A stretch of 63,661 nt of DNA, counting the filler, from an uncultured bacterium (lineage in GTDB: Bacteria; CAYUVA01), in assembly GCA_964448115.1 (NCBI GenBank). It is 3 parts of 3 records of this genome, joined end to end, with 100 filler letters (N's around TTAATTAATTAA, not from the genome) between each part and the next. Parts side by side here need not be neighbours in the genome. Positions count along the whole stretch, not along the records: positions 22,888 to 45,524 come from CAYUVA010000057.1; 2 more parts are not named here. One strand, written 5' to 3'. Positions 1-63,661 of this stretch are shown in pieces. The first letter of the stretch is position 1; the number at the start of each line of letters is the position of its first letter. The notes below the pieces were generated by a model. That model was not told the DNA's origin and did not search any database. It worked only from the letters and a program-made list of their open reading frames with translations. The translations under genes and the position numbers were made by a program.

Positions 1-149
1 AGTCATATGTTCCACATGGAACATTAATTCTTTTTTTGACAAAGCCTTTATTTGCGAGATCGAGCTTTTAAAAATGGCAGTGGCACATGGATCCTCAAAT
101 TTTACCCCTATGAATATTGGCTTGAAGGGGTGGTTCATATCAACTATTT
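1..149 (-). repeat. Partial copy (cut by the contig start) of the ~450-bp dispersed non-coding element
   Basis: The reverse complement of 1-140 matches 63216-63355 with two substitutions by eye and is also similar to 42991-43130. It contains the palindrome TGTTCCACATGGAACA at 8-23. Confidence 0.95.
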
Positions 150-324
150 GTATAATTATTCTACCAAAATAGAAAAAGTTAGGATTTTTATAGAATAATT
201 GTATGTTTTTAGGGTCGTAATATGATCGCTTAGAATGACATGTTGGTGGGTTTGTTGTATATATTAAGATGTGCTAGTGATGGAGAAGGTTAAGGAAGGG
301 GCTTAATTGGCATGAGGTGTAATT

Positions 325-1239
325 GTGTCTAAGACACGCGCTGCGTTGCTGGCTGCATTGAATTATTACCGCTGCTTTAGTTGCTCTCGGGGCATGTTTA
401 CCACCATGAACCAGCTCGTGCTTGGAGAATCGAAACGCCTGGAAAATGCGACCCATGCTCTGGGAGCCGGTGTGGCGAGAAAAGGCTGGGGCTGTGGGAT
501 TATCTCAGGGCTAATCATTAGCTTGGGAGTCATCGAGGCAAGCAAAGACCAAGTCGCCGAGGATTTCAATTCAAACATTCTGAGTCAGGCTGGAACGATA
601 GTCGATGATTTCGATAAAGCTTATGGGAAGATCGATTGCTCTGAGATTACGCATGTCGATTTCAGAGGGAGATACGGTTTTTGGCGCTACATACCTAGTC
701 TGACCTGGTTTAAGTGCATGTTAATGTCAGCGCGATTCGCATCAAGATATGCTTCTTTGAGCTCAAAGCACGATGATGTTGAGCGAGAGCTCGATCTAGC
801 TAGCTTATCGCAACTCAATTGCGTGGCAGCATTCATCCAAAGCCTTGATATCAATCAAAAAGACAAGGTTAGGCTAGCCTTTTATCTATCAGGATTCGCT
901 GGAGGAATGGGATTGCGGGGATCGAGTTGCGGATTGCTATTTGCTGGCATAGTCGCCCTGGGGTATGCAAGACAACCGCCCAATGAACTCATTAGAAGGC
1001 GCAGGTTTTTCTCATCGGTCAAAGACGAACTCTTCAACCCGGATAATATCTACCATGATGCTGAAATATTCGTTGATAGCTTCATCAAGAGCCAGGGGAG
1101 CCGGCTCTGCTCGGAATTGATCGCTCCTGGTATGATAAAAAGCTCTGCCCATCTGGCAGATGTTTTTAATAGGCGCTGCGGGGAGCGGATCGAGCACAGC
1201 AGACAACTTGTAAACCAAATCATTAATAAAACAGGATGA
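325..1239 (+). CDS. C-GCAxxG-C-C family putative redox protein with a tandem-duplicated domain
   Basis: Two copies of the pattern C..(A/G)GG/AG..G..CG...G..CSE(I/L)..C (FSCS..LGAGVARKGWGCGIISG..CSEI..KC and LNCV..FAGGMGLRGSSCGLLFAG..CSEL..RC). GTG start preceded by GAGG. Confidence 0.7.
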   Translation: MSKTRAALLAALNYYRCFSCSRGMFTTMNQLVLGESKRLENATHALGAGVARKGWGCGIISGLIISLGVIEASKDQVAEDFNSNILSQAGTIVDDFDKAYGKIDCSEITHVDFRGRYGFWRYIPSLTWFKCMLMSARFASRYASLSSKHDDVERELDLASLSQLNCVAAFIQSLDINQKDKVRLAFYLSGFAGGMGLRGSSCGLLFAGIVALGYARQPPNELIRRRRFFSSVKDELFNPDNIYHDAEIFVDSFIKSQGSRLCSELIAPGMIKSSAHLADVFNRRCGERIEHSRQLVNQIINKTG

Positions 1240-2453
1240 CCAACAGAGGTGTGGAGCAAAACAAGGTCCTCGATGCAAGAGGTGATGAATGCCTGCTTTG
1301 TGGAGAGTGTCTCTCGCATTGTCCCTATATTAAGATGGATAAGAAAGAGGCAGCCGACGAAATGAAGGCTCTCCGCGCAGGGGCACCTTCGAGGAAGCTG
1401 CTATTGGGTTGTTATGGCTGTTACACCTGCGATGTTTACTGCCAGAGAGACCTGAAACCTTACAGCTTGATCAGGGCTATGTGGTTGGAGCGATATAAAA
1501 AGAAGGGATTGCCGGCGAGGGCAGCCTTTATGATGCCGCATCGATTCCCCAACTTCCGCACAGCCATAGATTATTCAAGCCATGAACAGGCGCTTCATAG
1601 GCGATTTGCCCTACAACCCACCACGGATAACATCTTCTATACGGGATGTAATCTTCTGGTAATGTCATATCTGCTCGACAGCAGACTGCTTGATGATTAC
1701 AGCATTTTCGGCAGGTGGGACTTGTGCTGCGGCGAGATGTACTACCGAATGGGCTTGATCGATCATGCTATGCAGGCGGCGCAGAGGCTATCCAATGCCC
1801 TTAAGGAATTTCAACCGCAAAGGATAACCGTTGCTTGCACTGCCTGTTACAACATGTTGAAGAATATATATCCGAATGAGCTGGGGATTCATCTTGATGC
1901 ACAGGTATCTCACCTGGCTTATGATATCAGAGAAGGCTTGAATATGGGTACATTGAAGGTTGTGCGACCGCTTAAGGCGTCCTTTGTTGTGCAGGATAGC
2001 TGTCATGGCAAGGTCGTGGAGCCTGATCTTGCCGAGACTATTAGGGGATTGATTCGACTTTGCGGTGTTAAGATATTGGAGATGGAGCACAATCATAAGG
2101 ATTCTCTTTGCTGCGGAGTTGCTGCTGGCTGCACTTCATTCAGTCCCTTGGATATGGCAAGGGCTGGATTCATGCGTCTCGGCGAGTCTTCTCGCATCAG
2201 TGCAGACTACTTGATGGCATACTGCACCGGCTGTCAACTGACGCTAGGCGTGCTCGATCTGCTGTATCCCAGGCGGAAAAAGCCGGTAATTCACCTACTG
2301 GATCTATTGGACTATGCCTTGAACGGAAAGGAAATGCGTATCCCCATGCATGTGAGGCGATATAAGCAGATGTTATGGAACGTAGTTAAAGGGGGTCTGC
2401 CCGGAATTTTCAGTAAGCGACGATTTTACCTTGATGACATCGAATCTTCGTAG
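1236..2453 (+). CDS. (Fe-S)-binding oxidoreductase subunit, HdrD/GlpC-like (two 4Fe-4S motifs plus two CCG domains)
   Basis: CLLCGECLSHCP and CYGCYTCDVYC motifs; TGC..CCG..CTAC and DSC..CCG..YCTGC domains. ATGA overlap with the upstream gene. Confidence 0.85.
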   Translation: MTNRGVEQNKVLDARGDECLLCGECLSHCPYIKMDKKEAADEMKALRAGAPSRKLLLGCYGCYTCDVYCQRDLKPYSLIRAMWLERYKKKGLPARAAFMMPHRFPNFRTAIDYSSHEQALHRRFALQPTTDNIFYTGCNLLVMSYLLDSRLLDDYSIFGRWDLCCGEMYYRMGLIDHAMQAAQRLSNALKEFQPQRITVACTACYNMLKNIYPNELGIHLDAQVSHLAYDIREGLNMGTLKVVRPLKASFVVQDSCHGKVVEPDLAETIRGLIRLCGVKILEMEHNHKDSLCCGVAAGCTSFSPLDMARAGFMRLGESSRISADYLMAYCTGCQLTLGVLDLLYPRRKKPVIHLLDLLDYALNGKEMRIPMHVRRYKQMLWNVVKGGLPGIFSKRRFYLDDIESS

Positions 2454-2494
2454 AACAGCGATGATATCACTGTAACGAACATGCTTTGTTCAAA

Positions 2495-3829
2495 TTATCT
2501 TCTTTTTGCCTTTTTGCCCGGTTTTTTGCGAAAGACCAGTAAAATTGGAGCTCCGATGAAGCCATATTGTGCTCTGAGGCGATTTACAAGGAAGCGCTTG
2601 TATGAGAAATGAATGTCCTTAGGATTGTTTGTGAAGAGATGGAATGCTGGAGGTTTGACCCCGGATTGCACCGCATAGAGGATCTTCGTAGCTCTGGAAG
2701 CAGCTCTCGGAGGAGTGAACTCCTGCATGGCGTCTTGCAAGAATCTATTAAGCTCTGGGGTAGGTATCCGTTTGTTCTGCTGCTGGTTGATCAAAAGGGC
2801 GGTCTCGATAATACGATGAAGGCGCTGCCGAGTCAGAGCCGAAACATAAAGGATTGGCGCATACCGAAGAAACTTGAGCTTTTCATGGATAAAATCGGTC
2901 ATGCGATCAACTGTCTTGTTATCTTTTTCGATCAGATCCCATTTGTTGACCGCTATCATCACCCCTCTTCCCTCCTTGAGGATAAGTCCAGCGATCTTGG
3001 CGTCCTGCTCGGTGATCCCCTCGGTGGCATCGATCATTTGCACAGCCACATCGCAGCGCCTAAGGTTCTTTATTGCATAAAGGATGCTCAACTTCTCCAG
3101 GTCCATGCTCACCTTGCTCTTTCGCCTGATGCCAGCCGTATCAATGATAGTTACCTGGTTGCCATGATACATGAATGTTGAGTCTATGGAATCCCGGGTT
3201 GTTCCGGGTATCTTAGAGACTATGGCCCTGTCTTGTCCCAGCAGGGCATTAACCAGGCTCGACTTGCCGACATTTGGCTTACCTAAAACTGCTATGGAGA
3301 CCCCGGTATCAGCCTTTTTCCGTCTTTTTTTCTCCGTTGAGGGCAGCATTTTGGTTATCATTTCGAGAAGCTCTGAGATGCCGATATTATGTGCCGCGGA
3401 TATAGCTACCATGTGGTCGAAGCCAAGCGAATAAAACTCCTCGGCATTAAGCTGTAGCTTATGGTTATCAGCCTTGTTGACCACTAGGATTACCGGTTTG
3501 CCCATCTTGAAAAGCTGTTGGGCAAGCTCCTGGTCTAGTGGATGAACCCCCTGTTTGCAATCGGTAACCAAAAGGACCAGGGCGGATTCATACAGGGCAA
3601 CCTGGATCTGCTCTTGAATATGGGCTGTTATCTCATCGGTGGCATGGGAGGTGAAGCCGCCGGTATCAACTACCAGAAAGGTCTGGTCCTGCCAGGTCGC
3701 GTTAGCGATATTGCGATCCCGCGTAACTCCAGCGAAATCATCGACTATCGCCTTGTGAAATCCGATCAGGCGGTTGAACAGGGTCGATTTGCCGACATTG
3801 GGGCGACCTACGATAGCGACTGTATTCAT
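2495..3829 (-). CDS. der: Ribosome biogenesis GTPase Der (EngA)
   Basis: Two G-domains (GRPNVGKS/DTGG/NKAD and GKPNVGKS/DTAG/NKWD), GVTRD and GTTRD motifs, and a KH-like tail (PP.F..F.N..HFSYKRFL.N.LR..YGF.GAPI). Confidence 0.97.
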   Translation of the reverse strand: MNTVAIVGRPNVGKSTLFNRLIGFHKAIVDDFAGVTRDRNIANATWQDQTFLVVDTGGFTSHATDEITAHIQEQIQVALYESALVLLVTDCKQGVHPLDQELAQQLFKMGKPVILVVNKADNHKLQLNAEEFYSLGFDHMVAISAAHNIGISELLEMITKMLPSTEKKRRKKADTGVSIAVLGKPNVGKSSLVNALLGQDRAIVSKIPGTTRDSIDSTFMYHGNQVTIIDTAGIRRKSKVSMDLEKLSILYAIKNLRRCDVAVQMIDATEGITEQDAKIAGLILKEGRGVMIAVNKWDLIEKDNKTVDRMTDFIHEKLKFLRYAPILYVSALTRQRLHRIIETALLINQQQNKRIPTPELNRFLQDAMQEFTPPRAASRATKILYAVQSGVKPPAFHLFTNNPKDIHFSYKRFLVNRLRAQYGFIGAPILLVFRKKPGKKAKRR

Positions 3830-3863
3830 CAGCGATCAAACTCCCAGAAAATAACTTGGTATT

Positions 3864-6287
3864 TTATTGCTTTAACTTAAAATCAGAGCCTTTACAAACC
3901 TTGAAACATATATCACCAAAGGCTGGTTCATTGCCATCGAAACGCTGCGCGCCAGGCAGGTAATCAAAGATCGAAACCCAAACACATATCGGCGATGAAA
4001 AGATCCCTGCTGATAGATGGTAAAGATCGAGCCGTAGGTTTGCATTCCTTTGTACCCGAAGATTCTCAAGATCAAAGCTGTAATATATGTTATCCTTTAT
4101 CTTCACGGCATCGACCACCCGCTGTTCAAGCAGCCGGTTATCGCCATTGGCTGACCTAAGCTCGAGGATCACCCTTCCACGGGGTCTTTGTTCAAAGGTG
4201 GCAAAGCGAACCATAATGGATGAGATGACCTGGCTGGGGCTGGTAAAGACCTGCGATCGAGGGATCTTAGGCTCGAGTGGCTTTGAGATCGCCTCAGCTT
4301 TTGACTGCACCAGGCATCGGCTTTGTAGCAGCTTCGACTCTTTTGGCGCTGGCACATCTTGCAATCCCATGGCTATCTCTATTGCTTGACGGTTTCGCCC
4401 CCTCGATGCGAGAAGCGCCTTGCCGGTATAGTCCACGGCTGCTCGATAATTATCCTTGGAGATCTCAAGCCTTGCCATGCCGACCAGCGCCTTTTGATGG
4501 AGGTTGTTGTATTCAAGCTCCCCCAGGTATGCTTTGCGCGCAGATGCATGTCGTCCAGCCATCAGATAACAATCCCCCAGCAGCGAGTTGCCATCAGGAA
4601 AATCAGGGAAGTATCGTAGCAGCTCCTGCAGGGCTTCGGCTGCTTCATCCGGTCTTCCAAGGCTGTAATAGCAAAGTGCAATATTGAAAAGCGACTGCTT
4701 CAGACCAGGATTCCTCATATAGGCATTGCGATAACAGCCTAGGGCAGCCTCGATGTAGCCCCCGGATAGCAGAAGTTCTCCACCTATCATTGAATATTCG
4801 GCAAAAGGAGTACTGCCATAAATCTCCTTAAGTTTCTTTGTGGAAACATGCTTCGAGCCGCTGCCGCTCAAGAGACGGTTCGTTTGGATGCCAAGCACAA
4901 ATCTCGGCAGCGTATAAGTGAATGTACAATAAAGGGTCAGGGCTGCCAGCACAGCAAATATTATTGCCGCTGTTTTGCTTTTCAACGATGATGCTTCTCG
5001 CTGAGGCTTGCTTTGTTTTATCATCTGGTAACCAGGCTGCAAGGAGATGGCCATAGCGAGCCAGATAGCCAAAAATGCCCTCGGCGTGGGGTACATGAGG
5101 CTGACACCGACCAGGTCGGATACCAAGACACCAATCACCGAGCATAGTATTCCCAACAGTGCCAGTCGCTTAGATTGGTGCTTAGATTTATCGCTTTCAG
5201 GCAGTTGCCTAATAAGGTATTTGACGGCTTTTAGGATGATAATCGCTATCAGAGCCATGATCGCACCTGCACCGACCAACCCGGACTCGACGAGCAATTC
5301 AATGATGAAACAGTGTGCATGGGTAACCTGCTGGGAGTAATCGTAGCCGGCAAGCTCATAGATATTGGTTGGCATGAATTCCGGGAAGATCCTTGCGAAG
5401 CTGCCACCCCCCCAGCCCAATATCGGCTTTTGCATGAATGCCCTCATGCCGGCATCCCAGATCACCAGCCTTCCCTGTAAACCAGCATCCTCGCCGGAAA
5501 GTATAGATAACAGCCTGGTTCTGCCTGAGCCTGAAAGAGCGATTATGGCTAGAAATCCGACCATAACTATAGAAAGTATTACTAGCTTTATGTTCGAGAT
5601 GGTCTGTAGATTTGTCCTGCCTTTGGCAAGGTATATGCCATAAATTAAAATAAAGAATAGCTGTAAAATAAATCCCACATAGCAACCTCTGGCGCCGGTT
5701 AAATATAGCGAGATCGACATGACAATAAATGCACTAAGATAGAGCGTGCTAAGACCAATTTTAACATCATTCCTTATGAAATAAATGCAGGCTGGTGGCA
5801 TAAGAAAAAGTAAAATAACGCCGAGAAACACTGGATTTCCCATGGTGGAAAAGACGCGGATGCTCTGTGCAAATGTATCCTGCCATAAAATAGGATCCAA
5901 ATCGAGGTATTGAATGAGACTATATATTGCAACCAGAATGCCGATTACTACCCCAAAGTCGAGTATTTTCCTAACCTCGATATACCTGTAACTGATAAAT
6001 AGGAATGCAAATAGGCTCAATAAATAAAATTCTTCAAGAGTTAGAGGTAAGTTATGCTTGTTTAATGGAAAGATAGATGAGATGAGGAATATTATGAAAA
6101 GCAACAGATATGCAAAGTTTGGCTTGTTATTATTCCATTTACTGACAGCCAGCAAGGAAAATATAAATATAGACGAGATCGAGATTATCAACTTTTTTAT
6201 AAAAAATGGCTCGTATGAAAATGGAAAGAAAATGATAGCAGAAAGCATAATAGCAAAAATAAAAAAAGATATAATTAAATCCTTCAT
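3864..6287 (-). CDS. O-antigen ligase (Wzy_C)-like membrane protein with TPR repeats and a C-terminal beta domain
   Basis: Many TM segments; RVFSTMGNP, TGARG, R..IW..G..F..KPILGWG.G.F and HAH motifs; TPR-like helices from about residue 500 to 630. Confidence 0.8.
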   Translation of the reverse strand: MKDLIISFFIFAIMLSAIIFFPFSYEPFFIKKLIISISSIFIFSLLAVSKWNNNKPNFAYLLLFIIFLISSIFPLNKHNLPLTLEEFYLLSLFAFLFISYRYIEVRKILDFGVVIGILVAIYSLIQYLDLDPILWQDTFAQSIRVFSTMGNPVFLGVILLFLMPPACIYFIRNDVKIGLSTLYLSAFIVMSISLYLTGARGCYVGFILQLFFILIYGIYLAKGRTNLQTISNIKLVILSIVMVGFLAIIALSGSGRTRLLSILSGEDAGLQGRLVIWDAGMRAFMQKPILGWGGGSFARIFPEFMPTNIYELAGYDYSQQVTHAHCFIIELLVESGLVGAGAIMALIAIIILKAVKYLIRQLPESDKSKHQSKRLALLGILCSVIGVLVSDLVGVSLMYPTPRAFLAIWLAMAISLQPGYQMIKQSKPQREASSLKSKTAAIIFAVLAALTLYCTFTYTLPRFVLGIQTNRLLSGSGSKHVSTKKLKEIYGSTPFAEYSMIGGELLLSGGYIEAALGCYRNAYMRNPGLKQSLFNIALCYYSLGRPDEAAEALQELLRYFPDFPDGNSLLGDCYLMAGRHASARKAYLGELEYNNLHQKALVGMARLEISKDNYRAAVDYTGKALLASRGRNRQAIEIAMGLQDVPAPKESKLLQSRCLVQSKAEAISKPLEPKIPRSQVFTSPSQVISSIMVRFATFEQRPRGRVILELRSANGDNRLLEQRVVDAVKIKDNIYYSFDLENLRVQRNANLRLDLYHLSAGIFSSPICVWVSIFDYLPGAQRFDGNEPAFGDICFKVCKGSDFKLKQ

Positions 6288-6369
6288 TTAAGTTTATGTT
6301 TATATAGTATGATTGATTATTCTGTTGATTTATAAGCTAAGTCTAATTCATCGACCTCCTTTTTACAGG

Positions 6370-7530
6370 CTAATGTTCATCCTTCCTTATAGGTGTTGGA
6401 ATATCGAACTCGCCGCTTCTTATAGCAGAATCAGAAAAGACCTGGTTATCGAATCCCTTGGGTGAAGTTCTCTCCTGCCTGGCGGTCTTGGGGTGCAGCG
6501 ATGGACTAGGTTTCTTGGGGGGCAGGGGCTTTCCGTCGGCTCTTTGCAGGTGTTTTATCTGTTTACTGGGCTTACTTGGATCCTCGAAGCCGGTTGCGAT
6601 GACGGTCAGGCTTAGCTCCTGGTCCATATTTTCATTGATAACCACGCCAAAGAAGATATTGTTCTCCTCGGCAGCCTGTTCCTTTATAGCCTTCGCGACC
6701 CTGTCCACCTCCGGCAATGTAAGGTCCTTACCGCCGGTGAAATTCATCAATATCCGGGAAGCTCCGCGCAGGCTGACACCCTCGAGCAGCGGGTTATCAA
6801 TAGCTGATTCATAGGCTTGATCATACATATCCTCGCCCTTGCCGTAACCTACACCCAAAAGGGCGGGACCGGCTTGGTGCATCACGGATTGTACATCGGC
6901 AAAGTCGAGGTTGATAAGCCCCTCATCTGTAATAAGGTCTGTGATCCCCAGAATTGCCTTCTTCAAGACCCCATCGGCTAACTCGAAGGATTTTAGTATT
7001 CCGATGTTTTCTTCGGGCTTTATAAGGAACTGGTTATTGATGATAATGATAGTGTCAACTGTTTCCTTCAGCTCCTTGATGCCGTTCTCAGCCAGTATCG
7101 CCCTTTTTCTCCCCTCGAAGCCAAAGGGTTTGGTTACCACCGCCACGGTAAGTATCTCTAACTCACGGGCTATGCGTGCAACCACAGGTGCTCCGCCGGT
7201 GCCGGTTCCACCGCCCATGCCGGCGGTGATGAACAGGATATCAGCGCCAACCAATATATCCCTTAGCATTTCTTCATCCTCTTCAGCCGCCTTCTTGCCC
7301 TTGACCGGATCCCCGCCGGTGCCTAAGCCTTTGGTCAACTTGCGTCCCAATTGAATGCGGTTAGGGCATCTATTCTTGTTCAGGTCTTGGATATCGGTAT
7401 TTACGACTAGAAACTCCAGGGAAGTGAGGTCAGGACTGTACATGCGATTTATGGCATTACCGCCGCCACCGCCGATGCCTAGGATTTTTACCCTTACGAC
7501 GCTATCCTCTTCTAGGTTCATTTTGCTCAT
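6370..7530 (-). CDS. ftsZ: Cell division protein FtsZ
   Basis: GIGGGGGNA, NTD, AGMGGGTGTG, KPFGFEG and INLDFADV motifs. Confidence 0.98.
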   Translation of the reverse strand: MSKMNLEEDSVVRVKILGIGGGGGNAINRMYSPDLTSLEFLVVNTDIQDLNKNRCPNRIQLGRKLTKGLGTGGDPVKGKKAAEEDEEMLRDILVGADILFITAGMGGGTGTGGAPVVARIARELEILTVAVVTKPFGFEGRKRAILAENGIKELKETVDTIIIINNQFLIKPEENIGILKSFELADGVLKKAILGITDLITDEGLINLDFADVQSVMHQAGPALLGVGYGKGEDMYDQAYESAIDNPLLEGVSLRGASRILMNFTGGKDLTLPEVDRVAKAIKEQAAEENNIFFGVVINENMDQELSLTVIATGFEDPSKPSKQIKHLQRADGKPLPPKKPSPSLHPKTARQERTSPKGFDNQVFSDSAIRSGEFDIPTPIRKDEH

Positions 7531-7575
7531 TTATATAAACCTCCAAGATCGCTTTCGGGATCATCGTTTTTTGCA

Positions 7576-8805
7576 TCATTTGAATATCCTTTTGAGGCGG
7601 TTAAGGAAACCGCCCTCCTTAGATTTCAGAGCCTGTATGGATTCCATTCCCAAGGGCTGGTCAAGATATCTTGCCATGCCCAATGCTGCCAGGTATCCCT
7701 TGTCCTGGCTATGCTCCCTCGAATTGCCAAAGCCATCTCCCTTAAAGAGCCTGGTAGGAAGATTGAAGACCTTCTCGACCAATCGATCCATTCCGGGCAG
7801 GTTGCTGGTGCCCCCGGTGAGAATAACACTCCTGAAGCTGGTCAGATAGCCGCTGCTTGAGATATCATCATACATCATTTTAATCATCTCTCTTGCCCTG
7901 GGCTCCAGCACCTCGGTGATTACCGGCTTGGTGATATGGCGAAATTCTGGCTTCCCCAGGGTGGATATCTTGATAATCTTTTCATCATCTCCCGGCTGGT
8001 TAAATAGCGCGCCGTATTTGACCTTAAGCTTCTCTGCCTCTTGATTGGGTGTTTTAAGGCATATTGCAAGGTCATTGGTTAGATGATGCCCGCCGATTGG
8101 CAGTATCCCTAGATAAATGGCGACACCGTTTTTATATCCAACGGCAGATGACTTGCCGCTGCCTAGGTCGAGCAATATCACTCCTTCCTCTAGCTCTTGG
8201 GAGTGCAATGCGATCCTTGCCAGTCCGAGATCGCTAACCATTACCTTTAGGCAGTTGAAACCAACGAACTGCAATATATCCGCTATGGTCCTTACCAGGT
8301 CTTTTCTTGCCAGCACGAGATGAAGCTGAACCTCCAGGCTATCTGCCTTCATGCCCAGCGGATTGGAGACCACACCTGCATCGCCCAGGTTGAACTCCAC
8401 GGGAATGCGGTGCAGGATCTCCATATCGGGAGGCAACGGCAAGGAAGATGCCTTATCGATGGCATGCTGGATCTCTAAATTGCCTATGCGACCATCCTTG
8501 GCGATTACTGGAACTCTCCCCCTGGTATATTGGCTTCTTATGAATTCTCCTGATATGCCGACAACAAAGTCGGTCGGGTCATAATCGAGGTTGCTGCGAG
8601 CCACCTCGACAGCGTTCCTTATCGCTCCGCCGAGCTCTCTTGGCTCCAGTATCTTGCCCCTTGAGAAGCCCTTTACCGAGCTGATGCCGTATGAGAGGAT
8701 CTTGACGCGGTCAGAGCCAGTGCTGATAGCTGACAGTGCACAGATCTTGGAACTTCCTAGATCCAGGATGTTGTATCTCCGAACCTGTTCTCTACTCTTC
8801 AGCAT
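7576..8805 (-). CDS. ftsA: Cell division protein FtsA
   Basis: LDLGSSKI, NPLGM, LDLGSG, IGG..LTNDLA, AEKLK and ILTGGTS motifs; lies between ftsQ and ftsZ. Confidence 0.95.
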   Translation of the reverse strand: MLKSREQVRRYNILDLGSSKICALSAISTGSDRVKILSYGISSVKGFSRGKILEPRELGGAIRNAVEVARSNLDYDPTDFVVGISGEFIRSQYTRGRVPVIAKDGRIGNLEIQHAIDKASSLPLPPDMEILHRIPVEFNLGDAGVVSNPLGMKADSLEVQLHLVLARKDLVRTIADILQFVGFNCLKVMVSDLGLARIALHSQELEEGVILLDLGSGKSSAVGYKNGVAIYLGILPIGGHHLTNDLAICLKTPNQEAEKLKVKYGALFNQPGDDEKIIKISTLGKPEFRHITKPVITEVLEPRAREMIKMMYDDISSSGYLTSFRSVILTGGTSNLPGMDRLVEKVFNLPTRLFKGDGFGNSREHSQDKGYLAALGMARYLDQPLGMESIQALKSKEGGFLNRLKRIFK

Positions 8806-8858
8806 TTTCCAGAGCCTTGCTTTGCTTTTCTATACAGTATTTCGTAGTGTCAATTTTT

Positions 8859-8887
8859 ATTATACAATATCTTGTAGTAGCTGTCTA
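8859..8887 (-). promoter_or_regulatory. Putative sigma70 promoter for ftsA-ftsZ, internal to the dcw cluster
   Basis: The minus strand reads TAGACA-N17-TATAAT within the 139-bp ftsQ-ftsA gap. Confidence 0.6.
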
Positions 8888-8944
8888 GTATAGATTCCTC
8901 AAATTACACTATATAACTAGCCACTTGGCTTCATAAAATCGTTC

Positions 8945-9718
8945 CTATGGTTGGGCGCAAGACAGGATCATTCGATCCCTGAATCTTAGATCTATGAATT
9001 CAATGTTGCCAGGCAGCTTGGCAAGTATGTGCTCGGTGGCGAAGATATAACCGAAGTTCCTTGAGAACTCCAGTATGCTCAAAACTACTGGAGCGTGGAG
9101 GTTATCCACGATTATCTCAAATTCCAACCCCGAGCGCAGGTGAATCTTTTTAGCATTGCTCTTGAGCCATGATATCGCCCCCGGAATATCCTGTATGGAG
9201 TCCAAGAAATCCTTCAGATTCTGCGAGGGGAGTGGATGTCCAATGCGGCGATAACTGCTCTGAAAAAAAATGCCTGTTATCATCGGCAGCTTATATGTCC
9301 CCCCGCGATCGTATTGCTTGAGGAGCACGCCCCGGCTATCGATCAAGTAATCCATATCATCTGACACGATGCCCCAGGGCTGGCGATCAACAACCTCTAT
9401 TACAAGGGTGCCGGGGAGCACTCGTTTTATCTTGCAATCTTGGATCCAGGGCGACTCAGACAAGCGCCTTGAAATGGTTGAAAGCTCGTAATCGAAGATA
9501 TTCTTTCCCGGTTCTATGCCGGCGATATCCAGGATAACTTTCTCGGATAGGCTTTGTGTTCTAATAACCTTTATCTTATCGAGCCTGAAGAAAGGATCTA
9601 TGACCCATGCATTTAATGCGCTATATCCCAGGTACAAAATGAGAAAAAGCAGCGATACTCCCACCCAGATCTTGATTAGCCTCACAGCCAGGCTTGATTT
9701 TGGGTCTTTATTTTTCAT
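8945..9718 (-). CDS. ftsQ: Cell division protein FtsQ/DivIB
   Basis: Single N-terminal TM, POTRA domain (F.L..I.V..G.NIF..PWI..IKRVLPGTLVI) and IDLRF near the C-terminus; dcw position. Confidence 0.9.
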   Translation of the reverse strand: MKNKDPKSSLAVRLIKIWVGVSLLFLILYLGYSALNAWVIDPFFRLDKIKVIRTQSLSEKVILDIAGIEPGKNIFDYELSTISRRLSESPWIQDCKIKRVLPGTLVIEVVDRQPWGIVSDDMDYLIDSRGVLLKQYDRGGTYKLPMITGIFFQSSYRRIGHPLPSQNLKDFLDSIQDIPGAISWLKSNAKKIHLRSGLEFEIIVDNLHAPVVLSILEFSRNFGYIFATEHILAKLPGNIEFIDLRFRDRMILSCAQP

Positions 9719-9724
9719 GATTGC

Positions 9725-10675
9725 CTATTCTATTGCTGATTCAAGTAGTTTTATGCACAGCTCATCAAAGCTGATACCAGCCTTAGCTGCTGCCTTTGGC
9801 AACAGGCTATGATCGGTCATGCCCGGTATGGTGTTCAGCTCGAGCACATAAGGCTCGTTATCCGAACTCACCCTGAAGTCCACCCGCACTGCCCCCTTGG
9901 CTCTAAGCGCCTGGCATGTGGCAAGCGCATACCTCTGCATCAAGGCGGTTGCCTCATCGGTGAAGTCAGCAGGGACGATATACTCGGTATCGTCAGCATC
10001 GTACTTGGCTTGGTAGTCATAGAACCCGCTCTTGGGGACGATTTCAACCACTGGCAGCGACCTGCCATCGATTACTCCCACTGTTGCCTCTCGTCCAGCT
10101 ATATACTCCTCGATCAGCACCCTGTCGCCATACCTGAAAGCCTCGCTGAGCGCATCATCGAAGGTGGTAGCTTCCTGCACGATGCTGGCGCCCACAGTGG
10201 ATCCCTCGCAGGCTGGTTTCACCACCCGCGGATAGCCGAGCCGGTGGGGATCGGCAAGCTCGATGCCGGGGAATCGGGTTGTTGCCCATGCCGGGTTGCA
10301 GTAGCCTTTTTTCTCCATCACCGCGAAGCGAGGGGTCGGTATCCCATGATAGATCAAGATCCTCTTGCTCATTATCTTGTCAAGTGCGAGAGCGCTGCCC
10401 AAAACACCGCTGCCGGTATAGGGTATGTCCAGGAATTCAAGCACTCCCTGGATGACACCGTCCTCGCCCCACTTGCCGTGCATGGCGATGAAAGCAATAT
10501 CGATGTTGTGTGCTGCCAACTGCTGCACCAAGTCCCTGCCCACATCTATCCCAACTGCGACCAAGCCTCTCGATATTAGGGCATCGAGCACCGCGCTGCC
10601 CGTCTTTAACGATACCTGGCGCTCAGAGCTAATGCCCCCCATCAAAACTCCGATCTTCATATCGCTAAGCTTCAT
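9725..10675 (-). CDS. ddl: D-alanine--D-alanine ligase
   Basis: GGISSER.VSL.TG, HGKWGEDG, YTGSG, EGST.G, YDYQAKY and ELNTIPGMT..SLLP motifs. Confidence 0.97.
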   Translation of the reverse strand: MKLSDMKIGVLMGGISSERQVSLKTGSAVLDALISRGLVAVGIDVGRDLVQQLAAHNIDIAFIAMHGKWGEDGVIQGVLEFLDIPYTGSGVLGSALALDKIMSKRILIYHGIPTPRFAVMEKKGYCNPAWATTRFPGIELADPHRLGYPRVVKPACEGSTVGASIVQEATTFDDALSEAFRYGDRVLIEEYIAGREATVGVIDGRSLPVVEIVPKSGFYDYQAKYDADDTEYIVPADFTDEATALMQRYALATCQALRAKGAVRVDFRVSSDNEPYVLELNTIPGMTDHSLLPKAAAKAGISFDELCIKLLESAIE

Positions 10676-11541
10676 TTGAACACCCCCATCAGCTTGACCT
10701 CATATTCGAGGTCTATGCCTAGTTCTTGCTTGACCTTGGCGCGCACAAGCTCCGCCAAGTCAAGGACCTGGCTTGCAGTCGCCTTGCCCTTATTGCAAAT
10801 AAAGTTGCAGTGTTTCTCTGAGATAAAAGCATCATCGAGGCTGAAACCGGCAAGTCCAAGTGATGCAATAAGCTTGCCTGCGTGCTTGCCGTGCGGGTTC
10901 TTGAAGAAGCAGCCAGCGGTCAAAGCATCATAAGGCTGGGTTGCTTTCCTTTTTTGCATGTATGCGAGCATCTCTTGTTTTAATCTTTCTTTATCTGCCT
11001 TTTCCAATCGGAGCCTGGCAGCGACTATCATCGCCCCCTTGGGCATCTCAAAGCCTCTGTAATCAAAACGGAGGTCTTCTCTTGGCAGCTCGATATCATC
11101 GAGATGGGGAGTAATAATGCGCACGCTTACAATATGATCCGAGATCTGTCCCCCATAGGCGCCAGCGTTCATTATCACCGCCCCGCCGACCGTTCCTGGT
11201 ATCCCATATCCCCATTGCAGGCTGCCAAGTCCTCTACTGGAGCATTCGGATATCAGGCTGCTTAGATGGACCCCTCCATAGACTACGATCTGGTCATCTT
11301 CATAGGCTATCTCCTTGGAGCTGCCCTTAAGCAATATCACCAAGCCGTTAAGCCCTTTATCGCTGATCAGCACATTTGTCCCCGCGCCCAGGATGGTTAT
11401 AGCTAGCCGGTTCTCGATACCATACTGGTAAGCCTGGATCGCATCCTGGCTGTTTTCTGCAATCACAAGCATCTCGGCAGCCCCACCGACACCAATGCTG
11501 GTATATTGGGATAGCGAGATGTTATGTTTAATATCCATCAT
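10672..11541 (-). CDS. murB: UDP-N-acetylenolpyruvoylglucosamine reductase
   Basis: IGVGG.A, LGAGTNVLISD.G, GIPGTVGGAV.MNAGAYG, AGCFFKNP, SEKH.NFI and LEYEV motifs. Confidence 0.96.
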   Translation of the reverse strand: MMDIKHNISLSQYTSIGVGGAAEMLVIAENSQDAIQAYQYGIENRLAITILGAGTNVLISDKGLNGLVILLKGSSKEIAYEDDQIVVYGGVHLSSLISECSSRGLGSLQWGYGIPGTVGGAVIMNAGAYGGQISDHIVSVRIITPHLDDIELPREDLRFDYRGFEMPKGAMIVAARLRLEKADKERLKQEMLAYMQKRKATQPYDALTAGCFFKNPHGKHAGKLIASLGLAGFSLDDAFISEKHCNFICNKGKATASQVLDLAELVRAKVKQELGIDLEYEVKLMGVFK

Positions 11542-11542
11542 C

Positions 11543-12967
11543 CTAGTCCGGGGGGCTATACCCCTTGGCTTCCAAGAACATATCTCCCACCTTGAAGACC
11601 GGCCCGGCTCCCAGTGTGAGCACCATATCCGGCTCCGCCGCCTCCGAAAGGAGTATATCGACCGCCCTCTCGAATGAAGCTACATGGTGTACATTGCGAT
11701 GTCCATGTCGCTTGATCCCTTCCATTAGCAGCCCTGAATCGACACCGGGCATCGGTTTCTCGCTAGCCGGATAGATATCTAGCAGTATCAATAAATCAGT
11801 ATCATGGAAACTAGTGTTGAACTGGTCGAGCAGATGCTTGGTGCGCGTGTAGCGATGAGGCTGGAACACAGTTATCAGCCTCCCCTTGCAAAGCCGTCTT
11901 GCTGTAGAAAGGGTAGCCTTTATCTCGGTCGGGTGATGCCCGTAATCATCAACCAGGGTGATTCCATCCACTATAGCCTTTACCTCGAAGCGGCGATCCA
12001 CCCCCTTGAACTCAAGTAACGCTTCCAGGGACTTGCTGCGCTCCACCTGCAGCTCCTCGTTGATGATGAAAGCAGCCAGCGCATTGCAAATGTTATGGCG
12101 TCCGGGTATGGATAGGTGAAGCTGCCCGATCGGCTGACCTTGCTTGAAGATATCGAAGCGCGAGCTGTATCCCTGCTCGATTATATTGTCCGCTCGATAA
12201 TCCGCCTGTGCGTTCAGTCCGTATGTGATTACCGGTCGGCTTATGCGGGGAATGATGCGTTGGACAAATATGCAATCGAGACAGAGTATGACAGAGCCAA
12301 AAAATGGAACCTTGTTTGCAAAATCGACGAATGCCTGTTCGATGCTCTCCATGTCATTGTAGAAGTCAAGATGCTCGGCATCAATATTTGTGATCACCGC
12401 TATGGTCGGTAAAAGCAGGTTGAAGCTGCCATCGCTTTCATCAGCCTCAGCCACGATAATCTCCCCTTCTCCGAGCCTTGCGCCACTGCCGAAGGAACTA
12501 AGCCGACCGCCGAGCACAACCGTTGGATCCCATCCAGCGTGATAAAGCATGGTCGCAGCCATTGAGGTAGTGGTTGTCTTTCCATGCGCCCCGGCGATGA
12601 GCACCGCATATTTAAGCCTCATCAGCTCGGCTAACATTTCAGCGCGGCGAATGACCGGGATGCCAGCTTCCCTGGCGGTTACTACCTCTACATTCTCAGC
12701 GGAAACCGCGCTGGAGACGACCACTACATCGGCATTTCCGATATTCTCTGCTTTATGTCCGATCTCGATACGGCAGCCCAATCTTCTCAACCTGCGCACC
12801 GCCGAGCCTTCCACTAGATCGGAACCGGTTACCTCGAAGTCGAGGTTCTTGAGCAGTTCAGCTATGCCGCTCATCCCGGATCCCCCGATGCCCACAAAAT
12901 GAATCCGCCGTGCCCGGTTCAGGAACAACGACCGGTAGCTTCTCACCTTTTGGCTTTTAGGTAACAT
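11543..12967 (-). CDS. murC: UDP-N-acetylmuramate--L-alanine ligase
   Basis: HFVGIGGSGMSG, AGAHGKTTTT, EADESDGSF, DDYGHHPTE and FQPHRYTR motifs. The exact start codon is uncertain. Confidence 0.97.
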   Translation of the reverse strand: MLPKSQKVRSYRSLFLNRARRIHFVGIGGSGMSGIAELLKNLDFEVTGSDLVEGSAVRRLRRLGCRIEIGHKAENIGNADVVVVSSAVSAENVEVVTAREAGIPVIRRAEMLAELMRLKYAVLIAGAHGKTTTTSMAATMLYHAGWDPTVVLGGRLSSFGSGARLGEGEIIVAEADESDGSFNLLLPTIAVITNIDAEHLDFYNDMESIEQAFVDFANKVPFFGSVILCLDCIFVQRIIPRISRPVITYGLNAQADYRADNIIEQGYSSRFDIFKQGQPIGQLHLSIPGRHNICNALAAFIINEELQVERSKSLEALLEFKGVDRRFEVKAIVDGITLVDDYGHHPTEIKATLSTARRLCKGRLITVFQPHRYTRTKHLLDQFNTSFHDTDLLILLDIYPASEKPMPGVDSGLLMEGIKRHGHRNVHHVASFERAVDILLSEAAEPDMVLTLGAGPVFKVGDMFLEAKGYSPPD

Positions 12968-14144
12968 TCTTGAGGCTCTTTTCTATCGACTTCCAGATCG
13001 GGTTACGGCTGCGAACTTGCTCCATTCTCGATTCCCTTGCCATCCCAAGCAGGATGCCGAAGGCAGACAATGTAACCACCATGGAGCTTCCACCGTAACT
13101 CACCAACGGCAGTGGAAATCCTGACACAGGAACGAGTCCGACTGACACGGCGATATTGAGCAACGACTGGATGCCGTACATGGCGGTAATACCGAACGCC
13201 AGGTAGGCTCCGAAGACATTGTTGCAGGTGCCAGCCACCCTCATCCCCTTGTGTACAATTATGATTATTGCAATAATAACGCCAATGGTGCCGATGAATC
13301 CCCACTCCTCGCCGATTATGCTGAATATGAAATCATTGTGCGGATGGGGTAGATAGAAGAGCTTCTGCTTGCTATTGCCAGCTCCGGCGCCCAAGATACC
13401 CCCCTGGCCGAAGGCTATATAGGACTGTATTATGTTGAAGCCCCTGGTTTCGGGATACTGCCAGGGATCTATGAAAGCAGCAAGGCGAGCGGCGATGCGT
13501 TGGATCTTCAATACTATCACTATTCCAGCAATGCCAGCGATGCCGATAACTGCTGCAATATACCGCCAGGGAAGGCCTATGCTTACAAGAATGGCAAATG
13601 ATATAAAAAAGACGATCGCTGCGCTGCCGAGATCGTTTTGTAGCGCTACGAGTATTATTATCACTCCGCTTAGGAGCATGGCTACATTCAGATAGTTTCT
13701 TGCCGGTAGATCATCGCTTTGCCTTATCCTGGCGCCGATATATGCCAAGGTTATGACTAGCACTAACTTGGCGAACTCGGAGGGCTGTATTCCATACCCC
13801 CAAATGGTGAACCAGCTTCTGGAGCCATTTATCTCGGATCCAAAAAGAAGCACGCCGACAAGTGAGAGCAACGAAATGGAAACCAATATCAAAATCACAG
13901 CCGGCTTGCTTAAAAAACCATGTCCAACCGTGTAGAAAAACAAAGCTAGCAGCGCTCCAACCAAAATGGCTACCAACTGATGGGAGATAAAGCGATAGGT
14001 ATCGCCGGCTAGATAATCGGAATAGATCGCACTGGCACTGTAAACCATGGACAAGCCGAATCCGAGCAAAAAAACAACCGGCAGGAAGATCCACCATTCC
14101 AAGCCCATCAGCCAGTCATTTAATATTTCTCCTGCTCTTTTCAT
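12957..14144 (-). CDS. ftsW: SEDS peptidoglycan polymerase FtsW
   Basis: MVYSAS, INGSRSW, QPSEFAK, Q.DLG, QKLFYLP..HNDFIFSIIGEE.G and LP.VSYGGSS motifs; dcw position. Confidence 0.95.
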   Translation of the reverse strand: MKRAGEILNDWLMGLEWWIFLPVVFLLGFGLSMVYSASAIYSDYLAGDTYRFISHQLVAILVGALLALFFYTVGHGFLSKPAVILILVSISLLSLVGVLLFGSEINGSRSWFTIWGYGIQPSEFAKLVLVITLAYIGARIRQSDDLPARNYLNVAMLLSGVIIILVALQNDLGSAAIVFFISFAILVSIGLPWRYIAAVIGIAGIAGIVIVLKIQRIAARLAAFIDPWQYPETRGFNIIQSYIAFGQGGILGAGAGNSKQKLFYLPHPHNDFIFSIIGEEWGFIGTIGVIIAIIIIVHKGMRVAGTCNNVFGAYLAFGITAMYGIQSLLNIAVSVGLVPVSGFPLPLVSYGGSSMVVTLSAFGILLGMARESRMEQVRSRNPIWKSIEKSLKNVT

Positions 14145-15574
14145 TGCTTTTCCTTTTTCTTCATTTCGAGTCGCTGCTTTACCTTTACGCTAAAGTCATC
14201 GCCACGAGCAAGATAATTATCGTACATATCAAAGCTGCTACAAGCCGGCGCCAGGAGTATAGTATCCCCTATCAGCGCCTCAAAGACCGCTATATCGACT
14301 GCCTCAGACATATTCATTGCTCTTTTCACAGGGCAGATGTCCTTGAGTGCATCCTCGATTAGCCCCGCTGCCTCCCCGATGAGCACGGCGAGCTTCACCT
14401 TGCCTTTTGCTTCCCTGGCCAGGGCTGCATAATCTCCCCTCTTGTGCACTCCGCCTGCGATCAGTATCAGCGGCGCTTTCTGCGACCTGAGCGAGATGAC
14501 GGCAGCATGGACATTGGTCGCCTTGCTGTCATCCACCGCCTTGATACCGTGTATGTCTGCGACTAGCTGCTGCCTATGAGCGAGCGGCTTGAACTCCTTG
14601 ATAACCTTTATACACCGCCTGGCGTCGTCCAGTATGGGGAGCACCGCGCTAAGGGCTGCCATGGAGTCCTGAAGTAGGTACTCGGGCAGGGCATTGACCA
14701 TCCCTGAATCCATGTAGATAGTCTCTTTTCCTTTCCACAGGGCACATATCTTTTCACCATCCCGGTAGATCCCGTCCAAGGCGGGAAGGGACCTGGTTCC
14801 AAACGCGATCCTGGTTGCCTTGGAGGCGGAAGCGATCCTGCAGACCAGATCATCAGTATTATTGAATGCCAGATAGTCGTTCGGCTCCTGGTTTACCGTT
14901 ATGCGCGCCTTTGATTTAGCATACTCCTCGAAGTTGGCGTGCCAATCGAGGTGATCCGGCGCGATATTTAGAATGACAGCCACATAAGGCTTGAAGACCT
15001 CAACATATTGCAGTTGGAACGAGCTGACCTCAGCAACGATATATTGCAGCTTATGGTCATCAATCGCGATATCGACAAGCGGCTTTCCGTAGTTTCCCCC
15101 CAATCCTGCTTTGATCCCGGCAGCCTGCAGCATTGATTGGATCAACAGTGCGGTTGTGCTTTTGCCGTTGGTGCCGGTAACTGCGATGACAGGGGTGCTG
15201 GTAATATGGAAGGCAAGCTCTATGTCTCCGATTATCGGGATGCCTGCTCTTTTGGCATAGGAAAAAGGTGGGGCATTTTGGGGGATCCCCGGACTTGGAA
15301 AGAACGCCTTGGACTTGGCGAAGATCCTTTGGGTATGTACTCCCAGTTCTACATCATCAATGGATTTAGCGAGCATGGCTGCCGCATCTCTAGTCCTTTG
15401 GTTGTCTGTGCCTTCGGTTACACTTACCTTGAAGCCTAGGGTGCTGAAAAGATTTACCAAACTCTTGCCAGTTACCCCAAGCCCGCCGATGACAATGCAT
15501 TGATTGGGGACGAGCCACCAACGCTCCTTGAGTTTCCTTAATATCTGCTCTTTTTTATCCGGGTTGATCTCCAT
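14141..15574 (-). CDS. murD: UDP-N-acetylmuramoyl-L-alanine--D-glutamate ligase
   Basis: SPGI, VTGTNGKSTT, EVSSFQL, DHLDWH, DSKATN and LLAPACSSFD motifs. Confidence 0.96.
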   Translation of the reverse strand: MEINPDKKEQILRKLKERWWLVPNQCIVIGGLGVTGKSLVNLFSTLGFKVSVTEGTDNQRTRDAAAMLAKSIDDVELGVHTQRIFAKSKAFFPSPGIPQNAPPFSYAKRAGIPIIGDIELAFHITSTPVIAVTGTNGKSTTALLIQSMLQAAGIKAGLGGNYGKPLVDIAIDDHKLQYIVAEVSSFQLQYVEVFKPYVAVILNIAPDHLDWHANFEEYAKSKARITVNQEPNDYLAFNNTDDLVCRIASASKATRIAFGTRSLPALDGIYRDGEKICALWKGKETIYMDSGMVNALPEYLLQDSMAALSAVLPILDDARRCIKVIKEFKPLAHRQQLVADIHGIKAVDDSKATNVHAAVISLRSQKAPLILIAGGVHKRGDYAALAREAKGKVKLAVLIGEAAGLIEDALKDICPVKRAMNMSEAVDIAVFEALIGDTILLAPACSSFDMYDNYLARGDDFSVKVKQRLEMKKKEKQ

Positions 15575-15576
15575 AA

Positions 15577-17265
15577 CTACAATTTTTTGGTCTTTTTCAT
15601 TTCAATGAAAGGCTTGGCCATGGGCGGCACCTGTGCTTCATCCGGCTGGACATTCAGGTGTATGAGCGCCTTTTTCATTATCTCGGCAAAGGCAGGTGCA
15701 GCCGAGGTGCCGCCGGTTGATTCCTCGTCAGGCTCGACGAAGATCACCAGTCCAACCAACCGGGGATGAGCCACTGGTGCAAAGCCTACAAAGGAGGCAA
15801 CTACCTTGCTGTGCGAATAGCTACCAGTTATGGGATCGTAGATCTGGGCAGTACCGGTCTTCCCTGCCGTGCTATATCCTTCTATGGCAGCCTTCTTGCC
15901 GGTTCCACGCCTCACAACCTCATGCAATATTTTTTTTAGCTTATCGGATGTATCCGAGTCGATTACAGCATAGCTATTGTCATAGATCCCAAGATCGACC
16001 TGGCTGCCACTGGCTGATAATGCTCGCTTTACCAGGCGCGGGCTGACCAGGTTTCCTTTATTTGCGATAGCGCAGAATGCATTGATTAGTTGCAGTGGCG
16101 TAACCGAGATCCCCTGTCCGATGGCGTAGAATTTCAGGTCATCCAGGGAGATAACACCTAGCGGGATCTTTCCCCTTTCCTCCCCGGGCAGGCAGATGCC
16201 GGTCTTCTCTCCCAACCCGAAAAGCCTGAAATAGTGGATCAACCGGTTCCCCCCCAGGTAATCAGCCATGGCAGCCGCTCCCTCGTTGCTCGATTTAACG
16301 ATGATATCCAGCAAGCTCATCTTTCCGGCAGTTGTAAATAGCGGCTCGTTTACCGGTATCTTCTTGTCTTGTATGAGTCCAGCAGCTACGATCACCTTTA
16401 TTGTGCTCCCCGGCTCGTAAACCAAAGAGATGGGCAGGTTCTTATGCTGCTTTGATTGATACGGGAATGGGGCATTGGGATCGAAGCTCGGATACTGAGC
16501 CATTGCCAGTATCTCGCCGCTATAAGGCTCCATGAGGATCGCAACTGCACTGTTGGCTCCTATGGACTGGCAGTATTTCATTAAAACCTGGTATGTATGG
16601 TATTGCAGCACCTGGTCAATGGTGAGAACCAGGGTTTTTACCTTGCTTTGCGGTTTCAGGGTTACGAACTGCACCTGGAAGGCTCGTTCGCGATTATCCT
16701 GCTTTCGGATTAAAAAACCAGGTGTTCCGGCAAGGAAAGCATCAAACTGGTACTCGATGCCCTCCAAGCCAATATAGTCTGTTCCGACCATTCCAAGCAA
16801 CGGCGCCGAGTACAGGCCATTGGGATATATCCGCATCGGCTCCTCGGTGAAATATAGCCCCTCAAGCTCCAAGGCAATGAGCTGTTCAGCCAGATTGTCC
16901 GCAAGCTGCCGGGCAACCCATACGAAGTTGTCCCACTTGAGAAGCCGCTTTTTGGTTTGGGCATCGAGGCTCCCAAGTACGCTCTCGACCCTTGATATCC
17001 ATTTATGGCGATCCTTTATCTCTCTTGGGACCGCAAAGAACGAACGAGCATACCTGCTTATGGCTAGCTCTCGATAGTTGCGATCATATATCACTCCCCG
17101 CTCGGTGGTGATCTTATCTACCCTTGAGTACTGTCGTTCAGCGAGCTGCAAGGTCCTCTCTCTGCCGAACACCTGCAACTGTAAAAGTCGCACTACTACA
17201 CCGACATAGCCGATAACCAGGACTACGAACAGTACCTTGATCGATCTTTTTAAGCGCTCTGGCAT
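15577..17265 (-). CDS. ftsI: Class B penicillin-binding protein (FtsI/PBP3)
   Basis: N-terminal TM, RG.IYDRN, R.YP.G, G.EG.E; catalytic STIK, SSN and KTG motifs; follows ftsL. Confidence 0.93.
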   Translation of the reverse strand: MPERLKRSIKVLFVVLVIGYVGVVVRLLQLQVFGRERTLQLAERQYSRVDKITTERGVIYDRNYRELAISRYARSFFAVPREIKDRHKWISRVESVLGSLDAQTKKRLLKWDNFVWVARQLADNLAEQLIALELEGLYFTEEPMRIYPNGLYSAPLLGMVGTDYIGLEGIEYQFDAFLAGTPGFLIRKQDNRERAFQVQFVTLKPQSKVKTLVLTIDQVLQYHTYQVLMKYCQSIGANSAVAILMEPYSGEILAMAQYPSFDPNAPFPYQSKQHKNLPISLVYEPGSTIKVIVAAGLIQDKKIPVNEPLFTTAGKMSLLDIIVKSSNEGAAAMADYLGGNRLIHYFRLFGLGEKTGICLPGEERGKIPLGVISLDDLKFYAIGQGISVTPLQLINAFCAIANKGNLVSPRLVKRALSASGSQVDLGIYDNSYAVIDSDTSDKLKKILHEVVRRGTGKKAAIEGYSTAGKTGTAQIYDPITGSYSHSKVVASFVGFAPVAHPRLVGLVIFVEPDEESTGGTSAAPAFAEIMKKALIHLNVQPDEAQVPPMAKPFIEMKKTKKL

Positions 17266-17266
17266 G

Positions 17267-17608
17267 CTACTTACTTTGCATTAGGTTATCATCAAGCAGT
17301 AACCTTGGCATGGGAACGATTATTACCTGTCTTGTCGAAGGCTCCGTCAATCCAAGCTGTTGTTCTGCTATCTTTTTTATCTCAGCAAGGTCGTAGGTGG
17401 AGGCTCTTTTTGCCATCAGCCTCTCCCTCTCCCTTAACAGCTTCTGTTTTTCCATAACCATCTTGGATATGCGATATTTTACATGCATGGTCCTCACTTC
17501 TCGCTGAACTATAAAGAAAAGCATGGTCATTGATGCCACCATGGCAACCAGGGTAATAACCGCTGCTAACGGCTTTAAGTATCTAGACCTTATAATAGCA
17601 TCATACAT
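17267..17608 (-). CDS. ftsL: Cell division protein FtsL-like
   Basis: One TM followed by a coiled coil ending IA.QQLGL..P; located between rsmH and ftsI. Confidence 0.75.
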   Translation of the reverse strand: MYDAIIRSRYLKPLAAVITLVAMVASMTMLFFIVQREVRTMHVKYRISKMVMEKQKLLRERERLMAKRASTYDLAEIKKIAEQQLGLTEPSTRQVIIVPMPRLLLDDNLMQSK

Positions 17609-17609
17609 C

Positions 17610-18581
17610 TTAAATTCTCTCTATGGCTCTTAGCTTGGCGCTCCTGGCTCTTGGATTGCGCTTTATCTCTTCGAGGGATGGCTTTACGACTCGGCTAGTA
17701 AGCGCCTTGACCTCCGGCTCGTGTCCGCAGGCGCAAAATGGAGCATCCGCAGGGCATATACATGCTGAGGAAAGGTGTTTTATGGCTTCTTTTGCCTTCC
17801 TGTCCTCCAGGGATTGATATGATATTATCACCATCCTTCCCCCGGCAACAAGCATCCTGGCAGCCTCTACGAACAGGTGTTTTAGGTTGGTCAACTCGTC
17901 ATTGGTTGCTATGCGAAGAGCCTGGAAGACCCTTGTTGCTGGATGTATGTTCGATTTTCTATCTTTATTATGTATGGCGCTGGCTATAACATTCGCAAGC
18001 TGCCTGGTATCGTGCAGCCTACGCTCAGCAATCGCTTTTTTTATGGCAGCGGCGATGCGCCTCGAATTCGACTGCTCCCCGTAGGTTCGAATTATCTGGG
18101 CAAGTTTCTCCACGGAGCTATCGCACAGGATATCCCAGGCAGTCTGTTGTTGTCTCTTGTCCATGCGCATATCTATGGGTCCCGCCTTGGAGAAAGAGAA
18201 TCCGCGACTCGCATCATCGACATGCAGGGCACTCAATCCGAGATCGAACAGTATGCCGTGTATCTGGGGGTATTCTTTAGATAATACATGCTTTTTCATA
18301 TCCCGAAAGTCGCTGTGGATGAATCGAATCCTCTTTTTATATTCGGCGAGCCTTTGTTCGCTTATTTGAAGTGCCTGCTTGTCTTTGTCAAAGGCGACCA
18401 GTTTCCCATCGGGCGCGCTCAACTCCAGGATGCGCAGCGCATGACCACCGCTGCCGACCGTGGCATCGATATAGCAGCCACCGGGGCGCGGGTCCAGGTA
18501 CTCCATCGCCTCGTTTAGCATCACCGGCTCATGTATTATTTCACCCATCGTATCATTCAACATGATCAAATCCATGATCAA
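17610..18581 (-). CDS. rsmH: 16S rRNA m4C1402 methyltransferase
   Basis: HEPVM, DATVGSGGH, DLGLS, RGFSF, DMRMD, HPATRVFQALRI, SLEDR and NPRARSAKLR motifs. Confidence 0.97.
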   Translation of the reverse strand: MIMDLIMLNDTMGEIIHEPVMLNEAMEYLDPRPGGCYIDATVGSGGHALRILELSAPDGKLVAFDKDKQALQISEQRLAEYKKRIRFIHSDFRDMKKHVLSKEYPQIHGILFDLGLSALHVDDASRGFSFSKAGPIDMRMDKRQQQTAWDILCDSSVEKLAQIIRTYGEQSNSRRIAAAIKKAIAERRLHDTRQLANVIASAIHNKDRKSNIHPATRVFQALRIATNDELTNLKHLFVEAARMLVAGGRMVIISYQSLEDRKAKEAIKHLSSACICPADAPFCACGHEPEVKALTSRVVKPSLEEIKRNPRARSAKLRAIERI

Positions 18582-19021
18582 TACTTCAGCTCGCCGACCT
18601 GTCGGAGGTAGGTCTCATCTTTTTCCCTCTGGACAAGATCCTCGTCAAGCCGCCGGGGATTCCAGATCTCCAGGTGATCCAGCTTGCCGACAATCACGAC
18701 TTCTCTTTCGATCCCGGCGATCCTCCTCAGGTTCTCAGAGATGAGCATCCTTCCTTTATCGGACATCTTGACCCTTTCCCCGCGCACCGACAAGGCTCTA
18801 ACAAAGGTCTGCAGGGTATCATCGGTGATCGGTGCCTGATTCCAGCGCTCAGAAAGGCTGTTGAACTTGGCTTCGGGGTAAACCGCTATGTAGTGCTTGC
18901 CGATGGGGACGGTCATATAGAGGATGTTGCTGCCGCTGCTTTTTACCTGCTCCCGGAAGTCCGCCGGGCAGATCAGCCTCCCCTTGTCATCGATCGTATG
19001 CCTGTATGAGCCGAAGAACAT
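18578..19021 (-). CDS. mraZ: Division/cell wall cluster transcriptional repressor MraZ
   Basis: MFFGSY.HTIDDKGRL, a second DKGR and a LEIW motif; first gene of the dcw cluster. Confidence 0.95.
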   Translation of the reverse strand: MFFGSYRHTIDDKGRLICPADFREQVKSSGSNILYMTVPIGKHYIAVYPEAKFNSLSERWNQAPITDDTLQTFVRALSVRGERVKMSDKGRMLISENLRRIAGIEREVVIVGKLDHLEIWNPRRLDEDLVQREKDETYLRQVGELKY

Positions 19022-19197
19022 GCTAGTTATCCGTTTATCTCAAACCTGTTTATTCACCAAAAAATGGTGCGGGCGAAAATGCCATTATCTTTTAAGTAAG
19101 ATGAAACTGGCTGATTAACTCGCAATGAAAACATTAATGGTTTATGATGCATTTTGAGACAAACCTCCTTGAAAGGCTTGGATTGCCTCGACAGCGC

Positions 19198-19259
19198 TCC
19201 TTTATGTTCCAATTTGTTACTATCTTATTCCAATATAATCCACTTTATGGAAAAGTCAA
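19198..19259 (-). promoter_or_regulatory. dcw promoter with MraZ-box-like 10-bp periodic TGG repeats
   Basis: The minus strand reads TTGACT-N16-TATATT, overlapped by aaaGTGGattatatTGGaataagaTAGtaacaaatTGGaacataaAGG (period about 10 bp), the known layout of MraZ operators. Confidence 0.65.
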
Positions 19260-19365
19260 GTCTTTTTTGTATTAGATCTATTGTTGTAAATTTCGATGTT
19301 TTAAAGTAGCTTACATATCTACCGAATGGTAAGTATTTCAACTTTAGGAAAAACAAGTACAAAAG

Positions 19366-19839
19366 ATGGATATCGACAGGCAGAGCAATGAAGAGATCCT
19401 GCGTGGCATAAATGCCTACCTGAGGTGTGGCGGATCGCGGGTAGCAGTTCTTGGAAATCTCCTGGCGGCATTGATGACCAGCCATGGGAGGATCTCATGG
19501 TGTGGATTCTACCTGGTCGATGAACAGGCAAGGGAGTTACACCTCGATGTCTTCCACGGTCCCCCTACCGCGCACACTATCATCCCCTTTGGCGAGGGGA
19601 TCTGCGGAATGGCGGTGGAGAAAAGAGAGACCATCTATTTCGGTGATGTCAAGACCAATCCTCGATATATCGCCTGCGATCCCCTGGTGCGCTGCGAGGC
19701 GGTGTTGCCTATCCTCGTGGGCGAACGCATAGTTGCTGTGCTTGATATCGACAGCTACCAGGACCATGCCTTTGAGCAAGATGACCTGGAGCTATTCGAG
19801 TCTTGCGCCAAGATGTCGGCAGAATACATCGAACGATGA
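19366..19839 (+). CDS. GAF-domain protein, free methionine-R-sulfoxide reductase (MsrC/fRMsr)-like
   Basis: W.GFYL, F.GP, I..GEGICG, YIACD, E.VLPI and VLDIDS motifs. Confidence 0.8.
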   Translation: MDIDRQSNEEILRGINAYLRCGGSRVAVLGNLLAALMTSHGRISWCGFYLVDEQARELHLDVFHGPPTAHTIIPFGEGICGMAVEKRETIYFGDVKTNPRYIACDPLVRCEAVLPILVGERIVAVLDIDSYQDHAFEQDDLELFESCAKMSAEYIER

Positions 19840-19867
19840 ACTTATCAAACCTCATCAAGAGTCGCTG

Positions 19868-20827
19868 ATGGTAGAGCTTAGGTGGAATCCGGTGCTCAGG
19901 AGCTGGGTGATGACCTCTGCCAAGCGACAGAGCCGTCCCACCATGCCGACCGACTGGTGCCCGTTCTGTCCTGGCTCCGGCAAGGTGCCCGATGATTACG
20001 ATGTGCTGCTTTATCCCAACGATTACCCCCACCTGATGGCAGAGCCGCCGGATGTAGAGGGGAGCGATGGCAAGCTGCTAAAAAGAGCTAAGGCACATGG
20101 TTTCTGCGATGTGGTGCTTTATTCACCGAAACATGATGGCTCCATTACCGATTTGCCTGAAGAGCACCTTCTCAAGCTATTCGCCCTATGGAAGAACCGC
20201 ACCGCTGAACTCATGGAGCATCCGCATATCAAGTATGTCCATATCTTCGAGAACAAGGGAGAGGTGATCGGGGTTACCATTCCCCATCCTCACGGGCAGA
20301 TATACTCCTATCCGTTTATTCCGATGAAAATCGAGCGTGAGACTGTTTCAGCGATGAAACACTTCAACCAGCAGGGAAGGTGCCTGTTTTGCGACATCTT
20401 AAACGATGAGCTTTTAGCCAAAAAGCGCATCGTAATGCAGGATGAGCACTTTGTCAGCTTCGTTCCCTTCTATGCCGAGTACCCCTACGAGGTTCATATT
20501 TACCCGCGGCGACATATACTTTGGCTCACCGAGATGGATGAAAGCGAGGCTTCTGCGTTCATGGCTTCTATAAAAAGACTGGTAAGGACTTACGATTCCC
20601 TGTTCGGCTTCGAGCTTCCATTCATCATGACCTTCCACCAGGCGCCGGTCGATGGCGGCGAATACAGGCATTTCCACTTCCATGTCGAGTTTTACCCATT
20701 TCACAGGGCTGCCAACAAGATTAAGTACAATGCGGGGAGCGAGATGGGAGCCTGGGCATTCACCAATCCTGCCTTGCCTGAAGAAAAGGCTGCTGAGCTG
20801 TGCAAGGTTGCACAAGACCTGTCATGA
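19868..20827 (+). CDS. galT: Galactose-1-phosphate uridylyltransferase
   Basis: ELRWNP..W, CPFCPG, FENKG..IGVT.PHPHGQ (HxHxQ), CLFCD and HFHVEF motifs. Start moved to the ATG at 19868 to avoid overlap with the GAF gene. Confidence 0.93.
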   Translation: MVELRWNPVLRSWVMTSAKRQSRPTMPTDWCPFCPGSGKVPDDYDVLLYPNDYPHLMAEPPDVEGSDGKLLKRAKAHGFCDVVLYSPKHDGSITDLPEEHLLKLFALWKNRTAELMEHPHIKYVHIFENKGEVIGVTIPHPHGQIYSYPFIPMKIERETVSAMKHFNQQGRCLFCDILNDELLAKKRIVMQDEHFVSFVPFYAEYPYEVHIYPRRHILWLTEMDESEASAFMASIKRLVRTYDSLFGFELPFIMTFHQAPVDGGEYRHFHFHVEFYPFHRAANKIKYNAGSEMGAWAFTNPALPEEKAAELCKVAQDLS

Positions 20828-20848
20828 CTTTTCATATATTCGAGTAAG

Positions 20849-22411
20849 ATGCTCGTAACCCTTATAAAACCACCACCTTGGGGCATCAGCGAGCCGCCAT
20901 TAGGCTTGGCTTACTTGAAGGCATTCCTTCAGCAGCATCAAATCAAGGTTCGGATTGTAGATCTCAACATGGAACTGTATGATCTCGCAACCGATGATGC
21001 GAGACAACTTTGGGAGCTTTCTAACTACCACTATTGGCTTCATGAGAAGCTGTTCTTCAAGATCGAGCATATACTTCGCCCCCACCTGGATCGCATCTTG
21101 CAGCGGATCATGGAGAATGAGCCTGGAATCATCGGCTTTTCGACGGTCTTCGAGAGCCGGCTATTATCTTTGTTACTTGCTGAGAGAATAAAGGGGCTAT
21201 CGCCGGATATCGCTGTTGTCTTCGGCGGAGCCTTGTGCGCTCCCCATGCCTTGCGCGACGAGATTGCAGCATCGCCGTGGGTCGATTATGTGATAAGCGG
21301 CGAGGGAGAATTGCCACTTTTAGCGCTTGCCAGGGCGATAGAGGAAAACGCCATTTGGCAGCAGTTACCCGGAGTGACTTACCTCGATGGCTCCAATACG
21401 ATTATTAGCCAAACAGCGCTGCCGATCCCTGACCTGGACAGCATCCCCTTCCCTGATTTCTCGGATTATGAGCTTGATAGGTATTCCCTGCCCAATGTTC
21501 TTCCCCTGTTGATGAGCCGTGGATGCCCTGCTGGATGCGCTTTTTGTCCCGAACGGATTCTATGGAGGGGCTACCGCACTCGAAGCCCCCAGAACATCGT
21601 TGATGAGATGGAACATAGGGTAAAACAGATGGGGATCAGTCGATTTGTCGTGCTCGATCAACTGATGAATGGCTCCATGCCGGTGCTCAAGGCGACCGCC
21701 CAGGTGATCATAGAGCGTGGAATGGAGGTATTCTGGGGCGGAAACATGAGGTTGGATAGAGACCTTGATGCAAGCACTTGTCGATTGCTTCGCAAGGCGG
21801 GATGCCTGGCATTCGACTTCGGCTTGGAATCAGGCTCGAAGAAGGTGCTTGCCAGCCTGCGAAAACCGCAGCCGCTCAAATTAGCGCCCAAAATATTCAA
21901 AAATGCCCATGAAACGGGCATTCGAGTGCAAGTAAACCTGATGATCGGAGCGCCAGGAGAAAGCTGGCTCGAATTTTTAAGGACACTATGGTTGTTGCTT
22001 AAATGCAGTCGATGGATTGACAACATCGGCTCACTGAACCTTTTTTATGTCATGCCAGGAACCGATATTGCCCAAAACCCAGAGAAATTCGGCGTTCGCA
22101 GCCAAACGCTGGAGAGCACTGGCGAGTTCTGGATCAGCACCGATAGCCAAAATGACTTCGAGACCAGGTGGCTAAGACTAAAGATAATGCATAAATTCCT
22201 GAAGATTCTTGGCATCGAGAATCCATTCCCATTGCCAGATGAAGGGGAGGCGATGATGCGCCTCGGATTATACTATTTTAACAACCAGGAATATGGAAGG
22301 GCTTCCAGCTTTTTTAGAAAAGCTCTCGAATACGCACCGAATAGCCAGGCTGCCTTGAGATTGCTCGAAGAGGCTTCAGGCAATAACTTGGGCTTGAGAA
22401 TCGAGGATTGA
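20849..22411 (+). CDS. Cobalamin-binding radical SAM protein with a C-terminal TPR
   Basis: PPLGLAYL B12-binding N-terminus, GEGE, SRGCPAGCAFC, GLESGS, terminal TPR helix pair. Confidence 0.88.
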   Translation: MLVTLIKPPPWGISEPPLGLAYLKAFLQQHQIKVRIVDLNMELYDLATDDARQLWELSNYHYWLHEKLFFKIEHILRPHLDRILQRIMENEPGIIGFSTVFESRLLSLLLAERIKGLSPDIAVVFGGALCAPHALRDEIAASPWVDYVISGEGELPLLALARAIEENAIWQQLPGVTYLDGSNTIISQTALPIPDLDSIPFPDFSDYELDRYSLPNVLPLLMSRGCPAGCAFCPERILWRGYRTRSPQNIVDEMEHRVKQMGISRFVVLDQLMNGSMPVLKATAQVIIERGMEVFWGGNMRLDRDLDASTCRLLRKAGCLAFDFGLESGSKKVLASLRKPQPLKLAPKIFKNAHETGIRVQVNLMIGAPGESWLEFLRTLWLLLKCSRWIDNIGSLNLFYVMPGTDIAQNPEKFGVRSQTLESTGEFWISTDSQNDFETRWLRLKIMHKFLKILGIENPFPLPDEGEAMMRLGLYYFNNQEYGRASSFFRKALEYAPNSQAALRLLEEASGNNLGLRIED

Positions 22412-22550
22412 TACTGTAATCAGAAACCAGACAATAGTAAACAGTAACCCCTTTGAGTTGATCTTCTGTGAGTTAACTATAAAACGGAGATAGTTGAATG
22501 GACAATGACTGACAGTCAATACCTAAAAAGGGGATAACCCAAGCCTCTCA

Positions 22551-22623
22551 TACGCCAGGGGCGATTTGAACGCCCGACCTTCGGAGCCGGAGTCCGACGC
22601 TCTATCCACTGAGCTACTGGCGC
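22551..22623 (-). tRNA. tRNA-Arg (anticodon CCG), CCA not encoded
   Basis: GCGCCAGTAGCTCAGTGGATAGAGCGTCGGACTCCGGCTCCGAAGGTCGGGCGTTCAAATCGCCCCTGGCGTA folds into a cloverleaf; the anticodon arm is TCGGA-CTCCGGC-TCCGA. Confidence 0.95.
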
Positions 22624-22787
22624 AATGTAATAATGTACCGTATTTCCCCGCTCTTTTCCCTCTTGTAAACTCCCATAACAAGTCCAGATTATATAATTGG
22701 AGAGCATCCAAAGCAATAAAAAATGAGAGGAATCTGTGATTCAGACAGTAAATGCGTCATAAGTGGTTGATAATGACCAAGAGTCTA

Positions 22788-22887
22788 NNNNNNNNNNNNN
22801 NNNNNNNNNNNNNNNNNNNNNNNNNNNNNNNTTAATTAATTAANNNNNNNNNNNNNNNNNNNNNNNNNNNNNNNNNNNNNNNNNNNN
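22788..22887. other. Artificial contig-joining linker
   Basis: 44 N + TTAATTAATTAA (stops in all six frames) + 44 N = 100 nt. Confidence 0.97.
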
Positions 22888-22936
22888 GAGCCCCTGATAA
22901 ATCAGGAGCCTAATAGCCACAAAATTACTGTCTGAA

Positions 22937-25039
22937 TCACAGCATCAGGGTCACAATGCTCGGCTCCAACCAGGCGATGAAAGCCTCTGGAATAGGTTGA
23001 TCTTTTTCACCGAAAACCATTAGCGTAAAATTAACCTTGCCTTCTGATTCGAGCATAGAAAGATATCCAGGTCTCAATGCTGGAGAAACATAAACCTCAT
23101 CGCTTGCATCCAGGCGGTACTGGTATATCTTAGTTCGCTCGAGGGCATCGCCCACAATAAAAGCCTGACAGATTATTGTCTCATTCAGGTCAAATTCCTG
23201 CTGGTGAAAAAGCATTAACTCGGTAACAAACAATTGCTGGGGATCTAAGCGGATGCTGAAGGTGATGCTGGAAGGAATGCCCTGAAGAATGGCTCTTTTC
23301 CGTTTGCCATTATGGGTTATGGTGTCGTAGAAATATTGCCCTTGAACATCGACCAGGCTCTCAAGGACACTCCGATCAGCCAATGAGATAACCGTCTGGT
23401 ATTTTTTCCTCCGGTAGATATCAAATGGACCTATGGATTCAATGTTTTCATATTTTTCTCGAATGTATTGCATGATGGGAAGCGCATACAGTGAAAACCT
23501 GCTATCCGTATCATCGGTGATCGTAATGTCCGAGATAATAATTATCTTAGGTTTGCCTGATTCAAGGTCATGGATCAAGCCATCGCGCACCGCCTGATCG
23601 GCTGGATACCCACACTCGTCCCAGCCGGGTAAAAGCCACTCCCAGTAGGTGGGATTTCTGCGCGAGCTGAGGAAGTAGAACATCGGGTTCAGCGGCGCAC
23701 ACCAGATATAATCATCTTCATCCGTGTAGCCTAAGATGAATGCATTTATGCCCTTAAGCCATGCATTCTCGGTCTCTTGGGCTTTGATCATCAGCCTAGA
23801 ATGGGTGGCAAGTTCGAGCTTTTCACGCAAAACCCCTACAGAACCTATGTCGTAGCCATGATGGAAGATAAATACCCAGATTTGGGAGATAACCAGGCAA
23901 ATAATGGAAAAAGCCACCAGGTACCAAGCAGCTCTCATCCCCCACGCACGGGCGTTTTTCCCCATTTTTACAGTACGAAAAAGCAGCCAACCGACCAGGA
24001 CATGTATTAGCGGTAGCGTTTTTACTAGGTTGGAGAATCCGGAGCGCCAAAGAACCTCGTTCATGCTCAAGGCAGCATAGATCACTAGGGTAACTACTGC
24101 CAGGTTCTCCGCCGACCTGAAGCCACCCTTGGCTTTGAAGCGCAAGGCTAGCAGCGCCAATGTCAAACCCAGGGACACATAAGGAAAATAGTAGATTAAA
24201 ACCTGGGCTGACGAGACCAAGTCTGCTTTGAGTATATGCTTTACCAAGGAAAACAAGGGTGGATATCCTGTTGCCATCTTGCCATACGCTCCGCCCAAGA
24301 TATAGCTTATTTGCATAAGCACTCCGCCAGATAGTTTCTTGTCGAGCAGACAGGGCAGCAAGAAAGGAAGTATCCCTATAAACAACATGGTCAGGTAATA
24401 CTTGGAAAAGAATCCTAGCTTGGCTGGTAAACCAGATAAATCACGCTTTGTAAGCTTAGGATGACCTAAGATGGTAGCGAACAAAGCGGTGATCATGGCG
24501 AATCCAGCCACATCCCACCTGAAGTATGAACTCGCTGCTGCTGCCAGTGCAACCAACGCAAGCCGGCGCGGGATCTGCTGGTAACAAAACCTGACAAGAA
24601 AGTATGCGTTGAGAATGGTTAACATGGGAAGGTAGCGGGCATAGACCTCGCCAGGCGCTATCAAATACAGCAATGCTGGTATAAAAGCGAGCAAACGGGG
24701 CATGATCATGCGCGCTATCAGATATACAAGAAGCACGAAAAAAGGAGTTATTATCAGCCAGGTGAACCGCTCGGTTATTAGCGATGCGCCAAATAACTTA
24801 AATAGCATGGCAAATAGCAAGTACTGACCTGGTGGGTAGCCCCAGAAGTCTCGATAAGGCAGCTCGCCATCGAGGACTCTCATGGCGCCGCTAGGGGTAT
24901 CACCCTCATCCCAAAGGTTCAGACCGCAATCGAAATAAAGAGAATAAAAAAGCAGCGATGCCATGATGATCGATGCATGAATCATGGTTTCTATGTTTAT
25001 AAATGAACCTTTATCCTTCGTTGCCGGGAAGCTAATCAT
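22937..25039 (-). CDS. GT-C fold (ArnT/PMT-like) membrane glycosyltransferase with a C-terminal soluble domain
   Basis: DEG after the first TM, G.LPYRDF..YPPG..LFA.LFKLFG, multiple TMs, DYIW..P.FYFLS.RRNPT. Start placed at the ATG at 25039. Confidence 0.7.
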   Translation of the reverse strand: MISFPATKDKGSFINIETMIHASIIMASLLFYSLYFDCGLNLWDEGDTPSGAMRVLDGELPYRDFWGYPPGQYLLFAMLFKLFGASLITERFTWLIITPFFVLLVYLIARMIMPRLLAFIPALLYLIAPGEVYARYLPMLTILNAYFLVRFCYQQIPRRLALVALAAAASSYFRWDVAGFAMITALFATILGHPKLTKRDLSGLPAKLGFFSKYYLTMLFIGILPFLLPCLLDKKLSGGVLMQISYILGGAYGKMATGYPPLFSLVKHILKADLVSSAQVLIYYFPYVSLGLTLALLALRFKAKGGFRSAENLAVVTLVIYAALSMNEVLWRSGFSNLVKTLPLIHVLVGWLLFRTVKMGKNARAWGMRAAWYLVAFSIICLVISQIWVFIFHHGYDIGSVGVLREKLELATHSRLMIKAQETENAWLKGINAFILGYTDEDDYIWCAPLNPMFYFLSSRRNPTYWEWLLPGWDECGYPADQAVRDGLIHDLESGKPKIIIISDITITDDTDSRFSLYALPIMQYIREKYENIESIGPFDIYRRKKYQTVISLADRSVLESLVDVQGQYFYDTITHNGKRKRAILQGIPSSITFSIRLDPQQLFVTELMLFHQQEFDLNETIICQAFIVGDALERTKIYQYRLDASDEVYVSPALRPGYLSMLESEGKVNFTLMVFGEKDQPIPEAFIAWLEPSIVTLML

Positions 25040-25149
25040 GCGAACATTATACCAGATTTGCAGCGATGATCTAAGATCGGCAAGGTTCAACCAGACCGAT
25101 GTCCGGTGATTATTTCAGTTTTACGATAACCGCTGAATCCTATGTAACC

Positions 25150-25689
25150 TTATCTCGATAGGTAATCATCCTCTATCTGATCGAAGTGCCCCTTGGCGCT
25201 TAGTATGAAATCGATGACCTCCCTCACCGCTCCGTGCCCGCCGGGGCGCTTGGTAACTAAATGAGCATGCTTCTTTATGTATTCAAAGGCATCAGCGACA
25301 CAAGCAGCCAATCCAACTCGCTCGAAGATACTTATGTCCAGCCAGTCATCGCCAATGTAGGCTACCTGTTCGTATTCAAAGCCGTGCTTCTGTCTAATCG
25401 ATTCAAAGACCTCCAGCTTTGATAGCGCACCCTGCACCAGCTCATCGATGCCGAGTTCTGAAGCCCTTCTGGCAACTACCTTGGATTTCCGACCGGTGAT
25501 CATCGCGAAGTGTAAGCCATGTCTTTTGGCTATTACGATTCCGCTTCCATCGCGTACATCGAACTTCTTCATCTCACCACCCTCGGCGTCAAGGTATATT
25601 CCCCCGTCGGTCAAGGTGCCATCGACATCGAGGAAGATGAATTCTATCTTCTTTGCTCTCTCGATAAGATTCTCTTTGCTCTGTTCCAA
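25150..25689 (-). CDS. kdsC: KDO 8-phosphate phosphatase (HAD family)
   Basis: LDVDGTLTDG, FDVRDG.G, ITGR, YIGDD..D and GG.GAVRE motifs; follows kdsA. Confidence 0.93.
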   Translation of the reverse strand: MEQSKENLIERAKKIEFIFLDVDGTLTDGGIYLDAEGGEMKKFDVRDGSGIVIAKRHGLHFAMITGRKSKVVARRASELGIDELVQGALSKLEVFESIRQKHGFEYEQVAYIGDDWLDISIFERVGLAACVADAFEYIKKHAHLVTKRPGGHGAVREVIDFILSAKGHFDQIEDDYLSR

Positions 25690-25693
25690 CTCT

Positions 25694-26521
25694 CTAGTAC
25701 CCCTTGGTTATATGATCAATTTTAATGATTTTTTTGAGAATTTCACTAATCTGCTTGAGCGGTATCATATTTGGTCCATCGCTCTTTGCAAGCTGAGGAT
25801 TATCATGAACCTCCATGAACAGGGCATCTATACCCACCGCAGCCGCGGCTGATGCCAGGTAGGGCACGAACCTTCTCTCGCCGGAGCTGACTCCCTTGCC
25901 AGCGCCGGGGAGCTGAACACTATGGGTGGCATCGAAGACTACCGGACAGATATCGCGAATCATGACCAGGGAGCGATAATCTACCACCAGGTTGCGATAT
26001 CCAAAGGAGTATCCCCTTTCGGTAACCATGACTCGTTTATTACCCGTGCTCAGTGCCTTCTGTACCATGCTAGGCACCTCGTAAGGGGAGATGAACTGCC
26101 CTTTTTTTATATTAACTACCGCCCCGGTATCTGCTACTGCTAGAACCAGGTCGGTCTGTCTGCACAAGAAGGCAGGGATCTGGATGACATCGAGCACCGA
26201 TTTTGCCTGTTTAGCTTGCCCAACATCGTGCACATCGCTTAGCACCGGGCAGCCGACCTTCTCTTTTATCTCGGCGAGGATACTAAGCCCCTCGGTTAAT
26301 CCCGGTCCCCGGAAGCTCTCAATCGAGGTACGATTTGCCTTGTCGTAGCTCGATTTGAATATATAGGCAAGTCCAAGTGAATCGGCGATTTGTTTAAGCT
26401 CATAAGCCATCATTATGGCATGTTCTTTTGATTCTATAACACAGGGTCCAGCGATGAGGACAAATGGTGTCCCCCTTCCAATGGTAATATTGCTAAGCTC
26501 GAATCCTTCAATTCTTTGCAT
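25694..26521 (-). CDS. kdsA: KDO 8-phosphate synthase
   Basis: IAGPCVIES, KSSYDKANRTS, QIPAFLCRQTDL, KKGQF, ERG, DATHSVQ.PG and SDG motifs. Start at the ATG at 26521. Confidence 0.97.
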   Translation of the reverse strand: MQRIEGFELSNITIGRGTPFVLIAGPCVIESKEHAIMMAYELKQIADSLGLAYIFKSSYDKANRTSIESFRGPGLTEGLSILAEIKEKVGCPVLSDVHDVGQAKQAKSVLDVIQIPAFLCRQTDLVLAVADTGAVVNIKKGQFISPYEVPSMVQKALSTGNKRVMVTERGYSFGYRNLVVDYRSLVMIRDICPVVFDATHSVQLPGAGKGVSSGERRFVPYLASAAAAVGIDALFMEVHDNPQLAKSDGPNMIPLKQISEILKKIIKIDHITKGY

Positions 26522-26528
26522 GGTGTTA

Positions 26529-28154
26529 TTATCTTTGGTTCTTCTTTTCCCTGAACATAAGGCAAGCCTCGATGAAGCTATGGAATAGGGGATGCGATTG
26601 ATATGGACGGGATTTGAATTCAGGGTGGAACTGGCAGCCAATGAAAAATGGGTGACCCGGCAGCTCGAGCATCTCCACATAGTTATCTTGCGGATTTATC
26701 CCGCTGAAGACCAGTCCTTTCTCGGTGAGCCGCTCCATGTATCGCCTGTTGAACTCGTAGCGATGTCGATGTCTCTCGAAGATCAGATCAGATCCATAGA
26801 TTTTTCTAGCCAGCGATCCCTTGGCGAGCTTTGCATAGTGTCCCCCGAGGCGCATGGTACCGCCGTACTTCTTGATTCGCTTTTGCCCCTTCATCTCCAT
26901 GATCACCTTATAGCGTGTTTTCTTATCGAACTCGGTGCTGTTTGCCTTGTGCATATTGCATTTATTGCGAGCGAACTCGATGACCGCGCACTGCATCCCC
27001 AGGCAGATTCCGAAGAAGGGTATCTTTTTCTCCCTGGCTATGCGTATAGCCTCTATCTTGCCCTCGATGCCGGTCTCACCGAAGCCGCCCGGAACCATCA
27101 ATCCATCGTATTTTAACAGCTCCTCCTTGAGTTTTTCGCCCCTTATGCGTCGTGCATTTATCCAGTGCAGCTCCACCTTAGCGTCGTTTGAGATCCCTGC
27201 ATGAGTGAACGCTTCGGTCAGGCTCTTATATGAATCCTCGAGTTGTACATACTTGCCGACTATGGCAATATCGACCCTTCGCGAGGGATTTTCGATCCTT
27301 TCGAGCATTCGTTGCCATTCATCATCCTTTTTTTGAGTGCACGGCAGATCTAAAAACTCGATCATCAGCCTTCCTAAGCCCTGCTTCTCGAAGTTCTCCG
27401 GGATGCGATAGATATTATCGACATCTATGGCGTTGATCACGCACTCCTTGCGAATGTTGCAAAACATTGCGATCTTCTCGTTCAGCTCATCTTGGAGCAT
27501 CTCTGGACAGCGAACCATCAGTATATCAGGCTGGATACCGATGCTGCGCAGAGTCGCCACGCTGTGCTGAGTAGGCTTGGTCTTGAATTCCTTTGACCAG
27601 TTGAGGAATGGGATCAAGGTCAGGTGAATATAGATTACATTCTTTTGCCCCATATCGACCCTTACCTGTCTAATTGCCTCGAGGAATGGTAGGCTTTCTA
27701 TGTCGCCCACGGTGCCGCCGATCTCGGTGATGACCACATCGTTTTCGTTGCTTAAGTCGTATATCCTTTTTTTTATCTCGTCGGTTATATGGGGGATTAT
27801 CTGAATGGTCTTACCAAGGAATTGTCCCTTGCGTTCCAGCTCGATGATCGCATTATAAACCTGCCCGGCAGTGGCATTATTGGCTTTTCTCATCTTAGCG
27901 TGGGAGAAGCGCTCATAATGCCCTAAATCCAGGTCGGTCTCTGCACCATCATCGGTAACGAAGACCTCCCCGTGTTGAAACGGACTCATGGTTCCTGGAT
28001 CCATATTCAAGTATGGATCCAGCTTCAGGAAGGTAACCTTCATCCCATATCGCTCCAAGATATTGCCAATGCAAGCACAGGCAACTCCTTTTCCCAGTCC
28101 AGAGACCACCCCCCCGGTAACGAAGATATATTTTGTCTTGGATTGCTTGGACAT
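26529..28154 (-). CDS. pyrG: CTP synthase
   Basis: KYIFVTGGVVSGLGKG, DPYLN.DPGTMSP.QHGEVFV, GICLGMQ, RHRHRYE and QFHPEF motifs. Confidence 0.98.
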   Translation of the reverse strand: MSKQSKTKYIFVTGGVVSGLGKGVACACIGNILERYGMKVTFLKLDPYLNMDPGTMSPFQHGEVFVTDDGAETDLDLGHYERFSHAKMRKANNATAGQVYNAIIELERKGQFLGKTIQIIPHITDEIKKRIYDLSNENDVVITEIGGTVGDIESLPFLEAIRQVRVDMGQKNVIYIHLTLIPFLNWSKEFKTKPTQHSVATLRSIGIQPDILMVRCPEMLQDELNEKIAMFCNIRKECVINAIDVDNIYRIPENFEKQGLGRLMIEFLDLPCTQKKDDEWQRMLERIENPSRRVDIAIVGKYVQLEDSYKSLTEAFTHAGISNDAKVELHWINARRIRGEKLKEELLKYDGLMVPGGFGETGIEGKIEAIRIAREKKIPFFGICLGMQCAVIEFARNKCNMHKANSTEFDKKTRYKVIMEMKGQKRIKKYGGTMRLGGHYAKLAKGSLARKIYGSDLIFERHRHRYEFNRRYMERLTEKGLVFSGINPQDNYVEMLELPGHPFFIGCQFHPEFKSRPYQSHPLFHSFIEACLMFREKKNQR

Positions 28155-28168
28155 AATCTAACCTGGGC

Positions 28169-28945
28169 TCAGCTAATGGACAGTCCTTTGTTTCTAATTA
28201 CTTGTTCTACCTTGGGGATGTCCTCGGCGGTATCGACCCCGATATAAACATTGTCTGTAAGGAGGCATCTTATCAGGATGCCGTTTTCCAGTGCTCTTAG
28301 TTGTTCAAGGCTTTCCATCCTTTCCAGGAAAGAGGGCTTGTGCTCAACCAGCACTCTGAGGACATCCTTTCGGTACCCGTAAATACCTATATGCTTGTAA
28401 AGATCCTTGCAGGATTCGATATCCTCCTGGGTTACACAACTCCCCTTTTTTAGTCTCTCAAAGAAGGAGGGGATCGGTGCTCTGGAGAAATAACAAGCGA
28501 ATCCTTCACGGTTGATTATAACCTTAACTACATTTGGATTCAAGTACTCCTCAAGGGTATTTATCCTTGCGATCAGTGTAACCATTGGTGTGCCTTGGTC
28601 TAAAGCTGTGGCGATGCGATCCAGGTCATCAGGGTCGATAAGCGGCTCGTCGCCCTGTATGTTTATTGCTCCAAGGCACTCCATTTTCTCTACCACCTCA
28701 AGCACTCTATCAGTGCCGCTAGGGTGAGCTTTTGATGTCATTACGACATTGGGGGTGAATTTTTTTGCTTGGGTTTGTATCTTGGTCGAGTCGGTGGCGA
28801 TGACTATCTTTTGAAGATTCCTAGCAGCCTCTGCTCGGCGATAAACCCATTGAACCATCGGCTTACCGGCAATCAAAGCAAGCGGTTTACCGGGGAATCT
28901 CGATGATTCGAACCTAGCTGGGATAACTCCAATAATCTTGTGCAA
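28169..28945 (-). CDS. kdsB: CMP-KDO synthetase
   Basis: IPARFESSRFPGKPL, H.SGTDR, NIQGDEP, HIGIYGY and ESLEQLRALE motifs; TTG start. Confidence 0.96.
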   Translation of the reverse strand: MHKIIGVIPARFESSRFPGKPLALIAGKPMVQWVYRRAEAARNLQKIVIATDSTKIQTQAKKFTPNVVMTSKAHPSGTDRVLEVVEKMECLGAINIQGDEPLIDPDDLDRIATALDQGTPMVTLIARINTLEEYLNPNVVKVIINREGFACYFSRAPIPSFFERLKKGSCVTQEDIESCKDLYKHIGIYGYRKDVLRVLVEHKPSFLERMESLEQLRALENGILIRCLLTDNVYIGVDTAEDIPKVEQVIRNKGLSIS

Positions 28946-29927
28946 GTGCTACCTTAAGCTCTTTTAGCCTTACTGGTGCGGTTCCAAATTCTTTAACAAC
29001 CAGCCCGGCAGCGCAATTAGCGATAATGGCAGCATCGCTTACCTTTCCATTAGCGGCTAGTGCCACGGTGAGCGTAGATACCACCGTATCGCCGGCGCCG
29101 GTTACATCGAAGACCGTCTTTGCCATGGTTGGTATGTGGGCATAGTTGCCGTTATTCTCGAACAACGCCATGCCATGCTCTCCCCAGGTGATCAATGCTG
29201 CCTTGGAGCCGACATAGTTCATCAGGGCGAATCCGGCGTCCTTTATGGTCTTGTGATCCTTTATCGGCATCTTGATCGCCGCGGCAGCCTCCTTGTGGTT
29301 GGGAGTTATTATGGTTACTCCCTTATAGAGGTCGAAATGATTAACCTTGGGATCCACCGAGCATATCTTGTTGTGTTTGTTGGTCAGTGATACGATCTCG
29401 GTAACTATCCGCTCGCAGATCACGCCCTTGCCATAGTCGGAGATTATTACAGCATCCACCTCAGGGATTGTTTTTTGTATGTATTCTATGATTTTTTGTT
29501 GAACATCGAAGGGGATCTCAATGATATCCTCGCGATCCACTCTCACAATCTGCTGATTATGAGCGATAATCCTAGTTTTTATGGTTGTAGTCCTCGCCGG
29601 ATCTGTTACCACACCATCAGTCTCTATCTGGAGCGACTCCAGTGATGAGCGAACGAACTTGCCCAGATCATCGTCTCCGACCACGCCGGCTATGGTAACC
29701 TTTGCAGAGAGTGAATAAACATTGTTGAGCACATTTGCAGCGCCCCCTAGAAGACGGCTGACATTATTCACGGTAACGATTGGCACCGGCGCCTCAGGGG
29801 AGACACGACTCACCGATCCCCATATATATTCGTCAACCATGATATCGCCAACGATAAGGATCTTCACCTCGTTGAAGCGCTCAACGATAGATAATAGCTC
29901 CTGTCTGTTTACCTGGCTCAATTCCAT
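28914..29927 (-). CDS. rfaE1: D-glycero-beta-D-manno-heptose-7-phosphate kinase (stand-alone RfaE/HldE domain I)
   Basis: VGDIMVDEY.WG.V.RVSPEAPVP, LGGAANV, SDYGKG, VDPK, TPN..EA and DVTGAGDTV motifs. Confidence 0.93.
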   Translation of the reverse strand: MELSQVNRQELLSIVERFNEVKILIVGDIMVDEYIWGSVSRVSPEAPVPIVTVNNVSRLLGGAANVLNNVYSLSAKVTIAGVVGDDDLGKFVRSSLESLQIETDGVVTDPARTTTIKTRIIAHNQQIVRVDREDIIEIPFDVQQKIIEYIQKTIPEVDAVIISDYGKGVICERIVTEIVSLTNKHNKICSVDPKVNHFDLYKGVTIITPNHKEAAAAIKMPIKDHKTIKDAGFALMNYVGSKAALITWGEHGMALFENNGNYAHIPTMAKTVFDVTGAGDTVVSTLTVALAANGKVSDAAIIANCAAGLVVKEFGTAPVRLKELKVALAQDYWSYPS

Positions 29928-29932
29928 TTCTA

Positions 29933-31177
29933 TCAACCAGCCTTAGGGTATGAAAAATGTTTCCTATACAAGAAAGATATGATACCAATATAGACCCAAA
30001 AAAGCAAGCTACTCTCGTTTTCATAGCGAAAGGTAACCATACTGTAAGATAAAAATCCAGACATCATGGTGGCTATGCTCCAGGAAAATACCCCTTCAAT
30101 GCCACCAATTCTTAGCGACAAAAGCCGAACCAGATGATAGATCATAGCGATAAATAGAATCAAGTATGCACATACCCCTAACAAACCTAGCTCGACACCG
30201 ATCTGTAGATAAAGATTGTGCGCATTATTAAGAATGCCATCCTGTGCGCCGACGCTAATGTATTCAGGGTAAAGCGTGCCGTAGTTCTTGTTCCCATAGC
30301 CGATGCCGATATAAGGATGATCGATTATCATCAGTATTGCGCTCTTCCACAGGATGAGACGATCCCCTATCACTCGCGAGGTCGCTCTATCCAACACCTT
30401 CTGCGGCATAAAATAGCCACAGACTAAAAAAAGCAAAACGATAATCGGTAAGATCCATCTGTGCCTGAAGACTCCTAGAAATAAAAGCATTATGATCACC
30501 GCCACCCATGCCCCGCGAGTGAAGGTCAGCAATATGAAAAAGATCCCCAAAAGCGCGGTTATTAGATCCAACCATTTCTTTTTCAGGCTAGTTTTCTCAT
30601 GGAATATTCGGGCAAGGACCGATGCCATCAACAGCATCGAGTAAAACGCGCCCCTGCCGAAGGTCGCGAAAAACGAGGTCGCTCTAGCTCCAACCGGAGG
30701 ACTAGAGATAACCATGCTGCCGTTGTAATAGCCATAGATCCCGATAATGCTTATTGTTAAAAGGCACAATTTCATGGCAAGAAACAACAGTCTCAGGCTT
30801 CGCTCGCTGCGAAGATTATTAACCACGATATAATAAAGCAATGTATAGGTAAGATACTCTCCCTTCAGGGTCATCAAGCTATATTTAAGATTGATCGAGG
30901 TAGCTGTAGAGATGATGATGGAAATGCCGGTTAATAGAATGGGAAAATCGAGTACGGTTGGAGTGAAAAAGCGCTCCTTGTTCCAAAGCGAGCGGAGTAT
31001 CCACAGTATGATGATGATCCCCAGCAGGTTTGCCTGCAATGCTGTAATATGGGGAAAGGGAAGTAAAAAGACCAGCAGGGCGATGCAGTATTCATTTATG
31101 GTTTGCGCCTTATCACCGCGATGCAAGGCAGCAAAACTGTTGAAGGCTGACTTTATTCGGGACTTCATTTCCCTCAT
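29933..31177 (-). CDS. O-antigen ligase family protein
   Basis: About 11 TMs; RATS, LTFTRGAW, R..LW..A..MI.DHP..GIG.G and NAHN.YLQ..VELG motifs. Confidence 0.85.
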   Translation of the reverse strand: MREMKSRIKSAFNSFAALHRGDKAQTINEYCIALLVFLLPFPHITALQANLLGIIIILWILRSLWNKERFFTPTVLDFPILLTGISIIISTATSINLKYSLMTLKGEYLTYTLLYYIVVNNLRSERSLRLLFLAMKLCLLTISIIGIYGYYNGSMVISSPPVGARATSFFATFGRGAFYSMLLMASVLARIFHEKTSLKKKWLDLITALLGIFFILLTFTRGAWVAVIIMLLFLGVFRHRWILPIIVLLFLVCGYFMPQKVLDRATSRVIGDRLILWKSAILMIIDHPYIGIGYGNKNYGTLYPEYISVGAQDGILNNAHNLYLQIGVELGLLGVCAYLILFIAMIYHLVRLLSLRIGGIEGVFSWSIATMMSGFLSYSMVTFRYENESSLLFWVYIGIISFLYRKHFSYPKAG

Positions 31178-31220
31178 CGGTCATTCAAACGATAGCAACA
31201 TAGTCTGTGGCGCTTAAAGA

Positions 31221-31757
31221 CTAAAAGTAATGCGCTCTCAATATGAAGCATGTTATCATAAGCAGAAAACCGAGCAAGTGTTTAAGCTCCCTATTCTTAG
31301 CCAATAACTTTCTATCAAAGCTATCAAATGATAGCTTGCCCAGGTTACTTAGCTTGGGGAAAAAGGCTGGAACCAAGGCATTGTATGTGGGATAAGCATC
31401 GGGAAATGCATCTTTGAGCTTCCGCTCCTCAAATAGGATCTCAATCCCGTAAATAAATGCGAAAAACACTAGATATAAAGCTAACATGAACCATTGTCTT
31501 GTCATGATAACCAATCCTAAACCGAGTAAAAAACTACCCAAGTATAAAGGATGACGGCATAACAGATAAGGTCCATCCATTGCCAGGACGCGATTCTTCT
31601 TGATGATCCCAGCGCTGTATATCCGCAATGCAATACCGACCAGTGAGATGATAAGCGCAGGATAAAACAACGGCTTATCTGCCAACACCAATAAAACAAT
31701 AGTGAATACCAGTCCGAGTCTAACTCGTAGCTTGCCCCAGGTTTTCTGGAATTTCAT
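31221..31757 (-). CDS. Isoprenylcysteine carboxylmethyltransferase/PEMT-like membrane protein
   Basis: GPY..CRHPLYLGS and EE..L...F...Y..Y...VP.F motifs. Start trimmed to the ATG at 31757. Confidence 0.85.
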   Translation of the reverse strand: MKFQKTWGKLRVRLGLVFTIVLLVLADKPLFYPALIISLVGIALRIYSAGIIKKNRVLAMDGPYLLCRHPLYLGSFLLGLGLVIMTRQWFMLALYLVFFAFIYGIEILFEERKLKDAFPDAYPTYNALVPAFFPKLSNLGKLSFDSFDRKLLAKNRELKHLLGFLLMITCFILRAHYF

Positions 31758-31812
31758 ATCATAAAGCCATCCATCAGGGAGCACCATGTCAAGTAACCTG
31801 ATCAATATCAAC

Positions 31813-32964
31813 TCATCGCCCCTTACCTGCCAGTAGTCCATTGTATAACTGGAGATGTTTCTGCGCTGCCACCTCAACAGTGAATCCATCCAGTACGGTC
31901 TCTTGTGCCTTTTTACCCATATCTCTCGCCAGCTTATCATCTTCGAGGAGAGTTTCCAGGTAATGCGCCAAACCAGCCGAGTCTCCAGGGTCAACAAGGT
32001 ATCCATTTAATCCATGCTCAACCACCTCTCGATTGCAGGGAAGGTCAGTAGCGATTACAGGCAGCCCCGCGGACATCCCCTCCAGCAGGGCTAAGGAGAA
32101 TCCCTCTACCTTGCTTATCAGGGCAAAGATATTCGAGGCGTTTAAAATATCTGGGATATCGTCCCTGTTCCCGGCGAAGATAACCCGCTGCGAGATGCCT
32201 AACTTTGCGCACAGGCTCTTTAGTTTGGGCATCAAAGCGCCATCGCCGGCGAATAGCGCTTTGAGCCTGGGGTATCTATTCATCACCGCTGGCAATGCCT
32301 TGATGAGTGTTTGATGGTCTTTTCGGGGCACCAGGCGACCGACCATGGTGAGCACGATATCCCCATTGTCCAATCCTAGCTCATGGCGCACTCGTTCGCC
32401 TCCCTTGGCATTTAATATCTGGGCTGGATCAATTGCGTTATGGATCACGGTTAGCCTCTCTTGGGGTATTTTCAGCCTTGCTCTTACGACCTCAGCCACA
32501 GCTTGCGATACGGCAACGGTCATGTTTTTGTTGAAGCCGAGTAACCTTTCGGTGATTACCTGGCGCTTGTTATCCCACTGGGACATGGAACAGACGGTTG
32601 CAATACGCACCGGCACCTTTGCAATGCTAGCAGCGGTAAGTCCGGAGATGTTGCTCCTGTACATGAAGGACTGGGCGATGTCTGGTCTTTTGTTAATCAA
32701 TAAAGCAGCCGCTTCGGATAGGCTTCGCGGATGCAAGCGTCCCTTGAAGCGATGCACCATGACATCGATACCCATCTCGATTAGCTTACTTGCCTGTGCC
32801 CCTTCTCTTCGGATGCATAGTACGCTTATGTTATTCCCTAGCTCATGTAGCTTTTTTGCCAGCAGGATAAGGAAGTTCTCCGCTCCGCCATAATCCAAGG
32901 CACCGATTATAAATACGATATTGAGTCTCTTGCCATCCAATCCTGTTTTCTGCTGGCTCTGCAA
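31813..32964 (-). CDS. Glycosyltransferase family 4 protein
   Basis: GGAE, AVS, VIHN, VGRL...K, G.RDD and EGF.LALLE.M..GLPVIAT motifs. Confidence 0.92.
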   Translation of the reverse strand: MQSQQKTGLDGKRLNIVFIIGALDYGGAENFLILLAKKLHELGNNISVLCIRREGAQASKLIEMGIDVMVHRFKGRLHPRSLSEAAALLINKRPDIAQSFMYRSNISGLTAASIAKVPVRIATVCSMSQWDNKRQVITERLLGFNKNMTVAVSQAVAEVVRARLKIPQERLTVIHNAIDPAQILNAKGGERVRHELGLDNGDIVLTMVGRLVPRKDHQTLIKALPAVMNRYPRLKALFAGDGALMPKLKSLCAKLGISQRVIFAGNRDDIPDILNASNIFALISKVEGFSLALLEGMSAGLPVIATDLPCNREVVEHGLNGYLVDPGDSAGLAHYLETLLEDDKLARDMGKKAQETVLDGFTVEVAAQKHLQLYNGLLAGKGR

Positions 32965-32988
32965 AGGATTCTAATCCATTTAGGCGGT

Positions 32989-35514
32989 TTATTGTCCCAG
33001 CTTTTTGGACAACATCTCTACATGCCTTTTAGCTGTCTGCTCATTAGGATTTATGCGCAGCACCTCCTGGAATGCCCTAAAAGCTAACTCCAGCTCGCCC
33101 TGATCAAGGTAAATGGAAGCGAGGTTTCCCCACGCCTGGTAGTAGTCTTTATCCAGTTCGATAGCCTTTTTGTATTCCAGCGATGCCTGTATATTATCCC
33201 CGCTTTCGCGATAGAGATTGCCTAACATGAAGTGGAATAGCGGGTTGGTAGGAAACTTTCTGGCTGCTAGCTTAATGTAGTCGTTTGCCTGCTGCTTCAA
33301 CCCCTTCTGCTCCAAGAGGGTAATAAGCGTTATATAAGCATTATCCATATTGGGCTGATCCTCAAGCACCTCGTAGATGTACTTGATCGCCTTGTCATAT
33401 TCTCCTAGAGCCTGATAGGTAAGAGCGACATTGAAAGCCAGTCCGGCTTGAGGAGCCAGGCGGTAGGCTTCCATAAAGTTATTCAGTGCGCCCTTATGAT
33501 CACCTACCCTGGTTTGTACCATGCCCAAAAGGTTGTACAGAGCCGGATTATCGTACTCCCAGATCAGCGCCTTGCGGAAGGCATTCATTGCCCTTTGCGG
33601 TTGTCCCAATCTCATATATGATCTTCCCAGATGGTTGAATAGCTTGCTCATCTTGGGGTATTTATTCAGCTTACGCTTGAGGGATTGCAGCCTTTCTTTT
33701 TCTGTCTTCGGTGTGTTGATAATCTCCTGAAGTGTATTATCCAAGCCGGGGTATCGGTCCAAGGTCGCAAGTAGTTCTTCAATCACCTTCTGGACATGCT
33801 CTAGGCTCCTGGAGTTGGGATCATAAAAGATAGGATGGTAATACCTATAGCGGAAACGCTCCAGTAGTTCCCTATATTTGGGGATCGCCCTTAGATATAA
33901 AAGCGCATCATCATCAAAGTAAACCAGTCCCCACTGGCGGCTATCCATGATCATTCGGTGGTGATTCTCGTTGCCAGTCTCTTTTTGCAGTGGATACCGA
34001 AGCAGTATGTTATCAACATTATATTTTTCGATTATCTCGACCATCTTGTTCCATTCGAACTGGCAGTCCAGGTAATCTCGATACAGGGGAGCATCGAAGT
34101 TGCGCCCATCGATATATACCCTTCGCTCTGGATAGGCTCGCCAGAGGATATAGCCTCCGAAGCATATCGAGTTGAAGGTTATACCGTCAATATTATGCTT
34201 GTCCATGAAATCCATCGCAGCCCCTGGATATCGATCCTCGATGCCAAAGCCGATCTTTATCCTCTCCTTATTTGAATAGATCATCTGGGCGGTTAAAAAT
34301 ACGGCAAGTACTGTACTAGCCACGAAAACCGCCCTGGCTTTACTCACAGAAAGGCGGCTCAGAAAAGGATTCATAATGTAATCCTTGATCCCCTTGAGGT
34401 TGTAAATAACAATAGGAAAGGTGCCCAGGGAGAACTCGACACGGAATCGATGTACCGATAGTGATTGTGCCAAAGTTAATGTGGCGATGACCAGGTGAGA
34501 GAAGCGGATGCGCTTGACATTGAGTATGAAAGAGCCGATGACTACGGCTATCCAGATCTTGTAGTAGTAAAAGAAATCGCTTCCCTTGAAGAATGGATTA
34601 AATGGAGAGAACCACTCGGTTGTATTTTTCATAAGCAGCCTCTTCTGCTCGCTCTCGGTGAGCATCTCGAAGATGGCTATAGGATGAGGATTGATAAAGG
34701 CGGCAAGTAGCGTCAAGCCGAAGATGATGCCATATTGCTGAAGAGCCTCTTTATCCTCCCGCGTGTACTGGATGGTGTCGAAAACCATGGATAGGAGGCT
34801 CTTCAATGCTTTCTCAGCGAAAAATGCGCCCACTAGAAAGACCCCCATGATAAAGCCAGCATGAGAATTGCACCAAACCACCATCAACGCTGGAAGTATG
34901 AGGAGACGCTTTCTTTGTCCTTTATTTGTAGTAAACAAGATGTACAGGAATATGCTGAAGAAAAAGTAGGACATAAGGTGTGGGCGCTCTATGAAACGAC
35001 CCTGGCTTATGAGGATCACCGGCACTAAAAACATGGCAGACCAGGCAAGATCAGAGCCTATATTAAGCGAGATCAAAAGCAACAAGGTGAATATGGTCAG
35101 CACGATCGCTGTGCGCAATAGTACTATCCCCGGCGGACCGAAGGCACTGAACAAGAGATAAAAGATTATATCTGTAAGCCAGGCATGGTTTATATAGCGC
35201 TGCCCGTATAGGGTGTAGGTATAAATATCTTTATCAAAGATCGTCTTTTGAGCGATCATATCCCTGCCTAAAGCAGCGTGCCACCAGAAGTCGTTGCTGC
35301 GGATGTTGAAAATCGACAAGAGAATGACGAACACTAAGACCGATACAACGACAACTAGCCCGACCGGGTGCTGTTTGGCAAGCGAATCCCGCTGCCAGGG
35401 CTTGAAGAATCCCGCCTGGGGTACTGATGGCGATCTTCCCTTGGTCTGAGGGAGTTTTTTCAGCGGTTTCCTGGTAGATTGCTTTGCTTTTTTAGTCGGT
35501 TTTGCTCTAGGCAA
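32989..35514 (-). CDS. Multi-pass membrane protein (GT-C-like) with C-terminal TPR repeats
   Basis: ND.WWH...GR motif after TM1, RPH, W.N.H.GF, EW.SP, FGGY..W and YIDGR; about six TPRs at the C-terminus. Confidence 0.7.
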   Translation of the reverse strand: MPRAKPTKKAKQSTRKPLKKLPQTKGRSPSVPQAGFFKPWQRDSLAKQHPVGLVVVVSVLVFVILLSIFNIRSNDFWWHAALGRDMIAQKTIFDKDIYTYTLYGQRYINHAWLTDIIFYLLFSAFGPPGIVLLRTAIVLTIFTLLLLISLNIGSDLAWSAMFLVPVILISQGRFIERPHLMSYFFFSIFLYILFTTNKGQRKRLLILPALMVVWCNSHAGFIMGVFLVGAFFAEKALKSLLSMVFDTIQYTREDKEALQQYGIIFGLTLLAAFINPHPIAIFEMLTESEQKRLLMKNTTEWFSPFNPFFKGSDFFYYYKIWIAVVIGSFILNVKRIRFSHLVIATLTLAQSLSVHRFRVEFSLGTFPIVIYNLKGIKDYIMNPFLSRLSVSKARAVFVASTVLAVFLTAQMIYSNKERIKIGFGIEDRYPGAAMDFMDKHNIDGITFNSICFGGYILWRAYPERRVYIDGRNFDAPLYRDYLDCQFEWNKMVEIIEKYNVDNILLRYPLQKETGNENHHRMIMDSRQWGLVYFDDDALLYLRAIPKYRELLERFRYRYYHPIFYDPNSRSLEHVQKVIEELLATLDRYPGLDNTLQEIINTPKTEKERLQSLKRKLNKYPKMSKLFNHLGRSYMRLGQPQRAMNAFRKALIWEYDNPALYNLLGMVQTRVGDHKGALNNFMEAYRLAPQAGLAFNVALTYQALGEYDKAIKYIYEVLEDQPNMDNAYITLITLLEQKGLKQQANDYIKLAARKFPTNPLFHFMLGNLYRESGDNIQASLEYKKAIELDKDYYQAWGNLASIYLDQGELELAFRAFQEVLRINPNEQTAKRHVEMLSKKLGQ

Positions 35515-35516
35515 AC

Positions 35517-36965
35517 TCAGAGGTCCTCTGTGATTATATTGATCTTTCGGGGTATCTTATAGATAGCCATATTTCTAAGGCAGAAGCTTCTCACATCGCT
35601 TGGGGTGAGATCGCAGCCCGCTTTGGGATAAACATCGACTATAAGGGAACTGCCAAAGACCTGGTCAGGCTCCGCTCTTATCCTTGCCTTCTCGATATCT
35701 GGATGGTAGGAGAACAGGCGCTCAAGCTCCTCTGGATAGACATTGAACCCGCCGACCAGGTACATTCGCTTCTTCAAGCCGGTTAGGTAGATATAATTAT
35801 CATCATCCATGTATCCTAGATCGCCGGTATGCAGCCATCCTTTGACCAGATGCCTCTTGGTAAACTCGGCGTCCTTGTAGTATCCGGTGGTTACGATTGG
35901 TCCCTTGAAGCATAGCTCTCCGACCTTTCCTGGAGGCAACGAGCGATTGTCCTCATCAACTATCTTGGCACGAACCCCGCGCAGAGGTGGTCCAATGGAG
36001 CCGTCCTTCATGATGCCATCCAGCGGATTGTAGGCAGCTACCGGCGAGCACTCCGAGATCCCGTAACCTTCCCGTAAAATAGTATTGAACCTTTGTCTGA
36101 ATGCTCCCATCAGCTCCTTGGATAATGGCGCACCTCCACTGGTAGAATGCTTGATCCTGGAGAATATCTCCACTTTTTTATCATCCAGGGACATCAACTG
36201 ATAGAACATGGTCGGAACGCCAGTGAATATGGTTATTTTATCCCTCTGTATCCGTTCTACAAGAAGCGAGGTGTCGAAGTTGTTGATTACACTGATTGCT
36301 CCCCCAGCAAAGATGGGGTCAAGTACCTGGCAGGTGGCGCCAAAGGTGTGATAAAAGGGAAGCACCCCGCACCAGACATCGTTTGCGCTCCCTAGATATC
36401 CGTGGATCGTATCCTGAACATCGTACATCAAATTGAAATGGGAGAGCTGAACCCCGCGTGGATAGCCCCCCTCATGCGCTGCCGTGTAGATCAGAACCGC
36501 AGTATCATGCTTGTTTTTTTTGAAAAAAGGAACCAGTGGCTTGTCAATCCCCCGGAAATCAAAACCAAGCTGCGGATTATCAAGGGGAAGCATTGGCATG
36601 TCAAAGTCGGTGATCTGTGCCCCTTTGGCAATCTCGCCAGTATATCTATCAACGGTGATTACAAGCGAGAGTTCCGCGTTGCTAAAGATATAACCCAGCT
36701 CGTACTGTTTGTATAAAGTGCAGATCGGAACAACCACCGCTCCAATCTTCAGGATGGCAAGGTAAGAGACAATAAATTCGAGCGAATTGGGTAATATGAT
36801 ACCGATACGGCTGCTGTTGTCATAGCCTTGCTCCTTCAGGTAACAGGCAAGGTTGTTGACCATACGGCTGAGGTTCTGATAGTCAATGGTCTCCCCATCG
36901 GTAATCACCGCCGGACGGTGGCGATACCTTATACGGCTCCATTCAATGATCTCTGCCAGGTTCAT
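35517..36965 (-). CDS. ANL-superfamily (acyl-CoA synthetase-like) protein with degenerate catalytic motifs
   Basis: LPFYHTFG, GVPTMF, SGGAPL, EGYG.SECSP, GELC.KGP, WLHTGDLG and GGFNVYP.E are present; the P-loop reads YTAAHEGGYPRG. Confidence 0.85.
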   Translation of the reverse strand: MNLAEIIEWSRIRYRHRPAVITDGETIDYQNLSRMVNNLACYLKEQGYDNSSRIGIILPNSLEFIVSYLAILKIGAVVVPICTLYKQYELGYIFSNAELSLVITVDRYTGEIAKGAQITDFDMPMLPLDNPQLGFDFRGIDKPLVPFFKKNKHDTAVLIYTAAHEGGYPRGVQLSHFNLMYDVQDTIHGYLGSANDVWCGVLPFYHTFGATCQVLDPIFAGGAISVINNFDTSLLVERIQRDKITIFTGVPTMFYQLMSLDDKKVEIFSRIKHSTSGGAPLSKELMGAFRQRFNTILREGYGISECSPVAAYNPLDGIMKDGSIGPPLRGVRAKIVDEDNRSLPPGKVGELCFKGPIVTTGYYKDAEFTKRHLVKGWLHTGDLGYMDDDNYIYLTGLKKRMYLVGGFNVYPEELERLFSYHPDIEKARIRAEPDQVFGSSLIVDVYPKAGCDLTPSDVRSFCLRNMAIYKIPRKINIITEDL

Positions 36966-37126
36966 TGTTCTCTCCAGTTAAATATTGTAGTAAGACATAT
37001 TATCTATATCACCAGGCAATATCATGTCAAGACTGGCAGCAATATTATAATAAACTTTATGAGAAATTAAAATCTTGGGCTTAAGGTCATTTTTTCAATA
37101 ATGCTAAAATAATTCAGCAGCATTCC

Positions 37127-39163
37127 CTATTCCTCAGTAGGAAATTCTTCAATATATCCAAGAGCTTGCAGCAATTTTCTCTGTTTCGATATTGCATCTT
37201 CATCCCCGTGCTCGGTCTCGTTGAGATATGGCCGCTGGGGAGTCATTAGCCATAAAGAGGTGCCATTAACCCTGGTCTTACAATGTTTTAAGCCAATCTT
37301 TTCCAATGTTTGGTTTTGATCAATATGTCCTGGCAGGGGCAATCCCAGCAGGAGACTTGAAATGAATGCTATGGACTCAATAGGCAATTCGCCGATATCC
37401 CCGCATGATTTGATCCCTGATCCATAAGCAAGAAAGATACCCTCCAGTCGATGACTCCCGCTACGAAGCAAAGCATGATCGATGATCTGCCTTGAATATG
37501 CCCCATCCAGGTGGTAACCCATATCGTTCGGGATTACTATCAGGTCAGGAGCATTATCGATGAACTTGCCGGGGAATAATTCCTCGCGCTTGAAAACATG
37601 TTGGATCACTCGATTGCCATCCAGGGGATCGCTTAATTTCAACAGCCGGTGGATAATTTCATCCCTGAGATCGTGATACTCATCAGGGGATACCGTGCCA
37701 AGCGGCTTGATTCCACTAGTGTTGATGAAGATCCCCATCTCCGATGGACTACCCGCATAAGCGGCGGTACCTAAGTAATTTATTGAGGCTGAGACAGAGC
37801 CCTTGTTGCCAAGTATCTCCTCGGAGACGGCGATATGACTGAAGTAATCATCGCAGCCGGGGAATAGATCGCATTCGAGCTGAATTATCAAGGTTTTTGA
37901 TGTTTTTTCGGGGATCTTAAGGCTTACCTTTTGCCAATACCTGTTTCCAGGCTCCCTGAAAGGCACCATCTCGCCTGTGAAAACATGCCTTGTATCACCG
38001 CCATCAGTGCCTATCAACGTGATCCTCAGCCTAGCTCCAGCCTTATGCTTGAGATGCCAGTAGCGATCATCGACTCCTATGTAAAACTCCAGGCGATCGC
38101 TCCTTGGGCATGGAATGCTGAGCCTCATTCCCGCCCTTAGCTCGAAACATAGTCGGGTAATCCCGTTGACGGTAACTTGTTTTAGGTTTGGCTGATTCTT
38201 AAAGTAAGGATTATCCGACTCGAAGGATAAAATCTTGATCGAATCCCGCGTTTCTTTGCGAGCGTTTCCAGGAATCGCATTCGCAGAATCTGCCCAGGAT
38301 AGATACCCGAGTTCATGCAGCCATTGATTCAGATAGAGCGTTCCCCTTGCAGCTCCGAAGCCGTGATCGGACATGACGATGATGGAATCCCTGGCTGCCA
38401 GGCGATTCAATATGTAACCGACAAGACCATCGATAATTCTATAGAGCCTCATTATATAATCATCACGCAGGGAGCTAATATCTTTCGTATCCTTGGAGTG
38501 CTCCCCATGGCGCTGGTAGAGATGCCACAGGAAATGTTGTGCTTGGTCGATCTCGGAAAAGACGATCACGGAAAGCTCGAACACCCTTTTTTCAAGCACC
38601 CATTCCAGGAACCGTATCTTCTGCCTTAGCACCTCATAAAGCTCGTTGAAAAGCCGCTGTGGGGAATCGCTGACATAGCATTCCCAGTTAGCCTCCAGGC
38701 GCAGTTTTCCGAAGCGCTGCTCGAAAAGCTCGATTATGGAAGTTGGATAGCAGTAATCGTTGGCGTCGTGAGGTGTAAGCAGCCCACTGACCCAGACGCC
38801 GTCGATTAACGGCACTGGATATGTAATAGGCACGCCGAAGACAAGGCAACTTTTCCCAACCTGACCAGCTACATCGAAGATGGTGGGGAGCTTGATATCC
38901 TTATAGCTAATTACCGGGTACTGTGGCGAATAGGAGTATGGGATGCGCTGGTGGAAGTCGAAGATGCCGTGAAGCGATGGCTGTACGCCAGTCATGAAGC
39001 TAGTCCAGGCTGGCGCGGTCATGGGCGGGATCGTGCTTTGCAACGCTGCATAACAGCCTTTTGTCAACAATTTGCCCAGATTGGGCAGTAAACCAGCCTC
39101 CATACCAGGCTTAATAACCGAGAATGTGCCACCGTCTATGCCTATTATGTACAGCGCACACAT
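37127..39163 (-). CDS. Alkaline phosphatase superfamily (type I phosphodiesterase/NPP-like) protein with an inserted domain
   Basis: IGIDG, STIPP.T.PAW.SF.TG..P..HGIFDF, D..QH, MSDHGFG, APDL, G.HR.EG and a terminal L.ALGY. Confidence 0.85.
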   Translation of the reverse strand: MCALYIIGIDGGTFSVIKPGMEAGLLPNLGKLLTKGCYAALQSTIPPMTAPAWTSFMTGVQPSLHGIFDFHQRIPYSYSPQYPVISYKDIKLPTIFDVAGQVGKSCLVFGVPITYPVPLIDGVWVSGLLTPHDANDYCYPTSIIELFEQRFGKLRLEANWECYVSDSPQRLFNELYEVLRQKIRFLEWVLEKRVFELSVIVFSEIDQAQHFLWHLYQRHGEHSKDTKDISSLRDDYIMRLYRIIDGLVGYILNRLAARDSIIVMSDHGFGAARGTLYLNQWLHELGYLSWADSANAIPGNARKETRDSIKILSFESDNPYFKNQPNLKQVTVNGITRLCFELRAGMRLSIPCPRSDRLEFYIGVDDRYWHLKHKAGARLRITLIGTDGGDTRHVFTGEMVPFREPGNRYWQKVSLKIPEKTSKTLIIQLECDLFPGCDDYFSHIAVSEEILGNKGSVSASINYLGTAAYAGSPSEMGIFINTSGIKPLGTVSPDEYHDLRDEIIHRLLKLSDPLDGNRVIQHVFKREELFPGKFIDNAPDLIVIPNDMGYHLDGAYSRQIIDHALLRSGSHRLEGIFLAYGSGIKSCGDIGELPIESIAFISSLLLGLPLPGHIDQNQTLEKIGLKHCKTRVNGTSLWLMTPQRPYLNETEHGDEDAISKQRKLLQALGYIEEFPTEE

Positions 39164-39172
39164 AGAATCATC

Positions 39173-40171
39173 CTAATAGCGAAGATGCGATTCGAGGTTA
39201 TGAATTCGCCTTCCACAAACCCGGCAAGCCCCATGAAGCTCTTGCCTTCCCATTAGACCGCCTCGAATCGCTTGCATAGCTTTGCCGTTCCATAGCTCCT
39301 CGAGACTCTGCTCGCTAAGATTCCCCAGGTAACATGTGTATTTATACGGCTTGAAACAGGCGCTTGAACAAGCCAGCACATCGCCGTTCGACTTTATCAA
39401 CATCGACTCGAATGGTTCATTGCACCAGCCAGCATCATCACCAAAGCTCGGTATCCGTAACTCTATGCCCAGTTTCTGGCTCAGATTCATCGCCTCCTGG
39501 AGCTTACTTTTAGAATATTCGATATCGCAAAATAGTGAAGCATCCTTTAATTCAGGCGTGTAGGCATAAATATGGTTAAGTTCGACTTTCTTTATTCCGA
39601 GATCCAAAGCAGAATGTAGTATTTCAGGCAAGCTGGATAACGACTCTATGGTGGGGGTGAAGTGAAGCTGTGCTTGAGGTTCGATCAGCCCGGCAGCCGA
39701 TCGATAGCGGTTCAGCCGATCGATAGCCTGGTAAATACTCTGAAGCTCCGGCGCCAGCCAATCCTTGGTTTGACCGAGCAGATATCCAGTAACCGAGACG
39801 ATCAGCTTACTGACGCCAGACTCAAGCAGGGATAGGGTGGTATGCTCATCGAGCATCGAGTAATTGGTGTGTACAAGAACATGGCATCGATGCCTGCTGC
39901 ATGTCTCGAAGAAGCTCCAGATATTCTTTGCCATAAGCGGCTCGCCGGCGCCGACGAAATCTACTGTGGGCGAGGATTCAAGCAGCGGCTCCAAGCCGGC
40001 AAAGGTCTCAATGCTCATATCTTGCGGCGGATTTTGGGCTTTATCCCAGTGGGTTCGGAAGCAGATTCGACAGCTTAGATTGCAGCGATTGGTCGGCTCT
40101 ATATAAACGATGCTCGGAGGTGCATCGATGATTATGCCATCTGGCAGTTGCTCTTCTTTGCCCGAAGCCAT
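39173..40171 (-). CDS. Radical SAM protein with a SPASM/twitch domain
   Basis: CNLSCRIC, GEPL; C-terminal C..PF...G.V..C, LGN...SLEE.WNG and CRVC. Confidence 0.88.
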   Translation of the reverse strand: MASGKEEQLPDGIIIDAPPSIVYIEPTNRCNLSCRICFRTHWDKAQNPPQDMSIETFAGLEPLLESSPTVDFVGAGEPLMAKNIWSFFETCSRHRCHVLVHTNYSMLDEHTTLSLLESGVSKLIVSVTGYLLGQTKDWLAPELQSIYQAIDRLNRYRSAAGLIEPQAQLHFTPTIESLSSLPEILHSALDLGIKKVELNHIYAYTPELKDASLFCDIEYSKSKLQEAMNLSQKLGIELRIPSFGDDAGWCNEPFESMLIKSNGDVLACSSACFKPYKYTCYLGNLSEQSLEELWNGKAMQAIRGGLMGRQELHGACRVCGRRIHNLESHLRY

Positions 40172-40222
40172 GAATTTAAGATAGCAAAATTGTACAAAAA
40201 AGTAGAGCCATCACGGAATGAG

Positions 40223-40846
40223 CTATATGCTTGAGCAGGTTTTCTTTAATACATGGCGACGAAAATAGAGCACATATACCGTCATGGAGACGATGTACCC
40301 AGCCAGTATATCGAGCACATAATGCTGCTTGACTAAAACGGCTGAGATGCCAATAAGCAGAGCCAAACCAATAGATACGATGCCGATAAACCTATTGATG
40401 CGCCACATGCAAAGGGCTGCTATCATCGACATCGCAGCGTGAAGGCTGGGAAAGCAATTGTTGGGAGAGTCAAAATAATAAACGAGACCCAATGCCCAAC
40501 TAGAGAAGTTCGTAACCTCAAATGATGGTCGATCCATGGTGACCGGAAGAAACAAAAACACAAAAAAGCATACTATCATTACCATCATGTATGAGTAAGC
40601 AGTGAGCTTGAAATAACGATAGCTCGGATAAAGCAAAAAAGGGAGCATAAATAACGGAAAAACCGTAAGATAAAATAGAGAAAAATCTGTAACAAATGGC
40701 AGATGATGCACCATATCGAAAGAAAAGAGATAAGACTCGCGGTGATGAGCAAGGTAGTTCAGGAAGAAGTACCCACAAGCCCATAATGAAATTATCCCCA
40801 TCAGCAATAGCACGATGATTATATTTTGTTTTGATGCCTGTCTCAC
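40223..40846 (-). CDS. PAP2 superfamily membrane protein
   Basis: RP, D.P.NCFPSLH and S....KQHY..D...G motifs within TMs. Confidence 0.85.
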   Translation of the reverse strand: MRQASKQNIIIVLLLMGIISLWACGYFFLNYLAHHRESYLFSFDMVHHLPFVTDFSLFYLTVFPLFMLPFLLYPSYRYFKLTAYSYMMVMIVCFFVFLFLPVTMDRPSFEVTNFSSWALGLVYYFDSPNNCFPSLHAAMSMIAALCMWRINRFIGIVSIGLALLIGISAVLVKQHYVLDILAGYIVSMTVYVLYFRRHVLKKTCSSI

Positions 40847-41088
40847 TCCCCATGCGCCCTTCTTAGTGGAATTATCCTGATGTATTTTATGCTAGCCAGG
40901 ATCATTAAAATAGGGCATAATCCCAAGCCGTATATGACCTTTATCATCCGATAGGACAGCCCTTCATCATCAAGAATAATCTCGTAAAGCCCCAGGGTAA
41001 CCAAGCCGATGATCACTCCACCCAGGTAAAAAAAGACTATCCAGCGAAACTTGTTATTATGCCATGAGATTACGATGTTTGACTCCAT
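40843..41088 (-). CDS. Small two-TM hypothetical membrane protein
   Basis: 81-aa ORF with two hydrophobic helices, co-oriented with its neighbours and overlapping the next start. Confidence 0.55.
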   Translation of the reverse strand: MESNIVISWHNNKFRWIVFFYLGGVIIGLVTLGLYEIILDDEGLSYRMIKVIYGLGLCPILMILASIKYIRIIPLRRAHGE

Positions 41089-41116
41089 CTATTGCGAGAC
41101 CTGCAAGTTCGATGCC

Positions 41117-41230
41117 CTACTCATCGGATTTCGGTCTGTCATGCTTGAGCAGCTTGCTTATGCAAAAGGTAACCAACAAGATGATTCCACCCCAAGAGAT
41201 GCCCATGAATATCCAGCCGTAGGTGGTCAT
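41117..41230 (-). CDS. 37-aa single-TM protein, probable small subunit of the NSS transporter (MetS-like); absent from the ORF track
   Basis: MTTYGWIFMGISWGGIILLVTFCISKLLKHDRPKSDE*; ATGA overlap with the transporter stop and a GGAGG RBS. Confidence 0.75.
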   Translation of the reverse strand: MTTYGWIFMGISWGGIILLVTFCISKLLKHDRPKSDE

Positions 41231-42801
41231 TGCAAACCCTCCTCCTCTTCTTGGATCAGCCTTTTTTCGTTCTTGGTTCGACTTATAAGGTAGATTAGGA
41301 ATCCGAGTAATAGCAGCAAACCTATGCGAGTGGCAAGAATATATGGTTTATTCTCCACGGGGATATCCTTCATCAGTATGATAGGCAGGTATTCCTGGTA
41401 GAACCATATAACCAATAAGGCTCCCAGGAACAGGGGATCGATATACTTTATTACGAACTTATAAAGATTTGGAACTCGAATATATGAATCTCGATTTAGC
41501 TCCCCGAAGCCCTTGTCTATTCCAATTATCCAGCCAAAGAGGATGACCTCCGCTAAAGCGCAGAATACCGGGATGAAATTGCCCGCCCAAAAGTCCATCT
41601 CACCGAGGGTCCCTTTGGTCAGGGTAAGTAGTATGGTCAGACTTACCATCAAACTGAAGATGCCCAGGTATATTACCGCTCGTTGCCTGCTAATGCCGAA
41701 TTCATCCTCCAAAAAGGCGACAAAAGGCTGTATGATCGATATCGACGAGGTTACCCCAGCTAAAAACAATAGAAAAAACCACAGAAAGCCGAAGATCCCC
41801 CCGCCAAGCATCTTGTGAAAGATAAGCGGCATGGATACGAAACCGAGATCGAAAGCGCCACCTTGTGCTATCTCCTGAGCGCCTTGGGCGCCGAAGTATA
41901 TGAAGGCAACCGGAATGATGATGCTGCCGCCAAGGATCACCTCGCAGAACTCATTGGTGGAGCCTGCTGCCAGGCTGCTAAGCGCAACATCATCGCGCTT
42001 TCGCAGGTAGCTTGAATAGGTTATTAGAACCCCCAATCCCAACGACAGTGTAAAGAACATCTGCCCTGCTGCCGCAAGCCAGACCTTGGCTCTGCTAAGC
42101 GCCATGAAGTCCGGATTCCAGAGGAAACCGAGACCATTGGTTACATTGCGGTCCGGATAAGCTGGATCGGGAGTTCCCAAGGTCAGCACCCTGATGAGAA
42201 GTATCAGCGCGCAAAAGAACAGCACCGGCATCGCAATCTTAGTAACTCTCTCTATACCACGAGTGATACCCTTGTATATAACTGCATAATTGATCGCAAA
42301 GGTGAGCAAAAAGAAGAAGATCGCATAAGACATCGAGCTGAAAAACTGGTTGCTCTCGGCACCCTGGAAGCCCTGCAAGAAGGCGTTCATATCTTGGGCA
42401 TTGTCGATGAGCCTCAGCTTGCCGGACAGCGAAAATACGCTATAAGCGAGCGTCCAGGACTCGATAATTATATAATAGAAGCTGATCACCATGGGACCGA
42501 AGATGGCGATCACGCCCAGGTACTTTGTCCAAGCCTTGCCAGTAATAGCGCTGAAGATCCCCGGCGCAGCCCCCTGTCCATAAGCTCCACCCCATCTGCC
42601 CATGGTCCACTCAACCCAGGCAAGCGGGATACCGATTAGAATGAAGCTGATGAAATAGGGGATCATGAATGCTCCCCCACCGTGCTGGGTTGCCTGCACA
42701 GGAAAGCGAAGGAAATTGCCTAGACCCACTGCGCTTCCGGCTGAAGCTAGAATTACACCGACTTGCGATTTCCAGTGCTCTCTTTGTCCTATTAGAGCCA
42801 T
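41227..42801 (-). CDS. Sodium-dependent transporter, neurotransmitter:sodium symporter (NSS/SNF) family
   Basis: RE.W.S..G.ILA.AGSAVGLGNFLRFP, GGGAFMIPY, AAGQMFFTLS and AGVTSSIS motifs; AGGAGG RBS. Confidence 0.95.
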   Translation of the reverse strand: MALIGQREHWKSQVGVILASAGSAVGLGNFLRFPVQATQHGGGAFMIPYFISFILIGIPLAWVEWTMGRWGGAYGQGAAPGIFSAITGKAWTKYLGVIAIFGPMVISFYYIIIESWTLAYSVFSLSGKLRLIDNAQDMNAFLQGFQGAESNQFFSSMSYAIFFFLLTFAINYAVIYKGITRGIERVTKIAMPVLFFCALILLIRVLTLGTPDPAYPDRNVTNGLGFLWNPDFMALSRAKVWLAAAGQMFFTLSLGLGVLITYSSYLRKRDDVALSSLAAGSTNEFCEVILGGSIIIPVAFIYFGAQGAQEIAQGGAFDLGFVSMPLIFHKMLGGGIFGFLWFFLLFLAGVTSSISIIQPFVAFLEDEFGISRQRAVIYLGIFSLMVSLTILLTLTKGTLGEMDFWAGNFIPVFCALAEVILFGWIIGIDKGFGELNRDSYIRVPNLYKFVIKYIDPLFLGALLVIWFYQEYLPIILMKDIPVENKPYILATRIGLLLLLGFLIYLISRTKNEKRLIQEEEEGLQ

Positions 42802-42830
42802 AAAAGCCCCTCCTAGCTATATCAAGTGCG

Positions 42831-42858
42831 ATTATAGACAAATATCACTATTTTGCAA
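42831..42858 (-). promoter_or_regulatory. Putative sigma70 promoter of the NSS transporter
   Basis: The minus strand reads TTGCAA-N16-TATAAT about 30 nt before the ATG. Confidence 0.55.
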
Positions 42859-42981
42859 GGAAGAAATTGGAGGATGAATTGGGGACAGCCTCGAAATGGC
42901 AAATCATCAAACCGCCCCTAAAAAGAACTAATTATTCCACCAAAACGCTGTTTTCTGGCTGTTTCTCAAAAATAATTGTCC

Positions 42982-43432
42982 AAATAGGGCATATAAACCA
43001 CCCATTCAGACCAATATTCATAGGGGTATTTTTTGAGGATCCAAGTGCCATTGCTATTTTTGAAACATCGATCTTGTAAATAGGAGCTTTGTCAAAAAAA
43101 AGATTAATGTTCCATGTGGAACATATCACTTAACTGTTTGATTTTATAGGTGGTTTTTCTCCAAATCTACATTAACGGACTCAAGTTTTAAAGCCGATTT
43201 TGGGGGGTGCTAATTCACCTATTACTTTAACTTATTGATATTAAAGAAGAAATTTTTTGTAATTTGTTTCGAGGATCCTCGATCACCAGAATACATTAAT
43301 AAAAAATCGTGCCAAAATGGCACAAAGTGAGGTTAACTTATTGATATAATTGAATATTTACATTGGATAAATAATTATCATATTGCTTATAACTTGCCGG
43401 TCGAGGGGTGCCGCTCTTAAAGATCTGCGCCA
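42982..43432 (+). repeat. Full copy of the ~450-bp dispersed non-coding element (CRISPR-leader-like)
   Basis: Colinear with 63207-63659 (offset 20225-20227 throughout). parS-like palindrome at 43108-43123, IHF consensus at 43131, 43228 and 43334, GTGCCA-AAA-TGGCAC at 43309-43323. Confidence 0.9.
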
Positions 43433-43590
43433 CCCGCCGAAGATCCCACGCAAATACCCAAAGAAAGAGGACTCATCCAAAAGCTTACATTGAGCAAAGT
43501 CGAAGGAATCTGGATGACATCAGGTGGGAAGTGAGACAACCATAATCTTGGAGAGGGCGGGGGTGAGGGGCTTTCTTTCCTCTAACACTT

Positions 43591-43890
43591 TATCACGGTA
43601 TCACTTCCTCTTTGTGCCTTTGTGCCTTTGCGTGTTCAGCTCTTTCTTTTCTGCGCCTTTGCGTGAGCGTCCTTCCTTTCTTTGCGTCTTTGCGTGATCC
43701 TCTTTCCTTTCTCCCGAAGCCTAAAGTCTATTATTGACCGCTCGCTTACGCTCACGGCTCGGTCAAATATATATTTTCCTTATTGCGATTGCGTTCTTTG
43801 CGTCTTTGCGTGATCAACTCTTTATTTCCTGCGTCTTTGCGTGAGTGTCTTGGCATGATCCTCTTTATTTCATTCATTCCTAAAGTTTAA
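43591..43890. repeat. Cluster of CTTTGCGT-type short direct repeats with an embedded inverted-ended element
   Basis: CTTTGCGTG at 43626, 43657, 43688, 43804 and 43835; TTGACCG...CGGTCAA element at 43734-43766. Confidence 0.85.
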
Positions 43891-43893
43891 GGT

Positions 43894-44913
43894 CTAAAGC
43901 CTTATCTCTGTGCAAAAGAGCAAGTATGGCTCGATAACCTCGATTCGGCTGCCATTGGTTGCCCACTGTATATCGAACAGCTCCGTGCTCGGCGCTCCGA
44001 GATACTCCCAGATCATGCTATAAAACCCCTTTTTCAGGCTTAGTTTGATGATCCTTTCATTCATGGACTCGCTTTTTATCAATATTCTGCTGCCGGCAAT
44101 GTTCACCTCGCTGCTGCCAGCGCCGCGGATTACGAAGCTGTAGTTGCCATCGGCTGGGATCAGTATATCTGCCCTGGCTACGATCGCCAGCATCTCGTCC
44201 TCAGCCGACTTGTAGTCTCCTGGCGAGAAAGCCCAGGTCGGCAAGGTATCGTGGAGGGTCTCGCTTTTGATCGCTGAACGAGCTGCCAGCGAGACTCCGT
44301 GCTGGTTATTGAATATCGCCCTTGGGATGAGCAGCGCCTGGTAGTATCTTGTGCCTTTGTGTTCGATGTACTGGTGATTCGCACCGGGAAAAGCCTTGCG
44401 GAGGCGTTTTAGCGAGGCGGTCTGTTTGGCATCTAAATCACTTATCACCGCAATGCCTTTTTTCAGCTCAGGCTGGTGAAGGATGGTAAGTATATCATCG
44501 GTTGTGGTGATGCTGTGAATCGGCAATCCGAGCCGTGAGCGTGAGCGAGCGGTCAAATACTTGGGGAGTCGGCTGGCATCGATATTGAGCAAGTATATCT
44601 TGTAGTCGGGTGCCAGGCGCTCTATTGCCTCACCAAGTGTTTTTCGCGCCAGCGCGGCATCTCGATCCCCACAGGCGACGATTGCAATGCCGACAGCTAT
44701 AATCGCAACCAAGGCAAGTAGGGGCGATTGATTATTCGCCCCTACGGTCCCCTCTCCATCTGGGAGAGGGCTAGGGTGAGGGAGGAAAGACACACCCCTA
44801 AATCCCCTCTTGATAGAAGGGACTTTTCGGAGCATCCCCTCTTGAGAGGGGTGGCTCGCCTCCCGACTTTGTCGGGACGGGGTGGGTAATTCCTGCCCTA
44901 TCCATTCAATCAT
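43894..44913 (-). CDS. Putative lipoprotein with a C-terminal PA14-like beta domain; start uncertain
   Basis: Hydrophobic stretch plus lipobox-like IVA-C; C-terminal PADGNYSF..G..S.V.I.G...L.KG.Y....EY...W. The ATG at 44913 is preceded by AAGGAAGGA. Confidence 0.6.
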   Translation of the reverse strand: MIEWIGQELPTPSRQSREASHPSQEGMLRKVPSIKRGFRGVSFLPHPSPLPDGEGTVGANNQSPLLALVAIIAVGIAIVACGDRDAALARKTLGEAIERLAPDYKIYLLNIDASRLPKYLTARSRSRLGLPIHSITTTDDILTILHQPELKKGIAVISDLDAKQTASLKRLRKAFPGANHQYIEHKGTRYYQALLIPRAIFNNQHGVSLAARSAIKSETLHDTLPTWAFSPGDYKSAEDEMLAIVARADILIPADGNYSFVIRGAGSSEVNIAGSRILIKSESMNERIIKLSLKKGFYSMIWEYLGAPSTELFDIQWATNGSRIEVIEPYLLFCTEIRL

Positions 44914-45015
44914 GTCCGTCCTTCCTTTCATGCCCGTCCTCCGCATGCCATACCCATTTACCCCCTGTCATTCCCGTGCCCCCCTTCTGTCATTCCCGTG
45001 CAGGCGGGAATCCAG
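44718..45015. repeat. Stack of several unrelated REP-like palindromic repeats
   Basis: GTAGGGGCGA-N8-TCGCCCCTAC (44718-45); CCCTCTCC-N5-GGAGAGGG-CTAGGGTGAGGG (44750-82); CCCCTAAATCCCCTCTTGATAGAAGGGACTT (44795-825); CCCCTCTTGAGAGGGG (44836-51); CCCGACTTTGTCGGG (44862-76); TGTCATTCCCGTGC twice (44966 and 44988, the second continuing AGGCGGGAATCCAG). Confidence 0.85.
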
Positions 45016-45060
45016 TCCCTATCAATGCCAACCCTATCGCAGAAATACATTCTTCAAAGT

Positions 45061-45524
45061 CTATTCACAGCCGATTTCATCGCGAAGATTGAGTAGTACA
45101 TCTAAATCCGGATGTTGGATCTTCTGTGCAAGTTCTATCGACTCATTCAGAGCAGAACAGGCATCATTAACTTTGCCCATCGCTTTAAGTACTATTGCTT
45201 TCCACCATAGATAACCCACAAGCGCAAACCAATGTTGTATTCCGATGCTTTTTTCAATGCTCTCATCAAAGCATTTCAAGGCATTATCATATTTTTTTTG
45301 TTCAAAATAGACCGCGCCGATGTTGTTGAGGCTGCCGGCGATCTCTTTTGGTATATTAAGTTTCCTATAAATCTCCAGCGCCTGGTTGTAATAGGAAAGC
45401 GCCTGGTCGTATTGACCCAAAGATTTATAGACCAAGCCGATGTTGTTGAGGCTGGTGGCGATATCCTGTGGTATATCTAGCTTCCTTCTTATCTCCAGCG
45501 CCTGGTTGTAATAGGATAGCGCCT
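45061..45524 (-). CDS. C-terminal fragment of a TPR-repeat protein (5' part lost at the contig end)
   Basis: 40-aa repeats (ALSYYNQALEI..KL.IP..IA.SLNNIG.VY) encoded by 120-bp near-direct repeats; the frame is open up to the N linker. Confidence 0.85.
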
Positions 45525-45624
45525 NNNNNNNNNNNNNNNNNNNNNNNNNNNNNNNNNNNNNNNNNNNNTTAATTAATTAANNNNNNNNNNNNNNNNNNNN
45601 NNNNNNNNNNNNNNNNNNNNNNNN
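45525..45624. other. Artificial contig-joining linker
   Basis: 44 N + TTAATTAATTAA + 44 N. Confidence 0.97.
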
Positions 45625-45676
45625 AGGCGATTTCTAACAGCATCACAATGCGAATTAAATCAATTCTTCAGAGCTG

Positions 45677-45763
45677 TTCTTCTTGATTATGATCTAACGA
45701 AGAATTCCCTTCATCGTTGACAAAGACCCTGAGAGATTTAGAGAGCAGGGGCTTTGAGAACCC
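45677..45763 (-). repeat. ~87-bp hairpin-containing repeat, inverted partner of 54948-55033
   Basis: Aligns with the reverse complement of 54948-55033 at roughly 80-85% by eye; contains a CAAAG.CCCTG...CAGGGGCTTTG stem; lies 3' of the IS256 remnant. Confidence 0.8.
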
Positions 45764-45797
45764 ACTACTCATTATTCCTATAAAATCTTAATTTTAC

Positions 45798-46163
45798 TTA
45801 CATACCTTGAGAAACCTCCTGCAAGATATTATCACCTAATAATCCCATATCCAGGTAACGCCTGCCACTTACCCATTCATCGCTTATGTCCATAACCACA
45901 GATGTGCATAACCTTATACACGATGCCTCGTTGGCAAAGATCCAAATAACCCTACCGCGTCTCTTGATCTCCTGGTGAACTCGCTCTAAGCAATTAGTGC
46001 TCCTAATACGCTTTCTATGCTCTTTGGGAAAACTGTAACATGAAAGAGTCTCTTCGCCATCAACTTCTAGCTTGTTTGCAAGCCTAGGCAATATCTCACC
46101 ATACTTATCAACAAGACCATAAATCCGTGATATAGCAAGAACCTGCCTCATCGAGAGGTTCAA
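45798..46163 (-). pseudogene. IS256 (Mutator)-family transposase, C-terminal remnant
   Basis: FPKEHRKRIRSTN.LER..QEIKRR.RV..IF.NEASC.RL and W..GRRYLDM are typical of IS256 C-termini; the N-terminal part, including the first catalytic aspartates, is missing. Confidence 0.88.
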
Positions 46164-46260
46164 GGGCTTACAAGGATCACAATTTCACTTTCGCACCAAT
46201 AAAGCAGTGGGATACAGCCTTTGGCTTCGCGTCTTTTTCACCTCTGAGCCAGCCTTGGGG

Positions 46261-49200
46261 CTAGTCGCATGTTTCATCACACCCGATATCCGCCGAACCT
46301 CCGCCGCAGGGTCTCGTATCTCCCTCGAAGTCATCCGAAGGATAGCCTAGCCATTCCCATGCGGCTCCTCTTGCCGGCGAGTCAGGCTTTAGCCTTATCC
46401 ATCCATAAGCATCGGCGTAAACCTTCGGATCCTCCCGGATTGCGTGATAATGGTCTCCCTCGTAGTCGGAAGGAGTGGGTGCATCTGTCTTTGGCTCCAA
46501 GAAGTTATTGATGAATTGGATGTCGTGCGAAGCATAAGGAGATACATACACCTGGTCGGAAAGACTTAAGTTGATTACACTTTTGAATTTGAACTTCCTA
46601 CGGTTGCCATAAAAGATGTTGTGATAAGCATCTCCAGAACAATCTTCGGTTCTCAGTCCGGCTCCAGTTGCTGTAACCAATCCGGTGACAAAGGTCATGT
46701 GTGTCTCATTTTCCCAAACCGTTGAGTTTCTCAGCGTAAAATTACAGTTCTTCAGATAAAGACCGCCTCCCCTGCTCCATAAATACAGCGCTGCATATCT
46801 CTTGACTGCAACACGGGGGTCTTTTCCTAGATTTGCATAGAAGCAGTCGTTCTCCAGGTAGCAATCAGCCCCTTCCGAATATAGACCGCCTCCCTTCTTC
46901 CACACCCTGTTTTTATAGAACAACGATTTTCTCACCGTAACGCCATCCTCGCTCAAGTAGATGCCTCCCCCGTGGTGGAGAGCAAGGTTGTCGTAGAAAA
47001 CGCAATTCTCCACCGAGATCTGGCTTCCTCCCAGCTTGGCTCCACCTCCGTAACCTCCACCAAACATCCACAGGAAGAATGGCGGTTCGAGTCGCCCGCT
47101 AGAGTTGCCGTGGAAACGACAGTCATGAATAAGCAGCGGCTCCTCCGTTTCCGCCCATAATCCGCCTCCCCTATCAGCAGCGTAGTTCACCCTGAACACG
47201 CAATTCTCTATTACTCCACCGCCTCCCTGCACTAACATTCCCCCGCCGTCTGCCGTAGGTGTCTGTCCATTATTAAGCGCCACATTCGCTTTTATATGGG
47301 TATCCTTCAGTGTGAAAGTGCTGTAGGCGGAGTAAATGCCTCCGCCTTCGTCATAGGCGCGATTGTGAGGATCGGGTGTGTTGTCTCCGATGTTCGTTCC
47401 GCCCTCTATAATATCAACTACATCGTAGTCTTCAGACCTCTCCGGATTGTCGTCGCGCATAAGTCCAATTTCGCAATTATCAACTGTCCAATTGGAATTC
47501 TCGAAGTAAAGGGCGCCTCCCTGCTGCATTGCCGTGTTCTCAGTAAACCAGCAGTTCTTGATCTCCGCTTCTCCGTCCTTCACATAAACTGCGCCGCCCT
47601 TGTTGGCAACACAACTCCTAATTTCGGAGTTCAACAAGACAAGACTTGCGTTATCCACCCTAATGCCGCCTCCGATACCGCTGCTCCCGCTTAAGATACG
47701 AAATCCGTCAAGCCCAGCAGGATAATGGGAGAAGTTCTCCAGCCTGAAGATGTTGGTTTGAAGATTGGCGTTATAATATACATAGTTATCAGGGTCATCT
47801 ACCTCTATATAGGAACTCTCCCTCAGATAGATAGGAAATGAAGAAGGATCAGCGTAAGTTCCCAGCACGCTTATCCTGTGGGTTTCTGAACGAATGTCAG
47901 CAAGAGCGTCCTCTATGGACGAGAAATCGTATGCGGGATATGGGTCTGGACCTATCCAAAGATAATCGGAAAATTCGTATGCTCCCATATCGGGGATTCT
48001 CCTTGCGGGGACTCTATGCTGGAACGGTCGCTGAGCTCCCGTAAAATCTTCAGTGAGAGAACTGCAAAACTGTACTGCGTCAATGCAGGGAGATACAGGA
48101 CGCAACCGCAGGTCTCCGGCGAAATCCATCATGAACCATGGGTTCTTGTCCATATTATGATCCAGGGCATCGCCATACCCTCCCTCCACCAGGGAACAAG
48201 ATATCTCCGGCATCTGGGCGCTGGTGGGATATGCCACCTCGTTGGGTATGTCTCCCCACATAATGGAGTTGTATATGCTTCCCCTCGGGGCATCATTGTA
48301 TAGCGCTCCACCATTGCTTGCTTCGTTTCCGTTGAAGGTACAATGTGTGAAAGAGTAACCGGCAAGAGCGGTAACAAAACTATAAACCGCTCCTCCGTGG
48401 TGGTCGGCTGCGTTTCTCCAGAAGACAAGGTTCTCAAAATCATAATATCCCCACCACAAGAAGAGCGCTCCGCCGGAAGCGCAGGAATGATTTTCCCGGA
48501 ACTCGCATCGCTTCATGTCCAGGTGAGCCGAGGTCTCCGCCGAGGCGTGAGCATAGATCGCCCCGCCGTTGTCCGAAGCGCTGTTCCCGGTGAAGACGCT
48601 CCTTTCTACACTAGCAAAGCTGTTCCAATAGTATGCTGCTCCGCCGAACCCGCCGTGGTTGTCCTGGAAGGCGCATTCATAGACCTCTGAACCGCCAGAG
48701 TAGTCGGCGAGCGCCCCGCCAGCGCTGGAGTTGTTCGAGGTGAAGGTGCAGTCCCTTATCACCGGGTCCCCGTACTGGTTGGCAAGCGCCCCGCCGGTTT
48801 TCGCATCATTGTATTCGAAATTGCAATTCTCGATAACCGGGTCTCCAGCGTAGTTGAATATTGCGCCCCCATAAGTAGTTGTACCGGTTCTTCTCGCCTT
48901 GTTGTAAAGGAATTCGCAATCCCTGACCGTGATCTCCGAGTTGCTTATATACAGGGCTGCCCCGTTGGCGTTATACAGGAAGCCGTACATGATTCGCAGC
49001 CCTTGAATGGTGGTGTTCAGGTCATGGATCCCTACCGCCTTGAATAAGGGCGCCCCGATGGCTTGCGAGGGATGCCCCTGGATGGTGGGCTTGGTGGAGG
49101 TATGGCTCATCAGTTTCACGCCCGGCACCAGTTCCATCGGTATATTCTCGTTGAACCAATAATAGGTTCCATCAGCTACGACATGGATAGTCTTTCGCTG

Positions 49201-52200
49201 GTCAGCCCCGGATCGAACCGCATCCAGCGCCTCGGAAATGGTGCGATAATCCGCGTTGCTCCAGGTGCGCGCCACCAGGATATAATCCGGGGTCGGGGTC
49301 GGGGTGGGTGTATTGGTCGGGGTTGCTGTCGCAGTTGGGGTCGGCGTGGGTGGCGGTTGTGAGAGGGAATAATGCACCAGGACAACATCCTTGCCTCCCG
49401 AATGCGGTTTCCCGGCGATGCTGCTTCCGGCATACCCCGTTATGTAGAACTCGCCGCTTCCAACGAATGTTACCGCCTTGCCGACATCGGAGCCTTCTGA
49501 ACCCACGAGATGTGTACAGAGCCTGACGCCATCCGAAAGCCTGAATCTCATAATGAAGATGTCGCTGCAATATCCCGATGCCGGGCTCTCCCCGTCTATA
49601 GAGCCGCTGACCTTACCAGTTATCACTGCTGTATTTTGATCGGCGACCGCGATGCCGAAAGCCTTGTCCTCGTAATTGGCGGGTCCCGATGTATATGCCT
49701 GATTCCACACCATGTTGCCGTCGGCTGAATACTTCAGGATGAGGAGATCACCTGCATGTTCCCTTTGGCTGTCCTCTCTCGAACTCGTCCATCCGCTTAT
49801 GTAAACCGAGCCATCAGCATCCAGGTCCACCCCAGTTCCCTCCTCATCGAAAGGAAGCCCGTACTGCCTGAGCCAGGTTAGGTTTCCGTCCAGGTTTACC
49901 TTGGCCAAGTAGAGGTCGGACATCCCGCTATTGCCGGCTCCTCCGAGATCACCCTTGGTAAAGCCGGTTAGGTATGCCACGCCCTCGGGGTCATTCACCA
50001 CCAGGTCGTAAGGTTCGTCGTCAGCAGAAGAGCCTAACAGCTTGGTCCAAATATTATTTCCACTGGAGGTGAACTTCCTGATAAAGATATCTCTTCCGCC
50101 GGCGGAGGCGAGTCCGTCCATCGTACCGGTCATGTAGCCTACGACATAGATATTGTCGCTTCCATCGGCAGCCACCGCTCGCCCCTCCACGCGGTCAGAA
50201 CCGGCGAAGTTGACTCTCCATTGCAGATTGCCCGCGGTATCATAAGCGCCAAGAAAGCCTTGCGGGTTGTGTATGCCCAAAGTGTAATCTACTCCTGTTA
50301 CATACATGGCGTCATTCGCGCTATTAAGGGTAATCCCCTCGCATCTCGCATCATCCCAGGTGACCATCCATCTCAGTTGCTGATCAGGGCTGTAGCTGGC
50401 AATCAAGGCGTCATCCCCGTAAACACCCGCAAGGTAGCTGTTTTTAACCGAGTCCGCGGTAACATCGCTTCCCCAGTCTGTCCAGGAGGTGCCAAGCATG
50501 TTGACCGCGTAAAAGGCTTCCTCCGGCTCGCACTTCGGTGTCGGGGTAGGAGTCGGCGTCGGCGGCAACGGCGTCGGCGTGAAGTAATCGGAGGACTCGC
50601 GAATCAGGAAGTTGCTCCCCCCCACCGAACCGCAGACCTTCAGGAAAGCGGTGCAGTAACCATGAGAAGCGACGCCGACGCTCATCTCCGAGGCTTCGTG
50701 CCCAGAAGCATTGCCCCTCAGCCATTGAAGGGTTCCGTTGCGATCATAAAGGGCGAGATACCAATCCTCCCAGCCGTGATTCATATACCCCTCCGCGTCT
50801 CCATATAGGCTTCCACTCAAGAACACATGACCGCTTGCATCAACCGAAGTAGAGTAGGCATAGACCTTATGGTCATAATCCTGGCTGCCGGCTAGGAACC
50901 TTGTCCATTGCAAGTCGCCATGCAGGTTGTACTTGGCCAAGAACGCCGCCGGCATACAATCGACTCCTTGCGCGGTAGTCATGGTAAATCCGCACAGATA
51001 AAGCTCGTTCCGGGTGTTGTCCACATCGATCCCATAACCACGCTCTTCCATCCCGTCGCAAAGAGTACAGGACCCCGAACAACCGAGATCGCTCAAGACA
51101 TTCATCCATTGAAAGCAGCCCTCGGCATTGTATTTCGCAATTACGATATCCTCGCTGCCGTCTCCAGCAAAGTTTTCCGTATATCCCGCCATGTAGATGA
51201 AACCAGAGGCGTCAACACAAATATCCAGGGGGACAACATACTCCGGATTGCCAGCCAGGGATGGCAGTATCTCCCATAACAAGACGCCGTCGGGAGAGTA
51301 CTTAGCCAGGACTCCGAGCTGAGCGCCAACCACTATATCTCCCTGGGGAGTTACAGCTACCGCAGTGCCTAACTGGGTTTGGAAAAAGGTCTCCGGCAGG
51401 TACCTTATCCATTGAAGCTCCAAAGCGTTGTTATACTTGGCTAGGAAAGCGTCCTTGCCGTTTTGATGGGTTGCCCCTCCAAGGCTCCCCTCGGTCCAGC
51501 CGACTATGTATATCTCGTTGGGGGACGCGATAGAAACCGCCACGCCCTGATCGTGCTGAGGACTTCCGAGGAGTCTCTCGTTGAGTTTGTTTCCGTCGGA
51601 GTCGAACTTCGAGATTACGACATCCGATTTGCCCACTGTCTCCTCGAAATCGGTGTCCTCCGAGGTACTACTCACGACATATACGAACCCGTCGGGAGAA
51701 ACAGCCACTCCCCTGCCTACATTCAGGTGGTTGGCGGTAAGGGATCGGGTCCAGATATCTGAGCAATCCGCTACCGTCGGGACAGGAGTCCTCGTGGGGG
51801 TGGGAGTGGGGGTTACTTCCACCCCGCATAGACGCAGATCATCAATGTTCCAACCGATGTGCCCCGTGTACATGTTTTTCATGTCGGAGGTAGGACCAAT
51901 ACTCCACCGGATATAGGTGGAGGCTTCATTATCGGCTGTTCTCCCCAGCGGCACCTCGAAATCCGTCCAGGAGGTGTCGCATCTCTCCAGCATACCATCT
52001 AGCCGGGGATAGGCGTTGTCCCAGACGGTCTCCCAAAAGCTTCCGTCTGCCGAGACATCTATCCTTGCGAAATGCAACGAATCCTCTATGGATGGAAGTC
52101 CGATCCACGCCTTGAAGGACAATACTATGTCATAGTAATCGCTACAGTTGATGGGGGATGTCGTTAGAGTATATATGTTGGAATCAGGATTGGCGTATAA

Positions 52201-54600
52201 ACCATCGTAGCTTAAATCATAGCCGTAAACAAAGCTACCGCTGTACGCCGAGTTAGGATCGTAGCAATCCGATTGACCGCCTCCCTTGCCTTGGGGAGCG
52301 TTAAACTCCCATTCACCATTCATCGTCCAGCCTGGGTCGCTGTCGAGGTTCTCGGAGAAGAAACAGATGGTTGGAATGGGGGTGGGTGTCGAAGTGGGCG
52401 TAGGGGTGGGAGTAGGCGGGATGGTGGTGAATTTCGAGAAGAAGATGTCTTGACCCCCCTTGTTGACGCCGCCGAGATCGCCGTATGTATAACCAGCCAG
52501 GAACGCCTCGCCCATGGCGTTGACGGCGATGGCGCAACATTTTTCGTTCTCGCCCGTTCCCAGCAATCCGGTGCAGACACGCGTACCGTCCAGGGTGAAG
52601 CGTGCTATGAATGCGTCCTTAGCCCCATTGTTAGGCTTCGCGTCCAGGTCTCCCTCGGTAAAGCCTCCCACGAATAGTCTTCCGCCCCCTATGCCAATTG
52701 ACTTACCCCATTCAGCATGGCTTGTTCCAAAGATTCTAGTCCAGGTTACATTGCCATCCATAGAGAATCTACATGCAAATGCATCGGTTTCTCCATGGGC
52801 GCTTTCTCCCAAGAAGCCGCCTTGGCTGAAACCAGCAAGGTAAGGATTGCCTCCCGCATCCAACGCAATGGCGAGTGCCCTGTCATCCTGGGGACTCCCG
52901 AAGAGATTGCCCCATACAAGATTTCCATCAGCGTTCAACTTGATCAGGAAGGCGTCCTCTCCACCGCTGTTGATTTCTTCCAAAAGATCGCCCCGGCTGC
53001 CTCCGCACAAGTAGAGATAACCGGAACTGTCCGCCGTTATTCCGGTCGCCTCCTCCGAGGAGGCAGTCCCGAACAGCTTTACCCACAACAGGGAGCCATT
53101 GTTGGAGACGCAAGCTACGAAAATGTCCTTTTCGCCGGCGTTCTGCACATTGTCGAGATCGCCCCAAGTATATCCGGCAAGGAAGATCCGTGAGCCGAAA
53201 GCTGTAACACAACGTGCTTCTTCGTCCTTGTTCGTCCCGAGCAAGAGGCTCCACTGGAGGTCTCCTGCCTGGCCATATTTAAGTAAAAAGGCATCCCTAG
53301 CGCCGTTATTGGCATTGCCTGCGAGGTCTCCCTCCGTGTAGCCGACGAGGAGTAGGTTGTTGTATTGATCCACCGCGCTTGCGAGGGCTTCTTCGTTGGA
53401 GGCAGTCCCTGTCATAAGTGTCCAGAGCTTTTGGGCATCGCTATTGAACTTGGTTATAAAGATATCCTTTCCCCCCTGGTGAGGCTGATCCTCGATAGAG
53501 GTCGAGGCGCCGCCCGCCAGGTAGATAAAGTCGTCCGCAGAGATGGAGAGGGCTAAGCCTAAGTCGTCGAGATACATCCCGTACTGGCTGGTCAGGTAAA
53601 AACCCTCGTTCGCAACGCAGGCAAGGGTGGGGGTAAAGGTGGCGGTAGGGGTATTGCTAGGAGTCGGGGTTATGCTGGGCGTGGGAGAACTCGTGGAGGT
53701 ATTAGTGGGAGAGGGAGTGTTGGTCGGGCTCCAAACCGAGAAGATCATTTGGTGACTATTCTCCTCACCGGCGGTATGAGAGGAGTCGAATATCCTGACA
53801 TAGACATCCGAAGGGTCTGGCATACCGCTCGGAAGCGTTATAGCCAGGCAATCCCCTGAAATATTCCCGCAATAAGAGCTATACAAGAGCACCCTGTTCT
53901 CATCGGCGATGGGGTCCTCGTAATAATACGCCTGCATGTTGAGATCGAGGCTTGGGGATATGTTGGTCATCTCGAAATTGTAGGTATAGGATGGATGGGC
54001 GGAAAACTTGAACCAATCCTCGTCATCGGAACTGCACAGGTAATTAGTTAGCGGGGTATCCGGCGGAAAGGCGTCGAGGTTGACGGCTTGCGAAGCATGA
54101 TCATTGGATTCATAGTCATCCCTATCGAGGCAAGAGAGGGGATCAAGAAGAATAAGAGGTATGGTGGTAGTAGGCTCCGTTATCTCCACGGGTTGTAAAT
54201 CCTTCCGGTAGTAACCTGGAGCTGAGGCTGTCAAGCGATAAGTACCGGCAGGGATATCGCCAAGAGAGTAGTTTCCGCTCGCATCGGTGATCGTCTCTCC
54301 TATGATCGCTGCGTAGGCAAGTCCTATTACCACGAGTGCTGGCGCGAGAAAAACGAGAAAGTACTTCATGCTGTACCTGGATCGCCAGAATAGATAAGTC
54401 AGGGTAGCAAGCAACAATAGCGCCCCGAGCAAGGTAAAACTCGGAACGGTGAAGGTTGTATCGAGGCTTATGGTTATGCCCGCGTGACCAGATGGATCAG
54501 CCACATCGGAGTATTGGGCTACGCCATTTACAGTTGCTCCTCGCGCATTCGATATCAAAAGAAAAGCAGTGAAAAGACAAATAAATAATGCTCTTTTCAT
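46261..54600 (-). CDS. Giant (~2780 aa) secreted multidomain surface protein: carboxypeptidase-regulatory-like domain, PPC-like domain, three SBBP beta-propellers, jelly-roll-like domain and two right-handed beta-helix regions, separated by Pro/Thr linkers
   Basis: Signal peptide MKR..ARGA after a GGAGG RBS (ATG 54600); TDASGNY..G.Y.L.A...GY; DDYE.ND..D.DWF; repeated D.F..K....G...W....G...D; five PTPT linkers; GGA(I/L/V)Y and FxxN repeats; L.L...SPCIDA...DMGAYEF. Confidence 0.88.
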   Translation of the reverse strand: MKRALFICLFTAFLLISNARGATVNGVAQYSDVADPSGHAGITISLDTTFTVPSFTLLGALLLLATLTYLFWRSRYSMKYFLVFLAPALVVIGLAYAAIIGETITDASGNYSLGDIPAGTYRLTASAPGYYRKDLQPVEITEPTTTIPLILLDPLSCLDRDDYESNDHASQAVNLDAFPPDTPLTNYLCSSDDEDWFKFSAHPSYTYNFEMTNISPSLDLNMQAYYYEDPIADENRVLLYSSYCGNISGDCLAITLPSGMPDPSDVYVRIFDSSHTAGEENSHQMIFSVWSPTNTPSPTNTSTSSPTPSITPTPSNTPTATFTPTLACVANEGFYLTSQYGMYLDDLGLALSISADDFIYLAGGASTSIEDQPHQGGKDIFITKFNSDAQKLWTLMTGTASNEEALASAVDQYNNLLLVGYTEGDLAGNANNGARDAFLLKYGQAGDLQWSLLLGTNKDEEARCVTAFGSRIFLAGYTWGDLDNVQNAGEKDIFVACVSNNGSLLWVKLFGTASSEEATGITADSSGYLYLCGGSRGDLLEEINSGGEDAFLIKLNADGNLVWGNLFGSPQDDRALAIALDAGGNPYLAGFSQGGFLGESAHGETDAFACRFSMDGNVTWTRIFGTSHAEWGKSIGIGGGRLFVGGFTEGDLDAKPNNGAKDAFIARFTLDGTRVCTGLLGTGENEKCCAIAVNAMGEAFLAGYTYGDLGGVNKGGQDIFFSKFTTIPPTPTPTPTSTPTPIPTICFFSENLDSDPGWTMNGEWEFNAPQGKGGGQSDCYDPNSAYSGSFVYGYDLSYDGLYANPDSNIYTLTTSPINCSDYYDIVLSFKAWIGLPSIEDSLHFARIDVSADGSFWETVWDNAYPRLDGMLERCDTSWTDFEVPLGRTADNEASTYIRWSIGPTSDMKNMYTGHIGWNIDDLRLCGVEVTPTPTPTRTPVPTVADCSDIWTRSLTANHLNVGRGVAVSPDGFVYVVSSTSEDTDFEETVGKSDVVISKFDSDGNKLNERLLGSPQHDQGVAVSIASPNEIYIVGWTEGSLGGATHQNGKDAFLAKYNNALELQWIRYLPETFFQTQLGTAVAVTPQGDIVVGAQLGVLAKYSPDGVLLWEILPSLAGNPEYVVPLDICVDASGFIYMAGYTENFAGDGSEDIVIAKYNAEGCFQWMNVLSDLGCSGSCTLCDGMEERGYGIDVDNTRNELYLCGFTMTTAQGVDCMPAAFLAKYNLHGDLQWTRFLAGSQDYDHKVYAYSTSVDASGHVFLSGSLYGDAEGYMNHGWEDWYLALYDRNGTLQWLRGNASGHEASEMSVGVASHGYCTAFLKVCGSVGGSNFLIRESSDYFTPTPLPPTPTPTPTPKCEPEEAFYAVNMLGTSWTDWGSDVTADSVKNSYLAGVYGDDALIASYSPDQQLRWMVTWDDARCEGITLNSANDAMYVTGVDYTLGIHNPQGFLGAYDTAGNLQWRVNFAGSDRVEGRAVAADGSDNIYVVGYMTGTMDGLASAGGRDIFIRKFTSSGNNIWTKLLGSSADDEPYDLVVNDPEGVAYLTGFTKGDLGGAGNSGMSDLYLAKVNLDGNLTWLRQYGLPFDEEGTGVDLDADGSVYISGWTSSREDSQREHAGDLLILKYSADGNMVWNQAYTSGPANYEDKAFGIAVADQNTAVITGKVSGSIDGESPASGYCSDIFIMRFRLSDGVRLCTHLVGSEGSDVGKAVTFVGSGEFYITGYAGSSIAGKPHSGGKDVVLVHYSLSQPPPTPTPTATATPTNTPTPTPTPDYILVARTWSNADYRTISEALDAVRSGADQRKTIHVVADGTYYWFNENIPMELVPGVKLMSHTSTKPTIQGHPSQAIGAPLFKAVGIHDLNTTIQGLRIMYGFLYNANGAALYISNSEITVRDCEFLYNKARRTGTTTYGGAIFNYAGDPVIENCNFEYNDAKTGGALANQYGDPVIRDCTFTSNNSSAGGALADYSGGSEVYECAFQDNHGGFGGAAYYWNSFASVERSVFTGNSASDNGGAIYAHASAETSAHLDMKRCEFRENHSCASGGALFLWWGYYDFENLVFWRNAADHHGGAVYSFVTALAGYSFTHCTFNGNEASNGGALYNDAPRGSIYNSIMWGDIPNEVAYPTSAQMPEISCSLVEGGYGDALDHNMDKNPWFMMDFAGDLRLRPVSPCIDAVQFCSSLTEDFTGAQRPFQHRVPARRIPDMGAYEFSDYLWIGPDPYPAYDFSSIEDALADIRSETHRISVLGTYADPSSFPIYLRESSYIEVDDPDNYVYYNANLQTNIFRLENFSHYPAGLDGFRILSGSSGIGGGIRVDNASLVLLNSEIRSCVANKGGAVYVKDGEAEIKNCWFTENTAMQQGGALYFENSNWTVDNCEIGLMRDDNPERSEDYDVVDIIEGGTNIGDNTPDPHNRAYDEGGGIYSAYSTFTLKDTHIKANVALNNGQTPTADGGGMLVQGGGGVIENCVFRVNYAADRGGGLWAETEEPLLIHDCRFHGNSSGRLEPPFFLWMFGGGYGGGAKLGGSQISVENCVFYDNLALHHGGGIYLSEDGVTVRKSLFYKNRVWKKGGGLYSEGADCYLENDCFYANLGKDPRVAVKRYAALYLWSRGGGLYLKNCNFTLRNSTVWENETHMTFVTGLVTATGAGLRTEDCSGDAYHNIFYGNRRKFKFKSVINLSLSDQVYVSPYASHDIQFINNFLEPKTDAPTPSDYEGDHYHAIREDPKVYADAYGWIRLKPDSPARGAAWEWLGYPSDDFEGDTRPCGGGSADIGCDETCD

Positions 54601-54642
54601 GAGAATCCTCCCTCTCATTCAAGCCTTACGCACAACAATCCA

Positions 54643-54676
54643 GGAGGAATCCTTTTTGAAAAAAGGCTTATCCTCC
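54643..54676. repeat. Imperfect palindrome upstream of the giant gene
   Basis: GGAGGA-AT-CCTTTTT-GA-AAAAAGG-CTTA-TCCTCC. Confidence 0.5.
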
Positions 54677-54947
54677 CAAATCTCCAGGTATGTTTTCCAT
54701 ACTTACTTTTCTTGAGACCAATTCAACGCTCCTAAAGGATAGTAAACTCTACAATCTCGATGACTCCAAGGGTGGAGACAACTTATTTTCCAAGTAACCG
54801 TTCACAGTTAAATAATACTATAACACCATATAACCCGTCAAGCTAAAGGTTCGTAATCGTTTTTTAATTCCGACATAAGAAATGAAAATATACCTGGGAG
54901 GTTAGTTGAGAGCAAAATATTTCGGACAGAGCTGGGGTTGTTCTGGG

Positions 54948-55111
54948 GGGTTTCGCAAAGCCCCTGTTCCAAAGCTCGCAGGGGCTTTGTTAACGATGAA
55001 TGGTATTCTTCGTCAGAGCATAACCAAGAAGAAATTACCTCTTGACATCAGCAATAGGATCATGTGGTGTTCAATCAGGATGACGAAATTACAGAAAATA
55101 TCGGACAGAAC
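54948..55111 (+). mobile_element. Probable IS end remnant: second copy of the ~87-bp repeat followed by an IS256-like terminal sequence
   Basis: Repeat at 54948-55033 with a perfect 11-bp stem CAAAGCCCCTG/CAGGGGCTTTG, then AAATTACAGAAAATATCGGACAGAAC (55086-55111), which resembles IS256-family ends as I recall them. Confidence 0.5.
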
Positions 55112-55121
55112 TTCAACCTGT

Positions 55122-55150
55122 TTGACAGGAGATGATTTTAAGATTAAACT
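55122..55150 (+). promoter_or_regulatory. sigma70 promoter positioned for a leaderless transcript
   Basis: TTGACA-N17-TAAACT, then 6 nt, then the ATG at 55157; no Shine-Dalgarno sequence. Confidence 0.65.
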
Positions 55151-55156
55151 AGTAAT

Positions 55157-57352
55157 ATGAATTTTCAAAGGAACGCACTGGCCATAACTTTAGTTTCAAT
55201 TGCTATTACCTATACATTTATCTGCCTGGCTTACGCCGAGTTCGAGGTGTTATGCGAGCTTAATGTAGGCGGCAGAGGTTACAGCGATGTTGCGGTCGAT
55301 CAAGATTATATCTACCTATGTAGCCAGGAGGGATTCCTGGAGGTCTTCACCAGGACTGAACCATTGGCTTGCGTAGGCTTCATAGACCTGAGAACTGATG
55401 ATGAAATTGATGACATGGAGATCGCCTTAGACGATGACTATGCCTATATCACCAGGGGGAATGCGGGTATATACATAGTCGATATCTCCCAGCCGTCTGC
55501 TCTAAAGGTCGTCTCCTGGATCGGCGCGCAGTACGCTGACGGTTGTTTTATCAGGGATGATCATCTTTTTGTCTGCAATGAAATGTTGCTATCTATATTC
55601 GATGTTTGTGATCGATCATCTCCGAGCCTACTAAGCGCCATAGCCTTCGATTACTGGACAGAGAATGTAGCTGTTACCGGGGATTATGCTTATGTAGTCG
55701 GCTCTCCGGCAGGGCTTTTCATCGTAGATATCTCCGATATAACCGAGCCGGTGATCGTAAACCATCTATTCGAGTACACCGGCATCTGCTCGCTTCAGAT
55801 CGAGGATGGATTGGCATATCTATGTACGGTAATTCAACCGCCGATTGTGCTAGATATCAGGGATGATCCAGCGTATCCGCAAGTCTTATATCATTCCACA
55901 GAATCGGTTGAGGAAGAACATAATGAACTAACGTATGCGGATGGCTATGTATTTATCGCCGATGAAGAAGGTCTAAAGATCTACGATGCCACGGATCCAT
56001 CAAACCTGGATCTTATACTCACCGAACACGAGGAGCTAAGCTTTAGCCTCAGCGTTGCCGCCGGGGATGGAGAGCTATTTTTTTCGAGTAAAAATTCTGG
56101 TTACTTCAGGATATTTAATTACCTGACGCTTCCCGATGCCCTTCAGGAGCTGGCTACTTATCGAAATCCTAGCGGCATCCTACAAATAGGGCTTAGCGAA
56201 GACTATCTAGTGATTCTCGACAGCACATGGCAGGTTTCAGTCTCAGTCTATGACATAAGCGATCCAACCATGCCAGTTAACCTGAGTAGAACCGAGTTGA
56301 CCGAATCTATACACCCATACATGTCTGTAGATCAGGGTCGCGTGGCTATCGTAACCGAGGATAAATTGTCTCTTTATCAGATCACAGCGCAGGGGACTTT
56401 GTCCGAGACTTTCAGCACCACTTATTATAATTACATTCCTTGCTGTTATCTGAGGAGGGATTATCTTATCGCTAATCATTATTGGGATGAAACAAAAAAT
56501 ATTGATGTTTTTTATGTTGAAGATTTTTCAGCTCCTGAATTGGTGCTACAGTTTAAGGCAGCACATGGCCAAGTATTTCTTGGTTATTTGAATCATGATA
56601 TTTACTATATTCTAGAGCCGTCCTTGTTAAATCAGCATTATTTGAACATAATAAATGTATCGGATCCAAGCAATATTCTTTATAAAGCCATTAACATAGG
56701 ACAACTTTATCCCATGTATTTATTGACCGATATGATGGTAAACAATCAATTTTTATATATAGGTACCACTTATGGGGGGATTCAATTGTATAACCTTGAT
56801 GATCCCATGTCCCCCGAATATATGAACGATATCGATGTCGATCTGTGGGTCAATGAGTTTGCTCTGGTTGGAGAGGACATATATCTAGTTAGTGGCCATA
56901 CTGAGGGAGATAATTATGGCATTTATTTGATGGATCTAAGCCAGCAGGGATTTCCGATTGTTCTAACAAGCCAGAAAGGCATATACCGTTATCTCGAAGT
57001 CAAAGACGATATTGCGATCACCGGCGATGAGAAGCATTTGCATATCCTGCGCATTCCGCTGCCAGAGCCTAATATTCACATCGGTGGCTACTTGGATACA
57101 AACCTTGAGGCTGCAACTGGCGGGAAGCTGCGTATTTTCGGGCTTGCACCAAATGGATTGAAGATCATCCGCGATATCAGACTGCTCGATAGCAGTTATA
57201 GTCCAATCGGCATTAGCCTGGACAACGGGTATAGAGAATTTTACATACCACCCGGTATGGTTCCACCAGGCAATTACCTGCTGTTGCTGCAAGCTTATGA
57301 CACCATGGGGCGTACAAGTTGTCCCTTCCCCTATCTTTGCGTGGGGGAATGA
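55157..57352 (+). CDS. Secreted LVIVD-repeat (beta-propeller) protein with a distinct C-terminal domain
   Basis: Signal peptide ending AYA; repeated YAY(I/V)....GL.IVDIS.P units; acidic composition. Confidence 0.85.
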   Translation: MNFQRNALAITLVSIAITYTFICLAYAEFEVLCELNVGGRGYSDVAVDQDYIYLCSQEGFLEVFTRTEPLACVGFIDLRTDDEIDDMEIALDDDYAYITRGNAGIYIVDISQPSALKVVSWIGAQYADGCFIRDDHLFVCNEMLLSIFDVCDRSSPSLLSAIAFDYWTENVAVTGDYAYVVGSPAGLFIVDISDITEPVIVNHLFEYTGICSLQIEDGLAYLCTVIQPPIVLDIRDDPAYPQVLYHSTESVEEEHNELTYADGYVFIADEEGLKIYDATDPSNLDLILTEHEELSFSLSVAAGDGELFFSSKNSGYFRIFNYLTLPDALQELATYRNPSGILQIGLSEDYLVILDSTWQVSVSVYDISDPTMPVNLSRTELTESIHPYMSVDQGRVAIVTEDKLSLYQITAQGTLSETFSTTYYNYIPCCYLRRDYLIANHYWDETKNIDVFYVEDFSAPELVLQFKAAHGQVFLGYLNHDIYYILEPSLLNQHYLNIINVSDPSNILYKAINIGQLYPMYLLTDMMVNNQFLYIGTTYGGIQLYNLDDPMSPEYMNDIDVDLWVNEFALVGEDIYLVSGHTEGDNYGIYLMDLSQQGFPIVLTSQKGIYRYLEVKDDIAITGDEKHLHILRIPLPEPNIHIGGYLDTNLEAATGGKLRIFGLAPNGLKIIRDIRLLDSSYSPIGISLDNGYREFYIPPGMVPPGNYLLLLQAYDTMGRTSCPFPYLCVGE

Positions 57353-57370
57353 GATATCCATGCGGATAAG

Positions 57371-57720
57371 TTAATGTCGCTTCTTGCCGGCACGCGAAAG
57401 CCATAGCGTCCAGATAAATCCAAAGAACAAAAGTATCCCGCCAAGTATGAACAATTGCCTGGTGATGTCTATCTGAGGTAGATCCAATGCCCGGCTTCCG
57501 CTCGCTGCGCTGGTAGCCGTCGCCAGGATGAATATGGCAAGCTCGGTTGAAAATACTCTTTCCCTCATATCGGCTCTCACCGAAACCATCAGCAACCGGG
57601 TAGTGAATACCCACCTGATGCCATTACCGATGCCTCGAAGCAATATGCCTGAAAGCACGATCGCGAAGCTGGACATGGTCGAGATCACCAATAATCCGAA
57701 TACTGAGATGATACATGAGA
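57371..57720 (-). pseudogene. C-terminal fragment of an MFS transporter
   Basis: Only about four TMs with RG.G.G..WVF...LL...V....R.RVF; no credible N-terminal half or start. Confidence 0.55.
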
Positions 57721-57813
57721 TGGAGCGGTCAGAGAATAAAGAAGCCAGATATGCTCGACATCTTTCACAACGATGGTTCCATCTGATAAGGATTTGTTGA
57801 TGATAAAGGCTTT

Positions 57814-58578
57814 TCAGATACACGATAGCAGTTCTTTGAACCTGTCCGCCGAGGCGGGGCTGTAGCCCTCGTAGTGATTGTTAAAGAAGCCATAGACCCT
57901 CAAGCCCATCTTTAGATATTCGTTCACCATCTTAGACCAGTATTTAAGATCCCCTAGTCGATCTTTCTTGATTCTATCAAATGGCGGTTTCAGTCCCCTG
58001 ATATCCCCAAGCCACCTTATGTAAACGAAATCAGCCTTCATATCGCGAGGCAGGCTGCTTATCCTGGGCATCCAGGGATGATCGACCAGGCAGTAGGTCA
58101 TATTGTCTCGATCGCATAGCCTTTGTATGCCATGCGGTATCCAGTTCTTGTTGCGAACCTCGATGACATACTCCAATGAATCGGGCAGTTGATCTAAAAA
58201 GTTTTTGAGTAAATCTTTCTTCGAGGGGGAGAATTTATAAGGGAACTGAAATAATATGCATCCAAGTTTTTCATTTAAGTTTCTTGCGATCCCTAAAAAT
58301 TGATGTAATACGCCCTGACAATCGACTAGTTGCTTATCGTGGGTGATGATACGAGGAGCCTTGAGACAAAAGATAAAGCCAGGCGGAGTGATCTCATACC
58401 ATCGTTTAAGGCTCTGTGCTTTGGGGATTGCATAGAATGTGCTATCCACCTCGACAGCATTGTATCTCTTGGCGTAATAAAGAAGGAATTCGCCGGCTTT
58501 GGTGCCCTTTGGATAGAATACTTGCAGCCACTCCTTATAGCTCCATCCAGAGGTACCTATGAATAGCTGATCATCCAT
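57814..58578 (-). CDS. DUF72 (YecE-like) protein
   Basis: IGTSGWSY..W...FYP, VE.DSTFY, KAPR.ITH, LFQFP, E.R...W, Y.RW.G and FFNNH..G motifs. Confidence 0.92.
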   Translation of the reverse strand: MDDQLFIGTSGWSYKEWLQVFYPKGTKAGEFLLYYAKRYNAVEVDSTFYAIPKAQSLKRWYEITPPGFIFCLKAPRIITHDKQLVDCQGVLHQFLGIARNLNEKLGCILFQFPYKFSPSKKDLLKNFLDQLPDSLEYVIEVRNKNWIPHGIQRLCDRDNMTYCLVDHPWMPRISSLPRDMKADFVYIRWLGDIRGLKPPFDRIKKDRLGDLKYWSKMVNEYLKMGLRVYGFFNNHYEGYSPASADRFKELLSCI

Positions 58579-58640
58579 GATCTTTATATTACTCAATTCT
58601 CGTTGCAATTTCCAAAGGGTTTGAGCCTTCCAAAACTCGC

Positions 58641-58686
58641 TATCACGGTATCTTTCATCTTTGGGTCCTTGCTTCTTTGCGTGATC
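58641..58686. repeat. Isolated copy of the repeat unit at 43591-43637
   Basis: TATCACGGTATC..TTC.TCTTTG.G.C.TTG...CTTTGCGTG.TC is shared between the two loci. Confidence 0.65.
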
Positions 58687-58708
58687 TTTTTACTTGTAAA
58701 ATATGTTC

Positions 58709-58737
58709 TTGACATTAGGACATTGGTATTATAAGTT
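58709..58737 (+). promoter_or_regulatory. Putative sigma70 promoter of the TPR gene
   Basis: TTGACA-N17-TAAGTT. Confidence 0.5.
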
Positions 58738-58814
58738 AATGAAGTGCAAATATGGCTATGTAAAAAATGCATGGCAGATCTAGTGAGCATTATGAATAAA
58801 ATAGAGAGCATGAC

Positions 58815-60881
58815 ATGGCAATCAATAGGGATAAGGTATTAAAAGCCGCTGCCAAGTATCTCAAAAAGGAGCAGTGGGACAATGCAGTCGTCGAATTCCG
58901 CAAGATCCTCGAAGAAAACCCTAATGATACCTATATCCTGAATCAGATCGGAGATTGCTACCTGAAGAAGGGCGATACCGATAAGGCGGTTAAGGAGTTC
59001 GAGAAGGCTGCGGAGATCTTTCGCCGCGACAAGCAGAACTACAAGGCTATTGCAATGTATCGCAAGATACTGCGCAATAATCCAGAGATGTTCGATGTCC
59101 ACTCCAAGCTCGCCCAGCTCTTTGCTGAACAGGGTCTGATACGAGAGGCTATCGACCAGTACAAGTGCGTAGCGGATAGCTACTCAGACAAGGGACAAGC
59201 CAGCGAGGCGCTCGACACATACCAACATATAGTCGATCTTGACCCCGGCAATCCACAGATGCGTCTTAGACTAGCCGAGCTGTACCAGAAAGAAGGCTTC
59301 AGCGAGAAAGCGATACGCGAGTATTCAAGAGTCGCGGAGCACCTCTTCAAGATGGGAGATCAAGAGGAGGCAATCGACATCTGGAAAAAGGCGATTGATG
59401 CTGATCCCAACAACATCTCCGCTCGCATCGGACTAATCAATGCCTACGAGGAAATGGGAAAGGTAGATGAGGCTCTGAAGGCTCTCAAATATGCGCTGGA
59501 TCTCTACGAAGATAACACCGAGCTTCTGATGGTCGCCGGAGAGATCTACACTCGCCAGGAAAACCTGGAACAGGCACAGAAGGCTTATGAAAGGGCACTT
59601 CGCTTCAATCCCAACGACCTGAATGCAATGGAGGCACTAGCTGTCAACCTGGCACTACAGGGCAAGCTAGCTCATGGAACCAAGGTCATAGATCGAGTCA
59701 TCAAACATCGCTATAAGAGACGAGAATACGGATATGCACTAAAGGCACTTAAAGAGTTCTCCAAGGCAGCCCCAGAGCACCTGGAGACACATCAGAAGCT
59801 TGCCGTCGTATATCAGAAGCTAGGACAGGACAAGGGCGAGTACGAGGAGTATGAGTACATCGCCGATTACTATTACAAGAAGGGCAAGTGGGAAGAAGCC
59901 TTCAATGTCTATGAGTCCCTGCATAAGCACGAGCCTGCCAATCCCAAGTTCAAGGAAAGACTCGAAGAGATCGGTAAAAAGATTGGCAGAAAGGTCTCCG
60001 AGAGCCTAGAGGTCGCACCGCCGATCTTCGAGGAGAAACCGAGCTTCGAGGAGGATGAGGATATCGAGATATCAGAAGAGATCTTCTCCGATGACTTCGA
60101 GGATGAGCCTATAACCACCGAACAACTCAAGGACGAGAGCTTTATCAAGGAAGCAGAGCCTTCCAAGTCAGGCTCCGGAACCATGGAGCTAAAGGAGGAG
60201 GATATCCTCGAAGAGGTCGATGTTTACATGCGCTATGGACTGCGCAGAAAGGCGGTCGATCTGATCCGCGATTCCTTGCGCTCCAATCCCAATCAACCAA
60301 AGCTCAGAAGAAGGCTCAAGGAGCTGACCGAGGACCTGCGCAAGGTAAAGGCTGCGAAACAGCCAGCGCCTCCAAAGGTTAAAAAAGCAGCGCCCCCGGT
60401 GAAGAAAAAAGCAGCCCCAAAACCTGAGGCGGTTGACAGCCTCAAGGCAGAGCTTGAGGAGCTGTTCAAGGACATAAAGGCGGGGGTCAGCCAGCAGCTC
60501 GGCAAGGAGGACTACGAGTCGCACTATAACATGGGCATAGGATACAAGGAGATGGGAATGCTCGATGAGGCGATCGAGGAGTTTATGATCTCATCGCAAT
60601 CGCAGGCATTTTTTGTCGATTCCTACAGCATGATCGGGCTTTGCTATACCTCAAAGGGGATGTATCCCCAGGCAGTGCAGACCTACCAGAAGGCTCTCAA
60701 GCACCCCAATATCGAGCTAGAGGCTAAGCTGGGCATTCACTACCAGATGTCGGAGATCTTCGAGAAATCAGGAAGGCTCGGAGAGGCGCTCAAGATCTAC
60801 GCCAAGATATACAAGCAGAATCCGAATTTCAGGGATATAAAGGCAAAGATCAGGAGTTTGCGCAAACAACTTGGCCGCTAA
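58815..60881 (+). CDS. Large cytoplasmic TPR protein (SgmX-like architecture)
   Basis: N-terminal TPR array, acidic linker, E.DVY..YGL segment, and C-terminal TPRs starting D.ESHYNMGI.YKEMG..DEAI.EF and ending P.FRD. Confidence 0.8.
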   Translation: MAINRDKVLKAAAKYLKKEQWDNAVVEFRKILEENPNDTYILNQIGDCYLKKGDTDKAVKEFEKAAEIFRRDKQNYKAIAMYRKILRNNPEMFDVHSKLAQLFAEQGLIREAIDQYKCVADSYSDKGQASEALDTYQHIVDLDPGNPQMRLRLAELYQKEGFSEKAIREYSRVAEHLFKMGDQEEAIDIWKKAIDADPNNISARIGLINAYEEMGKVDEALKALKYALDLYEDNTELLMVAGEIYTRQENLEQAQKAYERALRFNPNDLNAMEALAVNLALQGKLAHGTKVIDRVIKHRYKRREYGYALKALKEFSKAAPEHLETHQKLAVVYQKLGQDKGEYEEYEYIADYYYKKGKWEEAFNVYESLHKHEPANPKFKERLEEIGKKIGRKVSESLEVAPPIFEEKPSFEEDEDIEISEEIFSDDFEDEPITTEQLKDESFIKEAEPSKSGSGTMELKEEDILEEVDVYMRYGLRRKAVDLIRDSLRSNPNQPKLRRRLKELTEDLRKVKAAKQPAPPKVKKAAPPVKKKAAPKPEAVDSLKAELEELFKDIKAGVSQQLGKEDYESHYNMGIGYKEMGMLDEAIEEFMISSQSQAFFVDSYSMIGLCYTSKGMYPQAVQTYQKALKHPNIELEAKLGIHYQMSEIFEKSGRLGEALKIYAKIYKQNPNFRDIKAKIRSLRKQLGR

Positions 60882-60961
60882 GCGATTTTCAGGCATACAG
60901 CAGAACTTTTGCACTTACTGAATGTTATACATATAGTCAAGATGTGCTTAGCTTAATTGAT

Positions 60962-61034
60962 GCGGGTATAACTCAGTCGGTAGAGTACAAGCTTCCCAAG
61001 CTTGGAGTCGCGGGTTCGAATCCCGTTACCCGCT
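60962..61034 (+). tRNA. tRNA-Gly (anticodon CCC), CCA not encoded
   Basis: GCGGGTA/TACCCGC acceptor stem, CAAGC-TTCCCAA-GCTTG anticodon arm, GGTTCGAATCC T-arm. Confidence 0.95.
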
Positions 61035-61068
61035 TTATTTAGGGCAACAAGTTTTACTAGCATCAGGG

Positions 61069-63048
61069 TCATATTATCCCTAGCGATTCTGCATCTGCTG
61101 CCTGACCGTCAAGGTGGATGCGCAGCCATAGCTCAAGGATAATCAGATTCCACAACATAAAATAGTCGTCCTTGCCCGCGAGGAACTTCTTTTTGAGCAC
61201 CTCTATCTCCGGATAATTGAACATCCCGCGCCTGGTTACCGATTCCTTGGAGAGCACTCCATCGATAAGCCCCCGCAACGGTCCCTTGAGCCATATTTTA
61301 AGCGGAAATATAAACCCGCGCTTGGAGCGAGTAAGAATCTCTTCGGGCACCAAGCCGCGTAAGGCTTTTCTTAATATGTACTTTGTTAGCGGTGGTTGCT
61401 TTAGATCAGCGCTCCCTCTCAGCTTAAGCGAAGCTGGTAGATTGAAGGCGAACTCGACTAGCTGGTGATCCAGCAATGGAACGCGCACCTCTAGCGAACA
61501 AGCCATGCTCATCGAATCGGTATCCCTAAGCAAAAGGTCAGGTAGCTCATATTCAAGCATCATTTGGCTCACTTGCTGGATATCATCGAGACATGGCTCC
61601 TTCAGGTCGTCTTTGTCGCCAGGTTTATCTTCATCGTTTTTTACAGTTAAAAGGTGAGTTTTAATATCTTGTGCGATTCCACCAAATGCCATCTCGTGAT
61701 ACCATGAAGGTGCGAATAAATCTCTTATTTTTCGGGCACCCATGACTCTTCTGAGGTCATGGTACGCCTGGCTAAAATCGGATGAAACTAAGAAGCTCCT
61801 CCAGGTGCTCGCATAGTCGTGCCCCTTTATGCATCGCAAGCCGAATAGTAACATTTTCCTTAGCCAGATAGGCGCTTTGGAAATCCGATCTGCCATTTCC
61901 CTGCGCCTTATCATCTCCGCGAACCAGGGATATCCAGCAAATAACTCGTCCCCGCCAGTGCCTGATAGGGCTACCTTTACCTTTGAGGCAGCTAACCGGC
62001 TGACAAAGTACTCGTTGAGTCCGTCCCCGGTAGGGAAATCCATGTATCTTACTATCCTGGGCAGCTCGTTCAGCACATCGCGCCAGGTGAGGGTAACCTG
62101 CGTATGATCGCTACCATAATGCCGGGCGGCGATCTCAGCATATCGCTTCTCACCGAAATCATTGGCATCCAGGTCGTCGATGGAAAAATCGACCGAGAAT
62201 GTCTTCATCGGCTGAGAGCTATGATGGCTCATCAAGGCTACCAGGGCAGTCGAGTCTATGCCCCCGCTGAGAAAAGCACCCAGCGGTACATCGCTGACCA
62301 GGTGTTCCATGGTTGCCAACTCCAGCAATGCCATCAGACGCTCAACCGCCTCATCTTCGCTCATTGTAGGCTGATTGGTCGCCTTTAGGCTCCAGTAACT
62401 CTTCATGCAAAGGTTATTGATGTCATCGGTTTTCAAAATAAGCATCTTCGCAGGCTCCAACGCCTTGATCCCCTTGTACATGGTAAAGGGAGACGGTATG
62501 GCAGGGAAGGAGATATAGTGAAATAAGGCTTGTGCATCCAATTCCTTGGGTATGAGACCAGAAGCAACCAGGGCACCTATTTCAGAGGCAAAGATAAAAG
62601 TATCGCCTTTGTGATAATAATAAAGGGGCTTTATGCCCAGACGATCCCTTGCCAGAAGCAGGGTCTTGTTCGGCTTATCCCAGATAGCCAGGGCGAACAT
62701 GCCTTTTAGCCGCTCAAGGAAGTCGAATCCGTACTGCTCGTAAGCGTGAACCAGCACCTCGGTATCGGAGTTGGTATAGAAGCGATGTCCCGCATCGGAC
62801 AATTGATTGCGGAGACTCTTATAGTTGTAGATCTCGCCGTTGAAAATGGCGATGATGCTTTTATCCTCGTTGAAGATAGGCTGAGCGCCGGTCTCAAGGT
62901 CGATTATAGCCAACCGACAGATCCCTAAAGCGATGTCTGCATCTTCATAGTAGCCATCATCGTCCGGACCGCGATGACTCATAGCTAAAGTCATAGCTTT
63001 CACCGCCTCCAAGGATGGTTTAACTGCGATGCCGCCTACCCCGCACAT
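61069..63048 (-). CDS. asnB: Asparagine synthase (glutamine-hydrolysing)-family amidotransferase
   Basis: MCG N-terminus, HRGPD, RLAIID, FNGEIYN, RDRLGIKPLY, LSGGIDS, SGTGGDELFAGY, D..SM..SLEVRVP and K.GF..P motifs. Confidence 0.95.
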   Translation of the reverse strand: MCGVGGIAVKPSLEAVKAMTLAMSHRGPDDDGYYEDADIALGICRLAIIDLETGAQPIFNEDKSIIAIFNGEIYNYKSLRNQLSDAGHRFYTNSDTEVLVHAYEQYGFDFLERLKGMFALAIWDKPNKTLLLARDRLGIKPLYYYHKGDTFIFASEIGALVASGLIPKELDAQALFHYISFPAIPSPFTMYKGIKALEPAKMLILKTDDINNLCMKSYWSLKATNQPTMSEDEAVERLMALLELATMEHLVSDVPLGAFLSGGIDSTALVALMSHHSSQPMKTFSVDFSIDDLDANDFGEKRYAEIAARHYGSDHTQVTLTWRDVLNELPRIVRYMDFPTGDGLNEYFVSRLAASKVKVALSGTGGDELFAGYPWFAEMIRRREMADRISKAPIWLRKMLLFGLRCIKGHDYASTWRSFLVSSDFSQAYHDLRRVMGARKIRDLFAPSWYHEMAFGGIAQDIKTHLLTVKNDEDKPGDKDDLKEPCLDDIQQVSQMMLEYELPDLLLRDTDSMSMACSLEVRVPLLDHQLVEFAFNLPASLKLRGSADLKQPPLTKYILRKALRGLVPEEILTRSKRGFIFPLKIWLKGPLRGLIDGVLSKESVTRRGMFNYPEIEVLKKKFLAGKDDYFMLWNLIILELWLRIHLDGQAADAESLGII

Positions 63049-63206
63049 GTCTCAGAACTCATTACAGTCTATTATACTCTTTTCAAGTTAAGTTAGTTTT
63101 AAACTATAGTATAAATGGGATCTTTGATCATTGCTAGGGTTAATCAAAAGATGAAAATATTTGTAAAATAATACTGCTACCATTCCTGTTGGGAAGATAT
63201 ATAGTT

Positions 63207-63661
63207 AAATAGGGCATATGAACCACCACTTCAAGCCAATATTCATAGGGGTAAAATTTGAGGATCCAAGTGCCACTGCCATTTTTAAAAGCTCGATCTC
63301 GCAAATAAAGGCTTTGTCAAAAAAAGAATTAATGTTCCATGTGGAACATATGACTTAAATATTTGATTTTTTAGGTCGTTTTTCTCCAAATCTACATCAA
63401 CGGACTCAAGTTTAAAAGCCCAAAACGAGGGGTGCTAATTGATCTATTTAGATTAACTCGTTGATATTAAAGAATAATTTTTTTGAAAAATTCTTCCGAG
63501 GATCCTCATGCCTCCTATTTTGACCACGAAATATAGTGCCAAAATGGCACGCAGAAGGGGTAACTCATTGATTTATTTGATGTTTTGGATTAGCTAATAA
63601 TATCTAATATTGCTTATAACTCGTCTCTCGGGGGGTGCCGCATTTAATAATCTGCGCCAAA
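63207..63661 (+). repeat. Full copy of the ~450-bp dispersed non-coding element, ending at the window/contig end
   Basis: parS-like palindrome at 63333-63348; IHF consensus at 63356, 63454 and 63561; GTGCCAAAATGGCAC at 63536; ends GGGGTGCCGCATTTAATAATCTGCGCCAAA. Confidence 0.92.

Follow-up and report, generated by a model that had tools for sequence, protein, structure and literature searches.

Chromosomal parS sites, the centromere-like sites of the ParABS partition system, are usually treated as short, origin-proximal landmarks, and the classical sites do cluster near oriC. Other palindromes of the ParB family, namely the KorB operators of plasmid RK2 and the Noc sites of Bacillus, are scattered over the replicon. 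The parS of plasmid P1 is one compact site, and the BIME-1/RIB elements of E. coli, about 100 bp in length, are found at operon 3' ends. For chromosomal parS, Table 1 of PMC7022226 lists the consensus TGTTCCACGTGGAACA in P. aeruginosa and P. putida, a closely similar sequence, TGTTCCACGTGGAACG, in M. xanthus, and up to 21-22 sites on published chromosomes. Two of the other systems are described as including integration host factor (IHF): the ParB-binding architecture of P1 parS includes an IHF site (PMC2910045), and BIME-1/RIB consists of extragenic REP palindromes that flank an IHF site (PMC3333891).

The DNA analysed here, which we call the window, is a stretch of 63,661 nucleotides from an uncultured bacterium. 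It consists of three contigs (1-22787, 22888-45524 and 45625-63661) separated by spacers of N at 22788-22887 and 45525-45624. The housekeeping proteins that it encodes are only 48-55% identical to their best public matches, which marks the lineage as very poorly sampled. FtsZ (ftsZ, 6370-7530) reaches a top identity of 55% among the 120 best matches listed, and PyrG (pyrG, 26529-28154) is 50-54% identical to sequences from five phyla.

We describe a repeated element in this window that belongs to a dispersed family of diverged, AT-rich, non-coding repeats, which occupy intergenic positions beside unrelated housekeeping genes. The element is multicopy, its internal spacing is kept between copies, and the block kept best of all is a palindrome close to the chromosomal parS consensus.

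Results

A diverged repeat with constant spacing

A repeat search confirmed that each of the three contigs carries one copy of an AT-rich non-coding element, as a sequence-only reading of this DNA had claimed. The copies, here A, B and C, are:

42913-43445, plus strand: copy A, demonstrable extent; the sole contig-internal copy, which may continue to about 43527
63189-63661, plus strand: copy B, which reaches the end of contig 3, with weak similarity back to about 63129
1-217, minus strand: copy C, truncated where contig 1 starts and comprising the element's first part only

The element had been described as about 450 bp long, which proved too short at both ends. It starts about 70 nt further left, where homology between A and C sets in (near 42913 in A and 217 in C, by blastn and alignment), and it extends at least 13 nt beyond TCTGCGCCA. 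One B-like public contig continues after TCTGCGCCA in agreement with A at 43423-43445, and a second extends 93 nt beyond 63661, which would put the limit near 43527 in A. The length is at least 533 bp, about 0.55 kb and possibly up to about 0.6 kb. GC content is 0.29-0.36 within copy A, compared with 0.45-0.57 in the flanks.

The copies are diverged. A and B are 86% identical in the left part (A 42982-43223 against B 63207-63448) and 75% identical further right (A 43302-43432 against B 63529-63659); C 1-167 is complementary to B 63189-63355 at 92%, and C matches A at 78% over 218 nt. Because the offset between A and B is 20225 in the first segment and 20227 in the second, the two are colinear within 2 bp, as originally noted. 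A MAFFT alignment of A and B contains 103 substitutions but just two gap columns in 466. By expectation, though by no formal test, this is a small number of indels for non-coding DNA so diverged. The imbalance between gaps and substitutions suggests selection on spacing, which would be unexpected in decaying relics.

A near-consensus parS palindrome

The longest block that is invariant across all three copies in the alignment contains a 16-bp palindrome, TGTTCCATGTGGAACA. Of its 16 positions, 15 agree with the chromosomal parS consensus, and the single mismatch to TGTTCCACGTGGAACA is central. Sites within one mismatch of TGTTYCACGTGRAACA occur three times in the window, once per copy, against 0.01 expected:

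43108-43123, either strand: parS-like palindrome TGTTCCATGTGGAACA in A, one mismatch to TGTTYCACGTGRAACA
63333-63348, either strand: parS-like palindrome in B, from the motif search
8-23, either strand: parS-like palindrome in C, from the motif search

The mismatch lies in the two central letters: A, B and C, like most of the depth of the public contigs, have TG there instead of the ideal CG. In about one-eighth of the depth aligned at 63340-63341 the centre is CA, the reverse complement of TG, and the arms are unchanged. Since the palindrome varies among the public contigs only at these two letters, and there only to their own reverse complement, the arms are kept. The CA and TG centres could have arisen by two independent transitions from an ancestral CG, or by the flip of a hairpin loop. 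Read on the minus strand, the palindrome leads into a T-run and is scored as a weak terminator, so it may instead act as a hairpin.

Is the TG-centred variant found in genuine parS loci? The exact 21-mer around the palindrome is widespread: many phyla are represented among the 23 genome contigs and 32 metagenome contigs that contain it, and none of these contigs has the flanks of the element. After duplicates were collapsed, 27 of the 47 distinct loci were found to hold further parS-like sites within a few kilobases, some of them perfect; the variant is thus a normal member of parS clusters. By contrast, an IHF consensus lies within 100 nt of the parS in only 2 of these 47 loci, so that the pairing of parS with IHF is not general and is without precedent among them.

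Several features of these public loci are recorded here in their own right. Of the 32 metagenome contigs with the parS 21-mer (loci L024-L055), nine break off no more than 200 nt from it; assemblies seem to be interrupted often around parS. Six loci (L011, L027, L034, L040, L045 and L050), from a Bacteroidetes MAG and related metagenome contigs, differ in their flanks but have about 127 nt in common, including two 26-nt direct repeats that immediately precede this parS 21-mer. This MAG has four parS-like sites only, and one additional copy of the flank without parS. We considered it as a parallel to our element and rejected it, given the small number of sites and a repeated part that is mainly flank.

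Candidate IHF sites and other conserved blocks

To the right of the palindrome, A and B share a series of further short blocks, and one of the boxes lies to its left in all three copies:

43035-43042 (A, plus strand), 63260-63267 (B, plus strand) and 89-96 (C, minus strand): first GAGGATCC box, from a motif search
43131-43144 (A) and 63356-63369 (B), plus strand: IHF-consensus site 1, TAACTGTTTGATTT, from a motif scan
43228-43241 (A) and 63454-63467 (B), plus strand: IHF-consensus site 2, TAACTTATTGATAT, from a motif scan
43270-43281 (A) and 63497-63508 (B), either strand: 12-bp palindrome CGAGGATCCTCG with the second GAGGATCC box; B keeps 11 of 12 positions
43309-43323 (A) and 63536-63550 (B), either strand: palindrome GTGCCAAAATGGCAC, with exact matches only in A and B
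43334-43347 (A) and 63561-63574 (B), plus strand: IHF-consensus site 3, TAACTTATTGATAT, from a motif scan
43380-43394, plus strand: invariant block ATATTGCTTATAACT, from the alignment
43405-43445, plus strand: conserved 3' block, consisting of GGGGTGCCGC, 8 nt, ATCTGCGCCA, 2 nt and CGCCGAAGATC, and containing TCTGCGCCA

Enrichment of the IHF-type sites is clear. The pattern TAACTNNTTGATWT has six matches in the window where shuffled controls predict 0.55, and every one is in A or B. The IHF consensus WATCAANNNNTTR has ten, against 2.94 in shuffled controls, and six of the ten are the sites in A and B. All six conform to this consensus and are candidate IHF binding sites. They had been called phased, and this was half right: the spacing is kept (97 and 106 bp in A, 98 and 107 bp in B), but the intervals are not whole helical turns. 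Intrinsic curvature was considered as well and rejected, as no helical periodicity of AA/TT was found.

The other blocks behave as first described, and the two further palindromes likewise exceed chance expectation by far. GAGGATCC is present twice in each full copy, and within the window GTGCCANNNTGGCAC is confined, without mismatch, to A and B. The last 40 nt are conserved despite the 75% identity of the 3' third. No sigma-70-type promoter was found to be conserved around ATATTGCTTATAACT.

More than three copies, and no repeat-spacer array

The element had been counted as present in three copies and read as, most likely, an unusually long CRISPR leader; neither statement is borne out. Contigs from three sequencing runs of one sample (X1, X2 and X3) were aligned to the end of B. 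They give at least six different left junctions, which correspond to A, B, C and three loose ends. Mean depth is also in excess over the element: in X1 it is 10.2 in the flank and 28-263 in the element (3-26-fold), in X2 3.4-3.7 and 11.5-25 (3-7-fold), and in X3 about 4 and 8.3 (2-fold). Depth adds up all organisms of the sample, so these values are to be read only as several to a few dozen copies. This range overlaps the 21-22 parS sites of some species.

The same contigs show what follows the element. One that carries a diverged copy goes on unbroken for at least 255 nt past the position equivalent to 63587, and the B-like contigs end 93-98 nt past the end of contig 3.

If the element were a CRISPR leader, each intact copy would precede an array that breaks the assembly, and A would be an orphan leader whose array has been lost. 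Such a reading fits the position of B and C, which stand at contig ends and point outward, and the stop of the B-like contigs where a first repeat might begin. The element is AT-rich and a few hundred base pairs long, as a leader would be, and IHF sites are known in leaders of types I-E and I-F; some archaea, moreover, have many arrays behind a long conserved leader. The copy that can be read through tells otherwise. No repeat-spacer array follows A in 43433-45524, where the only tandem units, 31 nt long, belong to another repeat family. The first 30 letters beyond the B-like copy match A's continuation, and the contig of the diverged copy runs on without a break. At least six copies with up to 26-fold depth would require unusually many arrays, and the window has no cas gene among ORFs scanned against Pfam. 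Conservation is higher in the 5' half (86%) than in the 3' third that would adjoin the supposed repeat (75%), although the last 40 nt are kept, and a consensus parS has no known role in a leader. We therefore regard the leader model as improbable; for B and C this judgement takes in about 30 nt beyond their ends.

Tests for a gene, an RNA or an origin

The element had also been said to contain no ORF. Strictly this is wrong, in that a 46-aa ORF exists in B and C; its point, that the DNA is non-coding, holds, because in A the ORF lacks its start and is cut short, and the differences between copies are all non-synonymous. A structured RNA gene was rejected too. Rfam gave no match at gathering score (best E-value 1.1), the fold z-scores of +0.62 and +0.84 give no signal, and among predicted pairs only 5 of 84 and 2 of 89 are changed on both sides in a comparison of two sequences only. 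A replication origin was likewise rejected, since matches to the DnaA box are absent from all copies.

These results bear on a further possibility, that a multicopy transcription unit (rRNA operons or a repeated RNA gene, for example) has the element as its upstream control region and 5' leader, with the unit itself missing from the bin and A a remnant. Draft-genome contigs do often stop at rRNA operons, the polarity of the copies is fixed, the conserved 3' block is GC-richer, and GCTCTTAAAGATC in A loosely resembles a boxA antiterminator. That stretch is not kept in B, however. No rRNA or other Rfam family follows A, the fold signal is absent at 43395-43600, and the search for a conserved sigma-70-type promoter was negative. 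For the rRNA operons of an uncultured lineage covered about 10-fold, six or more junctions would also be a high number. We consider this explanation highly improbable, the least probable of those weighed here.

Searches for relatives of the element were negative in all the collections searched (genome, metagenome, plasmid, phage and viral contigs). Blastn found no similarity to it in plasmids or phages, and three block patterns had 0, 1 and 0 matches in viral contigs. The single match, L056, has only 21 nt in common with the element and was taken as chance.

Neighbouring genes and repeats

Beyond the left end of every copy, at a distance of about 80-110 nt, a divergently transcribed gene begins, in agreement with what had been noted of the orientation. 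These genes encode a sodium symporter (A), an asparagine synthase (B) and a C_GCAxxG_C_C protein (C). Elsewhere the contigs carry the dcw cell-division cluster, kdsA/kdsB/pyrG, glycosyltransferases and TPR proteins. The copies adjoin the dcw cluster, kdsA/kdsB/pyrG and asnB, which give no hint of proximity to the origin. When the ORFs of the window were scanned against Pfam, no cas, ParB, IHF or integrase gene was detected, nor any ORF with a ParB domain. The only transposase sequence in the window is the C-terminal remnant of an IS256-family (Mutator) enzyme at the start of contig 3 (45801-46184, minus strand; Pfam PF00872, E = 8.4e-19), and it has no similarity to the element.

Other repeats are present in these intergenic regions. 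A second short repeat family, at 43589-43850 and 58640-58690, has a TATCACGGTATC head followed by units of the CTTTGCGTGA type; it makes the 31-nt tandem units after copy A, and one copy of it precedes the TPR gene at 58815. Inside the 3' extension of the element, at 43446-43462, a diverged unit of this family is found in inverted orientation. A GC-rich, REP-like unit, GGAGAGGGCGGGGGTGAGGGG, follows copy A at 43550-43575. A related copy of it at 44758-44782 falls inside the 5' part of a 350-aa ORF; the true start of this ORF is probably further downstream, at a lipoprotein-type signal. The 350-aa protein has no match in the Protein Atlas.

The element could alternatively derive from a mobile element, as its relic, as a non-autonomous form of it or as its long non-coding end; transposition or recombination would have spread the copies, from which the host would gain no function. 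The palindromes and direct repeats would then be sites for a recombinase and accessory proteins, or hairpins. Diverged copies (75-92% identity) at unrelated intergenic places, each about 80-110 nt in front of a divergent gene, would suit such an origin. So would a copy on each of the three window contigs, contigs that break at or inside copies, and the patchwork of other repeats after A. In addition, the 3' block, with its 38 nt from GGGG to AAG, may resemble Tn3-family inverted repeats in its layout. The absence of terminal inverted repeats, as first reported, nevertheless stands: within the window there is no inverted partner for the left end or for the 3' block, and a Tn3-type inverted repeat was rejected on this ground. 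No transposase or integrase adjoins any copy in the window, no match exists in plasmids, phages or viral contigs, and two gap columns against 103 substitutions suggest selection on spacing. We judge a mobile origin rather unlikely, though clearly possible.

Discussion

What, then, does the element do? The sequence-only reading had spoken of a selected nucleoprotein platform, and this part of it gains support: the conserved blocks look like protein sites, the spacing between them is kept, and signals of an RNA or a coding function are lacking. Our tentative best explanation, to which we give slightly less than even confidence, is a dispersed repeat that works as a nucleoprotein platform of the ParB/IHF type. 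Binding by ParB-family proteins and by IHF, like the platform function itself, is what we infer from the motifs.

In such a platform, a CTP clamp of the ParB family, whether the host ParB or a paralogue resembling Noc or KorB, would load at the palindrome. The three IHF-consensus sites would bend the DNA, and the two other palindromes may bind further factors. Taken together, clamp loading, bends and further factors lead us to propose that each copy could assemble a defined nucleoprotein complex. As a family, the repeats would scatter ParB docking sites across the chromosome rather than serve one locus.

A bolder version can be formulated, which we think unlikely. The element would be a half-kilobase 'centromere cassette', composed of parS, three IHF bends and two further operators, that spreads ParB docking sites in a deep-branching uncultured bacterium; ParB or a paralogue would then act genome-wide, upstream of many promoters, and not only at the origin. 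We know of no such dispersed parS cassette described for a chromosome. A literature search on parS in repetitive elements returned nothing on the topic among titles and the opening parts of abstracts, and publication elsewhere is possible. Even without the bolder version, a family of long repeats that each bear a parS and regularly placed IHF-type sites would mean that centromere sites can be multiplied and moved within a larger module, and that a clamp of the ParB family may have an organising or regulatory part at many loci of a lineage without close relatives. A practical lesson holds in any case: where conserved, AT-rich non-coding DNA recurs at contig ends, a CRISPR leader should not be assumed until an array is seen.

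Comparison with known systems

Chromosomal parS of the ParABS system is matched in the 16-bp palindrome (15 of 16 positions) and in the 21-mer, which is the same as in genuine parS clusters. The known sites differ in being short and near oriC, and they have not been described as belonging to a longer repeat, here about 0.55 kb, that also has IHF sites. The P1 parS offers another likeness, as a partition site with an IHF site in its ParB-binding architecture. P1, however, uses the A-box and B-box repeats of a plasmid-type ParB, whereas the element has a palindrome of the chromosomal type and, after it, IHF-type sites at intervals of about 100 bp. The KorB and Noc sites may be compared with the element in that a ParB-family palindrome is scattered rather than clustered. 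They are bare palindromes of 13-16 bp with sequences of their own, whereas here the chromosomal parS sequence is found inside a long repeat.

BIME-1/RIB resembles the element as a dispersed intergenic repeat that joins palindromes with an IHF site. It is built from inverted REP pairs and a single IHF site; the element has three IHF-type sites and other palindromes, including parS. Each IHF-type site here is preceded by a different palindrome instead of being flanked by an inverted pair, which sets the element apart from BIME-1/RIB. The element is also about five times longer and lies upstream of divergent genes. With CRISPR leaders of types I-E and I-F it shares its AT-rich, non-coding character, conservation between copies in one genome and IHF sites. 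It departs from them in having a readable copy without an array, too many copies, a window without cas, and a nearest IHF-type site at least 86 bp from the proposed leader end.

By this comparison, the element would work most like a chromosomal parS, to which the logic of BIME-1/RIB and of the P1 centromere appears to have been added, while by defining features it would be a member of none of these classes.

Follow-up and report, generated by a model that had tools for sequence, protein, structure and literature searches.

A giant protein encoded on the minus strand of the window (the whole 63.7-kb stretch of DNA that was analysed) appears to be exported, and its first small beta-sandwich domain appears to be interrupted by a two-helix membrane hairpin. 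This arrangement is moderately supported. We propose, at about an even chance of being right, that this is a real single gene and that the 46-residue hairpin in the first domain is an N-terminal membrane anchor and a second export start, since helix 1 would stop transfer and helix 2 would restart it.

Gene and N-terminal region

The ORF at positions 46261–54618 (minus strand) translates as a single open frame of 2785 codons. The ATG at position 54600 is probably the start codon because GGAGG is found 6 nt upstream, at 54611–54607. This is among the strongest Shine-Dalgarno matches of the 32 gene starts inspected. The protein from ATG 54600 has 2779 residues, and all residue numbers are counted from this Met. 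The features are as follows:

54607–54611, minus strand: Shine-Dalgarno sequence GGAGG, read from the sequence
54538–54600, minus strand: signal peptide 1, residues 1–21, MKRALFICLFTAFLLISNARG followed by A, putative cut after A-R-G (translation)
54436–54537, minus strand: N-flank, residues 22–55, ATVNG...ITISLDTTFTVPSF, two beta strands, ending in TFTVPSF (alignment and model)
54385–54435, minus strand: helix 1, residues 56–72, TLLGALLLLATLTYLFW, stop-transfer or tag-like (hydropathy scan)
54364–54384, minus strand: basic loop RSRYSMK, residues 73–79, predicted cytoplasmic (sequence)
54310–54363, minus strand: helix 2, residues 80–97, YFLVFLAPALVVIGLAYA, signal-peptide-like, putative signal peptidase I site A-Y-A↓A (sequence)
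54139–54309, minus strand: C-flank, residues 98–154, strands 3–7 of a CarboxypepD_reg (transthyretin-like) domain (PF13620 match)
46261–54138, minus strand: body of the giant protein, with a PPC-like domain, PT-rich linkers, an SBBP beta-propeller and right-handed beta-helix/PMP repeats (Pfam)

In two models signal peptide 1 is helical at residues 2–20 and 2–17, helix 1 at 54–74 and 54–73, and helix 2 at 78–99 and 78–94. Both putative cleavage sites, behind signal peptide 1 and behind helix 2, were placed by inspection only. The RSRYSMK loop has a charge of +3 and lies between hydrophobic stretches of 17–18 residues; by the positive-inside rule it would be cytoplasmic. Helix 2 ends with G at -5, A at -3 and A at -1 relative to the putative signal peptidase I cut, and the sequence continues from A98 as IIGETITDASGNYSLGDIPAGTYRLTASAPGY.... 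This end, IGLAYA↓A, resembles ICLAYA↓E, the end of the ordinary N-terminal signal peptide of a neighbouring gene. As the residues at the end of helix 2 are textbook for signal peptidase I, we lean slightly towards cleavage behind it.

The initial annotation had placed a 46-residue insert at approximately 54447–54310, and both figures are exact: VPSF to AYA represents residues 52–97. The layout is also as it described, except that RSR is not joined directly to MKY, the Y-S between them having been omitted. The AxA-type site that it proposed after helix 2 is present in the translation as A-Y-A↓A, where the cut is putative.

The body has Pfam matches to Beta_helix (8.7e-30), SBBP (4.8e-21) and Chlam_PMP (3.2e-13), together with the domain that we take to be PPC-like from a sequence motif. 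No peptidase family is listed by Pfam. The protein ends in ...GGGSADIGCDETCD, and in translation this true C-terminus has no helix, basic tail or anchor.

The continuous frame could also be an artefact of sequencing or assembly, produced by loss of a stop, by a frameshift or by a chimeric join. The record is of metagenome type with 1 member and 1 contig in the protein collection, the sequence is present only in the runs of one sample, and rare variants are dropped from contigs. However, run X1, which comes from what may be the source sample and hence does not represent independent DNA, has a separately assembled contig of 5252 nt at a word depth of 11.2. This contig spans positions 53900–54804 without a joint and has 0 differences and 0 gaps relative to the window, so the hairpin frame is not an assembler join. 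The closest contig break (54783–54804) does not fall at the hairpin but some 180 nt upstream of the start codon, and the other two frames across the hairpin are rich in stops. An artefact is hardly probable at all.

A probable interruption of the first domain

The C-flank is a significant member of the CarboxypepD_reg domains (PF13620; PDB 5aq0_B, 9hfj and 6hif_Y). The match to PF13620 has an E value of 3.5e-10 and 40.5 bits against a cut-off of 32.3 in a 330-residue piece, and 36.8 bits in the whole protein. It covers only profile positions 19–75 of 82 and begins inside helix 2; thus the domain after the hairpin is without its first strands, and a continuous complete seven-strand sandwich (positions 1–82) is not found with Pfam. 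If the missing strands are supplied at all, modelling suggests that they would come from residues 22–51, across the hairpin. An HMM of our own gives the C-flank 45 bits over positions 30–88 of 101, and HMMER does not join the N-flank and C-flank into one match.

The proposal of the initial annotation that the two flanks form one CarboxypepD_reg domain is moderately supported. MAFFT aligned each of 24 unrelated single domains to both sides of the hairpin, with the first ~28 residues (strands 1–2) on the N-flank and a single gap of ~50 columns over the hairpin. When whole multi-repeat proteins are used, MAFFT places the N-flank on strands 3–5 of another repeat. AlphaFold2 with the 24-domain alignment, which already sets the register on which the model depends, gives a pLDDT of 82.7, with strands at 22–30 and 41–46, helices at 54–73 and 78–94, and strands at 99–152. 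The pLDDT is 96/88/85 in the N-flank block and 91–97 in the C-flank. The flanks can therefore be modelled as one domain with the insert in place when the alignment is the guide, but in a single-sequence model the C-flank is unfolded (pLDDT 53). Foldseek superposes the alignment-guided model, N-flank and C-flank together, on an 82-residue transthyretin-like domain of human carboxypeptidase D (5aq0_B) over 135 columns, with a TM of 0.87 (target length) and an rmsd of 1.7, which would put both flanks within one sandwich.

Other tests support the proposal weakly or count against it. As separate chains, with an alignment of our own used for chain 2, the N-flank and C-flank score 0.54, whereas the best of 3 controls scores 0.19. 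This is rated weak support: 58 of 80 solved complexes attain the docking mark, as do 2 of 110 mismatched pairs, but at 0.60 or below there are only 7 of the 80 complexes and both mismatches. The runs share at least 65% of contacts, and the partner has a pLDDT of at least 60. The likeness of the N-flank to strands 1–2 is statistically borderline. It scores 4.7 bits against a profile of these strands, with 50 of 1000 shuffles as good; the scores from two other N-flank sub-models are reached by 224 and 258 of 2000 shuffles, and that from a semi-global profile by 72 of 1000 shuffles and 2 of 152 natural windows. Overall, there is moderate support for a hairpin that separates strands 2 and 3 of this first transthyretin-like domain.

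The feature is uncommon: an internal helix pair is absent from all 157 other proteins rich in CarboxypepD_reg that the searches gave, and 5 of these contain one hydrophobic 19-mer within a repeat, as judged by eye.

Possible origin by insertion or gene fusion

The hairpin reads like the end of one gene and the start of the next: a helix, RSR, two codons, MK and a signal peptide. A single base change would turn TAC, the codon that follows RSR, into TAA or TAG. There is an in-frame ATG at 54369 within the RSRYSMK loop, with AGGT ahead of it. This Shine-Dalgarno sequence is comparable to those of many genes in the window, so a product without the N-terminal part is possible. These properties would fit an evolutionary accident, either a recent in-frame insertion or the loss of a stop that fused a gene for a small anchored protein to the giant gene. 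The N-terminal part would then be translated but useless, helix 2 would be an ordinary signal peptide (after cleavage or with a start at ATG 54369), and the first domain would be a broken relic. A degenerate direct repeat on both sides of the insert is what an insertion scar would leave:

54278–54290: direct repeat copy 1, 13 nt, coding for ITDAS, just after the insert (11/13 nt match to copy 2)
54440–54452: direct repeat copy 2, 13 nt, coding for FTVPS, just before the insert (11/13 nt match to copy 1)

The spacing of the copies is 162 nt. By chance, about 0.8 such pairs would be expected in 501 nt, but a pair at both insert borders occurs in only 7 of 300 shuffles in a post-hoc test.

The surroundings and the lack of relatives also fit an accident. 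The flanking genes encode an LVIVD-repeat protein, a transposase fragment and TPR proteins; the fragment, of the Mutator family, is just past the 3' end of the giant gene and indicates that the locus has been rearranged. The giant protein is a singleton. Homology searches with the N-terminal 100 residues returned no homologue, and there is thus no sign that the hairpin is conserved or under selection.

On the other hand, the stronger Shine-Dalgarno sequence belongs to the first ATG, at 54600, and nothing in signal peptide 1, the two N-flank strands or helix 1 is disrupted. A single domain is still obtained when the flanks are modelled, and their docking scores above the controls, albeit as weak support. 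An origin from two genes also leaves unexplained why the N-terminal part has exactly the two strands that the first domain of the body lacks. We consider an accident possible but unlikely.

Sorting signals and exosortases

The initial annotation had interpreted TVPSF, helix 1 and RSR as a mid-protein exosortase-type signal. An exosortase-family enzyme would carry out a cut and a transfer there and signal peptidase would cut after helix 2, and a carrier-bound two-strand peptide would then complement the body, or the parts would be religated. The tripartite arrangement is present: a short motif, a membrane helix (TLLGALLLLATLTYLFW) and the basic cluster RSR. In this the segment is similar to PEP-CTERM, IPTL-CTERM, MYXO-CTERM and LPXTG tags; the tripartite layout is stated for MYXO-CTERM in the available text of PMC11980579. 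It differs from C-terminal tags in location, as it is found at residues 52–75 of 2779 and not at the extreme C-terminus. In a normal case of IPTL-CTERM, a Methylomirabilis S-layer protein described in the available text of PMC8671808, there is an N-terminal signal peptide and the C-terminal tag is at residues 285–312.

The segment is also matched by no exosortase-tag model. Four pieces containing it (330, 83, 56 and 33 residues) have no match to PEP-CTERM, IPTL-CTERM or other exosortase-tag models of NCBIfam at E <= 10, a threshold at which HMMER filters may lose very weak tag matches, and Pfam likewise gives no PEP-CTERM or IPTL-CTERM match at E <= 1 or E <= 10. Among the tag models, LPXTG_anchor alone passes its cut-off (16.3 bits vs 15.9), and it does so only with the excised 33-residue piece. 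The match covers profile positions 10–32 of 34, which represent helix 1 and the RSR tail, with the motif outside. If the direct repeat is real, 'VPS' would have arisen as a decayed copy of 'DAS' rather than as a sorting motif.

The best tag-related match of the full-length protein is to NF033207 (midcut_by_XrtH), over residues 45–134 of the ORF, with an E value of 0.025 and 14.6 bits. This favours a mid-protein signal weakly, but the score is a third of the cut-off of 45 and is mostly over the hydrophobic helices. The likeness, by family name, is that an exosortase-type signal is in the middle of the protein and not C-terminal. The model has 175 positions and the members are presumably small, whereas the giant protein has 2779 residues. 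Proteins of this family are encoded beside exosortase H; there is no XrtH gene in the window and no exosortase among the neighbours of the giant gene. A search of 5 genomes plus 14 controls turned up no member of NF033207, and a literature search found no paper on the family.

The host is a diderm, as KdsA, KdsB and the HldE kinase domain are above cut-offs among the window ORFs and KdsC is above the cut-off of its subfamily model; these are Kdo and heptose LPS genes. Diderms are the kind of organism that has exosortases, which favours an exosortase-type signal. An asparagine synthase (TIGR03108, 493.5 vs a cut-off of 816.9) and a TPR protein (TIGR02917, 94.8 vs 312.2) in the window resemble partners of the XrtA system, both below cut-offs. 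However, there is no exosortase among the 40 ORFs of the window that were scanned, and tblastn of the 63.7-kb window found no similar segment in any other ORF. Religation has no support. An exosortase-type signal is improbable here, and the link made earlier is not borne out.

Proposed role as membrane anchor and second export start

We return to the reading of the hairpin as an anchor and second export start in an intact gene, for which we infer the topology, both cuts and the anchoring. Signal peptide 1 would take the N-terminus through Sec and would be cut after ARG, so that strands 1–2 (~30 residues) would be placed outside the inner membrane. Helix 1 would then stop the transfer, RSRYSMK would remain cytoplasmic, and helix 2 would restart the export of the remaining 2682 residues. 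After a cut behind helix 2, the body would either be released or be held on a 76-residue membrane fragment via the two donated strands.

The initial annotation knew of no described system with this arrangement. Besides the midcut-by-XrtH family curated by NCBIfam, the streptococcal Zmp proteases have such a layout. In IgA1 protease/ZmpA, ZmpB, ZmpC and ZmpD, according to the available text of PMC3518915, a signal peptide and an LPXTG tag are accompanied by two membrane segments and by a second site for signal peptidase. In that text the second membrane segment is proposed as a second signal peptide, and the atypical N-terminal tag is reported to be needed for localisation (PMC3518915, citing Bender and Weiser 2006). 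The giant protein has a similar order within ~100 residues: a signal peptide (1–21), then a tag (52–55) and two hydrophobic segments (56–72 and 80–97). A possible counterpart of the second signal-peptidase site is the putative A-Y-A↓A with G at -5, to be compared with LAYA↓E of the neighbouring gene.

There are also differences. The two have no sequence relationship; the tag is TVPSF here and LPXTG in the Zmp proteins, and the body there is an M26 zinc metalloprotease, in contrast to the SBBP propellers and beta-helix/PMP repeats of the giant protein. The available description of the Zmp proteins (PMC3518915) makes no mention of a hairpin that interrupts a folded domain, as modelled here. The host here is a diderm with Kdo and heptose LPS genes, and sortase-to-wall anchoring is therefore not expected. 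By analogy, the hairpin region is probably a Zmp-like N-terminal anchor. Anchoring at the inner membrane in a diderm host would make the giant protein periplasmic, which would be odd for a beta-helix/propeller protein of some 2700 residues.

Layout of the giant protein

The giant gene is on the minus strand at positions 46261–54618 and is a single frame of 2785 codons. The probable start codon is the ATG at 54600, the first that is preceded by a ribosome-binding site (GGAGG, 6 nt away), and this site is among the best of 32 starts inspected. Translation of the window confirms the reading and the coordinates of the hairpin segment made in the initial annotation. The N-terminal features, numbered from this ATG, are as follows.

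N-terminal features of the giant protein (minus strand)
Residues 1–21, signal peptide 1, putative cut after ARG
Residues 22–55, beta-type segment of 34 residues (the N-flank), ending TFTVPSF
Residues 56–72, helix 1, 17 hydrophobic residues
Residues 73–79, loop RSRYSMK, charge +3
Residues 80–97, helix 2, the second hydrophobic segment, ending IGLAYA
Directly after helix 2, the sequence AIIGETITDASGNYSLGDIPAGTYRLTASAPGY...

The body consists of PT-rich linkers, SBBP beta-propeller repeats and right-handed beta-helix/PMP repeats, and the giant protein has no C-terminal anchor. A separate 150-residue ORF at 57371–57823 (minus strand), with no family match, ends in a hydrophobic helix and a basic tail (...FILGGILLFFGFIWTLWLSRAGKKRH) and is C-terminal anchor-like.

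Continuity of the sequence

A contig built separately from sequencing run X1 (5252 nt, word depth 11.2) spans positions 53900–54804 and has no differences, gaps or joints relative to the window. Its closest break is not at the hairpin but approximately 180 nt before the start codon. The match excludes an assembler join; run X1 comes from a sample that may be the source of the window, so the DNA is not independent. Contigs from run X2 reach only positions 53907–54322 at low depth, and run X3 has zero coverage; no RNA run is listed among the runs carrying the sequence. Both alternative frames are closed across the hairpin. A sequencing or assembly artefact as the source of the continuous frame is very improbable, and the hairpin is a real, unusual sequence feature. 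At 54783–54804 the X1 contig over the gene (depth 11.2) stops and the next contig upstream has half that coverage, 5.6, a pattern that resembles a branch in the assembly graph and may reflect two strains or two contexts of the gene.

A candidate split domain

The initial annotation proposed that the segments on either side of the hairpin form one domain. The Pfam CarboxypepD_reg model matches with an E value of 3.5e-10 and 40.5 bits, above the cut-off of 32.3. The match begins late, inside helix 2 and at profile position 19 of 82. A profile built from 645 repeats gives 45 bits over positions 30–88 of 101 and agrees with the Pfam picture. The late start of both matches indicates that the domain after the hairpin, here the C-flank (residues 98–154), is without its first two strands. 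When 24 single CarboxypepD_reg domains, excised from four unrelated genomes, were aligned by MAFFT with the 165-residue N-terminus, all 24 placed their first ~28 residues on the N-flank and the remainder on the C-flank, with a single gap of ~50 columns exactly across FTVPSF...AYA. With whole multi-repeat proteins, MAFFT placed the N-flank differently and scattered the query over several repeats; that alignment was dropped for the monomer fold.

The AlphaFold2 model made with the 24-domain alignment has a mean pLDDT of 82.7 and displays strands at residues 22–30, 41–46 and then from 99 to 152, with helices at 54–73 and 78–94. Foldseek finds 20 chains at E ≤ 0.001 for this model. It superimposes on 5aq0_B, the 82-residue transthyretin-like domain of human carboxypeptidase D, over 135 columns with a TM score of 0.87 by target length and an rmsd of 1.7, the residue ranges of the match being taken from column counts. 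By this superposition the N-flank and C-flank share one sandwich in the model. A single-sequence run gives a pLDDT of 53 with the C-flank unfolded and is uninformative for the domain, which shows that the fold leans on the supplied alignment. Docking the N-flank, without an alignment, onto the C-flank with the two given as separate chains depends less on the supplied alignment. It gives a score of 0.54 compared with 0.19 for the best of three controls; the runs share at least 65% of contacts and the partner pLDDT is at least 60. Of 80 solved complexes, 58 attain the mark, as do 2 of 110 mismatched pairs. With scores of 0.60 or less it is attained by just 7 of these 80 complexes and by both mismatched pairs, and the result is graded as weak support.

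Sequence statistics for the N-flank are borderline. HMMER gives 4.7 bits against a profile of the N-terminal half, a value equalled by 50 of 1000 shuffles; other sub-models are matched by 224/2000 and 258/2000 shuffles, and placements elsewhere in the domain are no better than chance. A semi-global profile gives 10.9 bits, and as good a score is reached by 72 of 1000 shuffles and by 2 of 152 natural windows taken from the giant protein. The proposal of one domain is moderately supported by the Pfam start, the alignment of all 24 domains and the modelled superposition, and is left short of proof by the weak docking and the borderline statistics; a split domain is the best available reading of the sequence and the model, not a proven one.

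Relatives and origin of the insert

Conservation is the strongest possible argument for function. Among 8000 scored candidates of 1531–4874 residues, the first 330 residues have nine matches at E ≤ 0.001, including the protein itself, and none is related over the N-terminal part; the best non-self match has 34% identity over 16% of the query. The first 100 residues have no match at E ≤ 10 among 3168 candidates of 176–2000 residues, and none among 119 candidates of 55–175 residues. A phmmer search of the full library with 159 residues gives 3985 matches at E ≤ 0.001, of which the best 150 are repeat proteins matching the C-flank (P0126, P0130 and P0134 are repeat proteins). The match P0031 aligns from residue 3, yet its N-terminus is without the hairpin. 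Five loci in genome contigs and two in metagenome contigs match from residue 105 onwards only, and no CarboxypepD_reg copies were found in the loci from the first two scans. A tblastn search of plasmids gave no match, and the ESM Atlas feature search no usable one. The N-terminal 100 residues were not found in any of the proteins, plasmids, genome contigs or metagenome contigs searched, and the internal helix pair is present in none of 157 other CarboxypepD_reg-rich proteins returned by the searches.

The giant protein is therefore a single sequence without relatives, and the hairpin may equally be a tolerated evolutionary accident. This main rival explanation, a recent insertion or a stop-loss fusion in which a useful product comes from helix 2 alone, is unlikely but deserves serious weight. 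An internal ATG at 54369 has an AGGT ribosome-binding site that is no worse than those of many genes in the window. A 13-nt direct repeat flanks the insert, coding FTVPS before and ITDAS after, with 11 of 13 nt matching. Comparable repeat pairs are expected ~0.8 times per region by chance, and are found at both insert borders in only 7 of 300 shuffles by a post-hoc test. If the repeat is real, VPS would be a copy of DAS that has since decayed, and an insertion scar would be indicated rather than a sorting motif. The GC content of the insert, 0.51, is similar to that of its surroundings. A mobile-element origin was considered and rejected: blastn and tblastn find no second copy of the insert in the window, and there is no meaningful inverted repeat.

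Beyond the 3' end of the gene, a 121-residue ORF at 45798–46163 (minus strand) aligns with no more than the final 85 positions of the model for Mutator-family transposases (PF00872, E 7e-19). It is followed by a 124-residue TPR fragment at 45061–45435 (minus strand). Four blocks of exactly 44 N are at 22788–22831, 22844–22887, 45525–45568 and 45581–45624, two pairs with 12 bases between members, the second pair being ~640 bases downstream of the stop of the giant gene. The transposase and TPR fragments adjoin these blocks, which would suggest a rearranged spot; the blocks themselves lie in the filler between joined records, which is not genomic.

A possible sorting signal

The initial annotation read the first half of the hairpin as an exosortase-type signal. 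A short motif, helix and basic cluster are present in that order at VPSF...RSR. None of the PEP-CTERM and IPTL-CTERM models of NCBIfam and Pfam matches the excised segments of 330, 83, 56 and 33 residues at E ≤ 10, and no exosortase, sortase or related enzyme is found among 40 scanned ORFs of the window. The LPXTG_anchor model reaches 16.3 bits (cut-off 15.9) solely on the excised 33-mer, at profile positions 10–32 of 34, which cover the helix and tail. The midcut-by-XrtH family is a curated NCBIfam entry (NF033207), and the giant protein is far below its cut-off, at 14.6 bits versus 45. No members of this family were found in genomes G001–G005 and 14 control genomes. A literature search of main texts found no paper on midcut-by-XrtH or on XrtH as an exosortase, and none that treats sorting signals and polyproteins together with signal peptides in an internal or second position. 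Two genes may be faint hints of an exosortase-type polysaccharide locus, both below cut-offs: an asparagine synthase at 61069–63048 (minus strand), whose best model is TIGR03108, the XrtA/PEP-CTERM system amidotransferase (493.5 bits versus 816.9), and a membrane TPR protein at 32989–35514 (minus strand) matching the PrsT model (94.8 bits versus 312.2). The model searches and the scan of these ORFs lend no support to the exosortase reading, and such a signal at VPSF is improbable.

Other genes were observed in the window. A 717-residue ORF with seven predicted membrane helices at 22937–25090 and a 350-residue ORF at 43894–44946, both on the minus strand, have no Pfam or NCBIfam match. A B12-binding radical SAM protein that ends in a TPR region (20849–22411, plus strand) and a SPASM radical SAM protein (39173–40171, minus strand) are encoded among glycosyltransferase, O-antigen-ligase-like and LPS core genes.

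Proposed mechanism and comparison with known layouts

In the most likely scheme, drawn from standard topology rules, signal peptide 1 would export the N-flank, helix 1 would halt transfer with the +3 loop remaining inside, and helix 2 would restart export of the 2682-residue body. On inspection, helix 2 resembles a normal substrate of signal peptidase I. Between K79 and the putative site lie 18 residues with a Pro in their core, and the end has G at -5 and A at both -3 and -1. The divergent neighbouring gene at 55157–57352 (plus strand) encodes a 731-residue LVIVD-repeat beta-propeller protein whose signal peptide ends ICLAYA|E; the LAYA end is shared with helix 2 but is written in different codons. 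These features and the neighbour's LAYA end somewhat favour a putative signal peptidase cleavage after helix 2. After such a cut, the body would either leave or remain tethered via two donated strands. KdsA, KdsB and the HldE kinase domain are above cut-offs and KdsC is above that of its subfamily model; by these gene markers the host is diderm. A body destined beyond the periplasm would have to be freed from the inner membrane.

A bolder proposal is a natural split-domain anchor. Cuts after ARG and AYA would leave a 76-residue membrane fragment that holds the 2682-residue body solely by donating strands 1 and 2 to complete the first transthyretin-like domain, and the two-strand peptide, with the body attached, could be handed to a carrier if a sorting enzyme also cut at VPSF. 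In this full form the proposal is a long shot.

No described system with this arrangement was known to the initial annotation. A similar layout, with a tag followed by a membrane hairpin and a second signal peptide, is found at the N-terminus of the streptococcal zinc metalloproteases (Zmp), according to the available sections of Bek-Thomsen et al. (PMC3518915), where the role of a second signal peptide is put forward for the second segment and Bender and Weiser 2006 is cited for the tag being required for localisation. The hairpin here differs in that it would cut through a folded domain, which those sections do not describe for the Zmp layout. The arrangement is best filed as a known N-terminal layout with a new twist, a hairpin that splits a domain.

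If the hairpin works as proposed, the Zmp layout would extend to a diderm bacterium and an unrelated giant protein, and the membrane fragment and body could be held together by strand complementation. The split-domain anchor, if true, would be a non-covalent, potentially releasable tether by protein-fragment complementation. It would provide a concrete model for the tethering of very large secreted proteins that have no C-terminal anchor, and it bears on how in-frame hairpins of the 'end of gene plus start of gene' type arise.
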